In this document: piece after piece, positions 1 to 64,000 of the stretch
How the letters are laid out: each line of letters starts with the position of its first letter
Position numbering within the stretch: the stretch's first letter is position 1
Source of the DNA: Guillardia theta CCMP2712
Lineage: Eukaryota > Protista > Cryptophyta
Length of the DNA stretch: 64,000 bases
Reading direction: 5' to 3'
Assembly (NCBI RefSeq): GCF_000315625.1
Contig: NW_005434670.1
Coordinates: 1,211,966 to 1,275,965, forward strand
The notes under the pieces: model-generated
Databases searched by the model: none
The model's input: the letters and a program-made list of their open reading frames with translations, nothing else
Told to the model about the DNA's origin: nothing
Program-made: the position numbers and the translations under genes

Positions 1-585
1 TGATGAGGACGAGATCAAGAATTGATCTTGTATCCATTCGAAACCACGGGGACAGACTAAATCAACTCACATCGTCATGGTTTTCATGCCTTTGATTTTT
101 CGAATGTAACAGAGTTGTAGGGAAGTGTACAGAGAAGAGGGAAGAAAGATGATCTCATGAAATCTGTTTTACACTGGTGAGACTTGACCATCAGTCACAT
201 GCCGTCAACACCATAAACGCTGAATTTTCGTAATCGATCCATGATTAATCAACATATAGTTATCTCATCTAGGTTTTGGTTATCACTTCAGATAAAACTT
301 TCGGAAGGATGCTGCATAACTTTTCCTGTCCAATGTACCTCAGCCAATCAACCAGTTCTTGAATTTTAACCTCTCTGTGCGGGACCTTTCTCCTTCCAAT
401 CGGTATGCTTCTCATCTTTTCAACCGGAGAAGGTCATATCCTTGTGCTTCGCTCCAGCAATCGCCACAGCCTATCTTCCTCCACATCACGATGCCTTGTG
501 CTCCTCAACACTCTGCTTCAGCACATCTGCACTCGCATCTTTCTCGAACCATCCTCTTCCTCCAATCATCTCTTTTCCAAGGCAG

Positions 586-1941
586 CTATAGACTTTTCTG
601 TTTCCAGGCAATTACATTCAAGCTGATGGGGATCCCAAGGAAACGCTGCGAACTCCTTCAGCCTTTTGTGTAAATTGATAGAGAAATAGTACCATCTTGC
701 TGGTGTCGTTGAACAATTCGAAGTTCTCCACCTGAGATCTGCCATCATCTTCTCCCGAACTTTTCTCCAACAATATCGATCTGACCTGCTCAACGTCTAA
801 AAAACCCGCAGACCTGAGAAAGCTCTCGAGGATCCCCCGGTCGAAACCTACCTGACAGGACATCATGCACGAGTCTTCTCAATCCTACACACCTTGTGAA
901 AGTCCCAGGCATCCATCTGCCCCCCGTAGATCATGCGCATCACTTGCCATCTGCAGCTATTCAGTTCTTGTCCTTTTCCACATGCTATACCTGACGGGGT
1001 TGACGCCGCTCGGAACAATGCTTTGATCGTAGTAGGAGATGGCAGGAGGGTTGGCGAAGAGCGAGCAAAGGACGGAGAGGTCGGGTACACTACACTTAAA
1101 GCAGCCGCCAGGAACGAGGATTCTGAACCAGAGGAAGGAAACAATCAGGTGAGAGAGGTAAGGGGCAAGCATGCTCATGGAAACGAAAAGGGCAGGAAGA
1201 CTGTACCTGTGAACCTCCCTGAGAGCGGAGAGAAGTTGTCCACATGAATTGTACCCCAGGTGCTCGAAACAGTGGCTGGAGTAGACCTGGCAAGGATGAG
1301 CGAGCGGTGGCAGGGAGGTTGCAATCAAACTTCTTGCACTGTCGCACTGGGGATGAAAGACAAGTCTGTACAGGAGCCGACAATGTCCACGTTTGGTCCA
1401 GGCACTGTGTTGAGGATGCTCCATCCTTTGCGTTGCTCTACCCCTCCCACATGCAACCTAGTGATCCTTGGAGATCCTGTTGCATCCAGACTGCCTGCAT
1501 GCTGAAGCAACAGAGCATGAGAGGCAAGCAAGGATACCTGCCTTCTCGTAGCACCTGAATCAACTTGTTCGAGACTTCGCCCCCTCCTTCTCTCGTTGGC
1601 TCTGATTCAACCTGAAGTTTGACCTTCCCCTCGAGATACTTCACTAGCAAATCCCCTGCAGCTCCTTCAGCACAGCAACCTCTGCCTCGACCGCCTGCGC
1701 CTCATGGCGCACACTTTCCTGCCTCTTCTGTATCATTGATCCATGACCTCAACATCTCCTCGCATGTTTGCAACCCCGCGACCTGCAAGATTAAAAGGAA
1801 CTTCATCAAACTCTAACTCCAAATCCCTTCCAGCATCCAGCATGCAACCCTTTACAATCTTTCCCTTCATCCCTTCCCTCCTTCCGTCCCTTCCGTCCTT
1901 TCCGTCCCTTCCGTCACTCCCTTCCTCCTTACCCGCGCCAT
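586..1941 (-). CDS. Multi-exon SAM-dependent methyltransferase (COG4627 / Methyltransf_11-like)
   Basis: Exons joined across GT-AG introns read RLHVGGVEQRKGWSILNTVPGPNVDIVGSCTDLSF..YSSHCFEHLGY..LREVHRILVPGGCFKCSVPDL..VMRMIYGGQMDAWDFHKVGF..FLRSAGF..FELFNDTS..GIPISLNVIAWKQKSL* (stop 586-588). The start at 1941 is tentative. Confidence 0.75.
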
Positions 1942-2859
1942 GGCAAGAAGATCAACCCCACGATGCTGCAGGGTTGCTTGCATTTTTGGTGGGTGGAACC
2001 ACTTCCGACTTTAAAAAAGCGGATTGCTAACCCGCCTCAGAGGGGTGAACTTGTACTCACTGGTTGGTCGGACCCCGGCGGCGCCAGTGCGCGGCAGTGA
2101 CTCAGGACCGTCGACTCGGCGGCGAGTCGCCGGCCGGGAGGCGGATTGCATGGGTTAATCCTGGACTATATCTGAATGATCAGTGAATCGTGTGCGTGAG
2201 CCTGTGAGCGAGTCACTGCGAGTGAGATGATACAGTTTTTACTTGAAGCTTTACTCGAAGGTAAACTGAGTTACCCTGATATCATTCGCGTTAGCTTACA
2301 AGTTATGAGGCTTCATTAATGACTTACGACTAGCCTGAGTTTCATGCCTTCATGCCTTGATTACATGATTCAGTGATTCATTACCACTCAGTGATCCGAC
2401 AGGCCTTTCAATCATAATCGAAGCCATGATCAACGATCGATTGATGTTGCCATTCTTCAAGTAGCTTTGCTTGTATGTGCGCAGGATGAGAGACGGGTTG
2501 ATCTACCATGAGTGATGAGGCAGGGAAAAAAGCTTTTAGGGCGAAAACATTATTGTTTCTCAGATCCATCATCAGGTTTATTCCCCAGGTAAGTTTCTTT
2601 TGACTTAGATGCTATCATGCTTTGCATCATCACAGCGTTGTCTCCTAGGTAGAATGACTGACGGATGGTAGAATCAGCAACAGGGGAGGAGAGGGAGGAT
2701 GGTATAGGATCAACACTAATTGTTAACACTCCTCTACATGTTCAATAGCCCTCCCTTCCTTTGGATTTGTGTCAATGACCCGAGCATCTCGCATGTGAAC
2801 AATGCTCTTTCACAGCATCGGTGATAACATGGAGAAACATGTGCAGCACTTTAAGCCGT

Positions 2860-3263
2860 TCATTCTTCTCCTGCCGTCGCCATGAGCCACACGAAAGCGG
2901 CCATGAAAGCTGCTGCAAGAACCACAATGACGATGACGACAGTTATGCTAACCTGCAAGAGAATATCGAATCAGTGAGACACCAACAAGAGGAATCTTAT
3001 CGCTCAAGCAAATTTGATATATGAACCAACTCACGGCAAGCCAAATAGCGGGCAACAGCAGGCCTATGTCACGGCAACAAGAATGTTAAAATCACCTTTG
3101 GCACAATCTCCTGCTTCCCAGCCTTGAGAGTTTTCCGCTCCTTCTTTCCTACCGAGTAGTTGAACTTTCCTGACTTCTCTTTGATCTGACGGTTCACATC
3201 GAAGCGCTTCTTGCTCCCCGTGTCCGGCGCTCGTACGCCACTGTCATTCGCTCTCCTCCCCAT
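2860..3263 (-). CDS. Small basic single-pass membrane protein, SMCO4/DUF4519-like (3 exons, ~96 aa)
   Basis: Spliced reading MGRRANDS..NRQIKEKSGKFNYSVGKKERKTLKAGKQEIVPK|ACCCPLFGLP|VSITVVIVIVVLAAAFMAAFVWLMATAGEE*. The RQxK..KKERK..QI pattern plus a C-terminal TM resembles SMCO4 (from recall, not searched). Confidence 0.55.
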
Positions 3264-3678
3264 GGTTTTCCTCTGGCGCCGCCCCTCATCCCCACCTCGT
3301 GCTTGCCTGAGTTCCCTCTGGCCGGGCGCCGCGGCCGAGTTCCCTCAGTGGAGTTCCGACGAACCGGGTTCCAAGTTCCGAGCCTCGGAGGCTCCCGGCC
3401 CGCCTCGGAACCGAACGGTCTGTCCTGGAGTTCCTCCCCGGGAATCCGAAGGAGCTGCTCCAGGATCGGACTGAGTTCAACAGTTCCTCCGCCGGAGAGT
3501 CCCCGGAGTCCCGGAGTCACAGTTGTGACGACGGTCACAATTCAAGTTGACGGTTCAAGGGCCGGGCCGTTCGACGTCCGTAGTAACCCGGCTAAGTAAA
3601 CTTGAGTCGCCGTATCAAGCGAACACTTTTTTACACTACCACAGTGAAAACTAAATAGTGAAGCAGTCTACAAACGGA

Positions 3679-5039
3679 TCAAACTACTTCGAACTTCCCT
3701 GGAATTAATCCGTGCGGGAGAAATCGAGGATCGATAAAGGGATGGGACTTGAAGACAGACCTCCAGTGATCCTTCTGTTTGCTGGTCGGATCTTGTTTCT
3801 GCAACACGATCAAGACCTGTCAGCCCAACTTTCAGCAACTTCATGTGTCAGGTTGGCTACTATCGAGAGCAAACAAGTTCGGCATCAGAAGCATTGGCAA
3901 CCTTGTTTTTCTTGTCTTTTTTGTCATGGTGCAAGATCCACGCAATCTACAACATGGTAAGCTCTGTCGAAATAACGAAAGTCTATGATACATCAGTGTG
4001 CGAGACAGGTTTTGTGAACTCGCCGGCCAAGAGAATCTGGTAGCACATGACCATCCACATGGCAGTATTGCAACAGATGTAAACCTTATTCTCGCCCATT
4101 CCTTTGTCAGAGACGCATAGACCGAGAGGCTTGCAGTCGACCACAATGTCCTTGGGTCTTGCGTCTGCTCGACATTCCAAGCATAGCTACAGCAGCCACA
4201 GCGTGTGAGCGATTACTAACTCCTCCTCCTCCCCCCTCCCTCCCATATGTTACTTGAATCTCTTGCGAGTTCTGACGCCAAATGTAACCAGGTCCACTGC
4301 CTCCATTCTGCACAGGTTCTTGTCTTGTCTCAAACTCGCCAGTTGTCCAACTAGCCAACGGGTTACTGACAATTCTGGCAGAAAGCTTTCAAACACCTCG
4401 AGGTCCCTTTACTGTTGAATATTCTGACCCGAAATCTGTATCTTGTTGCCTGTACTGAGTCATCACATCATTGACATCACTGGATATAGAAGCACCTGGA
4501 CAAGATCCTTGCAATCATATTTACATTCTTCCCCTCGATAAGACTCCTCCCACATCGCATCGAGTATGTCAGTGTTTGCATTCAAATCTTTGCAAATCTG
4601 TTTAACGATACTTCAAAACCATGAAAGCCGGTGGAGCTCGACAAACCTGGAGCTCATACATGTTTTCTATCCATCTGCATGCTTTCTGTGCTTCCCAATT
4701 TAAAATGATCCTATCACTTTGGGTTTGAATTATTGTGAATTTCACTCTCGTATTCGTTGGTGGGCTGACAAGCGTCTCATTGAAGAGCGTCTTATCAACC
4801 ATTACGGCGAGAGAAACAAACTTAGAGAAGGCCCATTGAGCGATGCGGAAGAACGGCCCTTCCTTGCTTATCCTCCAATACTTCCTCAGAAGTTTCCTTC
4901 CTCTCTTGAACATCATGGCGGATCCTATGAGGGTGATGAAGGTGCAGATGTGTGCATAGAAGAGGATGGATAGAAGCCGGGTCAGCGACTTCGGGTCCAT
5001 GCCGAGCATGGCGCCAAGCCAGGTGACCATGTCCGTCAT
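3679..5039 (-). CDS. Membrane-anchored FN3-like + CS (p23/NudC-like) domain protein, multi-exon
   Basis: N-terminal hydrophobic segment LLSILFYAHICTFITLIGSAMM; FN3-like SDRIILNWEAQ..YELQV; NudC-like NGGSGPGYIWRQNSQEIQV..DIVVDCKPLGLCV..ILLAGEFTKPV..LIVLQKQD..HWRSVFKSHPFIDP; stop at 3679-3681. Confidence 0.6.
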
Positions 5040-5601
5040 CGCTACTGCATCCTTCCAGAAAGTCTTCAGCTCCTTCAACAAAAAAACGCGAAAACAATAG
5101 AAATTTAGTGCATCAGTGCTATTGGATGTGGGTCAGGACAATAAAGTGTCTTATATAATGATTTTAATATGTAGTTTGCTATTTTTAAACGGAGGGGCAC
5201 GGATCATGTTCACCAGTCGCACCTCAATCCTGTTCCCGTTTCATCCCTCAGCTCTGTCCTCTCTTCTCTCGCTGCCTACCTGATCTCCTCGCTCCCCTGC
5301 TGTCCTTCGCTACCTTTGTCAGCTCGAGTTGTAGTAACAGCAGCATCTTGAGCAGTTGTGCCTTCATGGGCATCCATTTGGTGCTGTTCTATGTGACCCG
5401 ATTCTGATACCTTCACGTCTCACGTGCCTAGCAGAAAGATCAGCGCTTGATGCTCTTACTTGACCTGGTCGTGGTTCTGACTTGTGCCATCCAGGACCCT
5501 TCCACCATCTCCGCTGCATTCTCTCACGTTCGTATCCTGTACGAGAGTGGAAGTGATTAGCTAAGAAGGATCGATAGGGTAAGATCATTGAAGTAGCCAA
5601 C

Positions 5602-7912
5602 ATGGAGGCAGGACTCTCCTACCATCTAGTGCGACTGGTGCGCGCATACTGTGGAAGGAGAGGCCGTGAAGAGGCTCTTGCAGCTTGCAGTCAACACAAA
5701 GTGAAACCTCGCCCAGATCCTGTCATAGCAGCCTTCGGTTCAGAAACAAGCACAGACAGCGACTTGAAAGACCTTGGAGAGCACCGCATCAGCATCATTG
5801 AAAGTGGAGTTGCTGATGGAGTAAGGATCGTATTTGATAACCAGGAGGAGAACCTTTCGCAGATGGTTGATGCTTCTCTAAACGCAATTGGCTCAACTTG
5901 CTGTGACATGTAACTCAAACACCTCCAAGCTTTGCCTCTGTAACCGTGATTGACAGTGAAAAATTTCACATATCTACCCTTGCATTCCTCAGCGGATGTT
6001 TCTGGTCATCCTGGATGCTGAATCTTTCATCGATGGCCGAACGATCACTGATAGTGTTGAATCAAAGCTTTCACAGGTTCTTTGCTCGAACTTTTCAAAG
6101 GTTGTACTGACAACCGCCAAACTCGAAAGATCTCATTGGCGTCATGATAAATGGTTGGGTGCGAATCTTGGTGGATGGTTTCTGTTGGAGCCAGGACCAG
6201 GTTGAATTTGTTCGTTGTTGCTTCTGGTTGAGTCCTGCCGTCCAACAGCCTCGCCGTTGTTCGAAGACTGTCAAGAAATGTTGAAATCACGAGGAGAAGA
6301 AAAGGCTTCGTGTGGTTGTGAATGGTCCCTGTGTAGTTGTCTGGACAAGGTGGAGAAGGGTGTCAAATCTGAAGTGAGACCAGCGATCGATGTGTCTCTC
6401 CTTGATGGCATCGATGATTGCATAACATCTTGCACGTTTCAATGTCTGACCTGCCTGTCTGCTTCACATGTCATTCTTCGTCGCTGCCTCATTTTCTCTC
6501 ATGAATGTTTATTTTTTGCAGGTGCTTCGAAAGCACAGGAAAAATCATTTCGACGCATCCACGTTCAAGAAGATAGCAGACCATGGGCTGAATGCTGTCA
6601 GGATTCCCTTTGGCTACTGGATCGTTACGGGGCCTACGAATGCAGATGTCTACGATGGCCCGGCGTTAGATCAGCTTGACGAAGCCGTGAAAATGGCAAG
6701 AACGTGCAACCTTCAGGTATTTACAGATCGCAGGTTGCCATCTTGACGAAGGTGACCTCGATTAAGGTTGTGCTTGATCTTCATGGCAACCCTGGGGGAG
6801 AGAATGGACTTCGACCTTGTGGGCGAGAGAAACAAGATTGGACATGGAAAGAGTGGAGGCAAGAAGAGGCTCTGTAAGATTGATCTCAAGGAAGCTTGAG
6901 TTGACGACGGTCTGTCTTTGCTACAGGGAGTGTTTGCGACAAGTCGTTGTGAGATACAGGGGCTTTGATAACGTTACTGGAATTCAAGTGATTAATTTAT
7001 TGCTGCCTTACCTCGAATTTGACATTTGGAAAGGTCTGCAATGAGCCTTCGCCTGCTATTCCTTCTAACGTCTTGTGCGACTTCTATGAGGAGGTTGTTG
7101 GCTTCTAGGAGAGTAGAGATGTTCATCGTTGTCTGCAGTCAATTAGGGTTGTCCGTGAGGCTGGAATGTCTCCACATGATGTTTGCATCATTCTCCCCAT
7201 CTTTACTCAGTGGCGCATACGAGAAATTTCGAGGCTGTGGCTGGAACGTGGAAATATTCACAGATACGACAACGTTGCATGGGATATTCATTTTTATCAC
7301 GGTGAAATCAATCATTTCCTCCTCCCTCTTATCCATCGCAGATTTTCATTCTGCCTGGTCGCTGCTAAGCCACGAACAAGTAAGGGATTTCCGCTTTCAT
7401 TTTCAAGCTTTGACATGCTTTTTCTCCTGTGAACCTGTACCTCCCACCGTAATTTGCTTGCACCTTCTTGTATGAGCTCAGCATGTCGCAGTGCTGCAGG
7501 ATGAAGCAAGGGAGCTGACGCATCTTCATGCTGCGATGGTCGGAGAATGGTCAGCCTCGCGCCCAGGACCGTACCCGGAGGAGGAAGTCAAGGACTTTGT
7601 GATGCAGCAGGTTCTCGCGTATAATCACTCGTCGCACGGATGGTTTTTTTGGAATTGGCACGACTATTCCGTAACACATACCACTAACGTACGCTTGGTT
7701 AACTTTCAACACCAGTTTTATGACAAGTGGGATATGGAAAATGGCGTGATTGGCAACGGAAGATTGCCGAGATCTTTATCAGAACTGAAATCACAGTCTG
7801 CACAGCGTTTCTTGAGTCTTCAAGACTTGTGACTTATGACACAGATGCCTTGTTTCTGCATGGAGAGAGTCTCCCTTCAGCGTCCCAACTTCAGCTCCGT
7901 CGGTTTGTCTGA
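5602..7912 (+). CDS. Glycoside hydrolase family 5 (exo-1,3-beta-glucanase-like), multi-exon, with N-terminal extension
   Basis: Motifs GANLGGWFLLEP, GLNAVRIPFGYW, VVLDLHGNPG, NEP (acid/base), MVGEWS (nucleophile) and GWFFWNW. Both ends are approximate and the gene may start further upstream. Confidence 0.8.
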
Positions 7913-8486
7913 TTCGTGCTCCCTGAATCCTTTGTCTGACTCTCTCCACCTCCTTTGCCCAAGCACTTCTCCGTATTGTCTTCCATTTCTTCCACCTCCT
8001 TTCCCTTCTCATCTTTTGCTTTGTGTGCATGTGTTGACATGGTTCTTCGGCAGGGCAGTCTCGCCATGCTCGTCTCCTGGATTGGCCGATCTGTCGGAAA
8101 CCCTTTAGTTGCATTGTACGACGGAGGGTTTGCTGCATCCTTCCTGTCATGGCGATCGGCCTTCTCCTGAGAAACAGAGGGTTTGCAACCTGAGGCCCAA
8201 TAGAAACAACGTGATTGAATCGAAATAGTCCTTGAGTGACATTCCAGAGAACAGAGGAGAACGAGTTGCGACTCGATCTTGTCACTACCAGTTATCGCAC
8301 TCAGGTAAAAGCGCTCCGGCGCTCATGTTCAGCAGCATGTCATGCAACCCTGCTGATGTGAAGGAAGCAAGAAGCATACCCTATCATTTCAGTGATCTTC
8401 CCCTTCGGTTTCGCAAAAAAAATGCCTTTTGTAGTGGATGATTGTCCTCGTACGGACGATCAAGTTGTTGTTTGTCGCGTCAATCA

Positions 8487-8875
8487 TGATGTTGCACCCG
8501 CATGACGTTACGTCAGTAACGGACATGGCAGCATCATGCGAGTAGTCGCAAGAGGCTACGTACGCTGGCGAGGTGTATAATGCTAGAATCGAAGATGTGT
8601 ACTGGACGTAGACGTACGTACAACACATTGGTATGATGAAAGCATGAGGCTGGTATAAACCGATACACATGTTTACTCATTGCTGTATTACGGGTTAAGC
8701 CTGACCTCGACATATAAGCAACCCATCTTAGACGTTGGCCACGTCATCGGAATGGGATTGCACGAACATTGACGTGTGTTCTCTTACTGCTGTACATAAA
8801 CAAATCTAGCTTCATTGTTCATCTGTTCTACTCCTAAGTGCACTATCGCTCAGTTGCTGGACTATACCCGCATCA
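8487..8875 (+). repeat. 5' LTR of element A (389 bp)
   Basis: Matches 15895-16067 plus 25229-25444; terminal inverted repeat TGATG/CATCA. Confidence 0.96.
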
Positions 8876-8886
8876 GGTTATGAGCC
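8876..8886 (+). promoter_or_regulatory. Primer-binding site GGTTATGAGCC (internal tRNA-iMet, half-tRNA type)
   Basis: Directly abuts the LTR and is complementary to the tRNA-iMet anticodon arm GGCUCAUAACC, as in copia/Ty5. Contains the in-frame ATG at 8880. Confidence 0.88.
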
Positions 8887-11800
8887 TCGCGTTAAAGGAA
8901 CAGATGTCACCATACCGTCTACAATGGCCGCCAATCAATCAGCCTCAGGACTCGATGATTACAGCAGTAACACCCGAGAATATGCAAAGACTTGCCCCAG
9001 ATATCGAGAACTTTATACAGTTCGAGTTGATAGGGCAATACTATGCATACCTCAACTCTGAAGGGAATCCAGAAAACATGAGAGCCTACTTCGATTGTCA
9101 TTTTCCCATCAGAGATACTCAATCAGAAGAATTACAGGAAAACATGAGACAGAAAAGGAGAGAATTTGTACGAGAAGCAGATGCTGCTTTGACGCAAATC
9201 CTCCACACTGTTTACATGCAATGCCCTGGCAGGATTCAGATTCTGAAAGCCCACATGGAAGAAGAACACAAATCCCCCGAGACGCCTACAAAGCTTTGCT
9301 TAGCTGGGATCAAGGCATGGACAGACTTTAAAAGACTAGACAAGCCAACCGAAGCAACAAAAGCTGAACAGACCCTTGCCAATCTCAAAGAACTAGAGCA
9401 AGCAGTAATCTACAACGGAGACTACCAGAGTTACATCCCCAATGTGGTTAGGACCTTGAAGAAATTTGCTTCACAAGGCAAAGACTGCACTTTTATCTAC
9501 ACCCGTGCTTTCAAAGACGTTATCGACAACCTCAGAGCAATCGACGAAACGGGCGTTCAAGCAGAACTAGGTAGTTGGATAACATCTCAAATCCATCGCA
9601 ACGCAACGGAAGAAAATTTCTTCTACGAAGGAGAGCCACAGATTGAAGATTTTTTGAAATTCCATCAACATATGATGAACTTCACTACCAGAGGCACGAA
9701 ACACCCAATACCTATCCTTCAAGCAGGACAAGAAAGCTCTGGCAAGAAATCAACAGAAGCACATCATTCAGGTCAGAAACGAAAGGCGAACGCCGTGTTT
9801 TCAGCCTCCATCAAGCAAAACAATACACCACAGAAAATCAGGAGACAACAACAAGAAAACTTTACTGGATGCAAAATCTGCAAAGAAAAACGACTTCCAG
9901 CAAGGATTTCTCTCAGTCACGCTACCAGCGAGCATGACGCATCTAGGATCGGAGAAAGAGCCACTGGCAATAAAACAGCGCCAACCATGAAGAGGATCAC
10001 AGGAAGCATTTCAACCGGTTTTCAGACAAGGGCAGGAAGATCCGCAAAATTTACCGCCAAGAGTCATCGCTCGTCGAACCCAAACCGTTCAAACGAGGAG
10101 AGCGGACAATACCCGAAGTCAAAATACAAGCAAACAGTCAGCATCGACAAGAAGGTCCTCGTGAACCTCACAAAAGCGCTGCAAGAAGCCACCTCTACCG
10201 ACCAAACCGAAACCCAAGAATCCGTTCAAGAATCACCTAGCAGTGATGAAGACGAATCCGATGAACCGTCCTCATCTCGAACACCTCCGAAACGACTGAA
10301 AGAAGTCGTAAAAGAGACGTTCCGAGGCACACTAGGACGCAGTTCTAGAAAGAATAAATCTCCCAAGGAGTATCCCTGTTCTAAAAATTATGTTGTATAT
10401 CAAAGTGATACCAGGTCGAAAACTGACGAGATCCAACTGCACAAGCTTGATGCAGCTCTGTTCTCAAAAGTTTCAAAACCATGGTACCTTGAATACATCT
10501 TTCATATACCCAGACTACTGATCAGGAACACTGATCGGTATCAAGTTTTCCTACACGCGTTAAAAGCGAAAGAACAACAAGAGTCCCTGTACGCTATTGT
10601 CGACTCAGGTGCAACTGTAAGCGTACTCTGCAATCCAAGTTGGTTACAGAGATCGTTTACACACAAAACTGAGATCACCGGCGTGGGGGGCAGCAAGATC
10701 AATACATCGCTCGGAGGAATTCTAGCAGGAACGATAGCATCAATCGAAGGAAAACGTTTTGCATTTGCAACTATAGCAACAGTAATCAGCGACGAAAATG
10801 CTAAAATCAACCTGTTATCCATCTGGCGAATTACAAATAGTGGTCATACAATAATCCACAAAGGTAAACCAGAAGGAGGACTACACGGAATCATTACACT
10901 CAACAATGAATTTATACCTTTCTACTTCTGCCCAAGCACCTACCTATGGTACGTCGAAATTCAAAGACCAAACAGGAAGACCAATAAGATAATCTCCAAG
11001 CTATCAGCAAAAACCATCTGGGATAAAGACACAATTCTCAGAGAAATTCAAGAAGGCGAAATACCACTCACGGCAACAATCAAGGAGTCAACACAAACGA
11101 CAAATACACAAAGTACATCAAAACGCAGAATCCACCTGATCATCCATGGCGCAAGATTGGAGAGCGTACCTCGTTGGGGGGGAAGCATCCACATCTACCA
11201 AGCTGCGATGCAGGGGGAGAGCACAACTTCGGCAACAGCTTTCAAGCCCACGCACATGAAGACCTTTCCTATCAGCATGCGAGATGTACGACCTGAATTA
11301 GACACGTCAGAAGAGTCAGACAGTGAAAATGGAGAGACCTTGGACAGTTGCAGCAGCTCCGATGACGAGCTGATGACTACTGACAACACTCCATTAGAAC
11401 CTGCAAGACAATTCACGACGGAAGAGATTCAACAGCAAACCAAGGAGTATCTTAACGATCCAAGATCATTTACAGATTTTGACGACTTTACAAACACAAC
11501 GATCGAAGAACTTGACGAAAACGACAAGGAATACGAAGAACAATTGAAGAATGACAAATCAGATCTCAAGAATATTTACCTATATTCAACGGGAGAACGC
11601 ATCAAAGGAACAAGAGCATCAGCGATTCTGCTCAAGTGGCACGTAAGAACCAACCACATCGGCAAGAAATACCTTTTCCAACTGGCAGAAAACATCGAAG
11701 GCATGGAGGAATTGAAGAGAATCAATCCAAAAACACCCCTGCCGACATGTCACACATGCCGCAGAGCGAAAACCAAGGCAGCTCCATTACCAAAATTCAG

Positions 11801-14800
11801 ACACAAAAGATCCGATGTCAGATTTCACAGGCTGCATGGGGATATGAGCTCCTATCGAGTCCGCTCGATCGAAGGAGCAAAGTACCTCCAACTCTGGAAA
11901 GACGACTTCTCAGGATTCAAGATGCCTGTAGGTTTAGCGAGCAAGAAAGGTTACAGGAAATCGTTACGACTTGTTGTCACGAGATTCAACAATGGGGTCT
12001 ACCCCAAAGTGATTCGAGTTGACAATGGGAGCGAAATGGTTTCAAAGAAATCACTGAAGATGTACGAGAAGCACAACATCCACCTAGAAAGAAGCGCACC
12101 ATATGAGCATTGGCAAAATGGAAGAGCTGAATCTGGAATCTACTCGTTAGATACAAGGACTAGATTGGCAATCGTACACTCAAACGTTCCGAAAAATCTC
12201 TGGCTCAGCGCTATATATTACAACGCAGAGATCGAGAATGCATTCCTTCCTACCAGCAGAAACTCAAACATCAGTTGCTACCAAGCGTTTACAGGTACAT
12301 CACCAAACGCAGAACACTTCCATCCATTCGGTTGCCTCTGCTACGTTCATATCCTAAAGGACAGAAGATTAGATCAAAAGAAAGACAAAAAACTCGAGCC
12401 AACAGCAGAAGTTTGCGTGTTTCTTGGCTTCGCCCACCACCTAGGAATGAAAGGTTATTTGGCAGCAGCACTGAATGGGAAACAACTGTACGTCACACAG
12501 AACAATATAAGTTTCAACGAAGAAGTATTCCCCTACAGATTTTCTCACCCGGAGGACAGATCTTGGAAAATACCATACGGCGGAACTGATGATTTTGGCG
12601 ACGACAACGTCATTGTGCTCAAAAGAGCCGGTGAACGATTGATCGAAATGTCAGATACATCAGACGCATCAGATTCAGAATCTGAAGATGCCGGTGGAAA
12701 CTCCAGCGCCCAACCTGAAGAAAGAAATCGACGACCGTTTGCAGATCAACAACATGGCATAGCACACAATGATCCCATGGTGATCCAAGTGAGGCAACAA
12801 GCTATTGAAGTTGACAACCATCTCACGAGAACCTGTTCTGAGACATCAGTTGTAAGAGAGAGTGATATCACACAAGACGAACAAGTAGCGGTGGATCCAG
12901 GACTATCAGAAAGAGGGCACATGAACCGTGAACTAGCCAGTCTTCAAGTCGAAACCTACAACAGTGGTGAAAAGGATTTTGAGTGGGATAAACTCACCCA
13001 AATACCTGAACATCAACTGAGGTCAGGACGAATTGTACAGAAGACGAATGTGGACACACCGACAAGTGATTCAGACCACGAAGACAATGATCTTCCAGCA
13101 GGAATTGAAGAGTTCGACAATCAAGACTTCATCAATGCGACACTACTTCCCTTAACGAAGCGACAATACTGTGGAGTACTTGTCGACACATACAATAACC
13201 TGGAAGAGAAAATCATGACATGGTCACACGGGCCACCACAACGAAACATGTACAACGAAAATCATTACAACGAAGAAATCGACAGCTTGATGTCTTTTCT
13301 TCAAGGATGCAAGAAAGATGAAAGAAGAGAATCAAGGATACAAAAAGCTCAACTATTCTACACAGGCATGTTGTCGGCAACCAGCCATATCGCGTTTGAC
13401 AATGACGAACCAAGCATCAAAGAAGCTCTCAACAACAACAACCCAGAGAGACACCATTGGATAACAGCAATTCAGTCAGAGGCACGATCATGGAACGGAC
13501 TAAAAGTATTCGAAGAAGTCGACAACATCCCAGACGGAAGAAAGGCAATCGGATGCAGAATCATCCTTAAAAGGAAAAGAGGACCGAATGGAGAAGTATT
13601 GAAATACAAGGCAAGAGCGATCATACAAGGTTACAACGCGGTACAAGGGATCGATTACCTCGACTCCTTCTCAGCGACAGCGAACCCAGTTACGATCAGA
13701 CTCCTTCTGACAATCGCCAGAGCAAACAAATGGCACGTCAGATGTCAAGATATCTCAACTGCATACCTGATGGCACCACTTCCTACAGTTGTATATATCA
13801 GGACCCCAAAGGAATTTCAAGAGTTCTGCAACATTAGAGCAGCATACTTGAAGATCCTGAGTTCAGTCTATGGACTTCCTTCATCAGGTCGAAACTTCTG
13901 GAAGAAGCTCTGCCAAGACCTACGCGATTTCGGTTTCAAAGCCTGCACGTCAGATGATTGTTTGTTTCTATATCATGACGAGCAAGGGGAAGAGATCATC
14001 ATCGCATTAGTAGTCGACGACATCATCCAAGCTAGCAACAGCCAAGCACTATTTGCAAAGTTCGACGACTTCATGATGAACACAAAAGGATACAGCGTAA
14101 CAACTGACAACGATCTTAGCTTCTATCTGGGAGTCGCGTACAAGAGGGACGAAGCTGGAGACTTCATCAGCAACCAGCAAGCGTACATCGAAAAATGTTT
14201 GAAAAGATTCAACCTTGAGGGGATCGACCCTACAGGGAAATTCACCACGCCAATGGATCCCAAGTTCGTGATCGAACCAGAAGACGTTGATCCGCACGCG
14301 CCTGAAGACTTAGTCAAAATTTACAGAAGCCAAGTAGCAAGTCTGATATACATAGCAACATGGTCAAGACCAGAAATCAGCTATGCAGTATCATTGCTAT
14401 CAAGATATCTCACAAGTCCTACGAAGAAACTGTTAATGGCAGTGCACAGAGTATACGCTTATCTCAAGAACACCAAGACACTAGGAATCAGATACACCGA
14501 CAACGATGACAACGGACACAAGAAAATGGAACTAGTCGCATTCTGCGATAGCTCAGACGCCGATTGCAAGCTCACAAGCAGATCAACCGGTGGATACGTC
14601 ATTTTCCTCAATGGGACACCAATCTCATGGAAATCAGCAAGACACAACACAGTCTCACTGTCTACCATGGAAAGCGAATACATCCAAAGCACGCTTACAG
14701 CTATCGAGATTTTGTACTTGCGAGAGACGCTCGAGTTCATGGGATACAAGCAACCTACGACGATATGCTATCAAGACAACGCCGCCTGCATCAAGCTCAG

Positions 14801-15026
14801 CGAGAATCCCGTCAGCAAGAGCAGATCGAAACACATCAAGAGAAGACACCACTTCATACGACAATGCGTTGCCAACAAGGAGATCACCTTGGAAGCAATT
14901 CATACAAGCGAGCAAGTTGCTGATATATTCACAAAACCGCTGCCCGCTGATCAGTTTCTCTACCTAAGAGACCAATTGTTGAACCTCCCTGAAGCAATAC
15001 GCTATCAAAGGAAAACAAAAAAGTAA
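8880..15026 (+). CDS. Copia gag-pol polyprotein of element A (single intact ORF)
   Basis: Protease AIVDSGAT; integrase WHVRTNH..CHTC, LHGD..RVDNGSE..QNGRAE; RT KYKARAI..QDISTAYL..VYGLPSSGR..LVVDD; RNase H FCDSSDA..STMESEY..QDNAAC..SKHI..QVADIFTKPL. Confidence 0.96.
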   Translation: MSLALKEQMSPYRLQWPPINQPQDSMITAVTPENMQRLAPDIENFIQFELIGQYYAYLNSEGNPENMRAYFDCHFPIRDTQSEELQENMRQKRREFVREADAALTQILHTVYMQCPGRIQILKAHMEEEHKSPETPTKLCLAGIKAWTDFKRLDKPTEATKAEQTLANLKELEQAVIYNGDYQSYIPNVVRTLKKFASQGKDCTFIYTRAFKDVIDNLRAIDETGVQAELGSWITSQIHRNATEENFFYEGEPQIEDFLKFHQHMMNFTTRGTKHPIPILQAGQESSGKKSTEAHHSGQKRKANAVFSASIKQNNTPQKIRRQQQENFTGCKICKEKRLPARISLSHATSEHDASRIGERATGNKTAPTMKRITGSISTGFQTRAGRSAKFTAKSHRSSNPNRSNEESGQYPKSKYKQTVSIDKKVLVNLTKALQEATSTDQTETQESVQESPSSDEDESDEPSSSRTPPKRLKEVVKETFRGTLGRSSRKNKSPKEYPCSKNYVVYQSDTRSKTDEIQLHKLDAALFSKVSKPWYLEYIFHIPRLLIRNTDRYQVFLHALKAKEQQESLYAIVDSGATVSVLCNPSWLQRSFTHKTEITGVGGSKINTSLGGILAGTIASIEGKRFAFATIATVISDENAKINLLSIWRITNSGHTIIHKGKPEGGLHGIITLNNEFIPFYFCPSTYLWYVEIQRPNRKTNKIISKLSAKTIWDKDTILREIQEGEIPLTATIKESTQTTNTQSTSKRRIHLIIHGARLESVPRWGGSIHIYQAAMQGESTTSATAFKPTHMKTFPISMRDVRPELDTSEESDSENGETLDSCSSSDDELMTTDNTPLEPARQFTTEEIQQQTKEYLNDPRSFTDFDDFTNTTIEELDENDKEYEEQLKNDKSDLKNIYLYSTGERIKGTRASAILLKWHVRTNHIGKKYLFQLAENIEGMEELKRINPKTPLPTCHTCRRAKTKAAPLPKFRHKRSDVRFHRLHGDMSSYRVRSIEGAKYLQLWKDDFSGFKMPVGLASKKGYRKSLRLVVTRFNNGVYPKVIRVDNGSEMVSKKSLKMYEKHNIHLERSAPYEHWQNGRAESGIYSLDTRTRLAIVHSNVPKNLWLSAIYYNAEIENAFLPTSRNSNISCYQAFTGTSPNAEHFHPFGCLCYVHILKDRRLDQKKDKKLEPTAEVCVFLGFAHHLGMKGYLAAALNGKQLYVTQNNISFNEEVFPYRFSHPEDRSWKIPYGGTDDFGDDNVIVLKRAGERLIEMSDTSDASDSESEDAGGNSSAQPEERNRRPFADQQHGIAHNDPMVIQVRQQAIEVDNHLTRTCSETSVVRESDITQDEQVAVDPGLSERGHMNRELASLQVETYNSGEKDFEWDKLTQIPEHQLRSGRIVQKTNVDTPTSDSDHEDNDLPAGIEEFDNQDFINATLLPLTKRQYCGVLVDTYNNLEEKIMTWSHGPPQRNMYNENHYNEEIDSLMSFLQGCKKDERRESRIQKAQLFYTGMLSATSHIAFDNDEPSIKEALNNNNPERHHWITAIQSEARSWNGLKVFEEVDNIPDGRKAIGCRIILKRKRGPNGEVLKYKARAIIQGYNAVQGIDYLDSFSATANPVTIRLLLTIARANKWHVRCQDISTAYLMAPLPTVVYIRTPKEFQEFCNIRAAYLKILSSVYGLPSSGRNFWKKLCQDLRDFGFKACTSDDCLFLYHDEQGEEIIIALVVDDIIQASNSQALFAKFDDFMMNTKGYSVTTDNDLSFYLGVAYKRDEAGDFISNQQAYIEKCLKRFNLEGIDPTGKFTTPMDPKFVIEPEDVDPHAPEDLVKIYRSQVASLIYIATWSRPEISYAVSLLSRYLTSPTKKLLMAVHRVYAYLKNTKTLGIRYTDNDDNGHKKMELVAFCDSSDADCKLTSRSTGGYVIFLNGTPISWKSARHNTVSLSTMESEYIQSTLTAIEILYLRETLEFMGYKQPTTICYQDNAACIKLSENPVSKSRSKHIKRRHHFIRQCVANKEITLEAIHTSEQVADIFTKPLPADQFLYLRDQLLNLPEAIRYQRKTKK

Positions 15027-15885
15027 TTCATACGATGATTACCTTTGGTAATTTTCAAAATGAATAAACTTTTCTCAAACTTGTCTAAGATCCTTCGAAG
15101 GACAAAGACGCATACGCGAAGTGCTGAGCGCCTCTGGACTGTTCTAGTACCAGGGAGTAGCATAGTACAAGCGAAACCATAAGCATGTGGCACAACTTGA
15201 GCATCCCTGGGGCATTGCGACTTCAGTGGGTAGTGATAGTTGCTTGCAAACGCAAATGGACATGGGAGAAAGGAGTAAGAGTTTCATAGCACAGCTTCCC
15301 CATAGTGCATGGGCTGATATGGTGACATGGAAACATGATTGCTAATCAGGGCGATGGCGCGTAACATGATTTCTTTTGAAACATGGAAACGTACTCTTCG
15401 TTAACTCACTACGTGGGTAACCGGCGTGTAGCAAAATGCTGCATAGCTGCTCTAAACTTCCATTGAAGCTAGTTGATGATGCGAAAAGCTACATCAGGGT
15501 TTGGAATTGCTTACCCCACACAATCAGCAGTGTGTGAAAGGCAATCCAACGTCTCGTTACCTCAAAAATGCTACACGCAATTCCTCACGTGCATCCACAA
15601 AATGCTACGAAGGAAACGTAAAAGCATGTGGAAACGACGTGTTATGCTCACTGAAAGGCATATGAATGCATGTATGACTTTGGAACCTATGTCATTTGCT
15701 GAAACGTACTGGGAACTCACCGTCCTGGGCCACATTTGCATTTTGGCTTTCTGCCATTTTCGCATTTTGTTGGTTAGTTCGCGAAGAGACAAAGGGAGAC
15801 CCTCATACAGCACCAGAATCGTTGGGTCGGTCCCGGTGTTGCATAAATCAATGCTCTCACGCAGTGACGACACTGAGTTTCGAGC

Positions 15886-15894
15886 AAGGGGGAG
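15886..15894 (+). promoter_or_regulatory. Polypurine tract of element A
   Basis: AAGGGGGAG immediately before the 3' LTR (TGATG at 15895). Confidence 0.85.
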
Positions 15895-16067
15895 TGATGT
15901 TGCACCCGCATGACGTTACGTCAGTAACGGACATGGCAGCATCATGCGAGTAGTCGCAAGAGGCTACGTACGCTGGCGAGGTGTATAATGCTAGAATCGA
16001 AGATGTGTACTGGACGTAGACGTACGTACAACACATTGGTATGATGAAAGCATGAGGCTGGTATAAA
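15895..16067 (+). repeat. 3' LTR of element A, left part
   Basis: Identical by eye to the start of the 5' LTR, up to GGTATAAA. Confidence 0.95.
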
Positions 16068-16991
16068 TGTTGAAGCACCTGATAGGAGGAAGCTTCACCT
16101 CAGACAATGCCAAGTAATCGACGTGGCTCAAGTGCACAGATGCTTAGAGCCTCGGAATGCATCCCTGGAGAGGACAGCAACAGCTACAATAAGGACGACG
16201 TAGGAGAATCATGAAGAAGACAGCAAGAACTTAGGAATCGTGGATGGCAGCAGGAGATAAGCGAGCCAGCTTATATCAGTCCACGACAGGACAGCAGATG
16301 ACACGGTGGCAGGATATGGCTACACTCAAGGGGAGATTGGAAGTATCACCCCTGAAGTCATGGACATGGGAGAACAAGGGGTCTGATCAAAGAAGACAGT
16401 ACTATCATGATCATCTTAGCGGAGGACATACAAGGAATGCACGAGACCACCTCCAAGCATGCTCCTACGGAGACACAGGACCTGTCAAGGTCAAGGGAGC
16501 AGCTACATCAACTTCACAGAGAGCGTTGGATGAGAATCGAAGACCTCGTCATGTCAAGCCTATGACTCTTTCTCAGGGGACCCTCAAGGTACGGAACCAG
16601 GCCTCGGACCGGTCGAAGAATCATATCGCAGATAAGAAGCGTAGAGTACCGGTAGTGGTAGTTCCTAGGACCGGGCAGCCCCTATTTTAGGGACCGAGGA
16701 AGAGGAAGAAGGGCCGCACGCATTGGCAGGACAGGGAAAGGAGAACGAGGTGTACAGTCTCTGTGAGACTGGGTTGCTTGAAGTAAACAAGCTTGACCAT
16801 CTATACCAATCTCTTATCTCCTCCGTTTGTTCTCTGTATCCTGATATCATTCCTGCGTGGCCACCATTCGTGATATCTATTACCGCTGCTACAGAAACTT
16901 GCAGTCGGTGCTATCACTGTCTACTTCGGGTGTCACTGCTACTGTGACTGTGTCACCGTCTGTGGAGAGAAGGTTACTGGGAACTTCAACA
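16068..16991 (+). repeat. 5' LTR of element B (924 bp)
   Basis: Matches 24300-25223; the ORF-track translations inside the two copies are identical; 8-bp terminal inverted repeat. Confidence 0.96.
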
Positions 16992-17152
16992 TATTCTAAA
17001 AATTTTAGAATATCAGTGCCTAGATATTCTATTTCTCGAGAAACCTTGTATCACGGCAACCAGTGGACTCTTACTCTCACATTCGGAGTGACATCAGCGG
17101 GAGAGTATCTGTGGAGTGACAACGGTAGTAACAGCTGAGCCTGGAATCAAAC

Positions 17153-20083
17153 ATGGGCTCTGATATCAAAATGGCTATGGAAATTCATGAAGCGTTCTCA
17201 AAGACAAGCATTGACCTGACTAAGCTGAAGGATAATTCGGGCAACAATGTTTTTAAGACGGAGGAGGAAATGTGGGGTACGCTCAATCCGTTTTTCACAA
17301 CTCTCGAACGAGTCAGGCCAGGACTACGAGACGTGTTCATGAATATCTTGTCATTGTTCCCGATCACCGAAGAAGACAGTGTAAACTTGGGTTCCAGGCT
17401 GGAGAAGAGTCTTACGTCTTGGGAAGAGCATGTAGATTTCGATGATGACGAAGGAAAGTTTTACACGACAATCGAATGGAAAGGAATCGTCGTGGGAGTT
17501 TTTCTCAGGAAAAACTGGCCGTTCAAGTCCATCAAGCGAGTAGAGGCAACTGTAACCGATCTGAAGAGACGTTTCGACGAGTTCCAGGAGGAGTCACAGG
17601 AGCCTGAGGACCAAGAAAACTACCAGTGGTTAATCGATGCAGAAGTCACTGCTAGCGGGGAAAGCAGAAGGGCAAGACTGAGGCAGAGATTACCTTGGGA
17701 TTTGACAAATGATAAAACAGTACAGGGCATTGCGGCCCTATACAAAGACGTGATGGAGATTACGGAAGAAATCAATCAGTTCTTCAAAAATCGACTGACG
17801 GAGATCTTTCCTAGAGCATTACGACTGTCGGGGCAAGAAGATTATCCTCTGTCTGGATACCTCGGATTCTCTTATGTGAAATATTGGATATCACTTCAAT
17901 TCAGGAACCGTACAGCACCGAGAAATCTGATTGACCGCGTCAAGAGTCTAGTCTCGGAGGCTGAAGTTGATGACTTCGAGAAACTGCTTGACATCCCCCT
18001 AGAGGTTTGCTCCCTCCTCAAGCAGTTGAAAAGGAAAGAAGCAATCTCGACGGGTGGCACTCAAGAAGTTGTTGACTTGGAAAAGGAATTAGTGCGGAGT
18101 CTTCTGGGCAAATGTAAGACGTCGAAGATCGACGAAGTATCTTTCTTGGGGAGGATACAGGCTGCTGAGGGTAGATTGATAACCATGTCGGAAGTTCAGC
18201 GCAGAATTTCTAATATCTACGCCGAGCACAAGGCGCGAAGACAGTATGAAGGGCCTACACTGCGTCATCATAAGACAGCTAACTTGGGCCATGCTCAAAC
18301 AGGGGCCACCAAACATTCCGATCATCCATCGTCAGAGCCAGGATCAAGTGGTGCTCGACATGGCAGGAATAACGATGTACCGGGACGAGGATTCCAGCAT
18401 GGGAGACATCGTGGTTCGGACTCGCGCGGCGGAGGATGGCGTGACTCGCAGTCACTCCCGGATGGCAATCCGATCCGGTATGATCAGCAACAAGCCTCTG
18501 ATCATTCTCCCTGGCAGGCTCATGGTAACACTCATCGGCGAGGACAATGGCGAAATCCCTCACGCGGCAGATCGCAAGAACAGCAAGCGTTGCATACGCG
18601 AGAAGAAGGCAACGGCAGCTGCGAAGGAGCTCCATCATACAGGCAACACGATGGGAGAGGTCGCTTCAATCCAAGAGGGAAGGGAGCCAATCGTGGGGGA
18701 CGAGGGCGGATGCAACCAGGTCGCAGAGGACGACGAGAGCACTGGACGGGCCCTCTGATCCCGCACCGTGATGATCACCAGCCTCGGGTGCAATCTGACG
18801 AAGAGCAGGAGGACTCGGTTGTAGGACGAGCAGCAGGCGGCACTGCGGGCAGCTCGGGAGATTCGTGGCAAAGAAGGAGACAGAGGGGACACGGGCCTGG
18901 ACATGCGACTAGGGGCATGAGGCACGATCCCGGGACTCGTATGTATGAAAACAGTCGTGTTGCATTGCTGGAAGAAAAACTCGATATTTTGACAGACCGA
19001 CTGATGGAGAGACTTGCTCCTGATCATTCCAGCCGGACAGAAGTATCACGGAGGCAAGCCGCTCCTCATGCAAATGAGAGGAGGGTCCTGTACCTGACAG
19101 ATGGTCGATCGGCGGTGGACGATGTGGCCTTGATAGGTCAGGCACCAGCAACCTCGGATAGGAGAACAAGAAATGTGAGCCAGAGGCTTGGCGAACGAGA
19201 AGAAGTGGATTCTTGTCAGGAAGCCTCAGATACAGATAATCCATTTCAATCAGGTGACATTCATGTACGACGAGTTATGCGCAGGGTGCACGTCTGTCTT
19301 GATATCGAAAAATTGCTCAGAGCTAAGGCGTTCCTGAACGTACACTTACCGGGTTGTCACCATATGTTACTCGATACCGGAGCTAATATCAGTCTCTGCG
19401 GTGACAGATCTCTATTGACGAATGTGCGTAAAAGTCTACAAGCCACTGTTGTCAGCACAGCCAGCGGGGAGACATTTACGTGCGAGGAAGAAGGAGAAAT
19501 GAGAGTGCAATGTGCAATTACAAGCAATGGAAATGTTACTATCGCACATACATTCGTACTTACAGCAATGGTATGTGCAGAGACTCCGCTCACCATCTTT
19601 TCAATGAGTCAATTTCTTGGAGAAGAGACAACTGTGGAACTGTCTGGGAAGTCAACTGGATCTTGGGTTCGTATGCCAGATAACTTACTGTTACCTGTAC
19701 ACCTTTGGGAGGGAATCTATGTGCTTAAAGCAGCAGTTGATAAGTCTCGACACTCACTTGTCATCGCAGCACAGTCAAGCAGCCGTAATACTGAGGCAGC
19801 GGCCCTACTGACAAAGTGTGCAGCAGAGCCCTCCACTGCTGAAGAAGACAAGGTATCACTGAAATCCTTGAGCAACAAGGACATTCCAGCCTCCCCATTC
19901 AACCCAATTCCAACCATTCTGTGGCACTGGAGACTTGGGCTTGGCAAAAGGGAACAACAAAGTGACATACAGTCCAACCCATCGCACAGCAGGTCCTTGT
20001 CATGTTTGTCAAACCAGCAAATTCTCAAAGCTACCTATCAAAACCCAAGGCGGCTACCGACAAGAAAGAGCCGAAAGGATTAA
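17153..20083 (+). CDS. Element B gag + aspartic protease (ORF1)
   Basis: RGG/basic nucleocapsid-like region; protease MLLDTGANIS; start of integrase LWHWRLG before the frame changes at ~19935. Confidence 0.85.
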   Translation: MGSDIKMAMEIHEAFSKTSIDLTKLKDNSGNNVFKTEEEMWGTLNPFFTTLERVRPGLRDVFMNILSLFPITEEDSVNLGSRLEKSLTSWEEHVDFDDDEGKFYTTIEWKGIVVGVFLRKNWPFKSIKRVEATVTDLKRRFDEFQEESQEPEDQENYQWLIDAEVTASGESRRARLRQRLPWDLTNDKTVQGIAALYKDVMEITEEINQFFKNRLTEIFPRALRLSGQEDYPLSGYLGFSYVKYWISLQFRNRTAPRNLIDRVKSLVSEAEVDDFEKLLDIPLEVCSLLKQLKRKEAISTGGTQEVVDLEKELVRSLLGKCKTSKIDEVSFLGRIQAAEGRLITMSEVQRRISNIYAEHKARRQYEGPTLRHHKTANLGHAQTGATKHSDHPSSEPGSSGARHGRNNDVPGRGFQHGRHRGSDSRGGGWRDSQSLPDGNPIRYDQQQASDHSPWQAHGNTHRRGQWRNPSRGRSQEQQALHTREEGNGSCEGAPSYRQHDGRGRFNPRGKGANRGGRGRMQPGRRGRREHWTGPLIPHRDDHQPRVQSDEEQEDSVVGRAAGGTAGSSGDSWQRRRQRGHGPGHATRGMRHDPGTRMYENSRVALLEEKLDILTDRLMERLAPDHSSRTEVSRRQAAPHANERRVLYLTDGRSAVDDVALIGQAPATSDRRTRNVSQRLGEREEVDSCQEASDTDNPFQSGDIHVRRVMRRVHVCLDIEKLLRAKAFLNVHLPGCHHMLLDTGANISLCGDRSLLTNVRKSLQATVVSTASGETFTCEEEGEMRVQCAITSNGNVTIAHTFVLTAMVCAETPLTIFSMSQFLGEETTVELSGKSTGSWVRMPDNLLLPVHLWEGIYVLKAAVDKSRHSLVIAAQSSSRNTEAAALLTKCAAEPSTAEEDKVSLKSLSNKDIPASPFNPIPTILWHWRLGLGKREQQSDIQSNPSHSRSLSCLSNQQILKATYQNPRRLPTRKSRKD

Positions 20084-23000
20084 TAGCCAGTGGAATGTGG
20101 ATTTGAAAGACATGGGGACAGTCTCGGAGCCAGGAAGATTTCGTTACTTCTTGGTCGTGGTCGATGCCTACAGTGGATTTATTATAACGATTCCATTGAC
20201 GTCAAAAGGCGAAACTAAGGAAGTCATGCAGAGTTTGATCTTGCAGGAAGAACGCTCAGGTCGACCAGCAGTCATAACAGTAGTGAGTGACAACGGCTCG
20301 GAGTTTGCAAACCTCCAGTTGCAGTCATTCGTGAAGATGAAGGGGATCATCTGGAATTTTACCCCGGACTACACAAGTGCTGCCAACGGTCGAGCAGAGA
20401 GGGCGATCCGAACAGTGACTACCATCCATCGAGCAATCTCGTACCAAGCACAAGTCCCGCAGCGCTTCTGGCACTTCTCCGTCCAACAAGCAACGCTGAT
20501 CTTCAACAGTTTACCCAACCTGACGAATCGGGACGGCCTATCTCCCTGGCAACTTTATCAGGGACGAGAATTCGACTATGATAAACTGAAGGTGTTCGGA
20601 TGTACGGTATTTGTTGCCAACGAGGAGAAATTGAAGAATGATATGCCTGCTATTACTGCTGTTAACCTGGGAAATTCAGAGGCTCACATGGGTTACCAGC
20701 CAGGGTACTTGGTATTCAATCCAGCTACCAACAAGGTGATACATACGCGACAAGCAAGATTTGATGAGACCTTCTTTCATTTCAGAAGGACCAGTAGACT
20801 GCATCTACCCCCAGGACAGGAGTATGTTGGACTGCGCGAGGTGGATGAACATTGCTCAACTCAGAATGATCATGGAGCAACCAGCTCGGAAGCCTCGGAT
20901 GGCAGTATGGCAGAGTCCAGTGAAGACGATGGACACGATGCAGACTGGCAACCTGAACAGTCCGCAGATCAGAAGCAATCGATAACTGCTGGGGAACCTG
21001 TGCTGGGAAGCGAGGACGGCGAAGTCGGCAGAAAACGTACAAGAAGCGATTTTCGATCGGATCGAACCTTAATGGAACGGCAGTATGTCAACCGCAAAGT
21101 AACATATGGAACAAGGGCGGCGACGATAACGCAGATTGTGTTCAGAAACGGGGCATTTTACTTGAAAATCAAATATGACGATTCAGACAATGATTGGATT
21201 ATTGTTCCTACAACGGACCCGAAACTACGTCTGACATCTGAACGCGTGAATCTGGTCACAATGATCCGTTCTAGACGGTCAGGAAGCCAATCGACCTTAA
21301 CAGGAATGTTTAATCAATCCCGGACGGCAGAAGCGGCCTATTCCTTCTGTGCAAGGGGCATATCTCAGCCTGCCGAGGACGACAGTAACCAGACGAACGT
21401 CGGGCCGGAGCAAGCGTCTCACAGCAAAATGCTGATAGCCTACATGTGTAAATTCATGGATGTCTCAGAAGCTCAGGGAAATACAGTTCAATTATTGCAG
21501 ACAAGTGCGGCAGACAATTCGGCCAGCAGCAGGATCGACACTACCGGTAGAATCCAAGCTCCGAAGACCAGAAAGCAAATGTTGCTGAGCGCAGAAAGAC
21601 ACCAATGGTTGCAAGCTGAGCTTAAAGAACTCAACAGTATGAAGGAAAAGGGAGTGTGGGAAGAAGTGGATTATCCCAGCAACCGAAAGGCGAAGATCGC
21701 TCCATTCCAATGGGTGTATACTTTGAAATACAATACTGAAGGTGAGATTGCGAAATTTAAGGCGAGGTTGGTCATCCTGGGCAATCTAGTTCCCACTGAT
21801 GGTCCAGTATATGCTCCAACGTCAGATTTCCAGAACGTTAGGCTCATTTGTGCAATTGCCGCTGGAAACGCCTGGTTGTTGACGATGCGAGATATTTCGA
21901 CCGCGTTTTTGAATGCAGATATCGACGAGGAAATTTACATGTTACCTCCAGAACAGCTCGCCTTACCAAGGGGAAGACTACTTCGTCTGAAGAAGAGCCT
22001 GTATGGCCTGTCAACCAGCCCGCGGAGTTGGTTCAAATGTTTCACGAAGACTCTGAAGAAGATGGGATGTCGTCTAGTCGGCGTCGACGAGGTACTTTTT
22101 GTCTACGAGAATGCCAGTGGTCATCGAATCATTGGGACCATCTTCGTTGACGATATCTTGCTGGCTTCTCAGTCAGAAGCAATCTTGTCTGAATTCCTGC
22201 TCAAACTCTCTGACCATTTTGAATTTTCCGAGTCCCCTCAGGCGACTGGAACATTCCTGGGAGTCAAAATAACACAAGACTTGGCTCAAGGCACCGTCGA
22301 GCTCAACCAGACACATTTTATCCATCAGATTGTTGAGCGATTCGAAATACCTCAAAAGTCAGTGCGAAGCGTCTTACCACACGATTATGTCTCCTCCTAC
22401 CACCTAGAGGATGATCTGGTGTTGAATGAGAAGCAAATTCGACTGTACCAAGCTCTGCTAGGTTCACTTCTGTACCTCACCGCCGCGACCAGGCCAGATA
22501 TATGTTTTGCGGTCAGCCTGCTGAGCCGATTTGCCAAACGGCCTCGGATTAGCGACGTCAAGGCCGTAATCCATCTGACTCAATACGTTTATAACACTCG
22601 TGAACAGAGCTTAACGTTCTCCCAATCGGGTACATTCTTCAATCAACAGCATTATCACAACACTCTGATAGCTGCGAGTGATTCCACCTGGGGAACAGAT
22701 CCAATTACACGTCGTTCTCAAGGAGGGATTGTGATTTCTTTTAACGGAGGTCCAGTTAACTTCTCCAGCAAACTGCAGAAGGTCGTCAGCTTATCGAGTA
22801 CGGAAGCCGAGTTGTACAGTTGCTCCAACTGTGCGAAGGCGATACGGACGCTGCGATCCATCCTGCTCGAACTGGGGTTTGTACAGCGTGACCCAACAAT
22901 CATTCTCGTTGATAATGCAGCGGTCATCCATCTGCTGAGGGACCGTCGCGCATTTTCGAAGCTTAAGCATATTGCAATTCGACATCGGTTCACTCTTCAG

Positions 23001-23147
23001 ATGGTGGATGAAAACGAAATCATCGCTGTGAAGATTGCTACTACATACAACCCTGCGGACATTCTCACCAAGATCTGCCCAGTCTCCAAAATTCGTCAGC
23101 TAGCATCGTTCTTGTTCGGCAACGACATGTCTCAGGTCTCCGTTTGA
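19935..23147 (+). CDS. Element B integrase-RT-RNase H (ORF2, +1 frame relative to ORF1)
   Basis: CHVC, WNVDL, VSDNGSEF, ANGRAER; RT FKARLV..RDISTAFL..SLYGL..IFVDD; RNase H ASDSTW..SSTEAE..VDN..NPADILTK. Confidence 0.92.
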   Translation: MGLAKGNNKVTYSPTHRTAGPCHVCQTSKFSKLPIKTQGGYRQERAERINSQWNVDLKDMGTVSEPGRFRYFLVVVDAYSGFIITIPLTSKGETKEVMQSLILQEERSGRPAVITVVSDNGSEFANLQLQSFVKMKGIIWNFTPDYTSAANGRAERAIRTVTTIHRAISYQAQVPQRFWHFSVQQATLIFNSLPNLTNRDGLSPWQLYQGREFDYDKLKVFGCTVFVANEEKLKNDMPAITAVNLGNSEAHMGYQPGYLVFNPATNKVIHTRQARFDETFFHFRRTSRLHLPPGQEYVGLREVDEHCSTQNDHGATSSEASDGSMAESSEDDGHDADWQPEQSADQKQSITAGEPVLGSEDGEVGRKRTRSDFRSDRTLMERQYVNRKVTYGTRAATITQIVFRNGAFYLKIKYDDSDNDWIIVPTTDPKLRLTSERVNLVTMIRSRRSGSQSTLTGMFNQSRTAEAAYSFCARGISQPAEDDSNQTNVGPEQASHSKMLIAYMCKFMDVSEAQGNTVQLLQTSAADNSASSRIDTTGRIQAPKTRKQMLLSAERHQWLQAELKELNSMKEKGVWEEVDYPSNRKAKIAPFQWVYTLKYNTEGEIAKFKARLVILGNLVPTDGPVYAPTSDFQNVRLICAIAAGNAWLLTMRDISTAFLNADIDEEIYMLPPEQLALPRGRLLRLKKSLYGLSTSPRSWFKCFTKTLKKMGCRLVGVDEVLFVYENASGHRIIGTIFVDDILLASQSEAILSEFLLKLSDHFEFSESPQATGTFLGVKITQDLAQGTVELNQTHFIHQIVERFEIPQKSVRSVLPHDYVSSYHLEDDLVLNEKQIRLYQALLGSLLYLTAATRPDICFAVSLLSRFAKRPRISDVKAVIHLTQYVYNTREQSLTFSQSGTFFNQQHYHNTLIAASDSTWGTDPITRRSQGGIVISFNGGPVNFSSKLQKVVSLSSTEAELYSCSNCAKAIRTLRSILLELGFVQRDPTIILVDNAAVIHLLRDRRAFSKLKHIAIRHRFTLQMVDENEIIAVKIATTYNPADILTKICPVSKIRQLASFLFGNDMSQVSV

Positions 23148-24299
23148 CCATCATTACGCCGCTGCTTCATGCAAGACCTTGTCAAGCTAGCCAAGCTCCC
23201 TGTACCTCGTCAGGGAGGGAGATGGATGATGCGAAGTCACAGGGGACCCACTTCAGCCTGAGGTCATCTGTTCGACACCAGAGACAGTCAGGGAGGGGTT
23301 CACTAAATGAACAATCAAAATCAGGGAATATCATATCTTTTCACTATCATACCTGAATACTGAACTTCATGACAGGCTGAACCTCTGAGAACATCTGATG
23401 ATGACATCAGCATCGAGCCTCGCATCATACCTATGTCATGTGACATGGACGAGTCACAGGGATCCCCCAAGCAGAGCCAAGAGTCGCACAAGATGACGAC
23501 GAGGCCACCAGATAGCTCTCCCACCATGATGATGAGTGTGGCAAAGAAGCTGAGGGGTGACATGACAGCGAGAAAATCTCGATGATGGAGGGATCAGTCC
23601 TGATCAAAGTCGCTCTGAATGTCAAAAGTGACAAGAGCTGTTTTCAATCCAACCTGGCAAAGCCTGTACGTGGCCAACCAGTGAGGAGAGGAATTACCTC
23701 ATGATTCCACTGGTCAAGCACCGCGATGATTGAAGCGGCAAGCCTAGAGCACGGCAGATGAAAGCTTGAAGGTTGTGAAGATCGAGGAAGGGAGACGTCC
23801 CATTGAAGCCTCATTGCATGCCACGATCTCACGATGGCGATATGATCTCACGAAGCAACTCTACAGCAGAGTTGAAGAAATGAAAGGCAGCTTGAAGCGC
23901 CAAGCCTTCGCAAGACGAAGAAGCAGACGATGAAGACATACCTTCGATCGAAGTTATGAAATGATGCTGCAGAAATGAAGGAGGTTCTAAGTCGCCAGGC
24001 ACATCAGTGCTGATGGGCGCTGAGGAGAACCTTTCAGTACCATGCACAGCCCTACTGCGAAAGTCAAGTCAAGAGGCTGATCGCTTATGGAAAGAGGAAT
24101 ATCAAGTCTGATGAGCAACCATACAGCTTCAAGGCAGACGACCAGAGACCAAGCATGAGTCCACCTTGCTGTCAAGCAACAGCTCCCGCCTACTCTAGGC
24201 AAGGGAGGAAATACTGCGGCGACGACGCGCGAAGAGTCAACCGCAGCAGGCGCGGCAAAGCAACAATGCTGGCATCGGCACACAAGAGCCAAGGGAGGG

Positions 24300-25223
24300 T
24301 GTTGAAGCACCTGATAGGAGGAAGCTTCACCTCAGACAATGCCAAGTAATCGACGTGGCTCAAGTGCACAGATGCTTAGAGCCTCGGAATGCATCCCTGG
24401 AGAGGACAGCAACAGCTACAATAAGGACGACGTAGGAGAATCATGAAGAAGACAGCAAGAACTTAGGAATCGTGGATGGCAGCAGGAGATAAGCGAGCCA
24501 GCTTATATCAGTCCACGACAGGACAGCAGATGACACGGTGGCAGGATATGGCTACACTCAAGGGGAGATTGGAAGTATCACCCCTGAAGTCATGGACATG
24601 GGAGAACAAGGGGTCTGATCAAAGAAGACAGTACTATCATGATCATCTTAGCGGAGGACATACAAGGAATGCACGAGACCACCTCCAAGCATGCTCCTAC
24701 GGAGACACAGGACCTGTCAAGGTCAAGGGAGCAGCTACATCAACTTCACAGAGAGCGTTGGATGAGAATCGAAGACCTCGTCATGTCAAGCCTATGACTC
24801 TTTCTCAGGGGACCCTCAAGGTACGGAACCAGGCCTCGGACCGGTCGAAGAATCATATCGCAGATAAGAAGCGTAGAGTACCGGTAGTGGTAGTTCCTAG
24901 GACCGGGCAGCCCCTATTTTAGGGACCGAGGAAGAGGAAGAAGGGCCGCACGCATTGGCAGGACAGGGAAAGGAGAACGAGGTGTACAGTCTCTGTGAGA
25001 CTGGGTTGCTTGAAGTAAACAAGCTTGACCATCTATACCAATCTCTTATCTCCTCCGTTTGTTCTCTGTATCCTGATATCATTCCTGCGTGGCCACCATT
25101 CGTGATATCTATTACCGCTGCTACAGAAACTTGCAGTCGGTGCTATCACTGTCTACTTCGGGTGTCACTGCTACTGTGACTGTGTCACCGTCTGTGGAGA
25201 GAAGGTTACTGGGAACTTCAACA
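24300..25223 (+). repeat. 3' LTR of element B (924 bp)
   Basis: Direct repeat of 16068-16991, preceded by the PPT. Confidence 0.96.
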
Positions 25224-25228
25224 ATAAA

Positions 25229-25444
25229 CCGATACACATGTTTACTCATTGCTGTATTACGGGTTAAGCCTGACCTCGACATATAAGCAACCCATCTTAG
25301 ACGTTGGCCACGTCATCGGAATGGGATTGCACGAACATTGACGTGTGTTCTCTTACTGCTGTACATAAACAAATCTAGCTTCATTGTTCATCTGTTCTAC
25401 TCCTAAGTGCACTATCGCTCAGTTGCTGGACTATACCCGCATCA
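25229..25444 (+). repeat. 3' LTR of element A, right part
   Basis: Resumes with CCGATACACATG after the ATAAA duplication and ends CCCGCATCA, followed by TSD AATCA. Confidence 0.95.
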
Positions 25445-26339
25445 AATCAGTCAATATTCTGAGATTTGATGTGCGCTTGGTATGCTTCGCAACATCGTTC
25501 TGAGACATCTTATCCTTTGTTTTTCACCATGGCATCGTTTTCTCGCGCATTCAGAGGATCGGAAGCGCGATTGTTACCGCCAGGATCTGATTGCCTGCCA
25601 TATCTCATGCTTCCGATCTCTTCAGTTCACATGCAGCTAAGGTACTATGTTCATGTGGTAAAGAAACGATAAGGCATGATTTCAAGAAGATAAAATTCAA
25701 AAATAATTTAAGATTTGACTAAAACTTGAATCCATCATATCCGACCAATTCCCTTGCAACCTCTTATCACCCCCCCAATCTCCCTTGATCACCCCACCCT
25801 TTCTAGTGTCGTAACAGTGAAATCCCGTGCCATTGCGCCCCTGCTGACATAACCCCCCTGTCAGTCGGATTAACTTTGAAGCCAGTTACCCCCAGTCTTC
25901 TTGTTGCACCGGTGCCTTTATCTTCAATTTATGGGGATTATCTTAACTTCTTTGGTACCCCTACCCATTTCTCTTCTCAAGTACCCCTCATCAAGATACC
26001 CTGTATCCATGCAGAAGTCACCCCTTCTATTTCTTCCGACCTGACCCACCCTAATCAACACACATCGAAGCTCTACCCCCTGTTTCCTCACCCATGACCG
26101 GTCATTTACACACACAGATTTACGGACCCGACCATGTTTACTAGCGTTGATAAACCACCCCACCCCCCTCGACTCACGCGCGCCTGTGCGCCTTGAATTA
26201 GCTGATTGCAGCTACTCTCATGTACCCCACCCCTTCAATTCTAATAAACTACCCCTCATTTAGTAGTCGTTGAGAACCACCCCTACCACAGGTGTACGGA
26301 CGGCCGAAAAACACTCATTTTGTTCTCCATGGCGAACAA

Positions 26340-29300
26340 ATGACAGTGCGATCGGGGGATGGCAATGCAGGGGCAGAGGAAAGGGATGTGATATTTACAG
26401 GATCAAACAAGCACGACATGCAAGTAGAGCAAAATCATCAGGTGAATGATCCGAAAAAAATGCTTCCAAGGAGCCATTCACTTGCGGAACTGCATCGGCC
26501 CGGGGAGAAACACTGGCTTCATGGACGCGGATTCGAAGAGAGAAAGATGACAATGAAGGACATCCAACAGCCATCTCTCCTCTCTCTGGCCAATAACATT
26601 CCAGAGAATGTGTGCGATAATTGTAATTTTCAGGAAGCAAACTATCAACCACGCATTATTTTCATGGCGAGCGTTTTCACCGCGCTTGGTGGCATCATGC
26701 TCTTTGTTCTAAAATTTTTGATCAAGGAAAACATAGGAGGAGGTTTTGCATGGCAGTTCTTGCAAGAGTTGCCTTTCTTGCTCATCGCCTTCTATTCAGG
26801 GACTTATGCCTTGATCTTTTCCCAGGCCCGACTGCGTTTGTTTTGCATTCGAAATTATTCTTTCCTTGTGGTGGCATTTCTTTTTGTCGTGTATTTGGGG
26901 TTCTTATTATCAGATTTCATGACCGAGCTAAGACGTTCTGAATTCGAAGTGTCTTTTCATCTGAACATCTCCTGGGTTATCGACTTTTCTCACTTCCCTC
27001 CGGATAGAAATTGCACAGACCAATCTCCTGTAACGACAATGTTATTGTGGCCGCACTTCACCAGTATCGGCTGCGTAAACCTCTTGCTTGGAGGAGACAA
27101 GTTTTGTCTTTATATTCTTTTCATTCTTCAGCCACTGATCTATACCATCCCCGGCCGACCTGCATTATTGTTGTGTGTCATGAATGTGACAGTGTTCATA
27201 ATCGCAGTTGTCCTTCTGGGAAGTGTAAGCTGGAGTTTACTCACCTGCACATTATTCCAGCTGATTGCTGGATTATCAACTGCCTACTTGTGCCAAAGAG
27301 ATCTGCGTGATTCACAGCATCAATTCATCATCACAAAAAAGACCAAGTATGCTTCCAGCCAGAGCAAGATGTTGTTGTACACATTGATCCCCGAGAACGT
27401 GATGTCAAAGCTGACCTTTCATGATGATAGTGGCCTTTTAGGTGTTAAGATACCTCATTGCACAATTCTATTCTGTTCGTTCGTGCAGCAGGACAGGATC
27501 AAGGCAAAGGGTGCAGTTCAGACATTTCAGATCCTTGATGGTATCTTTGAAGTGTTTGACAACATTGTGGAGAAGTATGGGATGTACAAATATCAGCATG
27601 TAGGTGACTGGTATATTGTCACATGTCCAAGGGCTGCTCGACCATTTGATGAAAAGTTCCAGCAGGAAGAATATCCTCATCACTACACCCAAGGGATGGT
27701 GCACATGGCAAGGGAGCTCATTGAAGCCACCAGGAGCTTTCGTATAGATCAGTATGCCCTTGGGCTGAAGGTTGGAGTGAGTTGTGGGTCTGCAGCGGGT
27801 GCGGTGATAGGGTCTCACCGGGCGTTCTACTGTGTTTATGGGGACACTGTCAATACAGCCGCCAGAATGTGCAAGTATGCGAAAGAGGGACAAATATTGT
27901 GCACAAGGGAATTTGCTGATTCGATCTACTCTCTAGCTTGTGATTATATAACCTGCGAGTCATCCGGTGAGCTGGAGGTCAAGGGCAAAGGTTTGATGTC
28001 AGTGTTCAATGTCGTGTGGGACCCTCATGTGGTGATGGACGACCAGATCAGTGGAGCAGAGAGTCAGAGAATGGAGGATACAAGATCGACTGCAAGTCTG
28101 ACTACTGCAGGTTTGGAATTTGAATACGAAAATCTGAGCCCAGAGGGAAAACAACTTTTGAAAAGCAACACCTACAGGCTGAGCAACTTTTGGGTGGAGT
28201 TTGTCCATCCAAAATCCGAATCTCAATTCTTCGAGGACACAACTGAAAAGTTCACGTTCATAGTTTCCATAGGCCTCTCTGTACATTTCTTTGCAGTGCT
28301 GTGCCAATGGCAGGCGGTGAATTTCCCGGACTACGAATACGATTTTGCAGCTCTTGGAAACCAAGATCTTGAGTATCAAAAACTACGTGCGCGCTGGGTT
28401 CTGACTGGACATTTGATTTTTGTTTTCATCCATAGCGTCATTCTTCAATACCTCCTTTTCACCAGCAGGCTGGCATATCGAAATTTACAGCGGAATGTTG
28501 TCATTCAGAAAATGTTTTTTGTCGTGGTATCAGGTCTAGTCAATCTGAGGTATCACGTAGGCGATTGGTTGATCTTATTTCCCGCAGTTTTTTCAATCAT
28601 TCACTCTTCTGTTTGTGGGTTAACGTTTCGCAAGAATTTGCTCTCAAGTTCGATTTGTGCATGCTTCAGCATGGTCATGGTGTTCTTTGCCCCGCATAAG
28701 GTGTACCGATTCCGAGCGATCCTCCAGATCTTCTTCGTAGCTGTCATCTCCATCGTGTTCTCGAGGATCAAGAATCTTGCTGAGCGGAAGCGATGGCGTC
28801 TGGACAAACTCTTCGAGGTTGAGTTCAAGAGGCTCAAGGAGGTGATGATCGACCTCATCCCAAGACATGTGGCCATGGAGATGCTCCAGTTCTCGGGGAA
28901 GATCCCTTGCGCCATGCAAAGAGCTGCTGTGCTCCAGCTAGACATCTGCAACTTCACGGGCATGTCGCAGACGATGGACGCGTTAGAGCTAGCAAACATG
29001 GTGCACGACTTGTTCTCTCACTTCGACGACGCGGTCAGGCGATGGGGCCTCTTCAAGATGGACACAGTAGGCGACGCCTACATAGTTGCTGGATGGCTCC
29101 CCAACAGGACCGACTGGCTCATGCGCAAAGAGACGCAAGTGACCTGCCAACACCTGCTACAACTGGCGCGAGTTATGTTGACCACTATGGCCGACTATCG
29201 CCGTAGGACAGGGAGGACGGTCAACTGCAGGATCGGCATCTCCACTGGGGTCGTGGCGACAGGAGTGCTCGGAAGGATCCAGTCCAGGTTTCACATGATT

Positions 29301-29735
29301 GGGGACGCGCTGACCGAGTCAGAGCTGTTGGAGCAGAGTTGCTGGCATGGCGCTGTCCACGTCAGCGACAAGTTCTTGCAATGCATGCGATGCATGAACC
29401 CCGAAGTCTCTCCTGAGATGCCCATGCTTGCTGTTCGGCCCTCCAAGAGACAGAGCAACTGTAGCAGATCCAGCTCGATCTGTGCAGTGATGGGCACTGA
29501 CTCGTTCCCTTCCCGGCGTCAGTCTGTTCACGTCATCGCAAGAAAATGGAAGACGATGTCGAGGCTGGAGGGCATCGAGGGAAAACCTTCGTTACCCCAA
29601 CCTTGGCGATGCGTCGCTGTCAACGAGCACGAGACAAAGGCCAAGAAGCACGACACTGTGCAAGCGTGCGAGTTCAACATGAAGCTGAGTTATATCCTTG
29701 TTTTTGATGAGGGAAGAGAGAAAGATGTATCGTAA
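26340..29735 (+). CDS. Membrane-bound class III nucleotide cyclase with two catalytic domains (guanylyl-cyclase-like), paralog 1
   Basis: TM cluster; YKYQHVGDWY..FYCVYGDTVNTAARM..VKGKG; second TM cluster; LQLDICNFT..FKMDTVGDAY..RIGISTG. No intron in the ORF; first ATG at 26340. Confidence 0.9.
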   Translation: MTVRSGDGNAGAEERDVIFTGSNKHDMQVEQNHQVNDPKKMLPRSHSLAELHRPGEKHWLHGRGFEERKMTMKDIQQPSLLSLANNIPENVCDNCNFQEANYQPRIIFMASVFTALGGIMLFVLKFLIKENIGGGFAWQFLQELPFLLIAFYSGTYALIFSQARLRLFCIRNYSFLVVAFLFVVYLGFLLSDFMTELRRSEFEVSFHLNISWVIDFSHFPPDRNCTDQSPVTTMLLWPHFTSIGCVNLLLGGDKFCLYILFILQPLIYTIPGRPALLLCVMNVTVFIIAVVLLGSVSWSLLTCTLFQLIAGLSTAYLCQRDLRDSQHQFIITKKTKYASSQSKMLLYTLIPENVMSKLTFHDDSGLLGVKIPHCTILFCSFVQQDRIKAKGAVQTFQILDGIFEVFDNIVEKYGMYKYQHVGDWYIVTCPRAARPFDEKFQQEEYPHHYTQGMVHMARELIEATRSFRIDQYALGLKVGVSCGSAAGAVIGSHRAFYCVYGDTVNTAARMCKYAKEGQILCTREFADSIYSLACDYITCESSGELEVKGKGLMSVFNVVWDPHVVMDDQISGAESQRMEDTRSTASLTTAGLEFEYENLSPEGKQLLKSNTYRLSNFWVEFVHPKSESQFFEDTTEKFTFIVSIGLSVHFFAVLCQWQAVNFPDYEYDFAALGNQDLEYQKLRARWVLTGHLIFVFIHSVILQYLLFTSRLAYRNLQRNVVIQKMFFVVVSGLVNLRYHVGDWLILFPAVFSIIHSSVCGLTFRKNLLSSSICACFSMVMVFFAPHKVYRFRAILQIFFVAVISIVFSRIKNLAERKRWRLDKLFEVEFKRLKEVMIDLIPRHVAMEMLQFSGKIPCAMQRAAVLQLDICNFTGMSQTMDALELANMVHDLFSHFDDAVRRWGLFKMDTVGDAYIVAGWLPNRTDWLMRKETQVTCQHLLQLARVMLTTMADYRRRTGRTVNCRIGISTGVVATGVLGRIQSRFHMIGDALTESELLEQSCWHGAVHVSDKFLQCMRCMNPEVSPEMPMLAVRPSKRQSNCSRSSSICAVMGTDSFPSRRQSVHVIARKWKTMSRLEGIEGKPSLPQPWRCVAVNEHETKAKKHDTVQACEFNMKLSYILVFDEGREKDVS

Positions 29736-30129
29736 AGATGTATCGTAAAGATGTTATGTTTAATGAAAACTAATCAAGATAGCGGAGCTCGATTGTTTCA
29801 TCCGTTGTCGTTTGGTTTTAGGTGAATCGAACCAATCACGCAAGACTGATCGACATCAATCAAGCAAGACAGATCTTTACTAATCAACCTGCAATATTGT
29901 GACCAATCTCGGTCTATGACAAATTTCTAACAACGTTGGAACATACTTCAGAACCTTTCCTATCAAGATCATGCCCATAATGCAACTCTCCCTTCGATTG
30001 CTTATCATGTGTATCCAACGTGTAGAATATTATCTGCTTTCTGCCTGCTTTTCGTCATCCTCTGTTATCTCGTTCTGTCTCTTCCTTGCCCCGTCGCGTG
30101 GCCTTCCGGAACCCTCCCTCTCCCCCGTC

Positions 30130-30900
30130 CCTCCTACCCCCCATCATCATTGCAATGATCATCACCATTACCACCATTCCGTACATCGGCATTATCATCG
30201 TCATATGTGTGCCATCGTTATCGACATCGTCGATAAAATTTCTCTCTCATCAACTCAATCTCAGCCGTTGACATCATCATCATCATCATCATCATCATCC
30301 TTATCATCATCTCTTCATCATCTTCATTGACATTACCCTGTCACCTTTGAACTATCATTCAATCCGTCATCATGAAAGTTGCCACGCGTATCATCTTCTC
30401 AACCGTACAAGTACTTACAGCGCTTTAAACACAAAACTTCGCTCGCACCACATAACCATCTATTCATCGTCATCAACATCACCACCGCCCGCATCAATGT
30501 CATCTCCATCATCATCAGCATCACCACCCTCTTTACCACCACCAGCAGCGTCATCATCACCACAACAGCAACCATCAGTACCAGCACCAGCAGCATCTCC
30601 ATTACAGCCATTATCACCATCACCATCGTCGTCATCATATCTTCACCACCACCACCACCACTACTATCTCTTTCCTCATCTTCATCATCATAATAATCAC
30701 TCTTATCCTAACCCTTATCACCACCATTATCATCACCACCATCTCCATCATCTCCATCATCTCCATCATCTCCATGGTTGTTGTTGTTGTTGTTGTTGAT
30801 CATCGCTGCATTGTCGTAATCGTCATCATCATCACCATCATCACCATCATCATCACCATCACCATCACCATCACCACCGCCACCATTCAACACCATTCCC
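30130..30900. repeat. Compound (CAT/CAC)n and (TGT)n microsatellite block
   Basis: Long imperfect trinucleotide runs; the ORFs here are poly-His/Ser artefacts. Confidence 0.9.
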
Positions 30901-31431
30901 CTCTCTACCACTGAAGCATTTTATTATGCGAGCACCGGTCAATGACTTTACAACTTGACTATAGATTTCAAATCATGGTACCTCTGTATCTTCAAAAATT
31001 TCACCAAAACTTCAAATTGCTGCCCTCAAATCACTGGCCGCATCTTCTCCGACTCTCTCCAGTACCCCTCATTTTCCCCCTTACGACCTCAATACCCACC
31101 CACATGGTTATGATCGCTCGTACATTGATATCGTGTACCCCCACCCCAGCAATTATGAGTTTCTCTACACCACCGGTGGTGGGTTTTTGACTACAAACTG
31201 AACACCCACCCCCAGTTTGACTCTATCCCACCTTCTTCACCACCCCATAAACCCCTACCCTCTCTAAGAATGTATATCTGTTGTGATTGGCAGTCTTAGA
31301 GTACCCTACCACCCCACATTATATCAATTCACTCTTCAAAGTACCCGTTCTCGGAGAACGAGGAGGATACGAGAGGACCCACCCACCCTACCTACGGATC
31401 TCGAGGTTTTCCGGCCAAGACGCCCCAAGTT

Positions 31432-31545
31432 CAAGTTACTACTACGAACAAGTTATACTACTACAACACAAGTTACTACTACAACACAAGTTACTACTAC
31501 TACAACACAAGTTACTACTACTACAACACAAGTTACTACCACACT
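31432..31545. repeat. 18-21 bp tandem repeat ACAAGTTACTACTAC(TAC)AAC
   Basis: About 6 imperfect copies seen directly. Confidence 0.85.
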
Positions 31546-31871
31546 GCGAGTTGTTCTTACAACCCAAACAAAGCTGATTACACAACGACGTAATCTATCA
31601 CTAGTAGAATTTTGGCTGCTCTGTCGTAGCATCTGCGAGATGCTTACAGTCATTCCATGCATAGGTTGAATGCACATGGAAGAAGAAGAACATTTGACTT
31701 TTATTGTTGAACACAGCATTTGTAGCTGAAGGGAGCTGTGGATTGCAAAGTTGCAGGTTTAACTTCCTGTCATGTGGTACCCTTGTGGCATTTTCAGACG
31801 TTGGAGTTCATTGCGGCCTCAAAGTTGTGCAATGAACATTCAGATTGATGTAACCGTATGAAGATCTAAAA

Positions 31872-34800
31872 ATGGTTGAAGAAACAGCGAAATTTGTTGG
31901 CTGGAGGCAACATCGAAAGGAAAATGTTGCCAAGGCTTCAGAAGCTCAGCTTAATGCTCGGCGAGGGAGCAAGGAGCACATTTCCATCTATATCTCCAGC
32001 TCTCCAGAAGATGAGAATGCTTCCCCGTCTGATTCCAAGTTCATGAGTCTGAAGTCTCGTCTCCGAAGTCGCGCACTCAAGAGCATGTTTGGACATCAAT
32101 CCGTTGTGGGCGAGAACCTGATTTTTCCTACCTCGACATCTCCTCTGAAAAATCTCGTTTACAAACAGGAAATGAATAGAAATTTTCGTGAAGAGACCTT
32201 TGATCCGTTTCCAGCAAAGTCATGCTGCATGGTCTTGGCGCCCATGTTTTTCCTCTCGGCGCTCGGCGAGATGTTTTCTTCTGAACTTTATGGTGGAGGG
32301 ATGAAATGGGCCATGTACAATTCATTGCCATTTTGGTTTGGATTTTTCCTCACATCAACAGTTGGTATTACAGTAAGTTTTACATGCCTGAGAGGAGTTT
32401 ACTCGAGATTTTACAATTTGATCATGTCTGTGTTGGTGGTGTGTGTTTTTTCTTGCTTGATTTCCGATTCCATTCTCCTCGAGCTCAGGCTCGTTCTCTT
32501 CCAAGCATCTTTCGCCCCTCAGATCTCGTGGAGCATGACACACGTACATGGTTGGCCCGTACAGGTATGTAACGACACGAACCCGGTCAAGACTATCAAG
32601 GATTGGCCGATGTTCAACGCAATAGGATGCGAAGGCGCGATGCTCAGTGGCGAGTCCTATGGGTTCTGCCTGGGTTGCCTGGTGCTGCCGATCATCCTCA
32701 GAATGAGTGGAAAGAGTGCGCTGATTGTTGCGTTTGTTAACTCATCTTTGCACACTATCTCCATCCTCTTGATAGGCCACCGGGACGTTGCCATTGTGAC
32801 TGCAGCGGTTTTCTTGCTCTCCGTCGGACTCTCGAGTGCATATTTCTGCGCATGCCAGACAGCAAATGACAAAGAGCAGTACGTCATGATGGAAGGCACT
32901 CGTTATGCAACAGACCAGAGCAGAAAGCTTGTGAGCACTTTGATCCCCGAGAACGTGCTGAACAAGCTAGCGGCTCAGCGAGGGGACGCCATGCTCGGCG
33001 TAAGCATTCCCCAGTGCTGCATCATGTTCTGCTCCTTGGAGCCGCAGGTTGTTCTCAAATCGCGTCCCCCGTTGGAGGTTTTTGATCTGCTTGACGAGAT
33101 CTTTGAGGCTTTTGACACGACAGTTGAGAAGTATGGCATGTACAAGTACCAGCATGTCGGAGATTGGTATATCATCACCTGCCCTCGTGCCTGCCGCCCC
33201 TTCGATGAGGAGCTCCAAGCTTCCAACTACCCGCCCTCTCACTTCGACGACATGGTCCAGCTGGGAAAGGAGCTGATTTGTATCACGAAGAGGTTCAACA
33301 TAGCTGGAGTGGAGCTGAGCCTGCGGGTGGGGATCAGCTTTGGTTCAGCAGCTGGGGCTGTCATTGGCGTACATCGCGCCTTCTACTGCGTTTATGGAGA
33401 CACGACCAATACTGCTGCTCGGATGTGTAAAGCTGCTCGTCCGAACCAGATCATGTGCTCGGAGAACTTTGCCTCTGCCATCCTCGTTTTCCAGCCCAGC
33501 AAGGTTATCTGCCGGCACGAAGGAAGCATGCTCATCAAGGGGAAGGGTGAGCTGGACGTCTATGATGTGGATTTGCATCGTTCTAGCATGGCATTGTCCT
33601 CAGAAGCTCATCTTTCTACTCCTCAGCAGAGCTACCGAAGCAGGAGGTCAACCATGAGGTCGCTTATCAGGATGGATAGCTTGGGGTCCTCGTCGCGCAG
33701 CAGGAGCTCGAGCTTTCAATCGACATCCCGGGAGCAGCAGACATTTTTCGGAGGAATCAACTACGAGATTGACATGCTGCGAATGAAGTTCAAGGACGAG
33801 GAGACAGAAGCGATGTTTTTGACGGAGAACGCAAGAAGTCAAAGGATCGCTATCACCATCGGCCTCTTGATTCACTTTCTCGCGGTGATGTGTGGGTTCC
33901 AATTTGTCAACTATCCCGAGCAGTCTTATGATTATGCCGAATACGGTGACATCGTGCTGGAGAGAGGCAGAGACCTCGTCCGGGCCCTCCTCACCGCACA
34001 CCTTCTTTTCGCCATCGCGTGGTCTGCGGGTCTGGTGCTGTACATGTGGCGGGGCATCCATGTCTGTAGGATCTACCAGTGGCACGTGCTAGGCATGAAG
34101 CTCGTCTTCCTCCTGGTGTCTTTCACCGCCTCGCTCTACCTGCCCTCGGAGGGTTGGCTCATCATCTTCCCAAGTCTCTTCGTCTGCATGAACTCCATCA
34201 TTACGGGCTTTCGCTTCATTCACATCTTCACCATCAACCTCCTCACCTTCCTCCTCTCTGCCATTTTCATCCTCCTCACGAACAAGCAGCAGGGGGAAAA
34301 GTGGCTGATCATCGTCGAGGTGCTGGTGACCTGCATGGCCATCAGTTGGCTGGGGAGGAGGATCTGCTTCGCGGAGAAGGAGCACTGGCGGCAGGCAAGG
34401 CTGTACGAGGCAGAGCTGCAACGGCTGAAGCAGATCCTCGTTGACCTCATCCCTTCCAATGTGGCGCAGCACATGATCCGGTGTGCCGCTAAGATGCAGT
34501 GCCTGATGCAGCGAGCCGTCGTCCTCCAGCTTGACCTATGCAGCTTCACCAAGATGTCCCAGGAGAGGAGCGCCATGGACATGGCGACGATGGTCCACGA
34601 GCTCTTTCTGACCTTCGATAGGGGCGTCATGCAGCGCGGCCTCTACAAGATGGACACGGTGGGGGACGCGTACATCGTAGCTGGATGGCTCTCCTGCGAC
34701 CGCGACTGGTTCCTGCAGGACGACACAAGAAGCCGCTGCAGTACCGTCTTGTCTCTGGCGCACCTGATGTTGGAGTCAATGGCGGAGTACCGGAAGAGGA

Positions 34801-35345
34801 CGGGGAAGGAGGTGAACTGCAGGATCGGCGTCTCCATCGGGGTTGTTGCTACGGGGCTGCTCGGGAGGATGCAGTCTCGCTTTCACATCATCGGGCAGAC
34901 GATGCTGGACGTGGACACGCTCGAGTCAAGCGCGAAGATGAACTGCGTGCACGTTAGCGACAAGTTCCTGCGAGGCCTGGGAAGCATCCGATACAAACAG
35001 CAGCCCCTCCTTCCCGGTTGTCCTCCTCGATCACAGTGGAACCTCTTCCGGAGGATGAGCTCGATCGGGCCAGATGCTTACGAGCTGCTGGAGGTATGCG
35101 ATGATCGATGCAAGACCAGGAAGAGGGCGGGGAGAAACAGCGTGGCGGAGGTGGAGAAGATTGAAGGAGAGGTCGTGATCCCGCAGGGCTGGAAGTGCGT
35201 TGAAGAGCTAGAGAGGAGAGAGTCTGTGTCCGGGTTGAGCTCTGCAGTGGACGGGGAATACAACAAGCAGCTGCTTGACAGCAACGGGCTGGATTATCGA
35301 GTGTGCAGGAGTTACATTCTTGCGCTTGATCATAAGGAGGAGGGG

Positions 35346-35398
<53 letters not shown>

Positions 35399-35408
35399 GT
35401 GTACATAG
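31872..35408 (+). CDS. Membrane-bound class III nucleotide cyclase with two catalytic domains (guanylyl-cyclase-like), paralog 2
   Basis: Same architecture and motifs as paralog 1 (KYQHVGDWY, FYCVYGDTTNTAARM, LQLDLCSFT, YKMDTVGDAY). Intronless; C-terminal Gly-Ala repeat from (GGAGCA)n. Confidence 0.9.
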
Positions 35409-35535
35409 ACGGGATGATCACGGGTGTCAGTTTCCAACGTTCATTCTTTATAACTTGATGACTTGTTTGATTTCTGTAAAGTGAAGAAGCACAAGTTTGT
35501 TTGTCCTCCCTCCTCCTGCTCCTCCTATTTCTAGC

Positions 35536-38458
35536 TCATGCAGCGTCCTCAGGGTCGATGAATTCAGTTCGAACTTCCTCGATAGATTGTTTGATCATGT
35601 CCTGCAAGCTTGTGTCAAAGATTCTGCCTTCCTTCTCTCTCTCACCCCGCTCTTTCCTCTCATTTCTCTAGTCGATCCTCTCCCACAACTGTCCTTGCTC
35701 TCCTTGATTGCTCCACCATCCTTTTCCTTCCTTGTCTGCCTCCCCGCTCCCCTCTCTACAGCCTCCTCCTTCCTCCCCCCCTCACCACGTTGTCCTCCAG
35801 GACTTGAAGTCCAAATTCCTTCGAGATCTGAAGGCAAAAGATTAGAGAATGCATTCCCCTCTCCCCTTGCCCCTTTCTAGTCTCCTCCCTTCCTCCATCT
35901 CTCCATCCTTTTCTTCTCTACTGCCGCCTTTCCTCTTCCTACCCGCTCCTTGCACATGCGGCGGGTAAGATTTGTGATTCCGTCTTTTTCCACAATGAGA
36001 TCTCGGATGCATTGCTTGATCTTCGCCTGCTCGCTAGTCAATATTCATTTCTGTACCTCTGCAAGTCAAACCTTCAACTGCCCTTCCACTTCTTCGACAT
36101 CTCCTTTGCCGTTCTGTTCGTCCTCCTTCTCCTCTTCCTTCTCCTCCTCCTCATCCTCTTTCCCTTTCTTCTTTTCGTCTTCCTCGCTTTTCTCATCCTC
36201 TGACTGTTTCTCAATTTGCTGCAAGATGTCACGATGGAACATGTAGACATACAAAGATGGCAACCTCCTCTTCCTCTTCCTCTTCCTCCTCCGAGACTTT
36301 CTCCTCTTCGGAAGAGGATTCTTTTTGTTTCCTCTTGCCTGATGGAAGCGAAGTTTGAGCAGGAAGAGAAGTAGAACAAGTAGCAAGTAGCTCACGTTTC
36401 TTCTTACTCTCCTTGTCCTTCCTTTTTCTCTTCTTTTCTGATTCATCTTTCTCTTTGCTCTTTTCCTTTCGCTTGCTCTGCTGTGAAGTCACTCTGACGA
36501 GACGACGAGGATAAGAATGGGAAGGGAAGAGGGGAAGGGATGATAACAATGGGAGTGAGGAGTGATTCTTCACCTTCTTGCGCTTCTTAGTCTCACTTCT
36601 TTCCTCCTGCTCACGATAAAATCACGACGATCATGAAAAGACGGAGAAGAACAAGGAGACAGACAAAGGGAAGGGGGGGGCGAGTAGGTAAGAGGGATCA
36701 TCACCTCAGATCCATCGTCGATGATGTCATCTTCGGGTCTCTTCTTCTTCTTTCTCCTATTCCAACATTCAGTTCTTTCACTCCCTCCTCCTCCCCCCCC
36801 ACTCTCCCTTCTCCCTCCTTCCTTTCCCACCCTCTCCCCTTCCCCCCTTCTCCCTCGATCCCTCGATCCCTCGCACTCCCCTTGCCCCCTGCCCCCTCCT
36901 CCCCCCCCCGGGTCCCTCAACCTTCCTGTCTCCCTCCCTCCCTCACATCTCTTCCTCCCTCTCACTTGCTCTCTGTGTCTTTTGGTTTGCTCTTCCTCTT
37001 CTTCGAATTCATCTTCGCCATCAGCGCCTCATACTCGGTCGTCACCCTATCAACTTGTCAATAGGCCTCTCTCGACCAATTCCCTCCCTCCCTCCTCCTC
37101 GTCCTCCTCGTCCTCCTCATGAAATTCGACCTCTCGTGATAGCGTGTGTGTAAGATCCCAGCTTTCTTCTGCATCTGTTCGTCCTCATGCTTCCTCAGGC
37201 GCCGCACGAGCATTCCCTGTGCTGCACGTTAGTTTCGATCCTCCTCCTCTTCCTTGGTTCCATTTGCTCCTCCTCCTCTTCTCTAAATTCTTGCTTGTAT
37301 CTTCCCTTTCGAACTGTTCTGCTGCCATACTCGCGCTTCCCCCACATTCTTCTCTTCTCACCAAGCTCTTGTACTCTCCGATCACGATGTCCCTCACGCT
37401 GACCGAGTCCCACATGTTCTGTAGGGCGTCCAGGATGTTGTAGGCGCTCGCCAGGTCAACATCCTTCGCGTCTACGATCTTATGTAGCTTGTTCCTCATT
37501 GCAAGGGCTCCGCTCTCCTTCGCCTCCGGATCAGCATCGTTGCCTTCCTCTGAGTCGCTGGCCCCTCCCTTGTTGTTGTCACTGTCCTCTTCCATCTTAT
37601 CCTCCTTGTCGTCGTTCTTCTCCACTGCATCATCGTCCGGGCGATCTACTTGCATCGCCTCATCATCCTTGACGTCCCCGGAATCTTCGTTCCCTTCCTG
37701 CCCCTCCTTCCTCATCTCCTCTTTACCACCCTCCTCCCCTTCCTTCTCCTCCTCCCCTTCCTTCTCCTCCTCCCCTTCCTTTGCTTGCTTGGCTTCCTCC
37801 TCCTCCTCCTCCGCCTCCTTGTCCTTCACCTCCTTGTCCTCCTCTACATCTTGTATGCTCTCTCTCTCACTCAGTGCATTTGAGGCGTCTCTGCCCATTC
37901 CGTCCTGTCGCTCCTCGGCAACGGGCAATGAGGTCTCCTCCTGCAGTCTCGCTGCTGAGTTTGGCTCGTCTTCGTTCACGTCCGCCATGGCAACTGAAGG
38001 CCAGCAGTCAGTCTCAAGCTTATCTTGCTAGCGTCTTGCGCTCCTTCACTTCTCCACTCCCTACAGTCGTTTGCGCACACTTGGATTTTGGCTGATCATT
38101 TCTCTACCTTGTGTCCTCAACCTTTCCTATCCTGTATGGTGATAGGCCTCTCTCATGTTTACACCTCTTGACGATTGACAACGTTCTCCTCCATCTCCAC
38201 CTTGGCTCCACATCTCCTCTTCGTCAAGGTTTCTCTGTTCTTCTCTTCTCTCCGTCCTCCCCCTCCCCCTCCTCCCCTCTCCTCGCCCCTCGCATCGCTC
38301 GTTTTCTTTTTCTCCGCCTCGTGTACGGTATGAGGGCCGGGGATCCATGGCGCCAACGACTGTGGCGAAGCTACTCCGAGCAGTCGATGGAACAGGAGGA
38401 GGAGGTGGAGGAGGTGGAGGTGGAGGTGGAGGAGTAACGAGAGGCGAGGAGCATGCAT
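35536..38458 (-). CDS. Acidic low-complexity protein with C-terminal DEK-C domain, multi-exon
   Basis: Last exons splice to KIKQCIRDLIVEKDGITNLTRRMCKER|ISKEFGLQVLEDNV|DMIKQSIEEVRTEFIDPEDAA*, which fits the DEK_C helical pattern. The start is either 38458 (signal-peptide-like) or 37988. Confidence 0.6.
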
Positions 38459-38583
38459 GGTAGATATGAAGAAGAGAGGGGGAGGATGAGGAGGAGGAGA
38501 CGGGAATGGAGCGAATTCGAACTCAATCTTTGAAATTCTAGAAATTAGAGCAGAATGCCAGCCAATAGTCGTGTGAGCTGCAC

Positions 38584-41416
38584 ATGGTGAAGGTTTTGCT
38601 CCTGTTCCTGTCGACATGCTCGCTTGTCCATGTCCTCTTCATAGCTCAGAGAACAGCAAAGTTGCATCCTCCGGTCCTTCGCTTGCCCGTGCTCGTTGAG
38701 GTGCGGCTCCGTGGGGGTCAAGATGAAACCGACTGGTGGAACTTTGAGGAGCGGACGTTACAGAGCGACAAGGAGGAAGGAGGAGCAGCAGACATGTGAC
38801 TCGCTGCCTCTCTTGTCGCCTCGGAACTGACTCTTGCTTTCAGCTTCCTTTCCGAATCGAAACCGCCGCAAGGGGATGTGTTCATCGCCTCTGCCCAGCC
38901 CGAGGAGGAGCAGGAAGGCAGCATGGAAGCAGCTCCTCACAGCGAGCAAGACGGGCTTGACGTTCAGTGTGCATGGATGACCTTCATCGACATGCTGCAT
39001 CAGAGGAACCTTTGCCAAGAGATCGTGAGCTGGCAGCCGCATGACGCGCTAGGTAGTGAGGGGAACGTGGCGGGAGGAGCGCATCTCCGACGAGCGATCA
39101 AGGCTGCGAGGTCGAGGTACAAGAGGTTGCTCTCCCGACTGACTTGTCTCACAGCAACGCTTCAGTCTTCCGCATCTCACCCCACAAGTACCAGCTGGAC
39201 TCAACCTGCCGTGTTCGTCTGAAGCGAAGGCTGCGGTACAAGCCGACGAGTGGTCAAGCTCGGTACCTCTCTTGCGTCAGGAGCGAGCTCAACAGGTTTC
39301 TCTTCCTCGAGCATGCAGACCTGCAGCTTTCCGAGCGCGTGCAGCTCGTCGGCAGGTGGGAGTTGAACATGGCGACGAGAGGGATGTTAAGCTCCCTCGA
39401 CTTTCACCTCGTAGCCACCCAGGCAGATGACACGTGAGAGTCGATGATTTCCTCCTCCTCATCCTCCTCCTTCTACTTCTTCTCATGCTGTCTGCAGCTT
39501 GTTCTGTGTGGAGGGAGGCCCGTGGGTCTTCTCCTCCTGTGAACTTCGAGCACCCGCAGCCATCGCCATGATCGTCGTCCGCAAGGGGAGGGCGAGCATG
39601 GTTCACTGCTCTGTGAGGGGGGAAGGTTCAGACAAGCCGATGGAGGATGGAGTAGTTTGCCGAGAGGATGTGAGCATGTGTATCTGTTGCTGGTCCCCTC
39701 CTCTATTTCTCTTCTCTTCCCCCCTCCTGCTTTTGTGAGTTGGGTCCTTCTTATCAGAGATGTTTTATCAGGCTGTTTTTGCTGCAGATTTCTGCACTTT
39801 TCGCTTCATCGGGATCGTCGAAGAGCAGGTCACGCCTCACTTCGAGGTGATGGGGGGTCGCCAAGAGGTGACCCTGGCATCAACGTCTGGCACAGTACTC
39901 TCGTGCTTCGATGTAAGCAGCACCTGCTTGCGCCTCCGCCACAACCACCACCTGCTCTTCTCCTTTCCACCCTTTCATTCCATCCTGATCTCTTACGTCC
40001 ATCACAGAGGAGCAAGGCAAGAGTCCGATCCTCCCTATTCCTTCAATGCGGTAACTGGTTGGCATTCTTGCGCTGCTTGTGAGGTGTGCACTGCAGGAAT
40101 CGGAATCATCCTCGGGGACTTTGCACAAGTTTCGGTTTCTTCCTCCTCCTTTCACGAGATGGATGCCGCGTTTGAAGTCTACGAGGATAGGAAGGTAGAA
40201 CCTCCTCCCTCTCCGTCCAGCACTCACCTGTCGCAGGATTGTTTCCTCTCAGCTCGTCAAGTGAGCGTGTCGCGGGGAGTGCAAGAGATGTTGGTCAACG
40301 ACACTGAATTCCAAGAGTACGAGTGGTTGTCTGATTGTCAACTGTGGCACTCCGACGATCGGCCTCCCCGTTTGGAGGAGCAGGACTGCAATGTGAGGGT
40401 TTGTAGTTTGTGATCCCGCGATTGTTTTGTTCTCCGTCATGTCTCCCTCTTCCAGGTTGGGTTCAAAGCGACCTACATCCACAAAGTGGAAGCGTGGTAC
40501 GACAAGTTTCTGCAGCTCATCCTGGTTCCTGCTTCCCGCCTCCTTGGCTTTTGTTCATCTCACAACATTGCAGGATATGAGTAGAATTCGTGCGCACCCG
40601 CTTGCTAAGGTAATCCTGCTCCTTCTCTTTTTGTTTCCCCATAACCTCTTCCCCTACAATCTCTTCTCCTCCTCAACTTCACGTGTTGCTGCCTCTAAGA
40701 TCCCTTTCTTTTCTTGTTTCTTTTCTTGTTGATTGTTTCTCCTATCCCTCTGTTGCCGCCATCCTGTCGACCCTGAAGGCCCCTCGCAGCCAAGATGGGA
40801 AAAGTTCCTGGAAAAGCATCCAGATTTCTTGAAGATCATGTCGTTTGACATGACGGAGGATGAAATCGATCAGCACATGTTCGTTTTTCTGTCTGTTCCT
40901 GCTGCTCTTTTGACTGAGAGCAGAATGGCGGAGTACCCGGAGTTCGAGAGGATCAAGGAGGAAATTGAGCGCAACGTCACTCAGCAGGAGCAGGAGCAGA
41001 GGAGCATCGTCTACAAGTAAGATTATCGCCCCCCTCTGTGTTGCTCGCTCTCATCCTCCAACAGCATCTTTCTCCCAACCCCGGGGCCTCCTGTACCTGG
41101 CGATATCGGACACTACGAGGTTGACCCAGAGAAGGAGATCCGATATGTGAGATCCTTGTCTTCTTTACTTCCTTCCCGCGCCCCCTCCCCCCTCCTCCTC
41201 TCCCTAATGACTGCGCAGGCTCTTCGTGCTAAGACTTACCTGGAGAGAGATCCGAGACTTGTGAGGTTTGTGATTGCTCGCTGGCTTCTACTCAGACTGC
41301 CACAGGCACCTCTCATTCCTCCATTTCCGGGTGTGGACGAGGATTACTTCCGTGAGGCATACAAGAAGCCGATTGAAGCAGAAGAGGACGCAGTTGCTAA
41401 AGCATTCAAGAGCGAT

Positions 41417-41451
<35 letters not shown>

Positions 41452-41488
41452 ATCAGTCCAAGATGCGAACACGATGCAAGATGAATGA
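38584..41488 (+). CDS. Signal-peptide protein with VRLRGG motif and probable right-handed beta-helix repeats, multi-exon
   Basis: MVKVLLLFLSTCSLVHVLFIA..VRLRGG; beta-helix-like segments VEGGPWVFSSCELR, GRASMVHCSVRG and GIILGDFAQVSVSSSSF; acidic tail. Confidence 0.5.
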
Positions 41489-41574
41489 AGGAATAATCAA
41501 TCCATTAATCCACAAGGATTCAGTGAATGAATTTAATCCTAGAGCCGAGTCTTCGCAATAATAATCTTCACCAT

Positions 41575-41784
41575 CTAGTGGAACACAACTGGGGGACCCT
41601 CCCAAGGAACGCCGTTCTTCCAGTAGTCGTAGGTGGAGTTCATCGGGGCGCAGCCGAACATGCCAGCAACAGCGCAGGGGGCATCAGGACCATCATCAGC
41701 GATGCCACCCCAGGCAGGAGGAGGACCGACGTCACCGGCGTGGTGGTGGGCCAAGAAGGCCTCCACTCCCATAAGCTGCAGCAC
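41575..41784 (-). CDS. Small hypothetical protein (probably a last exon)
   Basis: GC-rich, coding-like ORF ending YDYWKNGVPWEGPPVVFH*; no family recognised. Confidence 0.3.
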   Translation of the reverse strand: MLQLMGVEAFLAHHHAGDVGPPPAWGGIADDGPDAPCAVAGMFGCAPMNSTYDYWKNGVPWEGPPVVFH

Positions 41785-42684
41785 ATGTCATTGTTGGATT
41801 TCGTAGATGCGATGAAGTTGAATACATGCCAACCCGATCCAAGTTCAATTTTCTTTTTCATCAGTCAACAAGATCGATCAATTTCAAAGAACGAGAGATG
41901 TACTGAATACAACACTACTCACTGGATGACCACATTTCAAGGCAGGTACAAATAATGGCATCAACAGACACCCAGATGAAATGGAACACAAAGCAAAAAA
42001 AAAAAGCACAAGAAATGATTTGAACATCTTGTTTGAGTTTAAATGCACAAGATACTATCAACGATCATCACTGCAGCAACAGAATACTCCATGAAAAACC
42101 AGCTAACCCATCATGTCAACACACATAGCAAGACTTCTAAGAGTGACGGCCCATAATCAAGTAGTGAAACAAATGCCACAATCATGCTCTGCATTAATAT
42201 CTCCCCTTCTTTCAACATATTATTTACAGTCGCTCCTCAAACAAGTCGCAATCCGCTGCCATCTTACCTTTTGGAAGAACATTTCCCGTGCGAAGAGACG
42301 CGGCTCTTGGTTTTATACCATCTCAATCTCGTACCCCCCCACCCCCTTTATCCCACATACTACCTACCCCATGGGGTAACCGAAGAGCCAAGAGTCAAGA
42401 GACAGGTACCAATCCGGATCGACAGAACATTTTATGCATTATTTAAAGCTGCTCTTGGTACAATACTAAAATTATATAAAGTATGATTCCTACTCAGAGT
42501 AAGTCCGCGCAGGAGGAAACAATAATAGCCACAAGTTTTAAAAGCTTAGTTCAGTCTCCGGCTCAACTAAACTTGGCGCCCGGGTCATCTGGCCGGGCCG
42601 TTACTGAGGTTCGAGTCATCGGCCGGCCCGGGGGCGGTTGCCGGGCGGCCCGGAGAGGCGGACAGTGTGACGTACGCGTGCAAC

Positions 42685-43928
42685 ATGCTAGATCGTAGTG
42701 TTGCGATGGTTGACGGTATGATCGAGGAGCTTGAGGCTTTCCTGGGGGTATCGTCCAAGAATAATTGCGCCATGAAGGATGAGAAGAAGAAGAAGGTCGA
42801 GAAGGTGTGAGGTGATCGTAACGTCGTTCGCGGCTAATTGAGTTGTTAGGAACAAGCTAAACAACCTGACAAAGTAAAGGATGAGAAGAGAACAGAGAAA
42901 GGCATCGAAAACAAAAAGACAGACAGCAAACCTGATGAAAAGAAGAACAAAGCTGAGAAGCAAAACAAAGAGCCGAAAGCTGCTGGGGACACGAAGGCCG
43001 CACCTGCTTCAGAAGGCGAGCAGGTGAGATTATTTCACTTGTACGAATTATCATTGAAGTACACAAAATCCAGCCTGAATTCACCAAGCTTGAGCTCAAA
43101 GTTGGAGTTCTCACCAAGACATGGTTTCATCCAGATTCCGAAAAGCTTTACTGCGAAGAAATAGATGTTGGCGAGGTTTCACAGCTGTTATTTTCTTTAT
43201 TTCTTTGACCAACCCATTTTGTACAGGAGGCACAGCGTCAGGTTGCGTCAGGGCTCAGGCATCATTTTTCTCTTGAGGAATTCTGTACGCATTTTGACAC
43301 TGGAATACCCTATATTTCTGATCAGAAACTATAAGGTCCGGGGAGGAAAGTTGTAGTCGTTACAAACCTAAAGGCAGCAAAAATGGCTGGATTCGAATCG
43401 CAAGGTTCGATCTTGTCGTGCCTTTCTACAGCGAAGAAACTAATCACCTTTGAAATCAGGTATGGTGATGGCAAGCACCAGTCCTGATGGGAAGGTTGAG
43501 TTACTAGATCCTCCCCATGATGCAAAGGTTGCAGAAATTGGTTTTGATGTTCCAAACTCATGTCAACTTTTTCTAGGTTGGAGAGAGGATTTTCATAGAA
43601 GGATTGACAGGAGAGCCATTCAATCCTAATCAGGTCCAAAAGAAGAAAGTTTTGCAGGTACACTACTCCATGTCGCAATGACCTCATACTGAACTGCATT
43701 CCGCAGGCTGTTTTGCCAGATCTACAAACAAATGACGATTGTGTTGCTTGCTGGCAGGTGACTACTTGTCCTGACATCTCGCTCCATTAATTCGTTGATT
43801 TATTTGATCGTAGGGCAAGCCATTCATGACAAGTGCTGGCCCCATCAAGGTGATGTACTGCCGTACTTTCTATTTCGGATGACCGACATTCACAGGTTAA
43901 ATCAAACAAGAAGTGTCCAATCGGTTGA
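42685..43928 (+). CDS. Arc1p/AIMP1(EMAP-II)-like tRNA-binding OB-fold protein, multi-exon
   Basis: Lys-rich linker, then FTKLELKVGVLTKTWFHPDSEKLYCEEIDVGE..RQVASGL..VVVVTNLKAAKMAGFESQGMVMAS..KVELLDPP..VGERI..NPNQVQKKK..PDLQTNDDCVACWQG. Confidence 0.9.
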
Positions 43929-44103
43929 TTTATATTTCTTACAATGTCGTCCACAACCTCTTATTCCCCAAAATGGAACAATTAAAGCTGTTTTGTTTGT
44001 GTGACTGCGACTTATAAGCTTTTGCGACAAAGTGATGTTCGAAAAAGGGAGCTTGGACTACAGTATCCGTTGCACTGCTTCAATCTGGTCCAAGACGTGC
44101 GCA

Positions 44104-44301
44104 TCAACCAATTGGTTGCATATAATAATAAGGATCGTACGCTCCTGCTGCTGCACCCGCAGGTTCTGTGACAAAAGATCCTGAAGCCATGTACGAGGGA
44201 TAATACTCATTTGGTGGCGGTAAAGCAGGGGCGTAAGGGTACGCAGGAGGAATTAGGGTAAAGTACATTTTAGGCCCCAGCCTCGTATCTGAGCCCTGCA
44301 T
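44104..44301 (-). CDS. Small Pro/Tyr-rich hypothetical protein or terminal exon
   Basis: Biased, coding-like ORF; no homology recognised. Confidence 0.3.
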   Translation of the reverse strand: MQGSDTRLGPKMYFTLIPPAYPYAPALPPPNEYYPSYMASGSFVTEPAGAAAGAYDPYYYMQPIG

Positions 44302-45668
44302 TTAATCATCACTGTCGTACTCGAACAAAGCAAAAAGGTCACCCCGTCCCAAGAGAGGAAACAAGCTCAACAACTTCAAAAGATACCGAGAGTGGATTTT
44401 CAATCGAGAAGGAAATCAAGGCACCCTAAAATATAGGATAGAAATCATCTGATTGATATAAATATAAAACTACTTCGAATCATTTGCTGACCATGTTCGC
44501 ACTTCTCACTCAACCGAAGATTGACAACTGTTCTGATGTCCCTCATACAACTTTAAATCCAATCTCCTTTCATACCTCTGACTCTTCGAGTGAGTTTGTC
44601 ACACTTGCTTAACCTAGTCATATGAACGTTTTGACACGTCAATGGCAACAGGATTCATGAACAAACGTGGTGTTCTCTATCATCCACGCATTCCACTCGA
44701 ATCACGGCGCTTCGCATTTTTGCTAGATGCAACGGAATATAACGTCTGGATAACGGAAATTTTAAAAGACAGTTATAAGAACCATGTCAGTACGAATTAT
44801 TTCAAAAGGCCCGGGGCGTCTAGCTACACGGCTGCCGAATCCCGCTACCAGAGCACCGTTCTTGTACCATCATTCTGTCACCAAAAGTGTTATAAATTTC
44901 TATACTTGACTAAACATTGAATAAATTTATTTTAAAAAATTATTAAAGATAAAATCTCAGTTGTATGATTCTTATGGTGGGGTGATTGAATGGGACGGTA
45001 GGGTAGTGTGGACATCGAAGGGTCCCCTCTTGTGTGAGAGTACCCCTCCATTTATGTCAACAATCGCCTGCTCATTGTTTTGGTGATGTTACCCTGGCGT
45101 CCATGGGGAAGGGTAAATCCCATCATTTGAGGGGGTAGGGGTGTTAATGAGGGGGTCAGAATTGAAGTCAAAAGCTCCACTCTGAATGGGTGGGGTACTG
45201 AGATCCTGAAATCAAAGACGGGTCGGGTACTGATTATGATTCAGGGTGGTGTGATGGGTGGCAAGGTACACTTCGTGGGGCGGGGGGTACAATTCTGGTT
45301 TTTGAAATTGCACCCCCTACTACCCTATTACCCCACCCCCCTCAACATCGAAGCTAACTACTACCCCTCCCCAACATTCAGCCATTGCATTCAGCTCATT
45401 GATGCCGCAGGGAACAGGAGGGCAATGTATGCAGCGAACATGAAGTTCTCTGGATAGCATCGTGATGCTCAGGCAGTGCACGCAAAATTTGTAAGAATGT
45501 TGCGGGAATGACGAGGCGGAACGAGAAGATAATGCTTCAACCCCTTGATTGGCTGCATTACGACTGAACGGAATTTCAACTTGTAAAAACGGGCCCTTTC
45601 GTTTTCTACTCCAAAGCTAAGAATTACAGCAATATCAGTCCGTGAAATAAAAGATTCCTGAGGAAGTC

Positions 45669-46724
45669 ATGGGAGCAGAAACATCAAAGCAAGGTTCGAA
45701 AATGGGCGTGGAAGCTCTAGGTTGTGTTGACTGCCTTTCAGCAAACCATGCGAAGGTAAGTCAAGAAGTCTTTTTTCCAAACCCTTACGCGTCTGCTTAT
45801 TTTGCTTGCTCAGAATCGAGTGCCATCAACGTCCAGCCTTCTCTCGCGGTCTCCGGCACATTCCGGATTTTATTCCATGAGCTCCGACGATCTTAGATTT
45901 TCGGAAGGACAAAGCGGCAAAGAGACAAGAAGTTCACACGATCTTTCTACATACCAATCAGAGTTTTCTGAGCCAGAAAACACAGATCAGGTCAATGCTT
46001 GATCACACCGTATGTTTGTTTGACGAGACTCACACGATTATTACAGCCTAGCAGATTGAAAGTCTATGATCACTCAGCCAGCAAAAAAACACATCAGGTG
46101 TTAGACAAAGCAGCTCTCAAGACTGAAAGTCTCTGTGTGCAACGATCAACACCTCATTTTGATTCTTTTTTCACTTGTTATGTGCATGCACTCAAAGAAA
46201 AAAAAACGTTGATCATTATCCTAAATTACGGGACAGGATTTGCGGGAACAGCGAACACTGGATTCTGACGCTACTGACACTCTGCTAAAGGTAAGAGGAG
46301 TTTTTGAGGAAGCCTTCTTGTAAATCAGATTTTGCTTCTCTCTTCTTAAACCTTGGTGTCGACCCTCTCTTACCTCTTTTCTCCACTACACAGGAAATGG
46401 GTTGGTCGATCATCATTGTGCATGATGCGAAGGGCATTGGGTCATATCCATTCCAAAGGTGAGCCCGATGCATGATAAAGTTTGTTGATAATCACAAGTC
46501 TCCGCAGGCTATATACTGCGCCAGATGGAAAATGCTTTCAAAGTGATTCGCACGAAACTCCTTTCCGATTGTCTCATTCAATTTACGTAGGCCGTGAGAG
46601 CGCACTGACTTATCTTGGGATTCCGTTTCAGGTTTTGATTCGTCTTTATGGATCAGAGACTGTAGATAGTAACCCAGCTTTGCTGCAGGGAAATAGGGAG
46701 TCGTTTATTCGTTGGGAAGTCTGA
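45669..46724 (+). CDS. Hypothetical multi-exon protein with N-myristoylation-like start
   Basis: MGAETSK..GCVDC followed by a GTAAGT donor; several short exons; the end is tentative. Confidence 0.4.
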
Positions 46725-47429
46725 TTTCTGTGGGGTTTACTTGAATCTAAAGTCTTCCAGTGGTACAAATGGGCATGTAACGTGTTGAACAATATACCAA
46801 GTCATTGGTGGACTGTCATTGGTGGACTGTTGAATTTAAACTATCTGTTGATAATCATCACTGTATACTTTTTGAATTTGAACTTGTAAATTCACGACGA
46901 TCGGCGGCGGCGTGATCATGCCCTGAGTCACAAGGCGCATTTCATTCGGGCCGGCACCGTGACTGGAGCCCGTCCGAGGCCGGGCCGGACTCTGACAGTG
47001 ACTCCGAGCCTGGCACTGGCCCGGCAGTCACGGACTGAGGCTGGCCGCGCCGCCAGGCTGCCGGGGCCCGGGCCATCCGCCGGCCCCGGCAAGGCTGAGT
47101 CACGGTGGCCCGGGGCGCCGTGCGGCCCATACTCGCTGAGTCGGCCCGCGAACCGTTCAGTGAACCGGCGGCCGGGAACCTCAGGTTGGCGAGCCGGGCC
47201 GGGGCCCCGCACGTAATGGCCCGCCCGCTCCGCATGTCCTGAGGTCCGAACTCGGAACTTAAATGCCCGGCCTCAGTGAATCAGTGATATGCCCCCTGCC
47301 AACCCGGACCGTCCGACGACTCGGCGACTCGATACTTTTAGTTAACTTTGAGTAAAAAATAGTAAGAAACTTGTGACCGACAAGTGTGAAAATGATTGCC
47401 CCCGCCCTCCGCACAACTGGCCCGGCGCC

Positions 47430-47606
47430 ATACCGAAATTGATTGCCCCCATCCCTCCGCATCCCGAAATTGATTGCCCCCATCTCTCCGCATACCGAAA
47501 TTGATTGCCCCCATCCCTCCGCATACCGAAATTGATTGCCCCCATCTCTCCGCATACCGAAATTGATTGCCCCCATCCCTCCGCATACCGAAATTGATTG
47601 CCCCGG
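47430..47606. repeat. 31-bp minisatellite ATACCGAAATTGATTGCCCCCATC(C/T)CTCCGC
   Basis: 5 full copies plus a partial copy, with degenerate flanking copies. Confidence 0.93.
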
Positions 47607-47987
47607 GCATCCTGGCCCCCATCCCTCCGCGTACAGCCTCGGCTAAGCGACTCCTCGAGTACCCCACCTATCAGTCTCGCTGACCACCCTACCCGGACCC
47701 ATGCAGGAGGCAACTAGGCTGTGACCAGGGGTACAGGTGGCCCCCTCTTCGATATTCAATGGTTCTCGGCGTATCTTTGGCGGGAGAACTTTACTGCAAG
47801 TGGGTAGGGTAGTGACACACAGGGGTATACATCAGGGGGTAGGGGTAAACACCAGTGTTCAAACGCAGAAGAAAATAAAACTGGCAAATGAGGATAAAGT
47901 ACCGGTGGTGTTAACGCCAGAGGGGTATTTAATTTGTTGAAGGAAACTGAAGGGGGTGGTAGGTCAGGGCATATACTGCACCGAGCG

Positions 47988-49127
47988 ATGGCGAACAGAG
48001 GAATTGAACGCAAAACTACACAAGAAGAATGCAAACAGATCATACAGAGCATCAACATATGTCATGCAGTGTGTGATCAAAATTTATCTGAGTTCACATT
48101 TTCATTCTTCCATTTCATCATTTTCCTTTGCAGCGAACAAATCCTTGCGTCTGTCTTTTTTGTTCAGGCCGAAATATCTTTTCGCCAATCCAAACCAAAG
48201 AATATTAGACAATATGGATCTGAATGGTGTAGCTTTTTCAGCAGAGGTTCTCTGTCTCACGAACCTCCAAGTATGGTCAGTTTTCATTTATACATATTCT
48301 GGATTTCAGATGCCCGAGTTAGATAATACCATCTTTATCCCTCTTGGACTTAATCTTGCTTGAAATAGTTGATTAATGTCTATTTTGTTCAGGAAATGCA
48401 TGTCTACATTAAATTTGAAGGAAGAAAGATACCTATTGAGTTCGCAAGTGGCTCCTTGCAAAGTCTAAGAACAAAGGTACAAAACATCCTTGAAATCAAT
48501 CCTGCAATGAGTGATAGCGTTGTGTTACTGCTCAGGTCCATGAAACAACTGGAATTCCTGCAGAGAAGCAACGATTGATTCACAAGAAGAAGCTGATGAG
48601 AAGCACAAACGATCTCGACATCGTTTGCGAGAATGAGGTAACAGAAAATCTTCTGTGCACTTTCGCCAATCTTTTCCCTTCAAAGATTTTGCTGTTGATT
48701 GGCACAAAGCTGCATAGTGATGAATATCCGATCACAAACGAGTGGAACGAAAAGGGAGAAGGTCAAGTGTTGGTGAAGAGCATCTGCCAAGTTGGGTTCA
48801 ATCCGGGGAATCTGGCTGTTTTGACCATCACCGTGGACGTGTGCAAGTCAGAGACGACTGGAATCCTTCTCTCCAAAGTCATCGCAAAAGCGAGAAGAGA
48901 TTGGCGACTGGTGACAACCTTTGCTGTGCTTTGCAGCAGCGTTACTTTGTTTGCAGACCGAATTTCCCTCCTCCCATCAATTGCTCATCGGAGGGGTCGA
49001 TGTTGAGTTGGGACGTACCTTGGAGGAGCACAAGATCAAGCCTGGCAGCTCTCTGTTTCTGGTTAACCGACCGTTACCTCCTCCATCCTCCCACGGTCGC
49101 ACCCACGGAAATACTAGCCATCGCTAA
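47988..49127 (+). CDS. Protein with ubiquitin-like domain(s), multi-exon
   Basis: MHVYIKFEGRKIPIEF..LQSLRTKVQNIL and C-terminal HQLLIGGVDVELGRTLEEHKIKPGSSLFLV; no terminal GG. The start is tentative. Confidence 0.55.
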
Positions 49128-49417
49128 TGGCCTTGAAAACTTCACTCGAACACCAACATGTAGCATATGTATAATACATTGGAGAGGAAAAGAGACGAGA
49201 AAGACATACAGGCTCAAGACAGTGATCAATAGGAAGTCATGTTGCATCGCCGTGAACAGACGCAGCTCGGAGAGTTTCGGAAACATTCCTTGCAGAGAGA
49301 AAGCTGTTCCCAGCTCCTCTGCGAGATTGTTAGAGAGGCAACAGCATCCTCAACAATTCAGGGCTTAGGAGAGTAGAGTAGAGGAGAGGAGAGCGAAAAC
49401 CTTCGCAAGGGTCGGGT

Positions 49418-50400
49418 TCACAAGACCTCCAACCATGGATTCCGGGCAGAGCCAGCATGGGCTCGAGCTGCTGTCATCGACAACTCGTCAGGGACGGCGG
49501 AGGCATGGAAGCGAGAAGCATACGCATCCTCCGACCCTTCTGAGATGGGACAGTAAAAATCACAAAACCCTCCGGCACAGTAACTGTTGGACTTGCAGGG
49601 CTTGGCATCATTCTGTCCACCTATGCAGGTGGAGACATGCTTGGAGAAGTTGGCATAACTGGCAAGGAGTGAGGAGGAGGAGGAGGAGGAGGAGGAGGAG
49701 GAGGAGGAGGGGGAGGAGGGGGAGGGGGAGGAGGGGGAGGAGGAGGAGATGACCTGTACTGATATCTTCCCCGCGAACATTGAAGTAATCTCCAGTCTAC
49801 GTTCATCTCGCATGCTCCTCCCCCGCATAGAGCCGAAATAGCCTGCCATCGCTATCAGTAAGAGTGCTTAGCGATCTTTTTCTTCACCTCCTCGACGTAA
49901 CATCGGGTACCAGACATGTTGGTTTCCCTCCCGCACACCAACTTACTCATCTGCGAGCAAGCCGAAATCTCGACAGGGGCAGAGCAGCTGCAAGAGATCG
50001 CCTGTGCTCAGTGAGCAAGAGCAAGAGTGCACGAGCACCAGACTTGTATGCAAGGCCGGCAGATACATCTCCTGCTGTAAAAGAGACGACTGTGATCGGA
50101 GAAATAACGAGCGGCAGCAGCCTTCTGCTCTTCATCATCCTGCTTTGCTCGAGCAAGCCACAGACGAATCTCGTCGATGCTGATCGTCTGACCGCTGCTT
50201 CCTCTACATGCAATGGCCTCAAACGAGCTGCCGCATGCTCCGCCTGCTGTTGCCACCTGCTCTTTGTGTCACCGATGCCCGTGGGAGCTTTGCAGCTTCC
50301 TTGCTATAGGTGGGACAGGGCCAGCAGAGGAAAGGCCCCCAAGGCGAGAAGAAGAAGACAGGACCGGAGGGAAAGGTGAAGACTGCTCAATGGGATCATT
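49418..50400 (-). CDS. Hypothetical, probably secreted protein with a small Cys-rich module, multi-exon
   Basis: Signal-like MIPLSSLHLSLRSCLLLLALGAF; last exon TCIGGQNDAKPCKSNSYCAGGFCDFYCP..NPWLEVL*. Confidence 0.4.
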
Positions 50401-53400
50401 GCCAAGCAAACCAACGATTCCTCCCTCCTTCCTTCTCTCCCTTCCTCCGCTTCCTCCGCTTCTTCCCTCCTCCTCCCCTTACAGGCTGATAAAAATGCTC
50501 CGAACATGGAGATGCACATGAGGCGTCGACCTCCCACCTAGACAAGCCATGAGCAGCGCCTTCGCTTGCTGCCCTCCTACCATCCCCTGCGGCCTCCGCG
50601 TCAGCCGGAGCAGACGAAACTTATTCAGAGGTAACTCGATGACGTTGCAAACAAGCGTAGCGGCTGAGGAAATCGTGAGAGGAGGTACTAGGAAGATTAG
50701 GAGAGATAAATAGAGAAAATGCAAGACAGAGAGGAGGTGGATTCGAAGATGTCATCGCTTGAAACTAGAAAACAAAGAGATAGGTGCAAAATGACCGGCG
50801 AGATAGAGATTTGAACAGGAATTAGAAATCCTCTAACCTGAAAATAGAGGGCAAAGAGGCAACGCAACATACAAGAGATACTGCCGAAAGACCTTTCGAA
50901 TAAGTCAGCAATAAGAAACAGCAAATTTGATTATTTTTGAATTGGACTCTCTCAGTTATTGCGTTAGGGTTAAGTTAACTCCCATTCCCTTTTCCTGTCT
51001 TTCCATCTCCTGTTCTGCTGTCTTGTTTCACTAACTCCCCTTCCTCTTCATCGCAGCTGGTTTGCTGAGTCTCTTCTATCTCAATTCTCACTCACCAACT
51101 TGAAATATTCTTCCGTCAGTTCAAAGGGCTCGCGGGTGTCCTGGTCATGTCATGTGAGTCCACACCTTGACCCTGCATCAACCTGTTGGTCTTCGCAGCA
51201 AGGACGACAATTAATGATATTGAGCCACCACTGACACAACGTGTCACTGACTTTGATAAAAACGAGGTTTTGATCTCACCTGATACACGAAGGGTGATAT
51301 CATTTGGAGCAGAAGGGTGACAACAAGGTCCATTCCCACGAAAAGAATCTGAACAATCATATCAGTTCCATTCCCTTCCTTCTGTCCTCACCGTCTGCAG
51401 AGCTATCCTGGTAATCATGCAGGTGTACCAAGGGACCTGGTGCTCAGTTGACATCCTCCTACAGATCTCGTCCTTCTCATCTAGTCTCCCCCATCTCTAT
51501 CTCATGCACTCAATATTCCAACCTCAGCATAGTAGGTGAAGAAGAGCAGAGCCATCGTGTTGCAGATCCTGTCCGTCTTGCGATGAGCAACGTGCAAAGC
51601 AGGGGGATGAAGCCAAGGAAGGAAGAGAAGAGCTTCAGGAATGCGCGCAGGTAAAATTCTGACCTGTACACCACGAGCTTCGCCAGGCGATGGTTGCGGT
51701 AGCCCGTCCACGTCTCGTGCAGCTCCAAGTCTGTCAGAAGCCCTGCAACGAGTCCGAAAATAAAGTTTGCAATGCTGGACGTGCTGATGGCAAGAAGCGC
51801 GACCTGCGAGAGGGAAAACGGCGAGGAGAAGAAATCAGCAGACGGCACAGATACCATAGAGAAGAGGATGAAGAAGAAAGAAGATGAAGGCAAGAAAACA
51901 AGACTGGAGGCAAGATGGAAACTGAAGCTTACAAGCAATCGAGACGTCCCAGAGAAGTTAGTGGGAAAATTTGTTGCAACTTTGTAATTTTCCTGAAAGT
52001 TTTCAAAGCAGTCAACAACAAAGAGGAGAACGAATCTTCATTATCAAAATAACGCTGATTATCATGCCAATGTCGGATTCAAGAGGTAGAGGTAGAGGTA
52101 GAGGTAGAGGTAGAGGTAAGGGAGGAGAGAGGGAGATACGTTGCAGTGACACGTCAATCATAATGAAGTTGATGGTCGAAGCACACATACTTGTATCATC
52201 ATTCGATTGAGGCCGAATAAGATAAAATACATGACGATGATGGGAACGCTGAGGCAGAGGAGAAAGAGGAAATAGGACAGTATCATGTATTTTGACTTGG
52301 TCAGCCTGTCGGGATTGTCTTCTATCGGAATCTTCAGGTTGCCATCAGTGGGTAAACAACGCGAGAAGAAAACGACAAGAGAAAATTTAGCAATCAACCA
52401 TTACCTTCCTGTCGATGTCATCTAGTCTGATCTTTCTTTCAAGCTAAGACGTGCAACATCACAGAGTATGTGGCCGATGCAAAGGGAAGGGAAGTGAAAG
52501 GAAAGGAAGGGAACGCAAAGGGAACGCAAAGGGAACGCAAAGGGAAGGGAAGGGAAGGGAAGGGAAGGGAAGGGAAGGGAAGGGATGGGAAGGGATATGA
52601 GTAGCTTACATACTGCTCTTGAGATGCATCTTTGAAATAGAAAAGGTCGATCAAATAATAAGCCGGTCCCAACATTGCAGACAGCGAGTAACAAAGACTG
52701 AGCATGGCTATCCAGTAGCTATCAGACGAGGGCTGGAAGGAGGAGAGGAGGAAGGCACTCAGTAGCTGAGAGCTGCTCACGTCTTGACGCCATCCAAGGC
52801 CCTGATGACCTCCTGGGATCAGAGAGATTGCAACGAACAGTACAAGAGCAGACCTCATCGCGTAATTTAGGAAATGTATTCAGGGCGTGAGGAAGCCATC
52901 CTGCAATGATTTGACATCAAGAGAGCTCGAACAGTCACAGCATTTCACCAACGAGGGAGCAGAGAAGCAGTGCTATGTTTGCAACGGTAAGAAAGTTGAG
53001 AAAGTTGTAATATTGTCGGATACTGATGCCGAACTCGTCTTCAAGCTCCTGACCTTTCCATTTTAAGCTCTGCAAGAAGAATTCCATGTACTAACGACCT
53101 TTCTCGAACAGAACATCGACAAGTTCTGTCGGTTGTTCTCTACCAAGTCCTGTTGGATCACAAACTCTCCCGTTTTGCTATGGAGCGCCATCAGTATGCT
53201 GGGATGGAAGTACATCTCATGACCTGTTTCTGCAGATTTCCATGCCTGTGAGCTCAGGCGCGTCCGTTCCTGCCAGGTCCGATCGCACAGCCTGAACGAG
53301 AGGATCTGCTGCATGCCCAACTTTGCTCATCCCCTTCATCACTGTCTCGGCCAAGATTTCAGCTGGGGCGGCTATTCCTTGGATCGTCTTGCGAACCCGA

Positions 53401-53651
53401 GACGCGAGGGTTTCATGATCCGTTTGCGTCTCATCATGAGACTCCGCCTGTTCATGGACTTGCTGGTCCACATGCAGCTCGCCTGCATCGTCGCCTGTTT
53501 GCGTCTTCATGGCAATCCCTTCTCGCAAGCGTTGGGCGCTTGCGCGACTGTCGGAGAGTTCGATGGCTATCTCTGCATACGTTGACATGCCGTTCATTGG
53601 TTTCTGTCGTGACTCTTGCTCGGGGTCAAAGTATGATGGCCCGTCCGCCAT
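50400..53651 (-). CDS. TMC/anoctamin-superfamily (TMC-like) membrane channel, multi-exon
   Basis: ELEDEFGISIRQYYNFLNFLTVANIALLL, LTDLELHETWTGYRNHRLAKLVVYR, REPFELTEEYFKL, NVIELPLNKFRLLRLTRRP and many TM segments. Ends are approximate. Confidence 0.65.
52482..52595. repeat. (GGGAA)n / (GGGAACGCAAA)n intronic purine repeat
   Basis: Seen directly. Confidence 0.9.
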
Positions 53652-53787
53652 CAGAGGCGCCGGCGGCTCTCAGACCGTGCTTGGCACCCCTCCTTCGCTG
53701 CGGAGGCAGAGTTAGATTCGATTAGCAGATTCGCAGGCTGAGGGCGACCAAAGGGTGAGGAGAGTAAGAGCACAGGTGACGCATGGA

Positions 53788-53885
53788 GAGCGACATGGGG
53801 AGCGACATGGGGAGCGACATGGGGAGCGACATGGGGAGCGACATGGGGAGCGACATGGGGAGCGACATGGGGAGCGACATGGGGA
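53788..53885. repeat. 12-bp tandem repeat GAGCGACATGGG x8
   Basis: Eight perfect copies. Confidence 0.95.
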
Positions 53886-54286
53886 ACAAGCGACAGTCCT
53901 GCACGGTCTTCTCGGGAGGAGTCTAAAAAGCCTTGACTAATTTTTTCCGCTGAAGCCCAGTAACTAAACATGAGTGGAACTAAACCCTCTCAATTTATTT
54001 CCGCCCCAGACGTGTCGCGGAATGCGCGCGCCAAGGAAGGGAGGTGGAGGGAGAAAGGAAAGGAAGCAGGCAGGGGGATGGGAAGGAAGCAGGCAGAGGG
54101 ATGGGCAGCTACACGTGAGCTCATACACCACACTTGCGGTGCTATCTGTGTCGTCATGGCCTAGAATTTCCGGATCCAAGGTGCCACTACTGAGATGTGA
54201 AAAGAGGGCGTCGCTTGGCGTATTGCTATCGGTCTAGCTTTCATTCGATATTGCAATGATCTTATTTTTCTAGATTGCTGTTGCTA

Positions 54287-55840
54287 TGCAGGTTATGATT
54301 ACTTTCTTTTCAAGGATAAGGTTGGACTCCAGTGAAATCCTTTTCTGCTAAGCAACAAGCGGATATGAAGGTGAGAGGTGCTGGGCTCGTTTTGCTTTAT
54401 AATTTTGAGTGCACAGGACGTGCAGATCTTTCTTGCATCATTTGTGCTGTCTTCCTTTCTTATAGACTGTCAATGCGCTAAGAAATACAATGACTATCTG
54501 CATGGGCTCGGCATTCAGATGCTCTCAGATTTCTCGCCGACGCTTGATCGTTCTTCAAAAGAACTTGAAACCATCATCCATGAGCGCGATCTTGCCATGG
54601 CAGCTCGTGCGGCGAAAGTGGAAGAGAAGATGAAGACGATGGTGTGCTGGAAAGACTTGGCTCGGCCTCGAGCATGACTTCCTTGTGGTTTAGGTCACCA
54701 AGCCTTGGGCAACTATGCATCCCCTGCGTCTTGAAAGAGAAGAGAAAAGGGACGAGGCGCTTGTACGTCAGGCTAAGCGACAAGTCGAAGTACTTTCCTC
54801 GTGCTGCCTCCGACCTGAGCTCATCAGTCCCTGCAGGAAGATCAACGGATGCTAAAGGAGGCGCAATCAGTATCCAATCACGATGAAAAGATGCTGGTAG
54901 TTTTTTCGCTTCAGTCTGCGGTAGGCTGATAAATGCTGCAGAAAGTTGCTGTGGCAAGAAAGTCACTGCAGATGGACGATGGTTCGATGAGGAGACAGAA
55001 GGTATCGGTTGTCTCTTTTGCCCTGCTGCAAAAGCTGACAGTGAAGGAAGGCCATGAAGAACCTGAATGTGAAAGCTCGTGTGGAAGCAAAACGCGACGG
55101 GGCCTTGCTGCATGATTGGCACATCGACAAAGACGGGCACATCGTACAGACTCAAGTCAAACCAGCAAGTGCTAAGGTGAGGTGAGATGAGTTAGCGACT
55201 CGCATATTGATGCGTGAAACAGAAGGCTTTGGCTACGCAACGGGAACACTCTCGAGCCAGATCAAACATCGCAGAGAAAGCCATCGATGATCGAGGTCAC
55301 ATGTCAGCAAGATTCGAAGCTGTGCATCGGAAAGCAGTTGCGCTCAGAAACCTTGGAAAGGTGATTATATGCTCTCACGGGAAAGGAGGAGGCAGGGCGA
55401 AGACGAGAAGGAATATGGCAAGGAGCGATGGGAGGTTAAGGTGGATGAAATTATCTTTTCTGATCTCCTTCATTTGCAGAAGCACAATGAGATCTTCGTC
55501 GATCAGGCGGATCGGAAGGCTCATCACACGGTTGAAGTGCTGCCTTATCTCTTGCCTCCAATTGGAATCGCTGTCCTCGTTGTTCTTGGCACAAGCACTT
55601 ATATGGTCAAAAAATGGCAGAAAATCCCTAACGGTGAGCCGATATGCTTGCTTTCCCTCCTTCTTCTCACATGATCTATGATACCCGTGATTGCGTTCGT
55701 TGATCGTATCTTGACAATATTCCTAGGAGTTTCAATAGTGAGACGGCAGAATGTGGAAGACTTGAAAGCAGGATTCAGCAAATTTTCGGGAAAGAAGGAA
55801 GAAGTCCAGTGGAAGGAGCTTGAGCACTCTGCATTGTGAT
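54287..55840 (+). CDS. Hypothetical multi-exon single-pass membrane protein
   Basis: Coding-like exons (CQCAKKYNDYLHGLGIQML.., HHTVEVLPYLLPPIGIAVLVVLGTSTYMVKKW) separated by GT-AG introns; ends are tentative. Confidence 0.4.
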
Positions 55841-56069
55841 TGTCATACATCAGGCATGTATCAACGATGATGCCAATCGCCCACCAAGAATCACTGTTTC
55901 CAAAGTCTGAATCTGAATCTGACACGCTCTCATATGGTCACGAGACTCTGAGATCCTCTCAATATGAGGAAGCTATCTTGGACCCTTTAAAATATTCTTT
56001 CGGAAGAGTAAATTGAGTAACTTGGACCGTCGACATTCCCCAATGCTGTAGGAGGTGAAGATGAGAAAG

Positions 56070-59000
56070 CTATCCGCCTTCCATTTCATTCTTTCCTCCT
56101 CTACTCGCATTTCTTAGCCGATCAGCCAAAATGTCGACAGCTGGGATGCTCTCGGGGTCTCTGCGCTTGTACGAGCTGGGCCCCTTGAATTTCATCCCCC
56201 TCCACATTCCCGCAACTGAGTCGATGAGGTTGGCTGCGAAGAAAGCCAGAGGGTCGTTGATAATGGAAAGAGGCCACCAATGAGGAAGCAAGTGACTTTT
56301 CTCGCAGGGAGGACGGAGACTTTCCTCTGGCCAATCAGACCCATTCAAATGCTCGGGGATAATTTCAGGAAGAGGCACACTCCCAGCGTGGGGGATGAAA
56401 AGATCGCACTGCTTCTTGCTGGAGGAGATCTCGCGCATGGAAGCAACGAGGATCTCTTCCTCCACGACCTTGGAATGGTTCCACAGGTTTTCACCTCCTC
56501 TTGCTTGAAAGTAATCCTCAATCGACGAGAAGCCACTATGGGTAGCTGCTGCTGCCAGCCCGGAGAAGCAATTGATCACCTGCTCTCCCAGCTGTAAGAT
56601 GAGCACGTTCGACGAGATCTCATCGCTGATTTTCTTGATTTGTTTGGAGGTGAGGCAACACTTGTCAGCCTCTCTTTTCGGTCTCAACACCAATTGATCG
56701 TCGAGCTTGTACAACTCGTCTTCCTCTAATTCCTTATCAAGCTTCTCCATCTTCAGCACCCAAGTGTCGTTCGATCTCCACGTCTACATCTGGTTATGAC
56801 ACCGAACACGAGGACGAGGGGCTGACCTGTTGGAGCATGAACATGAGACGGTCTTTCATGAAGTCAGTGTTCTCTTCGTAGTCATGTGGATCAGGTGCGG
56901 ACATATTTTTGACCTGCAGCCTCTCAGAAGTTTAGATCTCATCCTTATATACCTTCAGTTCCTCCTCAAGTTCCTCCTGGCTCTCCAGATAAGATGCCAC
57001 TAGCGTTCTTGCAAGCTACAGACAAGTCAGGAGGGATATTTTATGTACTCAATGTCATCACGATGTCTTTTCCATGCTCAGAGAGCGGTTGTTTCTCCAG
57101 CACCTCCCTGAATTTCTCCAACATCTGAATCTCGTCGAGGTGAAACCTCATGTTGGCGTCGCCATGGCTTGGGACATCCTTGAGCGATTGCAGCGAAACG
57201 GACTGGTTCCAGAGCAAGAGAAAGTCTGATACGAGCTCGTGCATCCTCGTCATGGGTTCGCCCTTGTGAGTGATAAGGTCTCGACAAATGGAGACGAAAC
57301 GCTTGTGGGCTCGTTGTGCCACTACCAGCTGCAACACTGAAAGCTTTAAATCTCCATCGCATAATTTGCAAATCCAACTGAAGCTGCTGATCACTGATTG
57401 GCACGTGAAGATCGCTTGTGCTGTATCGAGATGATCAACATCGTTGCGATCCCCTCGCCATGGATAATGGCGATTCCAGGGGGATATCACTCGTTTGATA
57501 AATCCATCTCCCTCTTCTTCCTCCCCACCCTCCTCTCCTATCTTCTCTTTGAATTGCTCTTGTGCTTTTGATTCTGCAGGTGGAGACGATACTTCCTCTT
57601 CTTCGGGACCAAGGAGAGGCAAGTCCGAGCGATGGAGAGGAAGGGGTCCTTCAGGAACTTCTGCGTCTTTCCTTTCCATGCGATGTAGCGTGCCAACAAC
57701 TGTCTTTCCTTTCTTTGCTTGCTCCTCGCTTTCATCCTCGCTCTCCGATAGAGGAAGCCCTGTTCCATCCCCAAGCAGCGTGAACGGATCTTCGTCTTCT
57801 CGGATTGCATAACGCCAAAGTCTGAAGTGCCTCTCTATGGCCGTCAGATTCTGCAGTGGGAGAACAAAACAAGTCAGAATTTACGAACAAGGGAATGGCA
57901 AGAACTCATTGAAAAGAAACAGAGAACAAGATAAGGTCAAGGGTAGAAAGAGGAACAGGATTGTCACCTCGGGTTGATCATGGCTGGCTGTTTCCAAAAG
58001 TCGATCGTATCCCTTCTGGCTCAAGTTTCCATTAAGCAGGCGCGTGACTTCGAAGTACTCTTGCAATGTGAGGTTCTCCTTCTCTCCCATCAAGTAATTG
58101 CATGTTCGCAAGAGATACTCTGATATATTGAACTTCTTGTGAAAGTCTTGAAGCAATCGATTGGCTCGATCTCGCTGTCTTGCTGCCTTCGCATCTTCCG
58201 GGGCCCTTCTCAGAAGATCTTTAATCTGCTAACCGGGTGAGAAACAACAAATTCACCAGCATTGAACCTTTTCAGTGAGGGGACAGATCAATCTTGACCG
58301 TTCAAACGTTTCATTCCATGATGTCGAATTTCCATATTTGGCCCTCCGCTCAGCAAGAATTTGCTCTTTACTCTCTTGGGGAACACTTCTGTACAAGGTT
58401 TCCAACAGCTGGTGATACACATCGTGGGGGTAATGAGACTTATCAAATTCAGCTAATTCTGTATAACACTGCAGCTCCAGGTCATTAAATCTGTCAGCTG
58501 CCATTTCGTCTAATGTCGAAGGGAGAGAGATCATTCCGCTGCGAACAAAATCCTCCACCTTATCACTGAATCTCAGGTTTGGGTGATACAAGGAGTACAA
58601 GGCCAAACCTGTTGCATAGTCTCCTTTTTGACTTGTCGTATCTCTTCATCTGTCAACATACATTGTTGCCTATCTAGGGCTTCGTCAAGACGTGTCGAGA
58701 TATTTCTTTGTTGACTATGAAGGTAATAGATAAAAGTGAAGTTCTGGCTTGAAAATTTAGAGCTGGCTAGTTCATCCCACTTTGTTAACATCTTCAAGTA
58801 CTCGTGTAGAGAAAACAAATCTTGTTTCTCAAAGTGAAGGGCTTTTTGAAAAAGACGATCTGCTTCTGTAAAATTTCCGTGCCGTCTGTAGAGAAATTTT
58901 GCAAGGCTTGCCAGGGCTCTGGCAGAGGTATCGTTGAGCTCTACTGCTCGTCGATAGAGACGAAAAGCTTTTTTGAGGGACCCTTCAGCCCCCCCCGACA

Positions 59001-60273
59001 TATCGAACAGTCTCTCCTAGCCATTTGTCGGAATAAATTTCAAACTTCAAGATCACATACCTGGATATCGGCATTTGCAATCAAGACATCTGGGTGGACC
59101 GGATCGAGCGAAGGACCAATCTTGAACTAGAAAAAAGTCAGAAAAATCCACAATGTCAAACGTTTTTGCTTACTTGATCACACATCTCTTGAAATGCAGC
59201 TTCGGATAAGTTGTATTTCTCCTCTGCCCCCCGATAATCGATACCAAACCATTCTGTGTCATTGATTTCGTAGTTGAACTGTCGCCAAGTCAAGAAAATG
59301 TTTGCAGAAAGGCCAGGTATACCCGAAATGACGGTGTGAGGTTTGCAACTTTGACTGTTATGTTGCCTTCCAGTGTTGGGATAACCATCTCCTCCTTCTT
59401 TGGCTTCATTTCTTGTCGCTGTCGAAACATCTTCTCCACCATTGAGATGTTGACAAGTTTGATCGGTGTAAAGTTAGACAGAGTAACAGGCAAGGCCAAA
59501 TCTTCATTTCTTTCCCTCATCTCTTGGAGCTTTTGCTTCACAGATGCTGAAACAGCCCAAGTCGATTCATTGAAAGGATCAAGGATCTGAACGTCGATCT
59601 TTCGTTTCTGCATCTCCTCACAGGCATAGATTCGCCGTGCAATCTCTTCATCCATATCACAGTCTATGTGATTTCTCGTCCATAAAATTTCCCTAGCCTT
59701 TCGCTCTTCGGCCTTTCGTTCTTCCATGAACTTTCTTACATTCGTCACATTCTTTGAAACAATGCCGGCATCAGTGCACCAAAAGCACTGTACAACCTTT
59801 CCTGAATTGGTTCCGGAGCTCTGATTCAAAGGGCAGTCTTCGTCGACATCATTGAAGAGAAAATCTTTGTTTTCATTAGGATCTACACAGAAAAAAGTGT
59901 TTTCCTCAACAAACTCAGAAACAGAGTCCCTTGTTGCGTTCTCAAAGATTCTGTCAATTCTTTGTATGTCCTCATCCTCAGGGTCCTTGTTATTTCGATT
60001 GGACATTTCTTGTTTTGCAGCTAATTCTGCCTTTTTCCTTTCATGTTCTTCAATAGCGGCATCTATCAATGGCTGCAACTCTCTTCTCCGTTCTTCCCAT
60101 CTATTTTCGTGATAGTTTTGCTGCAATCTAGCAGCCGAATCCAACCCTCCACGAAGTCGCAATGTCTTGGAGAGTATCGTTGGATGTAAAGGGTCTGTAT
60201 CAGAAGAGGGGATCAGCCTGCATGACTGTAGGGATGCAAGGACGAAGAGGACAAGAGATGCCTTTGGCACCAT
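56070..60273 (-). CDS. Large signal-peptide + LRLRGG protein with TPR repeats, multi-exon
   Basis: MVPKASLVLFVLASLQSC..TLRLRGG; TPR-like AFRLYRRAVELNDTSARALASLAKFLYRRHGNFTEADRLFQKAL; long exons at 59290, 58573, 58253, 57041 and 56070. The 3' end is uncertain. Confidence 0.6.
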
Positions 60274-60340
60274 GCTACCTTCAAACGCTAATGCGACTCT
60301 GCCATAGTCGCATGTCGGGCCCGGGCACTCAGTAGGCTTC

Positions 60341-60454
60341 GCGGGCCCTTCCCGAGGAAGGAGGCCGGGCGGCCCTTCCCGAGGCAGGCGGGCCCTTCCC
60401 GAGGCAGGCGGGCCCTTCCCGAGCCTCGGAGGCAGGCGGGCCCCTTCCCGAGGC
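60341..60454. repeat. ~20-bp GC-rich tandem repeat with core GGCCCTTCCCGAG (5 imperfect copies)
   Basis: Seen directly, just upstream of the 60273 start codon. Confidence 0.88.
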
Positions 60455-60926
60455 ATGCACATCCGCGGCGGCGTAGGGAGAGCGCAAGGGGACCGGAGGA
60501 AGCTGCGAGCAAGGGTTAGGTACAGTTCAAATAGCTTTCTATGATGGAACGTATGCCAGCCGTGCCAGTCAGATAGCGCCTCAATTACATGCTCAATCAT
60601 GTTGATCTTATATTTGGTTAGTTGAATTGTTTACTGGAGTTCTTTCTTTCTTGGTATTGTTTCGTTACTGTTGAAAATTCATGCAATTCTATCAAGCCTT
60701 ACACATTAGGATGACTCCTCTCTTCAATCAGGCTCTCTCTCTAGCCTGCGCAAGTTGTTTAGGCCTCTCATCTCAGCCTCAATTTGTTTGATTGATCTTC
60801 GAATTGGAAAAACAAGCCTTCCCCAGCCAGATTGGTCGGTCGAATATCTGACTCGAACTGTGGAAACGCACTTGGAGCTTATTCGATTCTTATCATCAGT
60901 TTTCTTGATCTTTGAGTAGGATCTAG

Positions 60927-60953
60927 TTTAGGGTTTAGGGTTTAGGGTTTAGG
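60927..60953 (+). repeat. Interstitial telomeric repeat (TTTAGGG)3TTTAGG
   Basis: Plant/algal-type telomere unit, seen directly. Confidence 0.93.
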
Positions 60954-60958
60954 CAGGC

Positions 60959-61037
60959 GCAGAAGTAGAGAGTAGAAAGACGCCTCAGAAGCAGGGTTCG
61001 CATTGTAGGCCGTGTACTCCCAGTGCTCGAGCGCCTC
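60959..61037 (+). repeat. 79-bp direct repeat, copy 1
   Basis: GCAGAAGTAGAGAG...GAGCGCCTC, identical to 63816-63894. Confidence 0.95.
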
Positions 61038-61397
61038 GGCAGGCGCCGTTATTTTCGGCAGGCGCCGTTATTTTCGGCAGGCGCCGTTATTTTCGGCAGG
61101 CGCCGTTATTTTCGGCAGGCGCCGTTATTTTCGGCAGGCGCCGTTATTTTCGGCAGGCGCCGTTATTTTCGGCAGGCGCCGTTATTTTCGGCAGGCGCCG
61201 TTATTTTCGGCAGGCGCCGTTATTTTCGGCAGGCGCCGTTATTTTCGGCAGGCGCCGTTATTTTCGGCAGGCGCCGTTATTTTCGGCAGGCGCCGTTATT
61301 TTCGGCAGGCGCCGTTATTTTCGGCAGCATGGCTCCTCGTCAGGTGTAGGGGAATTTTCGGCAGGCGCCGTTATTTTCGGCAGGCGCCGTTATTTTC
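61038..61397. repeat. 19-bp minisatellite GGCAGGCGCCGTTATTTTC (15 + 2 copies)
   Basis: 15 perfect copies at 61038-61322, an interruption, then 2 more copies. Confidence 0.96.
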
Positions 61398-61416
61398 GGC
61401 AAATAGCTTTCTAAGT

Positions 61417-63564
61417 ATGGTTCTTCAGTATGATGAAAATGTTCGCAACCTGCTGTATCGGAGATCATGCCAATACACGCAGAGCGGACTTGTGGATGCC
61501 TCTGTCCTCGAAGCTGATCTCGTCGAGAGGGTGAAGAGCTTCGCGAAGCGTTATCCGAACAGCAGGACAGCCCAGGCTTGCAAGGCTGTGGAGGGATGCA
61601 CCCCCGACGCTATCGCAGAAGCCATCCGCTCGACATGTCAGCAGGCACGACGTGAGTTTCTGCAAGAAGCGATGGCTGGATGGAGTGACGCATCCAGAGA
61701 GTGGTTTATGCAGCAGATTGAAGAAGCCAAGAAGGAGAAGGTCGAGACATACACCGCCTCAGCAGGCAACGAGGTGACTTCCTTCATCTCCATGACTCTC
61801 CTGGGCATCTCCTCGGTGTATGTCAACCATGAAGAAAAGCTGAAGAAGAAATTTGAAGAGATCGGACTGATCGTAGACTCAGTGCAAGAGAGTAAAGCAA
61901 TCATGTGGAAGGCTCCGTATAGACCCGAGATAGCGAGTGCTGAGGAGATCCCGGTGACTGTTTCCTTCCTCCGCAATGCACAAGCGGAGAAGCTCTGGCA
62001 GGGAAGAGAGGACTTCGCGATCGATGGTCGCAAGTTCACAGCTGTACATGTGAGCATCGTGCACGATCGATCTTTCAAGATTCGAGCCAAGAGAGGACCC
62101 TGGGGCAAAGGGGGCAGCTTGGCAGAGCTGACTCACCTGCTAACCTTGGGCGGCATGACAACGGCTGAGATAGCGGCCGTCTATCGCTATCAGCTGCTGC
62201 GCCAGTCCCTTGCAGCGGTCCAACTCCAGCCGCTGGCAGGCATGCTGGTCGCTGGGGCGCCAGGACAGCAAGTCCACAAAGGCTTAGGTCAGAAAGGCTT
62301 CATCGCTGTAGGGGCCAACGTCATCTGGAGACAGAGGGAGGTGGAGTGGATCGTCTCCTCGAGCTGCCCAGAGGCGAATGATACAGCATTTCGAGCTTTC
62401 CGAGAGAGCGAAGCGATGGAGGGAGTACACCTGACTCTGTTCAGCGAGGACCCGAAGATCAGAGAGGCGCTCGCAGTCGAGTTGACAGCTGATCGCTTTG
62501 TGTCCAGAAATAAGTTGAAGAAGGCATCAAGACTGCAGAAGAAGGCAGGCGGCAAGGACGGCAAGGAGATCAAGATCATCATCAAGTCGACGGCGGCATC
62601 TGGTCGCTTCACGAGGAAGGAGATGGAGGGGCTGTGCAACGGCGGCAACACGTCTATCGCAAGAGTCAAGAGAGTCTTGTTGGAGATCGCTAACAGGCTC
62701 GAGATCAACGTTGAAGGCATCGACATGGAGGAGGATTTGAACACCAAGTCCTGGAACGGGTCCAAGCTATGCATCCTCCTCGGCTCCACGGAGGATGCTC
62801 GACGCATGATGAAGGAGCTGCCCTTCTATCTCGAAGGCGCAGCAACCAAGCTCGAAGCAGTCGGCTTCGACAAGGAGCCTGACTCTGAGGCGGCTGGTCA
62901 GCGGGGCACCAGCGACGCAGCGCAGCGACAGGAGGAGAGCGAGGGAGAGTGGCTGGAGTTTACAGACCTGGAGAGGATCACAATGGAGGCAGCATCTCCG
63001 TCAAGCCAAGAGGACATGCAGCTCGTCAGCGAGCTGTCAGCAGTCATCGAAGATGCAGCTTCTTTGAACGAGGCGGGGACGAGCGAGCCGATCAAGCTGG
63101 TCCTGGACAAGGCCGTTGGCAACCTCCACGACACGTTCTACTCTCCGGGGAGCCTGGAGTTCATGTCGCTGGGAGAGTGGGCGAAGATGCCAGAGGAGCA
63201 GGGAGTTGGGCGCAACGTTCTCAAGGAGAAGCTGGGGAAGTGGCTGCAGAGCAAGCGCTGGACTCGCGTGCAAGGAGAGAGCAAGAAGGCAAGGAGGGGC
63301 AGCGCGTTCTCGCCACGGGCAACGGCAGCTGCTGAGCTTGAGCAGGAGGCGGAGAGCGACGACATAGAGCGTCGATCTCTTAGCTTCCTGTTCATAGCAC
63401 TGAGTAAATTCGCAGAGATGCATGTGCTGGCCTGCTCGCTGAAGGTGGACAAGAAGGACCGACTGCGGGTGGAGATGAGGGAAGATGGCGAAGAAGAGGA
63501 AGACATGGAGGAAGAGCAAGGCGAGGGCGAGGAAGAAGACGGGGCGAGCCCGTACCGAGCTTGA
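61417..63564 (+). CDS. Intronless ~715-aa ORF1/gag-like protein with degenerate RRM-like domain(s) and acidic C-terminus
   Basis: First ATG after the array that is in the ORF frame. ISMTLLGIS..EEKLKKKFEEIGLIVDSVQ..VTVSFLRNAQAEKLWQGREDFAIDGRKFTAV follows RRM spacing. No RT, DDE or tyrosine-recombinase motifs seen. Confidence 0.7.
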   Translation: MVLQYDENVRNLLYRRSCQYTQSGLVDASVLEADLVERVKSFAKRYPNSRTAQACKAVEGCTPDAIAEAIRSTCQQARREFLQEAMAGWSDASREWFMQQIEEAKKEKVETYTASAGNEVTSFISMTLLGISSVYVNHEEKLKKKFEEIGLIVDSVQESKAIMWKAPYRPEIASAEEIPVTVSFLRNAQAEKLWQGREDFAIDGRKFTAVHVSIVHDRSFKIRAKRGPWGKGGSLAELTHLLTLGGMTTAEIAAVYRYQLLRQSLAAVQLQPLAGMLVAGAPGQQVHKGLGQKGFIAVGANVIWRQREVEWIVSSSCPEANDTAFRAFRESEAMEGVHLTLFSEDPKIREALAVELTADRFVSRNKLKKASRLQKKAGGKDGKEIKIIIKSTAASGRFTRKEMEGLCNGGNTSIARVKRVLLEIANRLEINVEGIDMEEDLNTKSWNGSKLCILLGSTEDARRMMKELPFYLEGAATKLEAVGFDKEPDSEAAGQRGTSDAAQRQEESEGEWLEFTDLERITMEAASPSSQEDMQLVSELSAVIEDAASLNEAGTSEPIKLVLDKAVGNLHDTFYSPGSLEFMSLGEWAKMPEEQGVGRNVLKEKLGKWLQSKRWTRVQGESKKARRGSAFSPRATAAAELEQEAESDDIERRSLSFLFIALSKFAEMHVLACSLKVDKKDRLRVEMREDGEEEEDMEEEQGEGEEEDGASPYRA

Positions 63565-63587
63565 GCTGAGCTCAAGGTAAGGAGAGA

Positions 63588-63803
63588 AGGTAGGAGGCGA
63601 CCGAAAGCCAAGGTGAGGAGAGGCAACTTTCCTGACTGAGGCTGAGGAAGCTGAATGGAGCAGGAGTAGGTGGCGACCGAAGGCCAAGGTGAGGAGAGGC
63701 AACTCTTCTGACTGAGGCTGAGGAAGCTGAATGGAGGTAGAGTAGGTGGTGACCGAAGGCCAAGGTGAGGAGAGGCAACTCTCCTGACTGAGGCTGAGGA
63801 AGC
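63588..63803. repeat. 76-bp tandem repeat (~2.8 imperfect copies)
   Basis: CCGAA(A/G)GCCAAGGTGAGGAGAGGCAAC recurs at 63601, 63677 and 63753. Confidence 0.92.
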
Positions 63804-63815
63804 CAAAAGAAGACA

Positions 63816-63894
63816 GCAGAAGTAGAGAGTAGAAAGACGCCTCAGAAGCAGGGTTCGCATTGTAGGCCGTGTACTCCCAGTGCTCGAGCGCCTC
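63816..63894 (+). repeat. 79-bp direct repeat, copy 2
   Basis: Identical to 60959-61037; followed by TTTAGAC and, ~60 bp later, AATAAA. Confidence 0.95.
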
Positions 63895-64000
63895 TTTAGA
63901 CTAGGATCAACTTGCATAAGCCCACAACGAGGCCGAGCAACATTCTAGCATTCTAATAAAGACCACTAGTAGCGCAAAAACCCGGGAGCGACTCTTTTTT

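Follow-up and report, generated by a model that had tools for sequence, protein, structure and literature searches.

A perfect palindrome at the primer-binding position of a copia retrotransposon clade in Guillardia theta, and its possible use in self-priming

Element B is a copia retrotransposon of the cryptophyte alga Guillardia theta that carries, at the position where a primer-binding site (PBS) would be expected, a perfect palindrome beginning on the last base of its 5′ LTR. We identified it in a 64-kb stretch of genomic DNA (64,000 nucleotides, referred to below as the window), and we found that the palindrome is conserved among the copies of the element, that its arms covary among related families, and that no tRNA-type PBS is present beside it. 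On balance, we lean toward the reading that the palindrome is the primer-binding site of element B and that the primer is the element's own RNA.

Element B is inserted in the 3′ LTR of a second element, element A, and the two make up a nested copia pair. The intact 5′ LTR of element A lies at 8487-8875, and in it the empty insertion site appears as a 5-nt overlap (8655-8659) between repeat families D3 and D4. The ATAAA duplication, the identical LTR pair and the intact LTR of element A together place the edge of the element B LTR at 16991. The features of the element are as follows.

16063..16067 (5′ copy) and 25224-25228 (3′ copy), plus strand: target-site duplication ATAAA, read against the intact LTR of element A
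16068..16991, plus strand: 5′ LTR, 924 bp, TGTTGAAG...CTTCAACA, delimited by the identical LTR pair and the flanking duplication
16681..16693, plus strand: TATA-like CCCTATTTTAGGG, present in the sequence, with a putative promoter role
17153..20083, plus strand: ORF1, with a Gag-like region, an Arg/Gly-rich tract and a protease (DTGA)
19935..23147, plus strand: ORF2, with an integrase and then an RVT_2 reverse transcriptase and RNase H, in copia gene order
24284..24299, plus strand: polypurine tract AAGAGCCAAGGGAGGG, directly 5′ of the 3′ LTR
24300..25223, plus strand: 3′ LTR, matching the 5′ LTR at 924/924 positions

Judged by its PR-IN-RT/RH order, its RVT_2-type reverse transcriptase, its LTRs and its 5-bp duplication, element B is a Ty1/copia LTR retrotransposon. 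Pfam placed rve (aa 48-146 of ORF2) before RVT_2 (aa 574-807), and the only domains seen in the element were a protease barrel, the integrase, SH3 and RVT_2. A look-up in the ESM Atlas returned generic RVT_2 clusters only, and the motifs KARLVI, FVDD, TRPDI and ADILTK are likewise generic for copia. ORF2 is out of frame with respect to ORF1 because 26 nt that are present in the relative L106 are missing near 19940-19941, in the integrase N-terminal region; in another copy of the element, C251, one frame stays open over 2015 aa. The junction of GGGAGGG with TGT, at which the polypurine tract meets the 3′ LTR, is common to element B and to the two related families described below, family 2 and family 3.

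Transcription of the element was followed in RNA run X22, the only run mapped from raw reads. Read depth peaked at 16724-16807 and the 5′ ends clustered loosely at 16725-16740, that is, about 35-55 nt 3′ of the TATA-like CCCTATTTTAGGG, and the R region of element B probably starts at about 16725-16740. The leader that bears the palindrome is transcribed, at a raw-read depth of at most 2 beyond 16976 and of zero after 17060 in this one run. In the contig-kept runs X1 and X5, pieces of U3 at 16294-16417 showed a word depth of 5,000-15,000 versus approximately 240-625 for the body of the element, for which abundant U3-derived RNA or other copies are possible explanations.

The palindrome itself occupies 16991-17013 and reads ATATTCTAAAA-A-TTTTAGAATAT, with perfectly complementary arms of 11 nt on either side of one centre base, and A16991 is the final base of the 5′ LTR. 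The initial annotation of this DNA had described a perfect 11-bp inverted repeat ending at the last LTR base, with neither a TGG-type nor a GGTTATG-type PBS after it, and the sequence bears out both statements. No other perfect palindrome with arms of at least 9 nt and a loop of 0 or 1 is present in the window, and first-order Markov shuffles of the window contained 0.7 palindromes with arms of at least 9 nt and 0.0 with arms of at least 11 nt. The segments of the leader are listed here in order.

16991..17001, plus strand: left arm (L), occupying the PBS position, its first base being the last base of the LTR
17002, plus strand: unpaired centre base, A in this copy
17003..17013, plus strand: right arm (R), whose pairing is seen in the sequence; the putative primer, with its 3′ end at 17012 or 17013
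17014..17022, plus strand: variable loop of an alternative hairpin, holding the tail of TATCAGTGCC; it differs in L105, a metagenomic relative of element B
17023..17031, plus strand: L′ (GATATTCTA), which repeats left-arm sequence further downstream and pairs with 17006-17014
17032..17043, plus strand: second perfect palindrome, TTTCTCGAGAAA, 12 nt, kept in L105; possibly a dimerisation site

In element B the pairing of R with L′ extends over 9 bp, one pair past the palindrome, and encloses an 8-nt loop. ViennaRNA assigned -5.6 kcal/mol to the palindrome hairpin and -18.8 to the homodimer, versus 2 x -5.6 for two hairpins, and, for 16980-17050, placed the local minimum at the R:L′ hairpin. According to these models, the RNA of element B can switch between two near-isoenergetic states, which would hide or expose the left arm.

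The sequence that follows the LTR, TATTCTAAAAATT, contains no classical PBS, defined as TGG plus at least 8 nt of complement to a tRNA 3′ end at 0-5 nt from the LTR, and no half-tRNA(iMet) PBS of the GGTTATG type abuts the LTR in element B, family 2 or family 3. The host iMet tRNA, which we located through its T-loop, ends in ...AACCAACCTTCGCTA, and the corresponding PBS would read TGGTAGCGAAGG. Element A served as the positive control, with the following site.

8876..8890, plus strand: PBS of element A, GGTTATGAGCCTCGC, complementary over all of its 15 nt to positions 25-39 of the host iMet tRNA

This site adjoins the LTR end at 8875, matches the iMet tRNA at 15/15 positions and has the sequence and placement of the classical copia/Ty5 half-tRNA arrangement. 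The 15-nt match indicates that the method detects a real PBS in G. theta and that the LTR edge marks the priming point. To judge from their leaders, the neighbouring copia elements A and B use different initiation strategies. No gene carrying the canonical iMet arm GGGCCCATAACCC was found in the assembly, where the matches to it belong to the PBSs of other repeats. One repeat, present in at least 25 copies (e.g., C4:891379 and C116:36423; L096, L097), carries an iMet-half-type PBS, GGTTATGGGCCCC, which agrees with the host iMet anticodon arm (GGTTATGAGCCTC) at all but two positions.

We then compared the leaders with the tRNAs of the host. Within 3 nt of the LTR edge of element B, family 2 or family 3, none of 19 distinct tRNA sequences (12 isoacceptor types) had a complement of at least 6 nt, and whole-genome scans for an anchored PBS complement together with a T-loop gave, for the same three families, counts no higher than those of the reversed-pattern control. 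The 12-nt complement of the element B PBS was found in the element copies and at 14 scattered single sites, versus 11 for the control, and at no multi-copy locus. One tRNA-like 12-mer match, at C92, has no T stem and was rejected by ARAGORN. This partial search, made up of the 12 isoacceptor types and the pattern scans of the nuclear assembly, to which organellar and nucleomorph RNAs do not belong, yielded no complementary host tRNA or tRNA fragment. The initial annotation had also proposed that a degenerate iMet-like stretch after the palindrome was a relic PBS, and this proposal we could not support. TATCAGTGCC (17010-17019) has no similarity to the 3′ end of the host iMet tRNA; exact matches to the candidate TATCAGTGCCTAG are confined to the 8 element copies, and none of the near matches is a tRNA; and comparison with L105 shows the stretch to be a variable loop between two conserved pairing segments.

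Besides the palindrome and L′, a scan of element B for complements of at least 8 nt to 16986-17045 returned nothing. This result weighs heavily against a self-priming mechanism of the Tf1 kind, in which the PBS pairs with the transcript's own initial bases. Such a mechanism is the only mode of self-priming proven by experiment, and it is also predicted for a copia lineage of plants, TAR (PMC6317226), a prediction that leaves incomplete the earlier statement that self-priming is a feature of the Tf1/sushi gypsy group. In element B, however, no such complement exists elsewhere in the LTR or the element, and the RNA 5′ ends at about 16725-16740 fall in unrelated sequence without complementarity to the PBS, which makes a Tf1-style start very improbable.

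Across the genome (87 Mb, 669 contigs), the palindrome is present at exactly 8 sites, every one of them a copy of element B with a 5′ LTR junction. None of these sister copies has an ordinary PBS. The arms are invariant in 8/8 copies and only the centre base varies, being A in six and T in two; the centre T was recorded in three copies, L004, L005 and L018, the last of which is truncated. Breaks of Logan contigs at 17003 had been considered as RNA ends, a reading that was rejected as they fit the A/T variant at 17002. The metagenomic relative L105 (approximately 83-85% nucleotide identity) lacks the centre base, which results in a 22-nt perfect palindrome. It retains both arms, L′ and the second palindrome, and the leader that follows is almost unchanged; divergence is seen over the final 70 nt of the LTR and over the 9-10 nt that follow the palindrome. 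L105 and L107, a relative of family 2 (87% amino acid identity), both come from ENA sample ERZ930071, so a second, related cryptophyte houses both palindrome families.

Several observations were made on rearranged copies and on the flanks of the LTRs. At C44:237526-239787 (L008, L009) there is a rearranged copy of element B whose internal region begins at the palindrome, with unrelated sequence before it; about 2 kb downstream, the LTR end is followed only by TATTC and then by GC-rich sequence, the break falling within the left arm. Many flanks of B-family LTRs (examined in L009, L019, L021, L025, L028 and L018) adjoin GC-rich micro-palindromes of the GGACCGTC/GACGGTCC type. In L018 a tandem repeat with a unit of approximately GGACTCGCTTAGCTGACCCC begins 13 nt past the LTR, within the palindrome. 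The window also contains, at 60979-61403, a tandem array of a 19-nt unit in about 16 or more copies.

Further copia families of G. theta were found by a search with the reverse transcriptase of element B. Family 2 (48% RT identity to element B) and family 3 (44-45%) have 12 and 13 copies with intact arms, respectively, according to genome-wide pattern searches in which a control pattern gave 0-1 matches. A full copy of family 2 (L101+L102) has 490-bp LTRs, the duplication GTTAA and the palindrome CAAAAAGAAAA/TTTTCTTTTTG directly after the LTR, which reaches 28-30 nt when the last 3-4 bases of the LTR are counted. Family 3 has 428-bp LTRs, the duplication CTCCC and the palindrome CAAAGAGAAAA/TTTTCTCTTTG in the same place. 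The palindrome is retained in L107, the metagenomic relative of family 2 (87% protein identity), and is degenerate in the family 2-like copy C137. It overlaps the LTR by 1 nt in element B and family 3 and by 3-4 nt in family 2, so the exact point of priming would not be uniform among the families. In a tree of RT/RNase H sequences, a clade with an SH-aLRT of 100 unites element B, family 2 and a G. theta protein that shares 46-49% identity with each of them. The palindrome clade sits on a long stem in this quick tree, with element A and 30 other copia sequences outside it, and more distant copia families of G. theta (C46/C97) show 36% RT identity. By these sequence comparisons, B, 2 and 3 constitute one well-supported clade.

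The palindromes of these families differ in sequence and remain paired. Family 2 and family 3 are distinguished by one change from A:T to G:C that is compensated on the opposite arm, and all six arm positions at which element B differs from both families are compensated (6/6), so the covariation that the initial annotation had suggested looking for among relatives is complete. In a formal count made on four even-length palindromes, which represent three independent lineages only, 6/12 pairs had changed on both sides and none on one side alone, and 97.9% of cells were paired; the count was reached by 0/500 shuffles, and slid controls gave far lower values. The core AAAATTTT is invariant across all families. 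L′ is present in every family as a copy of the outer left arm and pairs with the right arm and with 1-2 further bases, forming 11-13 bp with a loop of 14-25 nt in family 2 and 10 bp with a loop of 60 nt in family 3. It covaries with the arms and occurs twice in L107. Covariation of this kind is what self-pairing predicts, and a primer shared from the host does not predict it.

These data have to be weighed against the possibility that a host RNA, either a tRNA fragment or a small RNA, pairs with the left arm, and that the right arm and L′ mask and expose this site or serve dimerisation or packaging, like the retroviral DIS or the PAL sequences of Ty1. The neighbouring element A primes with a half-tRNA, the comparison with host tRNAs covered 12 isoacceptor types plus pattern scans, and palindromes in 5′ leaders are classic dimerisation sites (PMC5445492, PMC6844567). 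Against it, the three left arms would need three host RNAs, two of them differing by one base that is tracked by the right arm; since each left arm has its own matching right arm, one host RNA would not suffice, an argument that is stronger than the tRNA search. Moreover, no multi-copy locus carries the 12-nt complement, the tRNA-like match is not a tRNA, the anchored-complement scans were at or below control, and a perfect palindrome of 22-30 nt is not tRNA-like. We therefore regard a host primer as unlikely, while granting it an appreciable chance.

A site acting at the DNA level, where a dimeric protein of the element or of the host would bind beside the LTR end for reasons unrelated to priming, could also account for the symmetry. 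The invariance of the AAAATTTT core in all families and the symmetric changes of the half-sites fit binding of a homodimer, for which L′ could be a third half-site. This reading nevertheless leaves the element with no primer site, though the families are young and multi-copy, and the extra R:L′ base pairs past the palindrome, which were found in three families, fit RNA pairing and not identity of half-sites. We consider a protein-binding site improbable as the explanation.

Returning to the palindrome as the primer-binding site of a self-primed element, the position of the LTR edge constrains where synthesis begins. The U5 end of LTR elements is set by the first deoxynucleotide joined to the primer, and RNase H leaves one ribonucleotide in the case of the HIV-1 tRNA primer. 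This requires the 3′ end of the primer to pair at 16992, or at 16991 should one ribonucleotide stay, and the right arm is favoured as the primer because it is the only sequence that pairs at these positions. In the mechanism we propose, the genomic RNA of element B would start at about 16725-16740 and would be cut 3′ of the right arm, after 17012 or 17013, to give a primer ending in ...UUUUAGAAUA(U). Held against the left arm, either within one folded RNA or, as would work better, within a 23-bp duplex formed with a second packaged RNA, the 3′-OH of the right arm would prime minus-strand strong-stop DNA across U5-R. A second RNA would be needed because an RNA that primed on itself by fold-back would be cut in two, and its minus strand would be left without the palindrome. 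The RNA primer would later be copied into plus-strand strong-stop DNA, and this copy would restore the palindrome needed for the second strand transfer, a part played in ordinary elements by the copied tRNA. The A/T variation at 17002 would fit such copying of a palindromic RNA primer, in which the complement of the centre base enters the plus strand. By competing for the right arm, L′ (17023-17031) could gate either the exposure of the left arm or the availability of the right arm, and the RNase H of the element may be the cutting nuclease, by analogy with Tf1 only. The cut in the RNA, the choice between pairing in cis and in trans and the role of L′ are thus steps that we infer.

The same arrangement could be read without any RNA primer, as a de novo or protein-primed start resembling that directed by hepadnavirus epsilon, with the hairpin as the signal and L and L′ as the donor and acceptor repeats. 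The left-arm sequence does occur twice (L and L′) around a structure, which loosely recalls epsilon and DR1, and no primer was found by the searches described above. On the other hand, the Pfam matches include no domain that resembles a terminal protein, nothing in the data points specifically to such initiation, and we know of no LTR retrotransposon with de novo or protein-primed initiation. The probability that we assign to this reading is accordingly small.

The closest known parallel to the leader of element B is found in the fungal GalEa copia elements, which have no PBS and carry instead a 9-nt sequence that is palindromic with the final A of the LTR and whose inverse complement follows 12-41 nt later (Donnart et al., 2017, BMC Genomics 18:410, PMC5445492). 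Its authors named this layout the Conserved Hairpin Site, ruled out a complement of the Tf1 kind and did not assign a mechanism (PMC5445492). A palindrome at the PBS position had thus already been published for copia elements. Both groups are copia, lack a tRNA PBS and have, abutting the LTR, a sequence that is palindromic with the final A of the LTR, as we found in element B, family 2, family 3, L105 and L107. In both, an inverse-complement segment downstream makes a hairpin possible at the PBS position; in the G. theta clade this segment is L′, and its spacing of 60 nt in family 3 lies outside the published 12-41 nt. They also share 5-bp duplications, LTR ends of the form TGT...(C/T)A and the lack of a complement in U5 or at the 5′ end. 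They differ in that the palindrome measures 10 nt in GalEa versus 22-30 nt in the G. theta clade, that CHSeq1 (CTGATCAGT/CTAATTAGT) is unrelated to the G. theta palindromes, and that a strict A/A mismatch is present in GalEa whereas the R:L′ pairing is perfect in the G. theta clade. Furthermore, the downstream segment of G. theta copies the outer part of one arm only, and the host is a cryptophyte alga. On sequence grounds, then, the G. theta clade has a layout of the GalEa kind with an unrelated and much longer palindrome.

Other systems resemble element B in part. Tf1/sushi elements (Ty3/gypsy) and the plant TAR elements (Houba, Osr-1; PMC6317226) use no tRNA; in the schemes proposed for them, an RNA:RNA duplex at the PBS is cut internally so that the element's own RNA can act as the primer. 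In Tf1, however, priming relies on the first 11 nt of the transcript and on a PBS that is not palindromic, whereas element B has no 5′-end complementarity and its complement lies immediately 3′ of the site. The half-tRNA(iMet) elements (copia, Ty5 and Osser), to which element A belongs, are of the same superfamily and have a PBS that abuts the LTR without TGG, but no complement of the iMet anticodon arm, or of any other tRNA in the sample, was found in element B, family 2 or family 3. The retroviral DIS and Ty1 PAL (PMC6844567) are also self-complementary sequences of the 5′ leader that form an intermolecular duplex, and the homodimer of element B is predicted to be stable. In those systems the palindrome is additional to a tRNA PBS and usually lies in a loop, whereas that of element B forms a stem at the PBS position, so 16991-17013 is not a loop palindrome beside a PBS; the second palindrome at 17032-17043 might play the DIS role. 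As for the self-priming reading of the initial annotation, it withstood the comparison with sister copies and the partial comparison with host tRNAs and gained the covariation, and it lost the relic PBS.

In textbook schemes, an LTR retroelement begins replication with a tRNA as primer or, in Tf1, with the 5′ end of its own transcript. Tentatively, and with the caution that a doubtful proposal deserves, we suggest that the leaders described here may represent a third mode of starting, in which one packaged RNA would be cut at the palindromic PBS and given up so that it could prime the other, with the downstream repeat as a switch, and which would have evolved or been retained independently in the cryptophyte clade and in GalEa. 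The one earlier report of a palindrome at the position of the PBS concerns GalEa and gives no mechanism; the arrangement is now found in an unrelated host. The G. theta case adds longer palindromes, complete covariation over three families and young, transcribed members. As these members reside in a culturable alga with a sequenced genome, the question of priming is directly testable. For genome annotation, LTR-element finders that rely on the PBS will miss or mis-score families of this kind.
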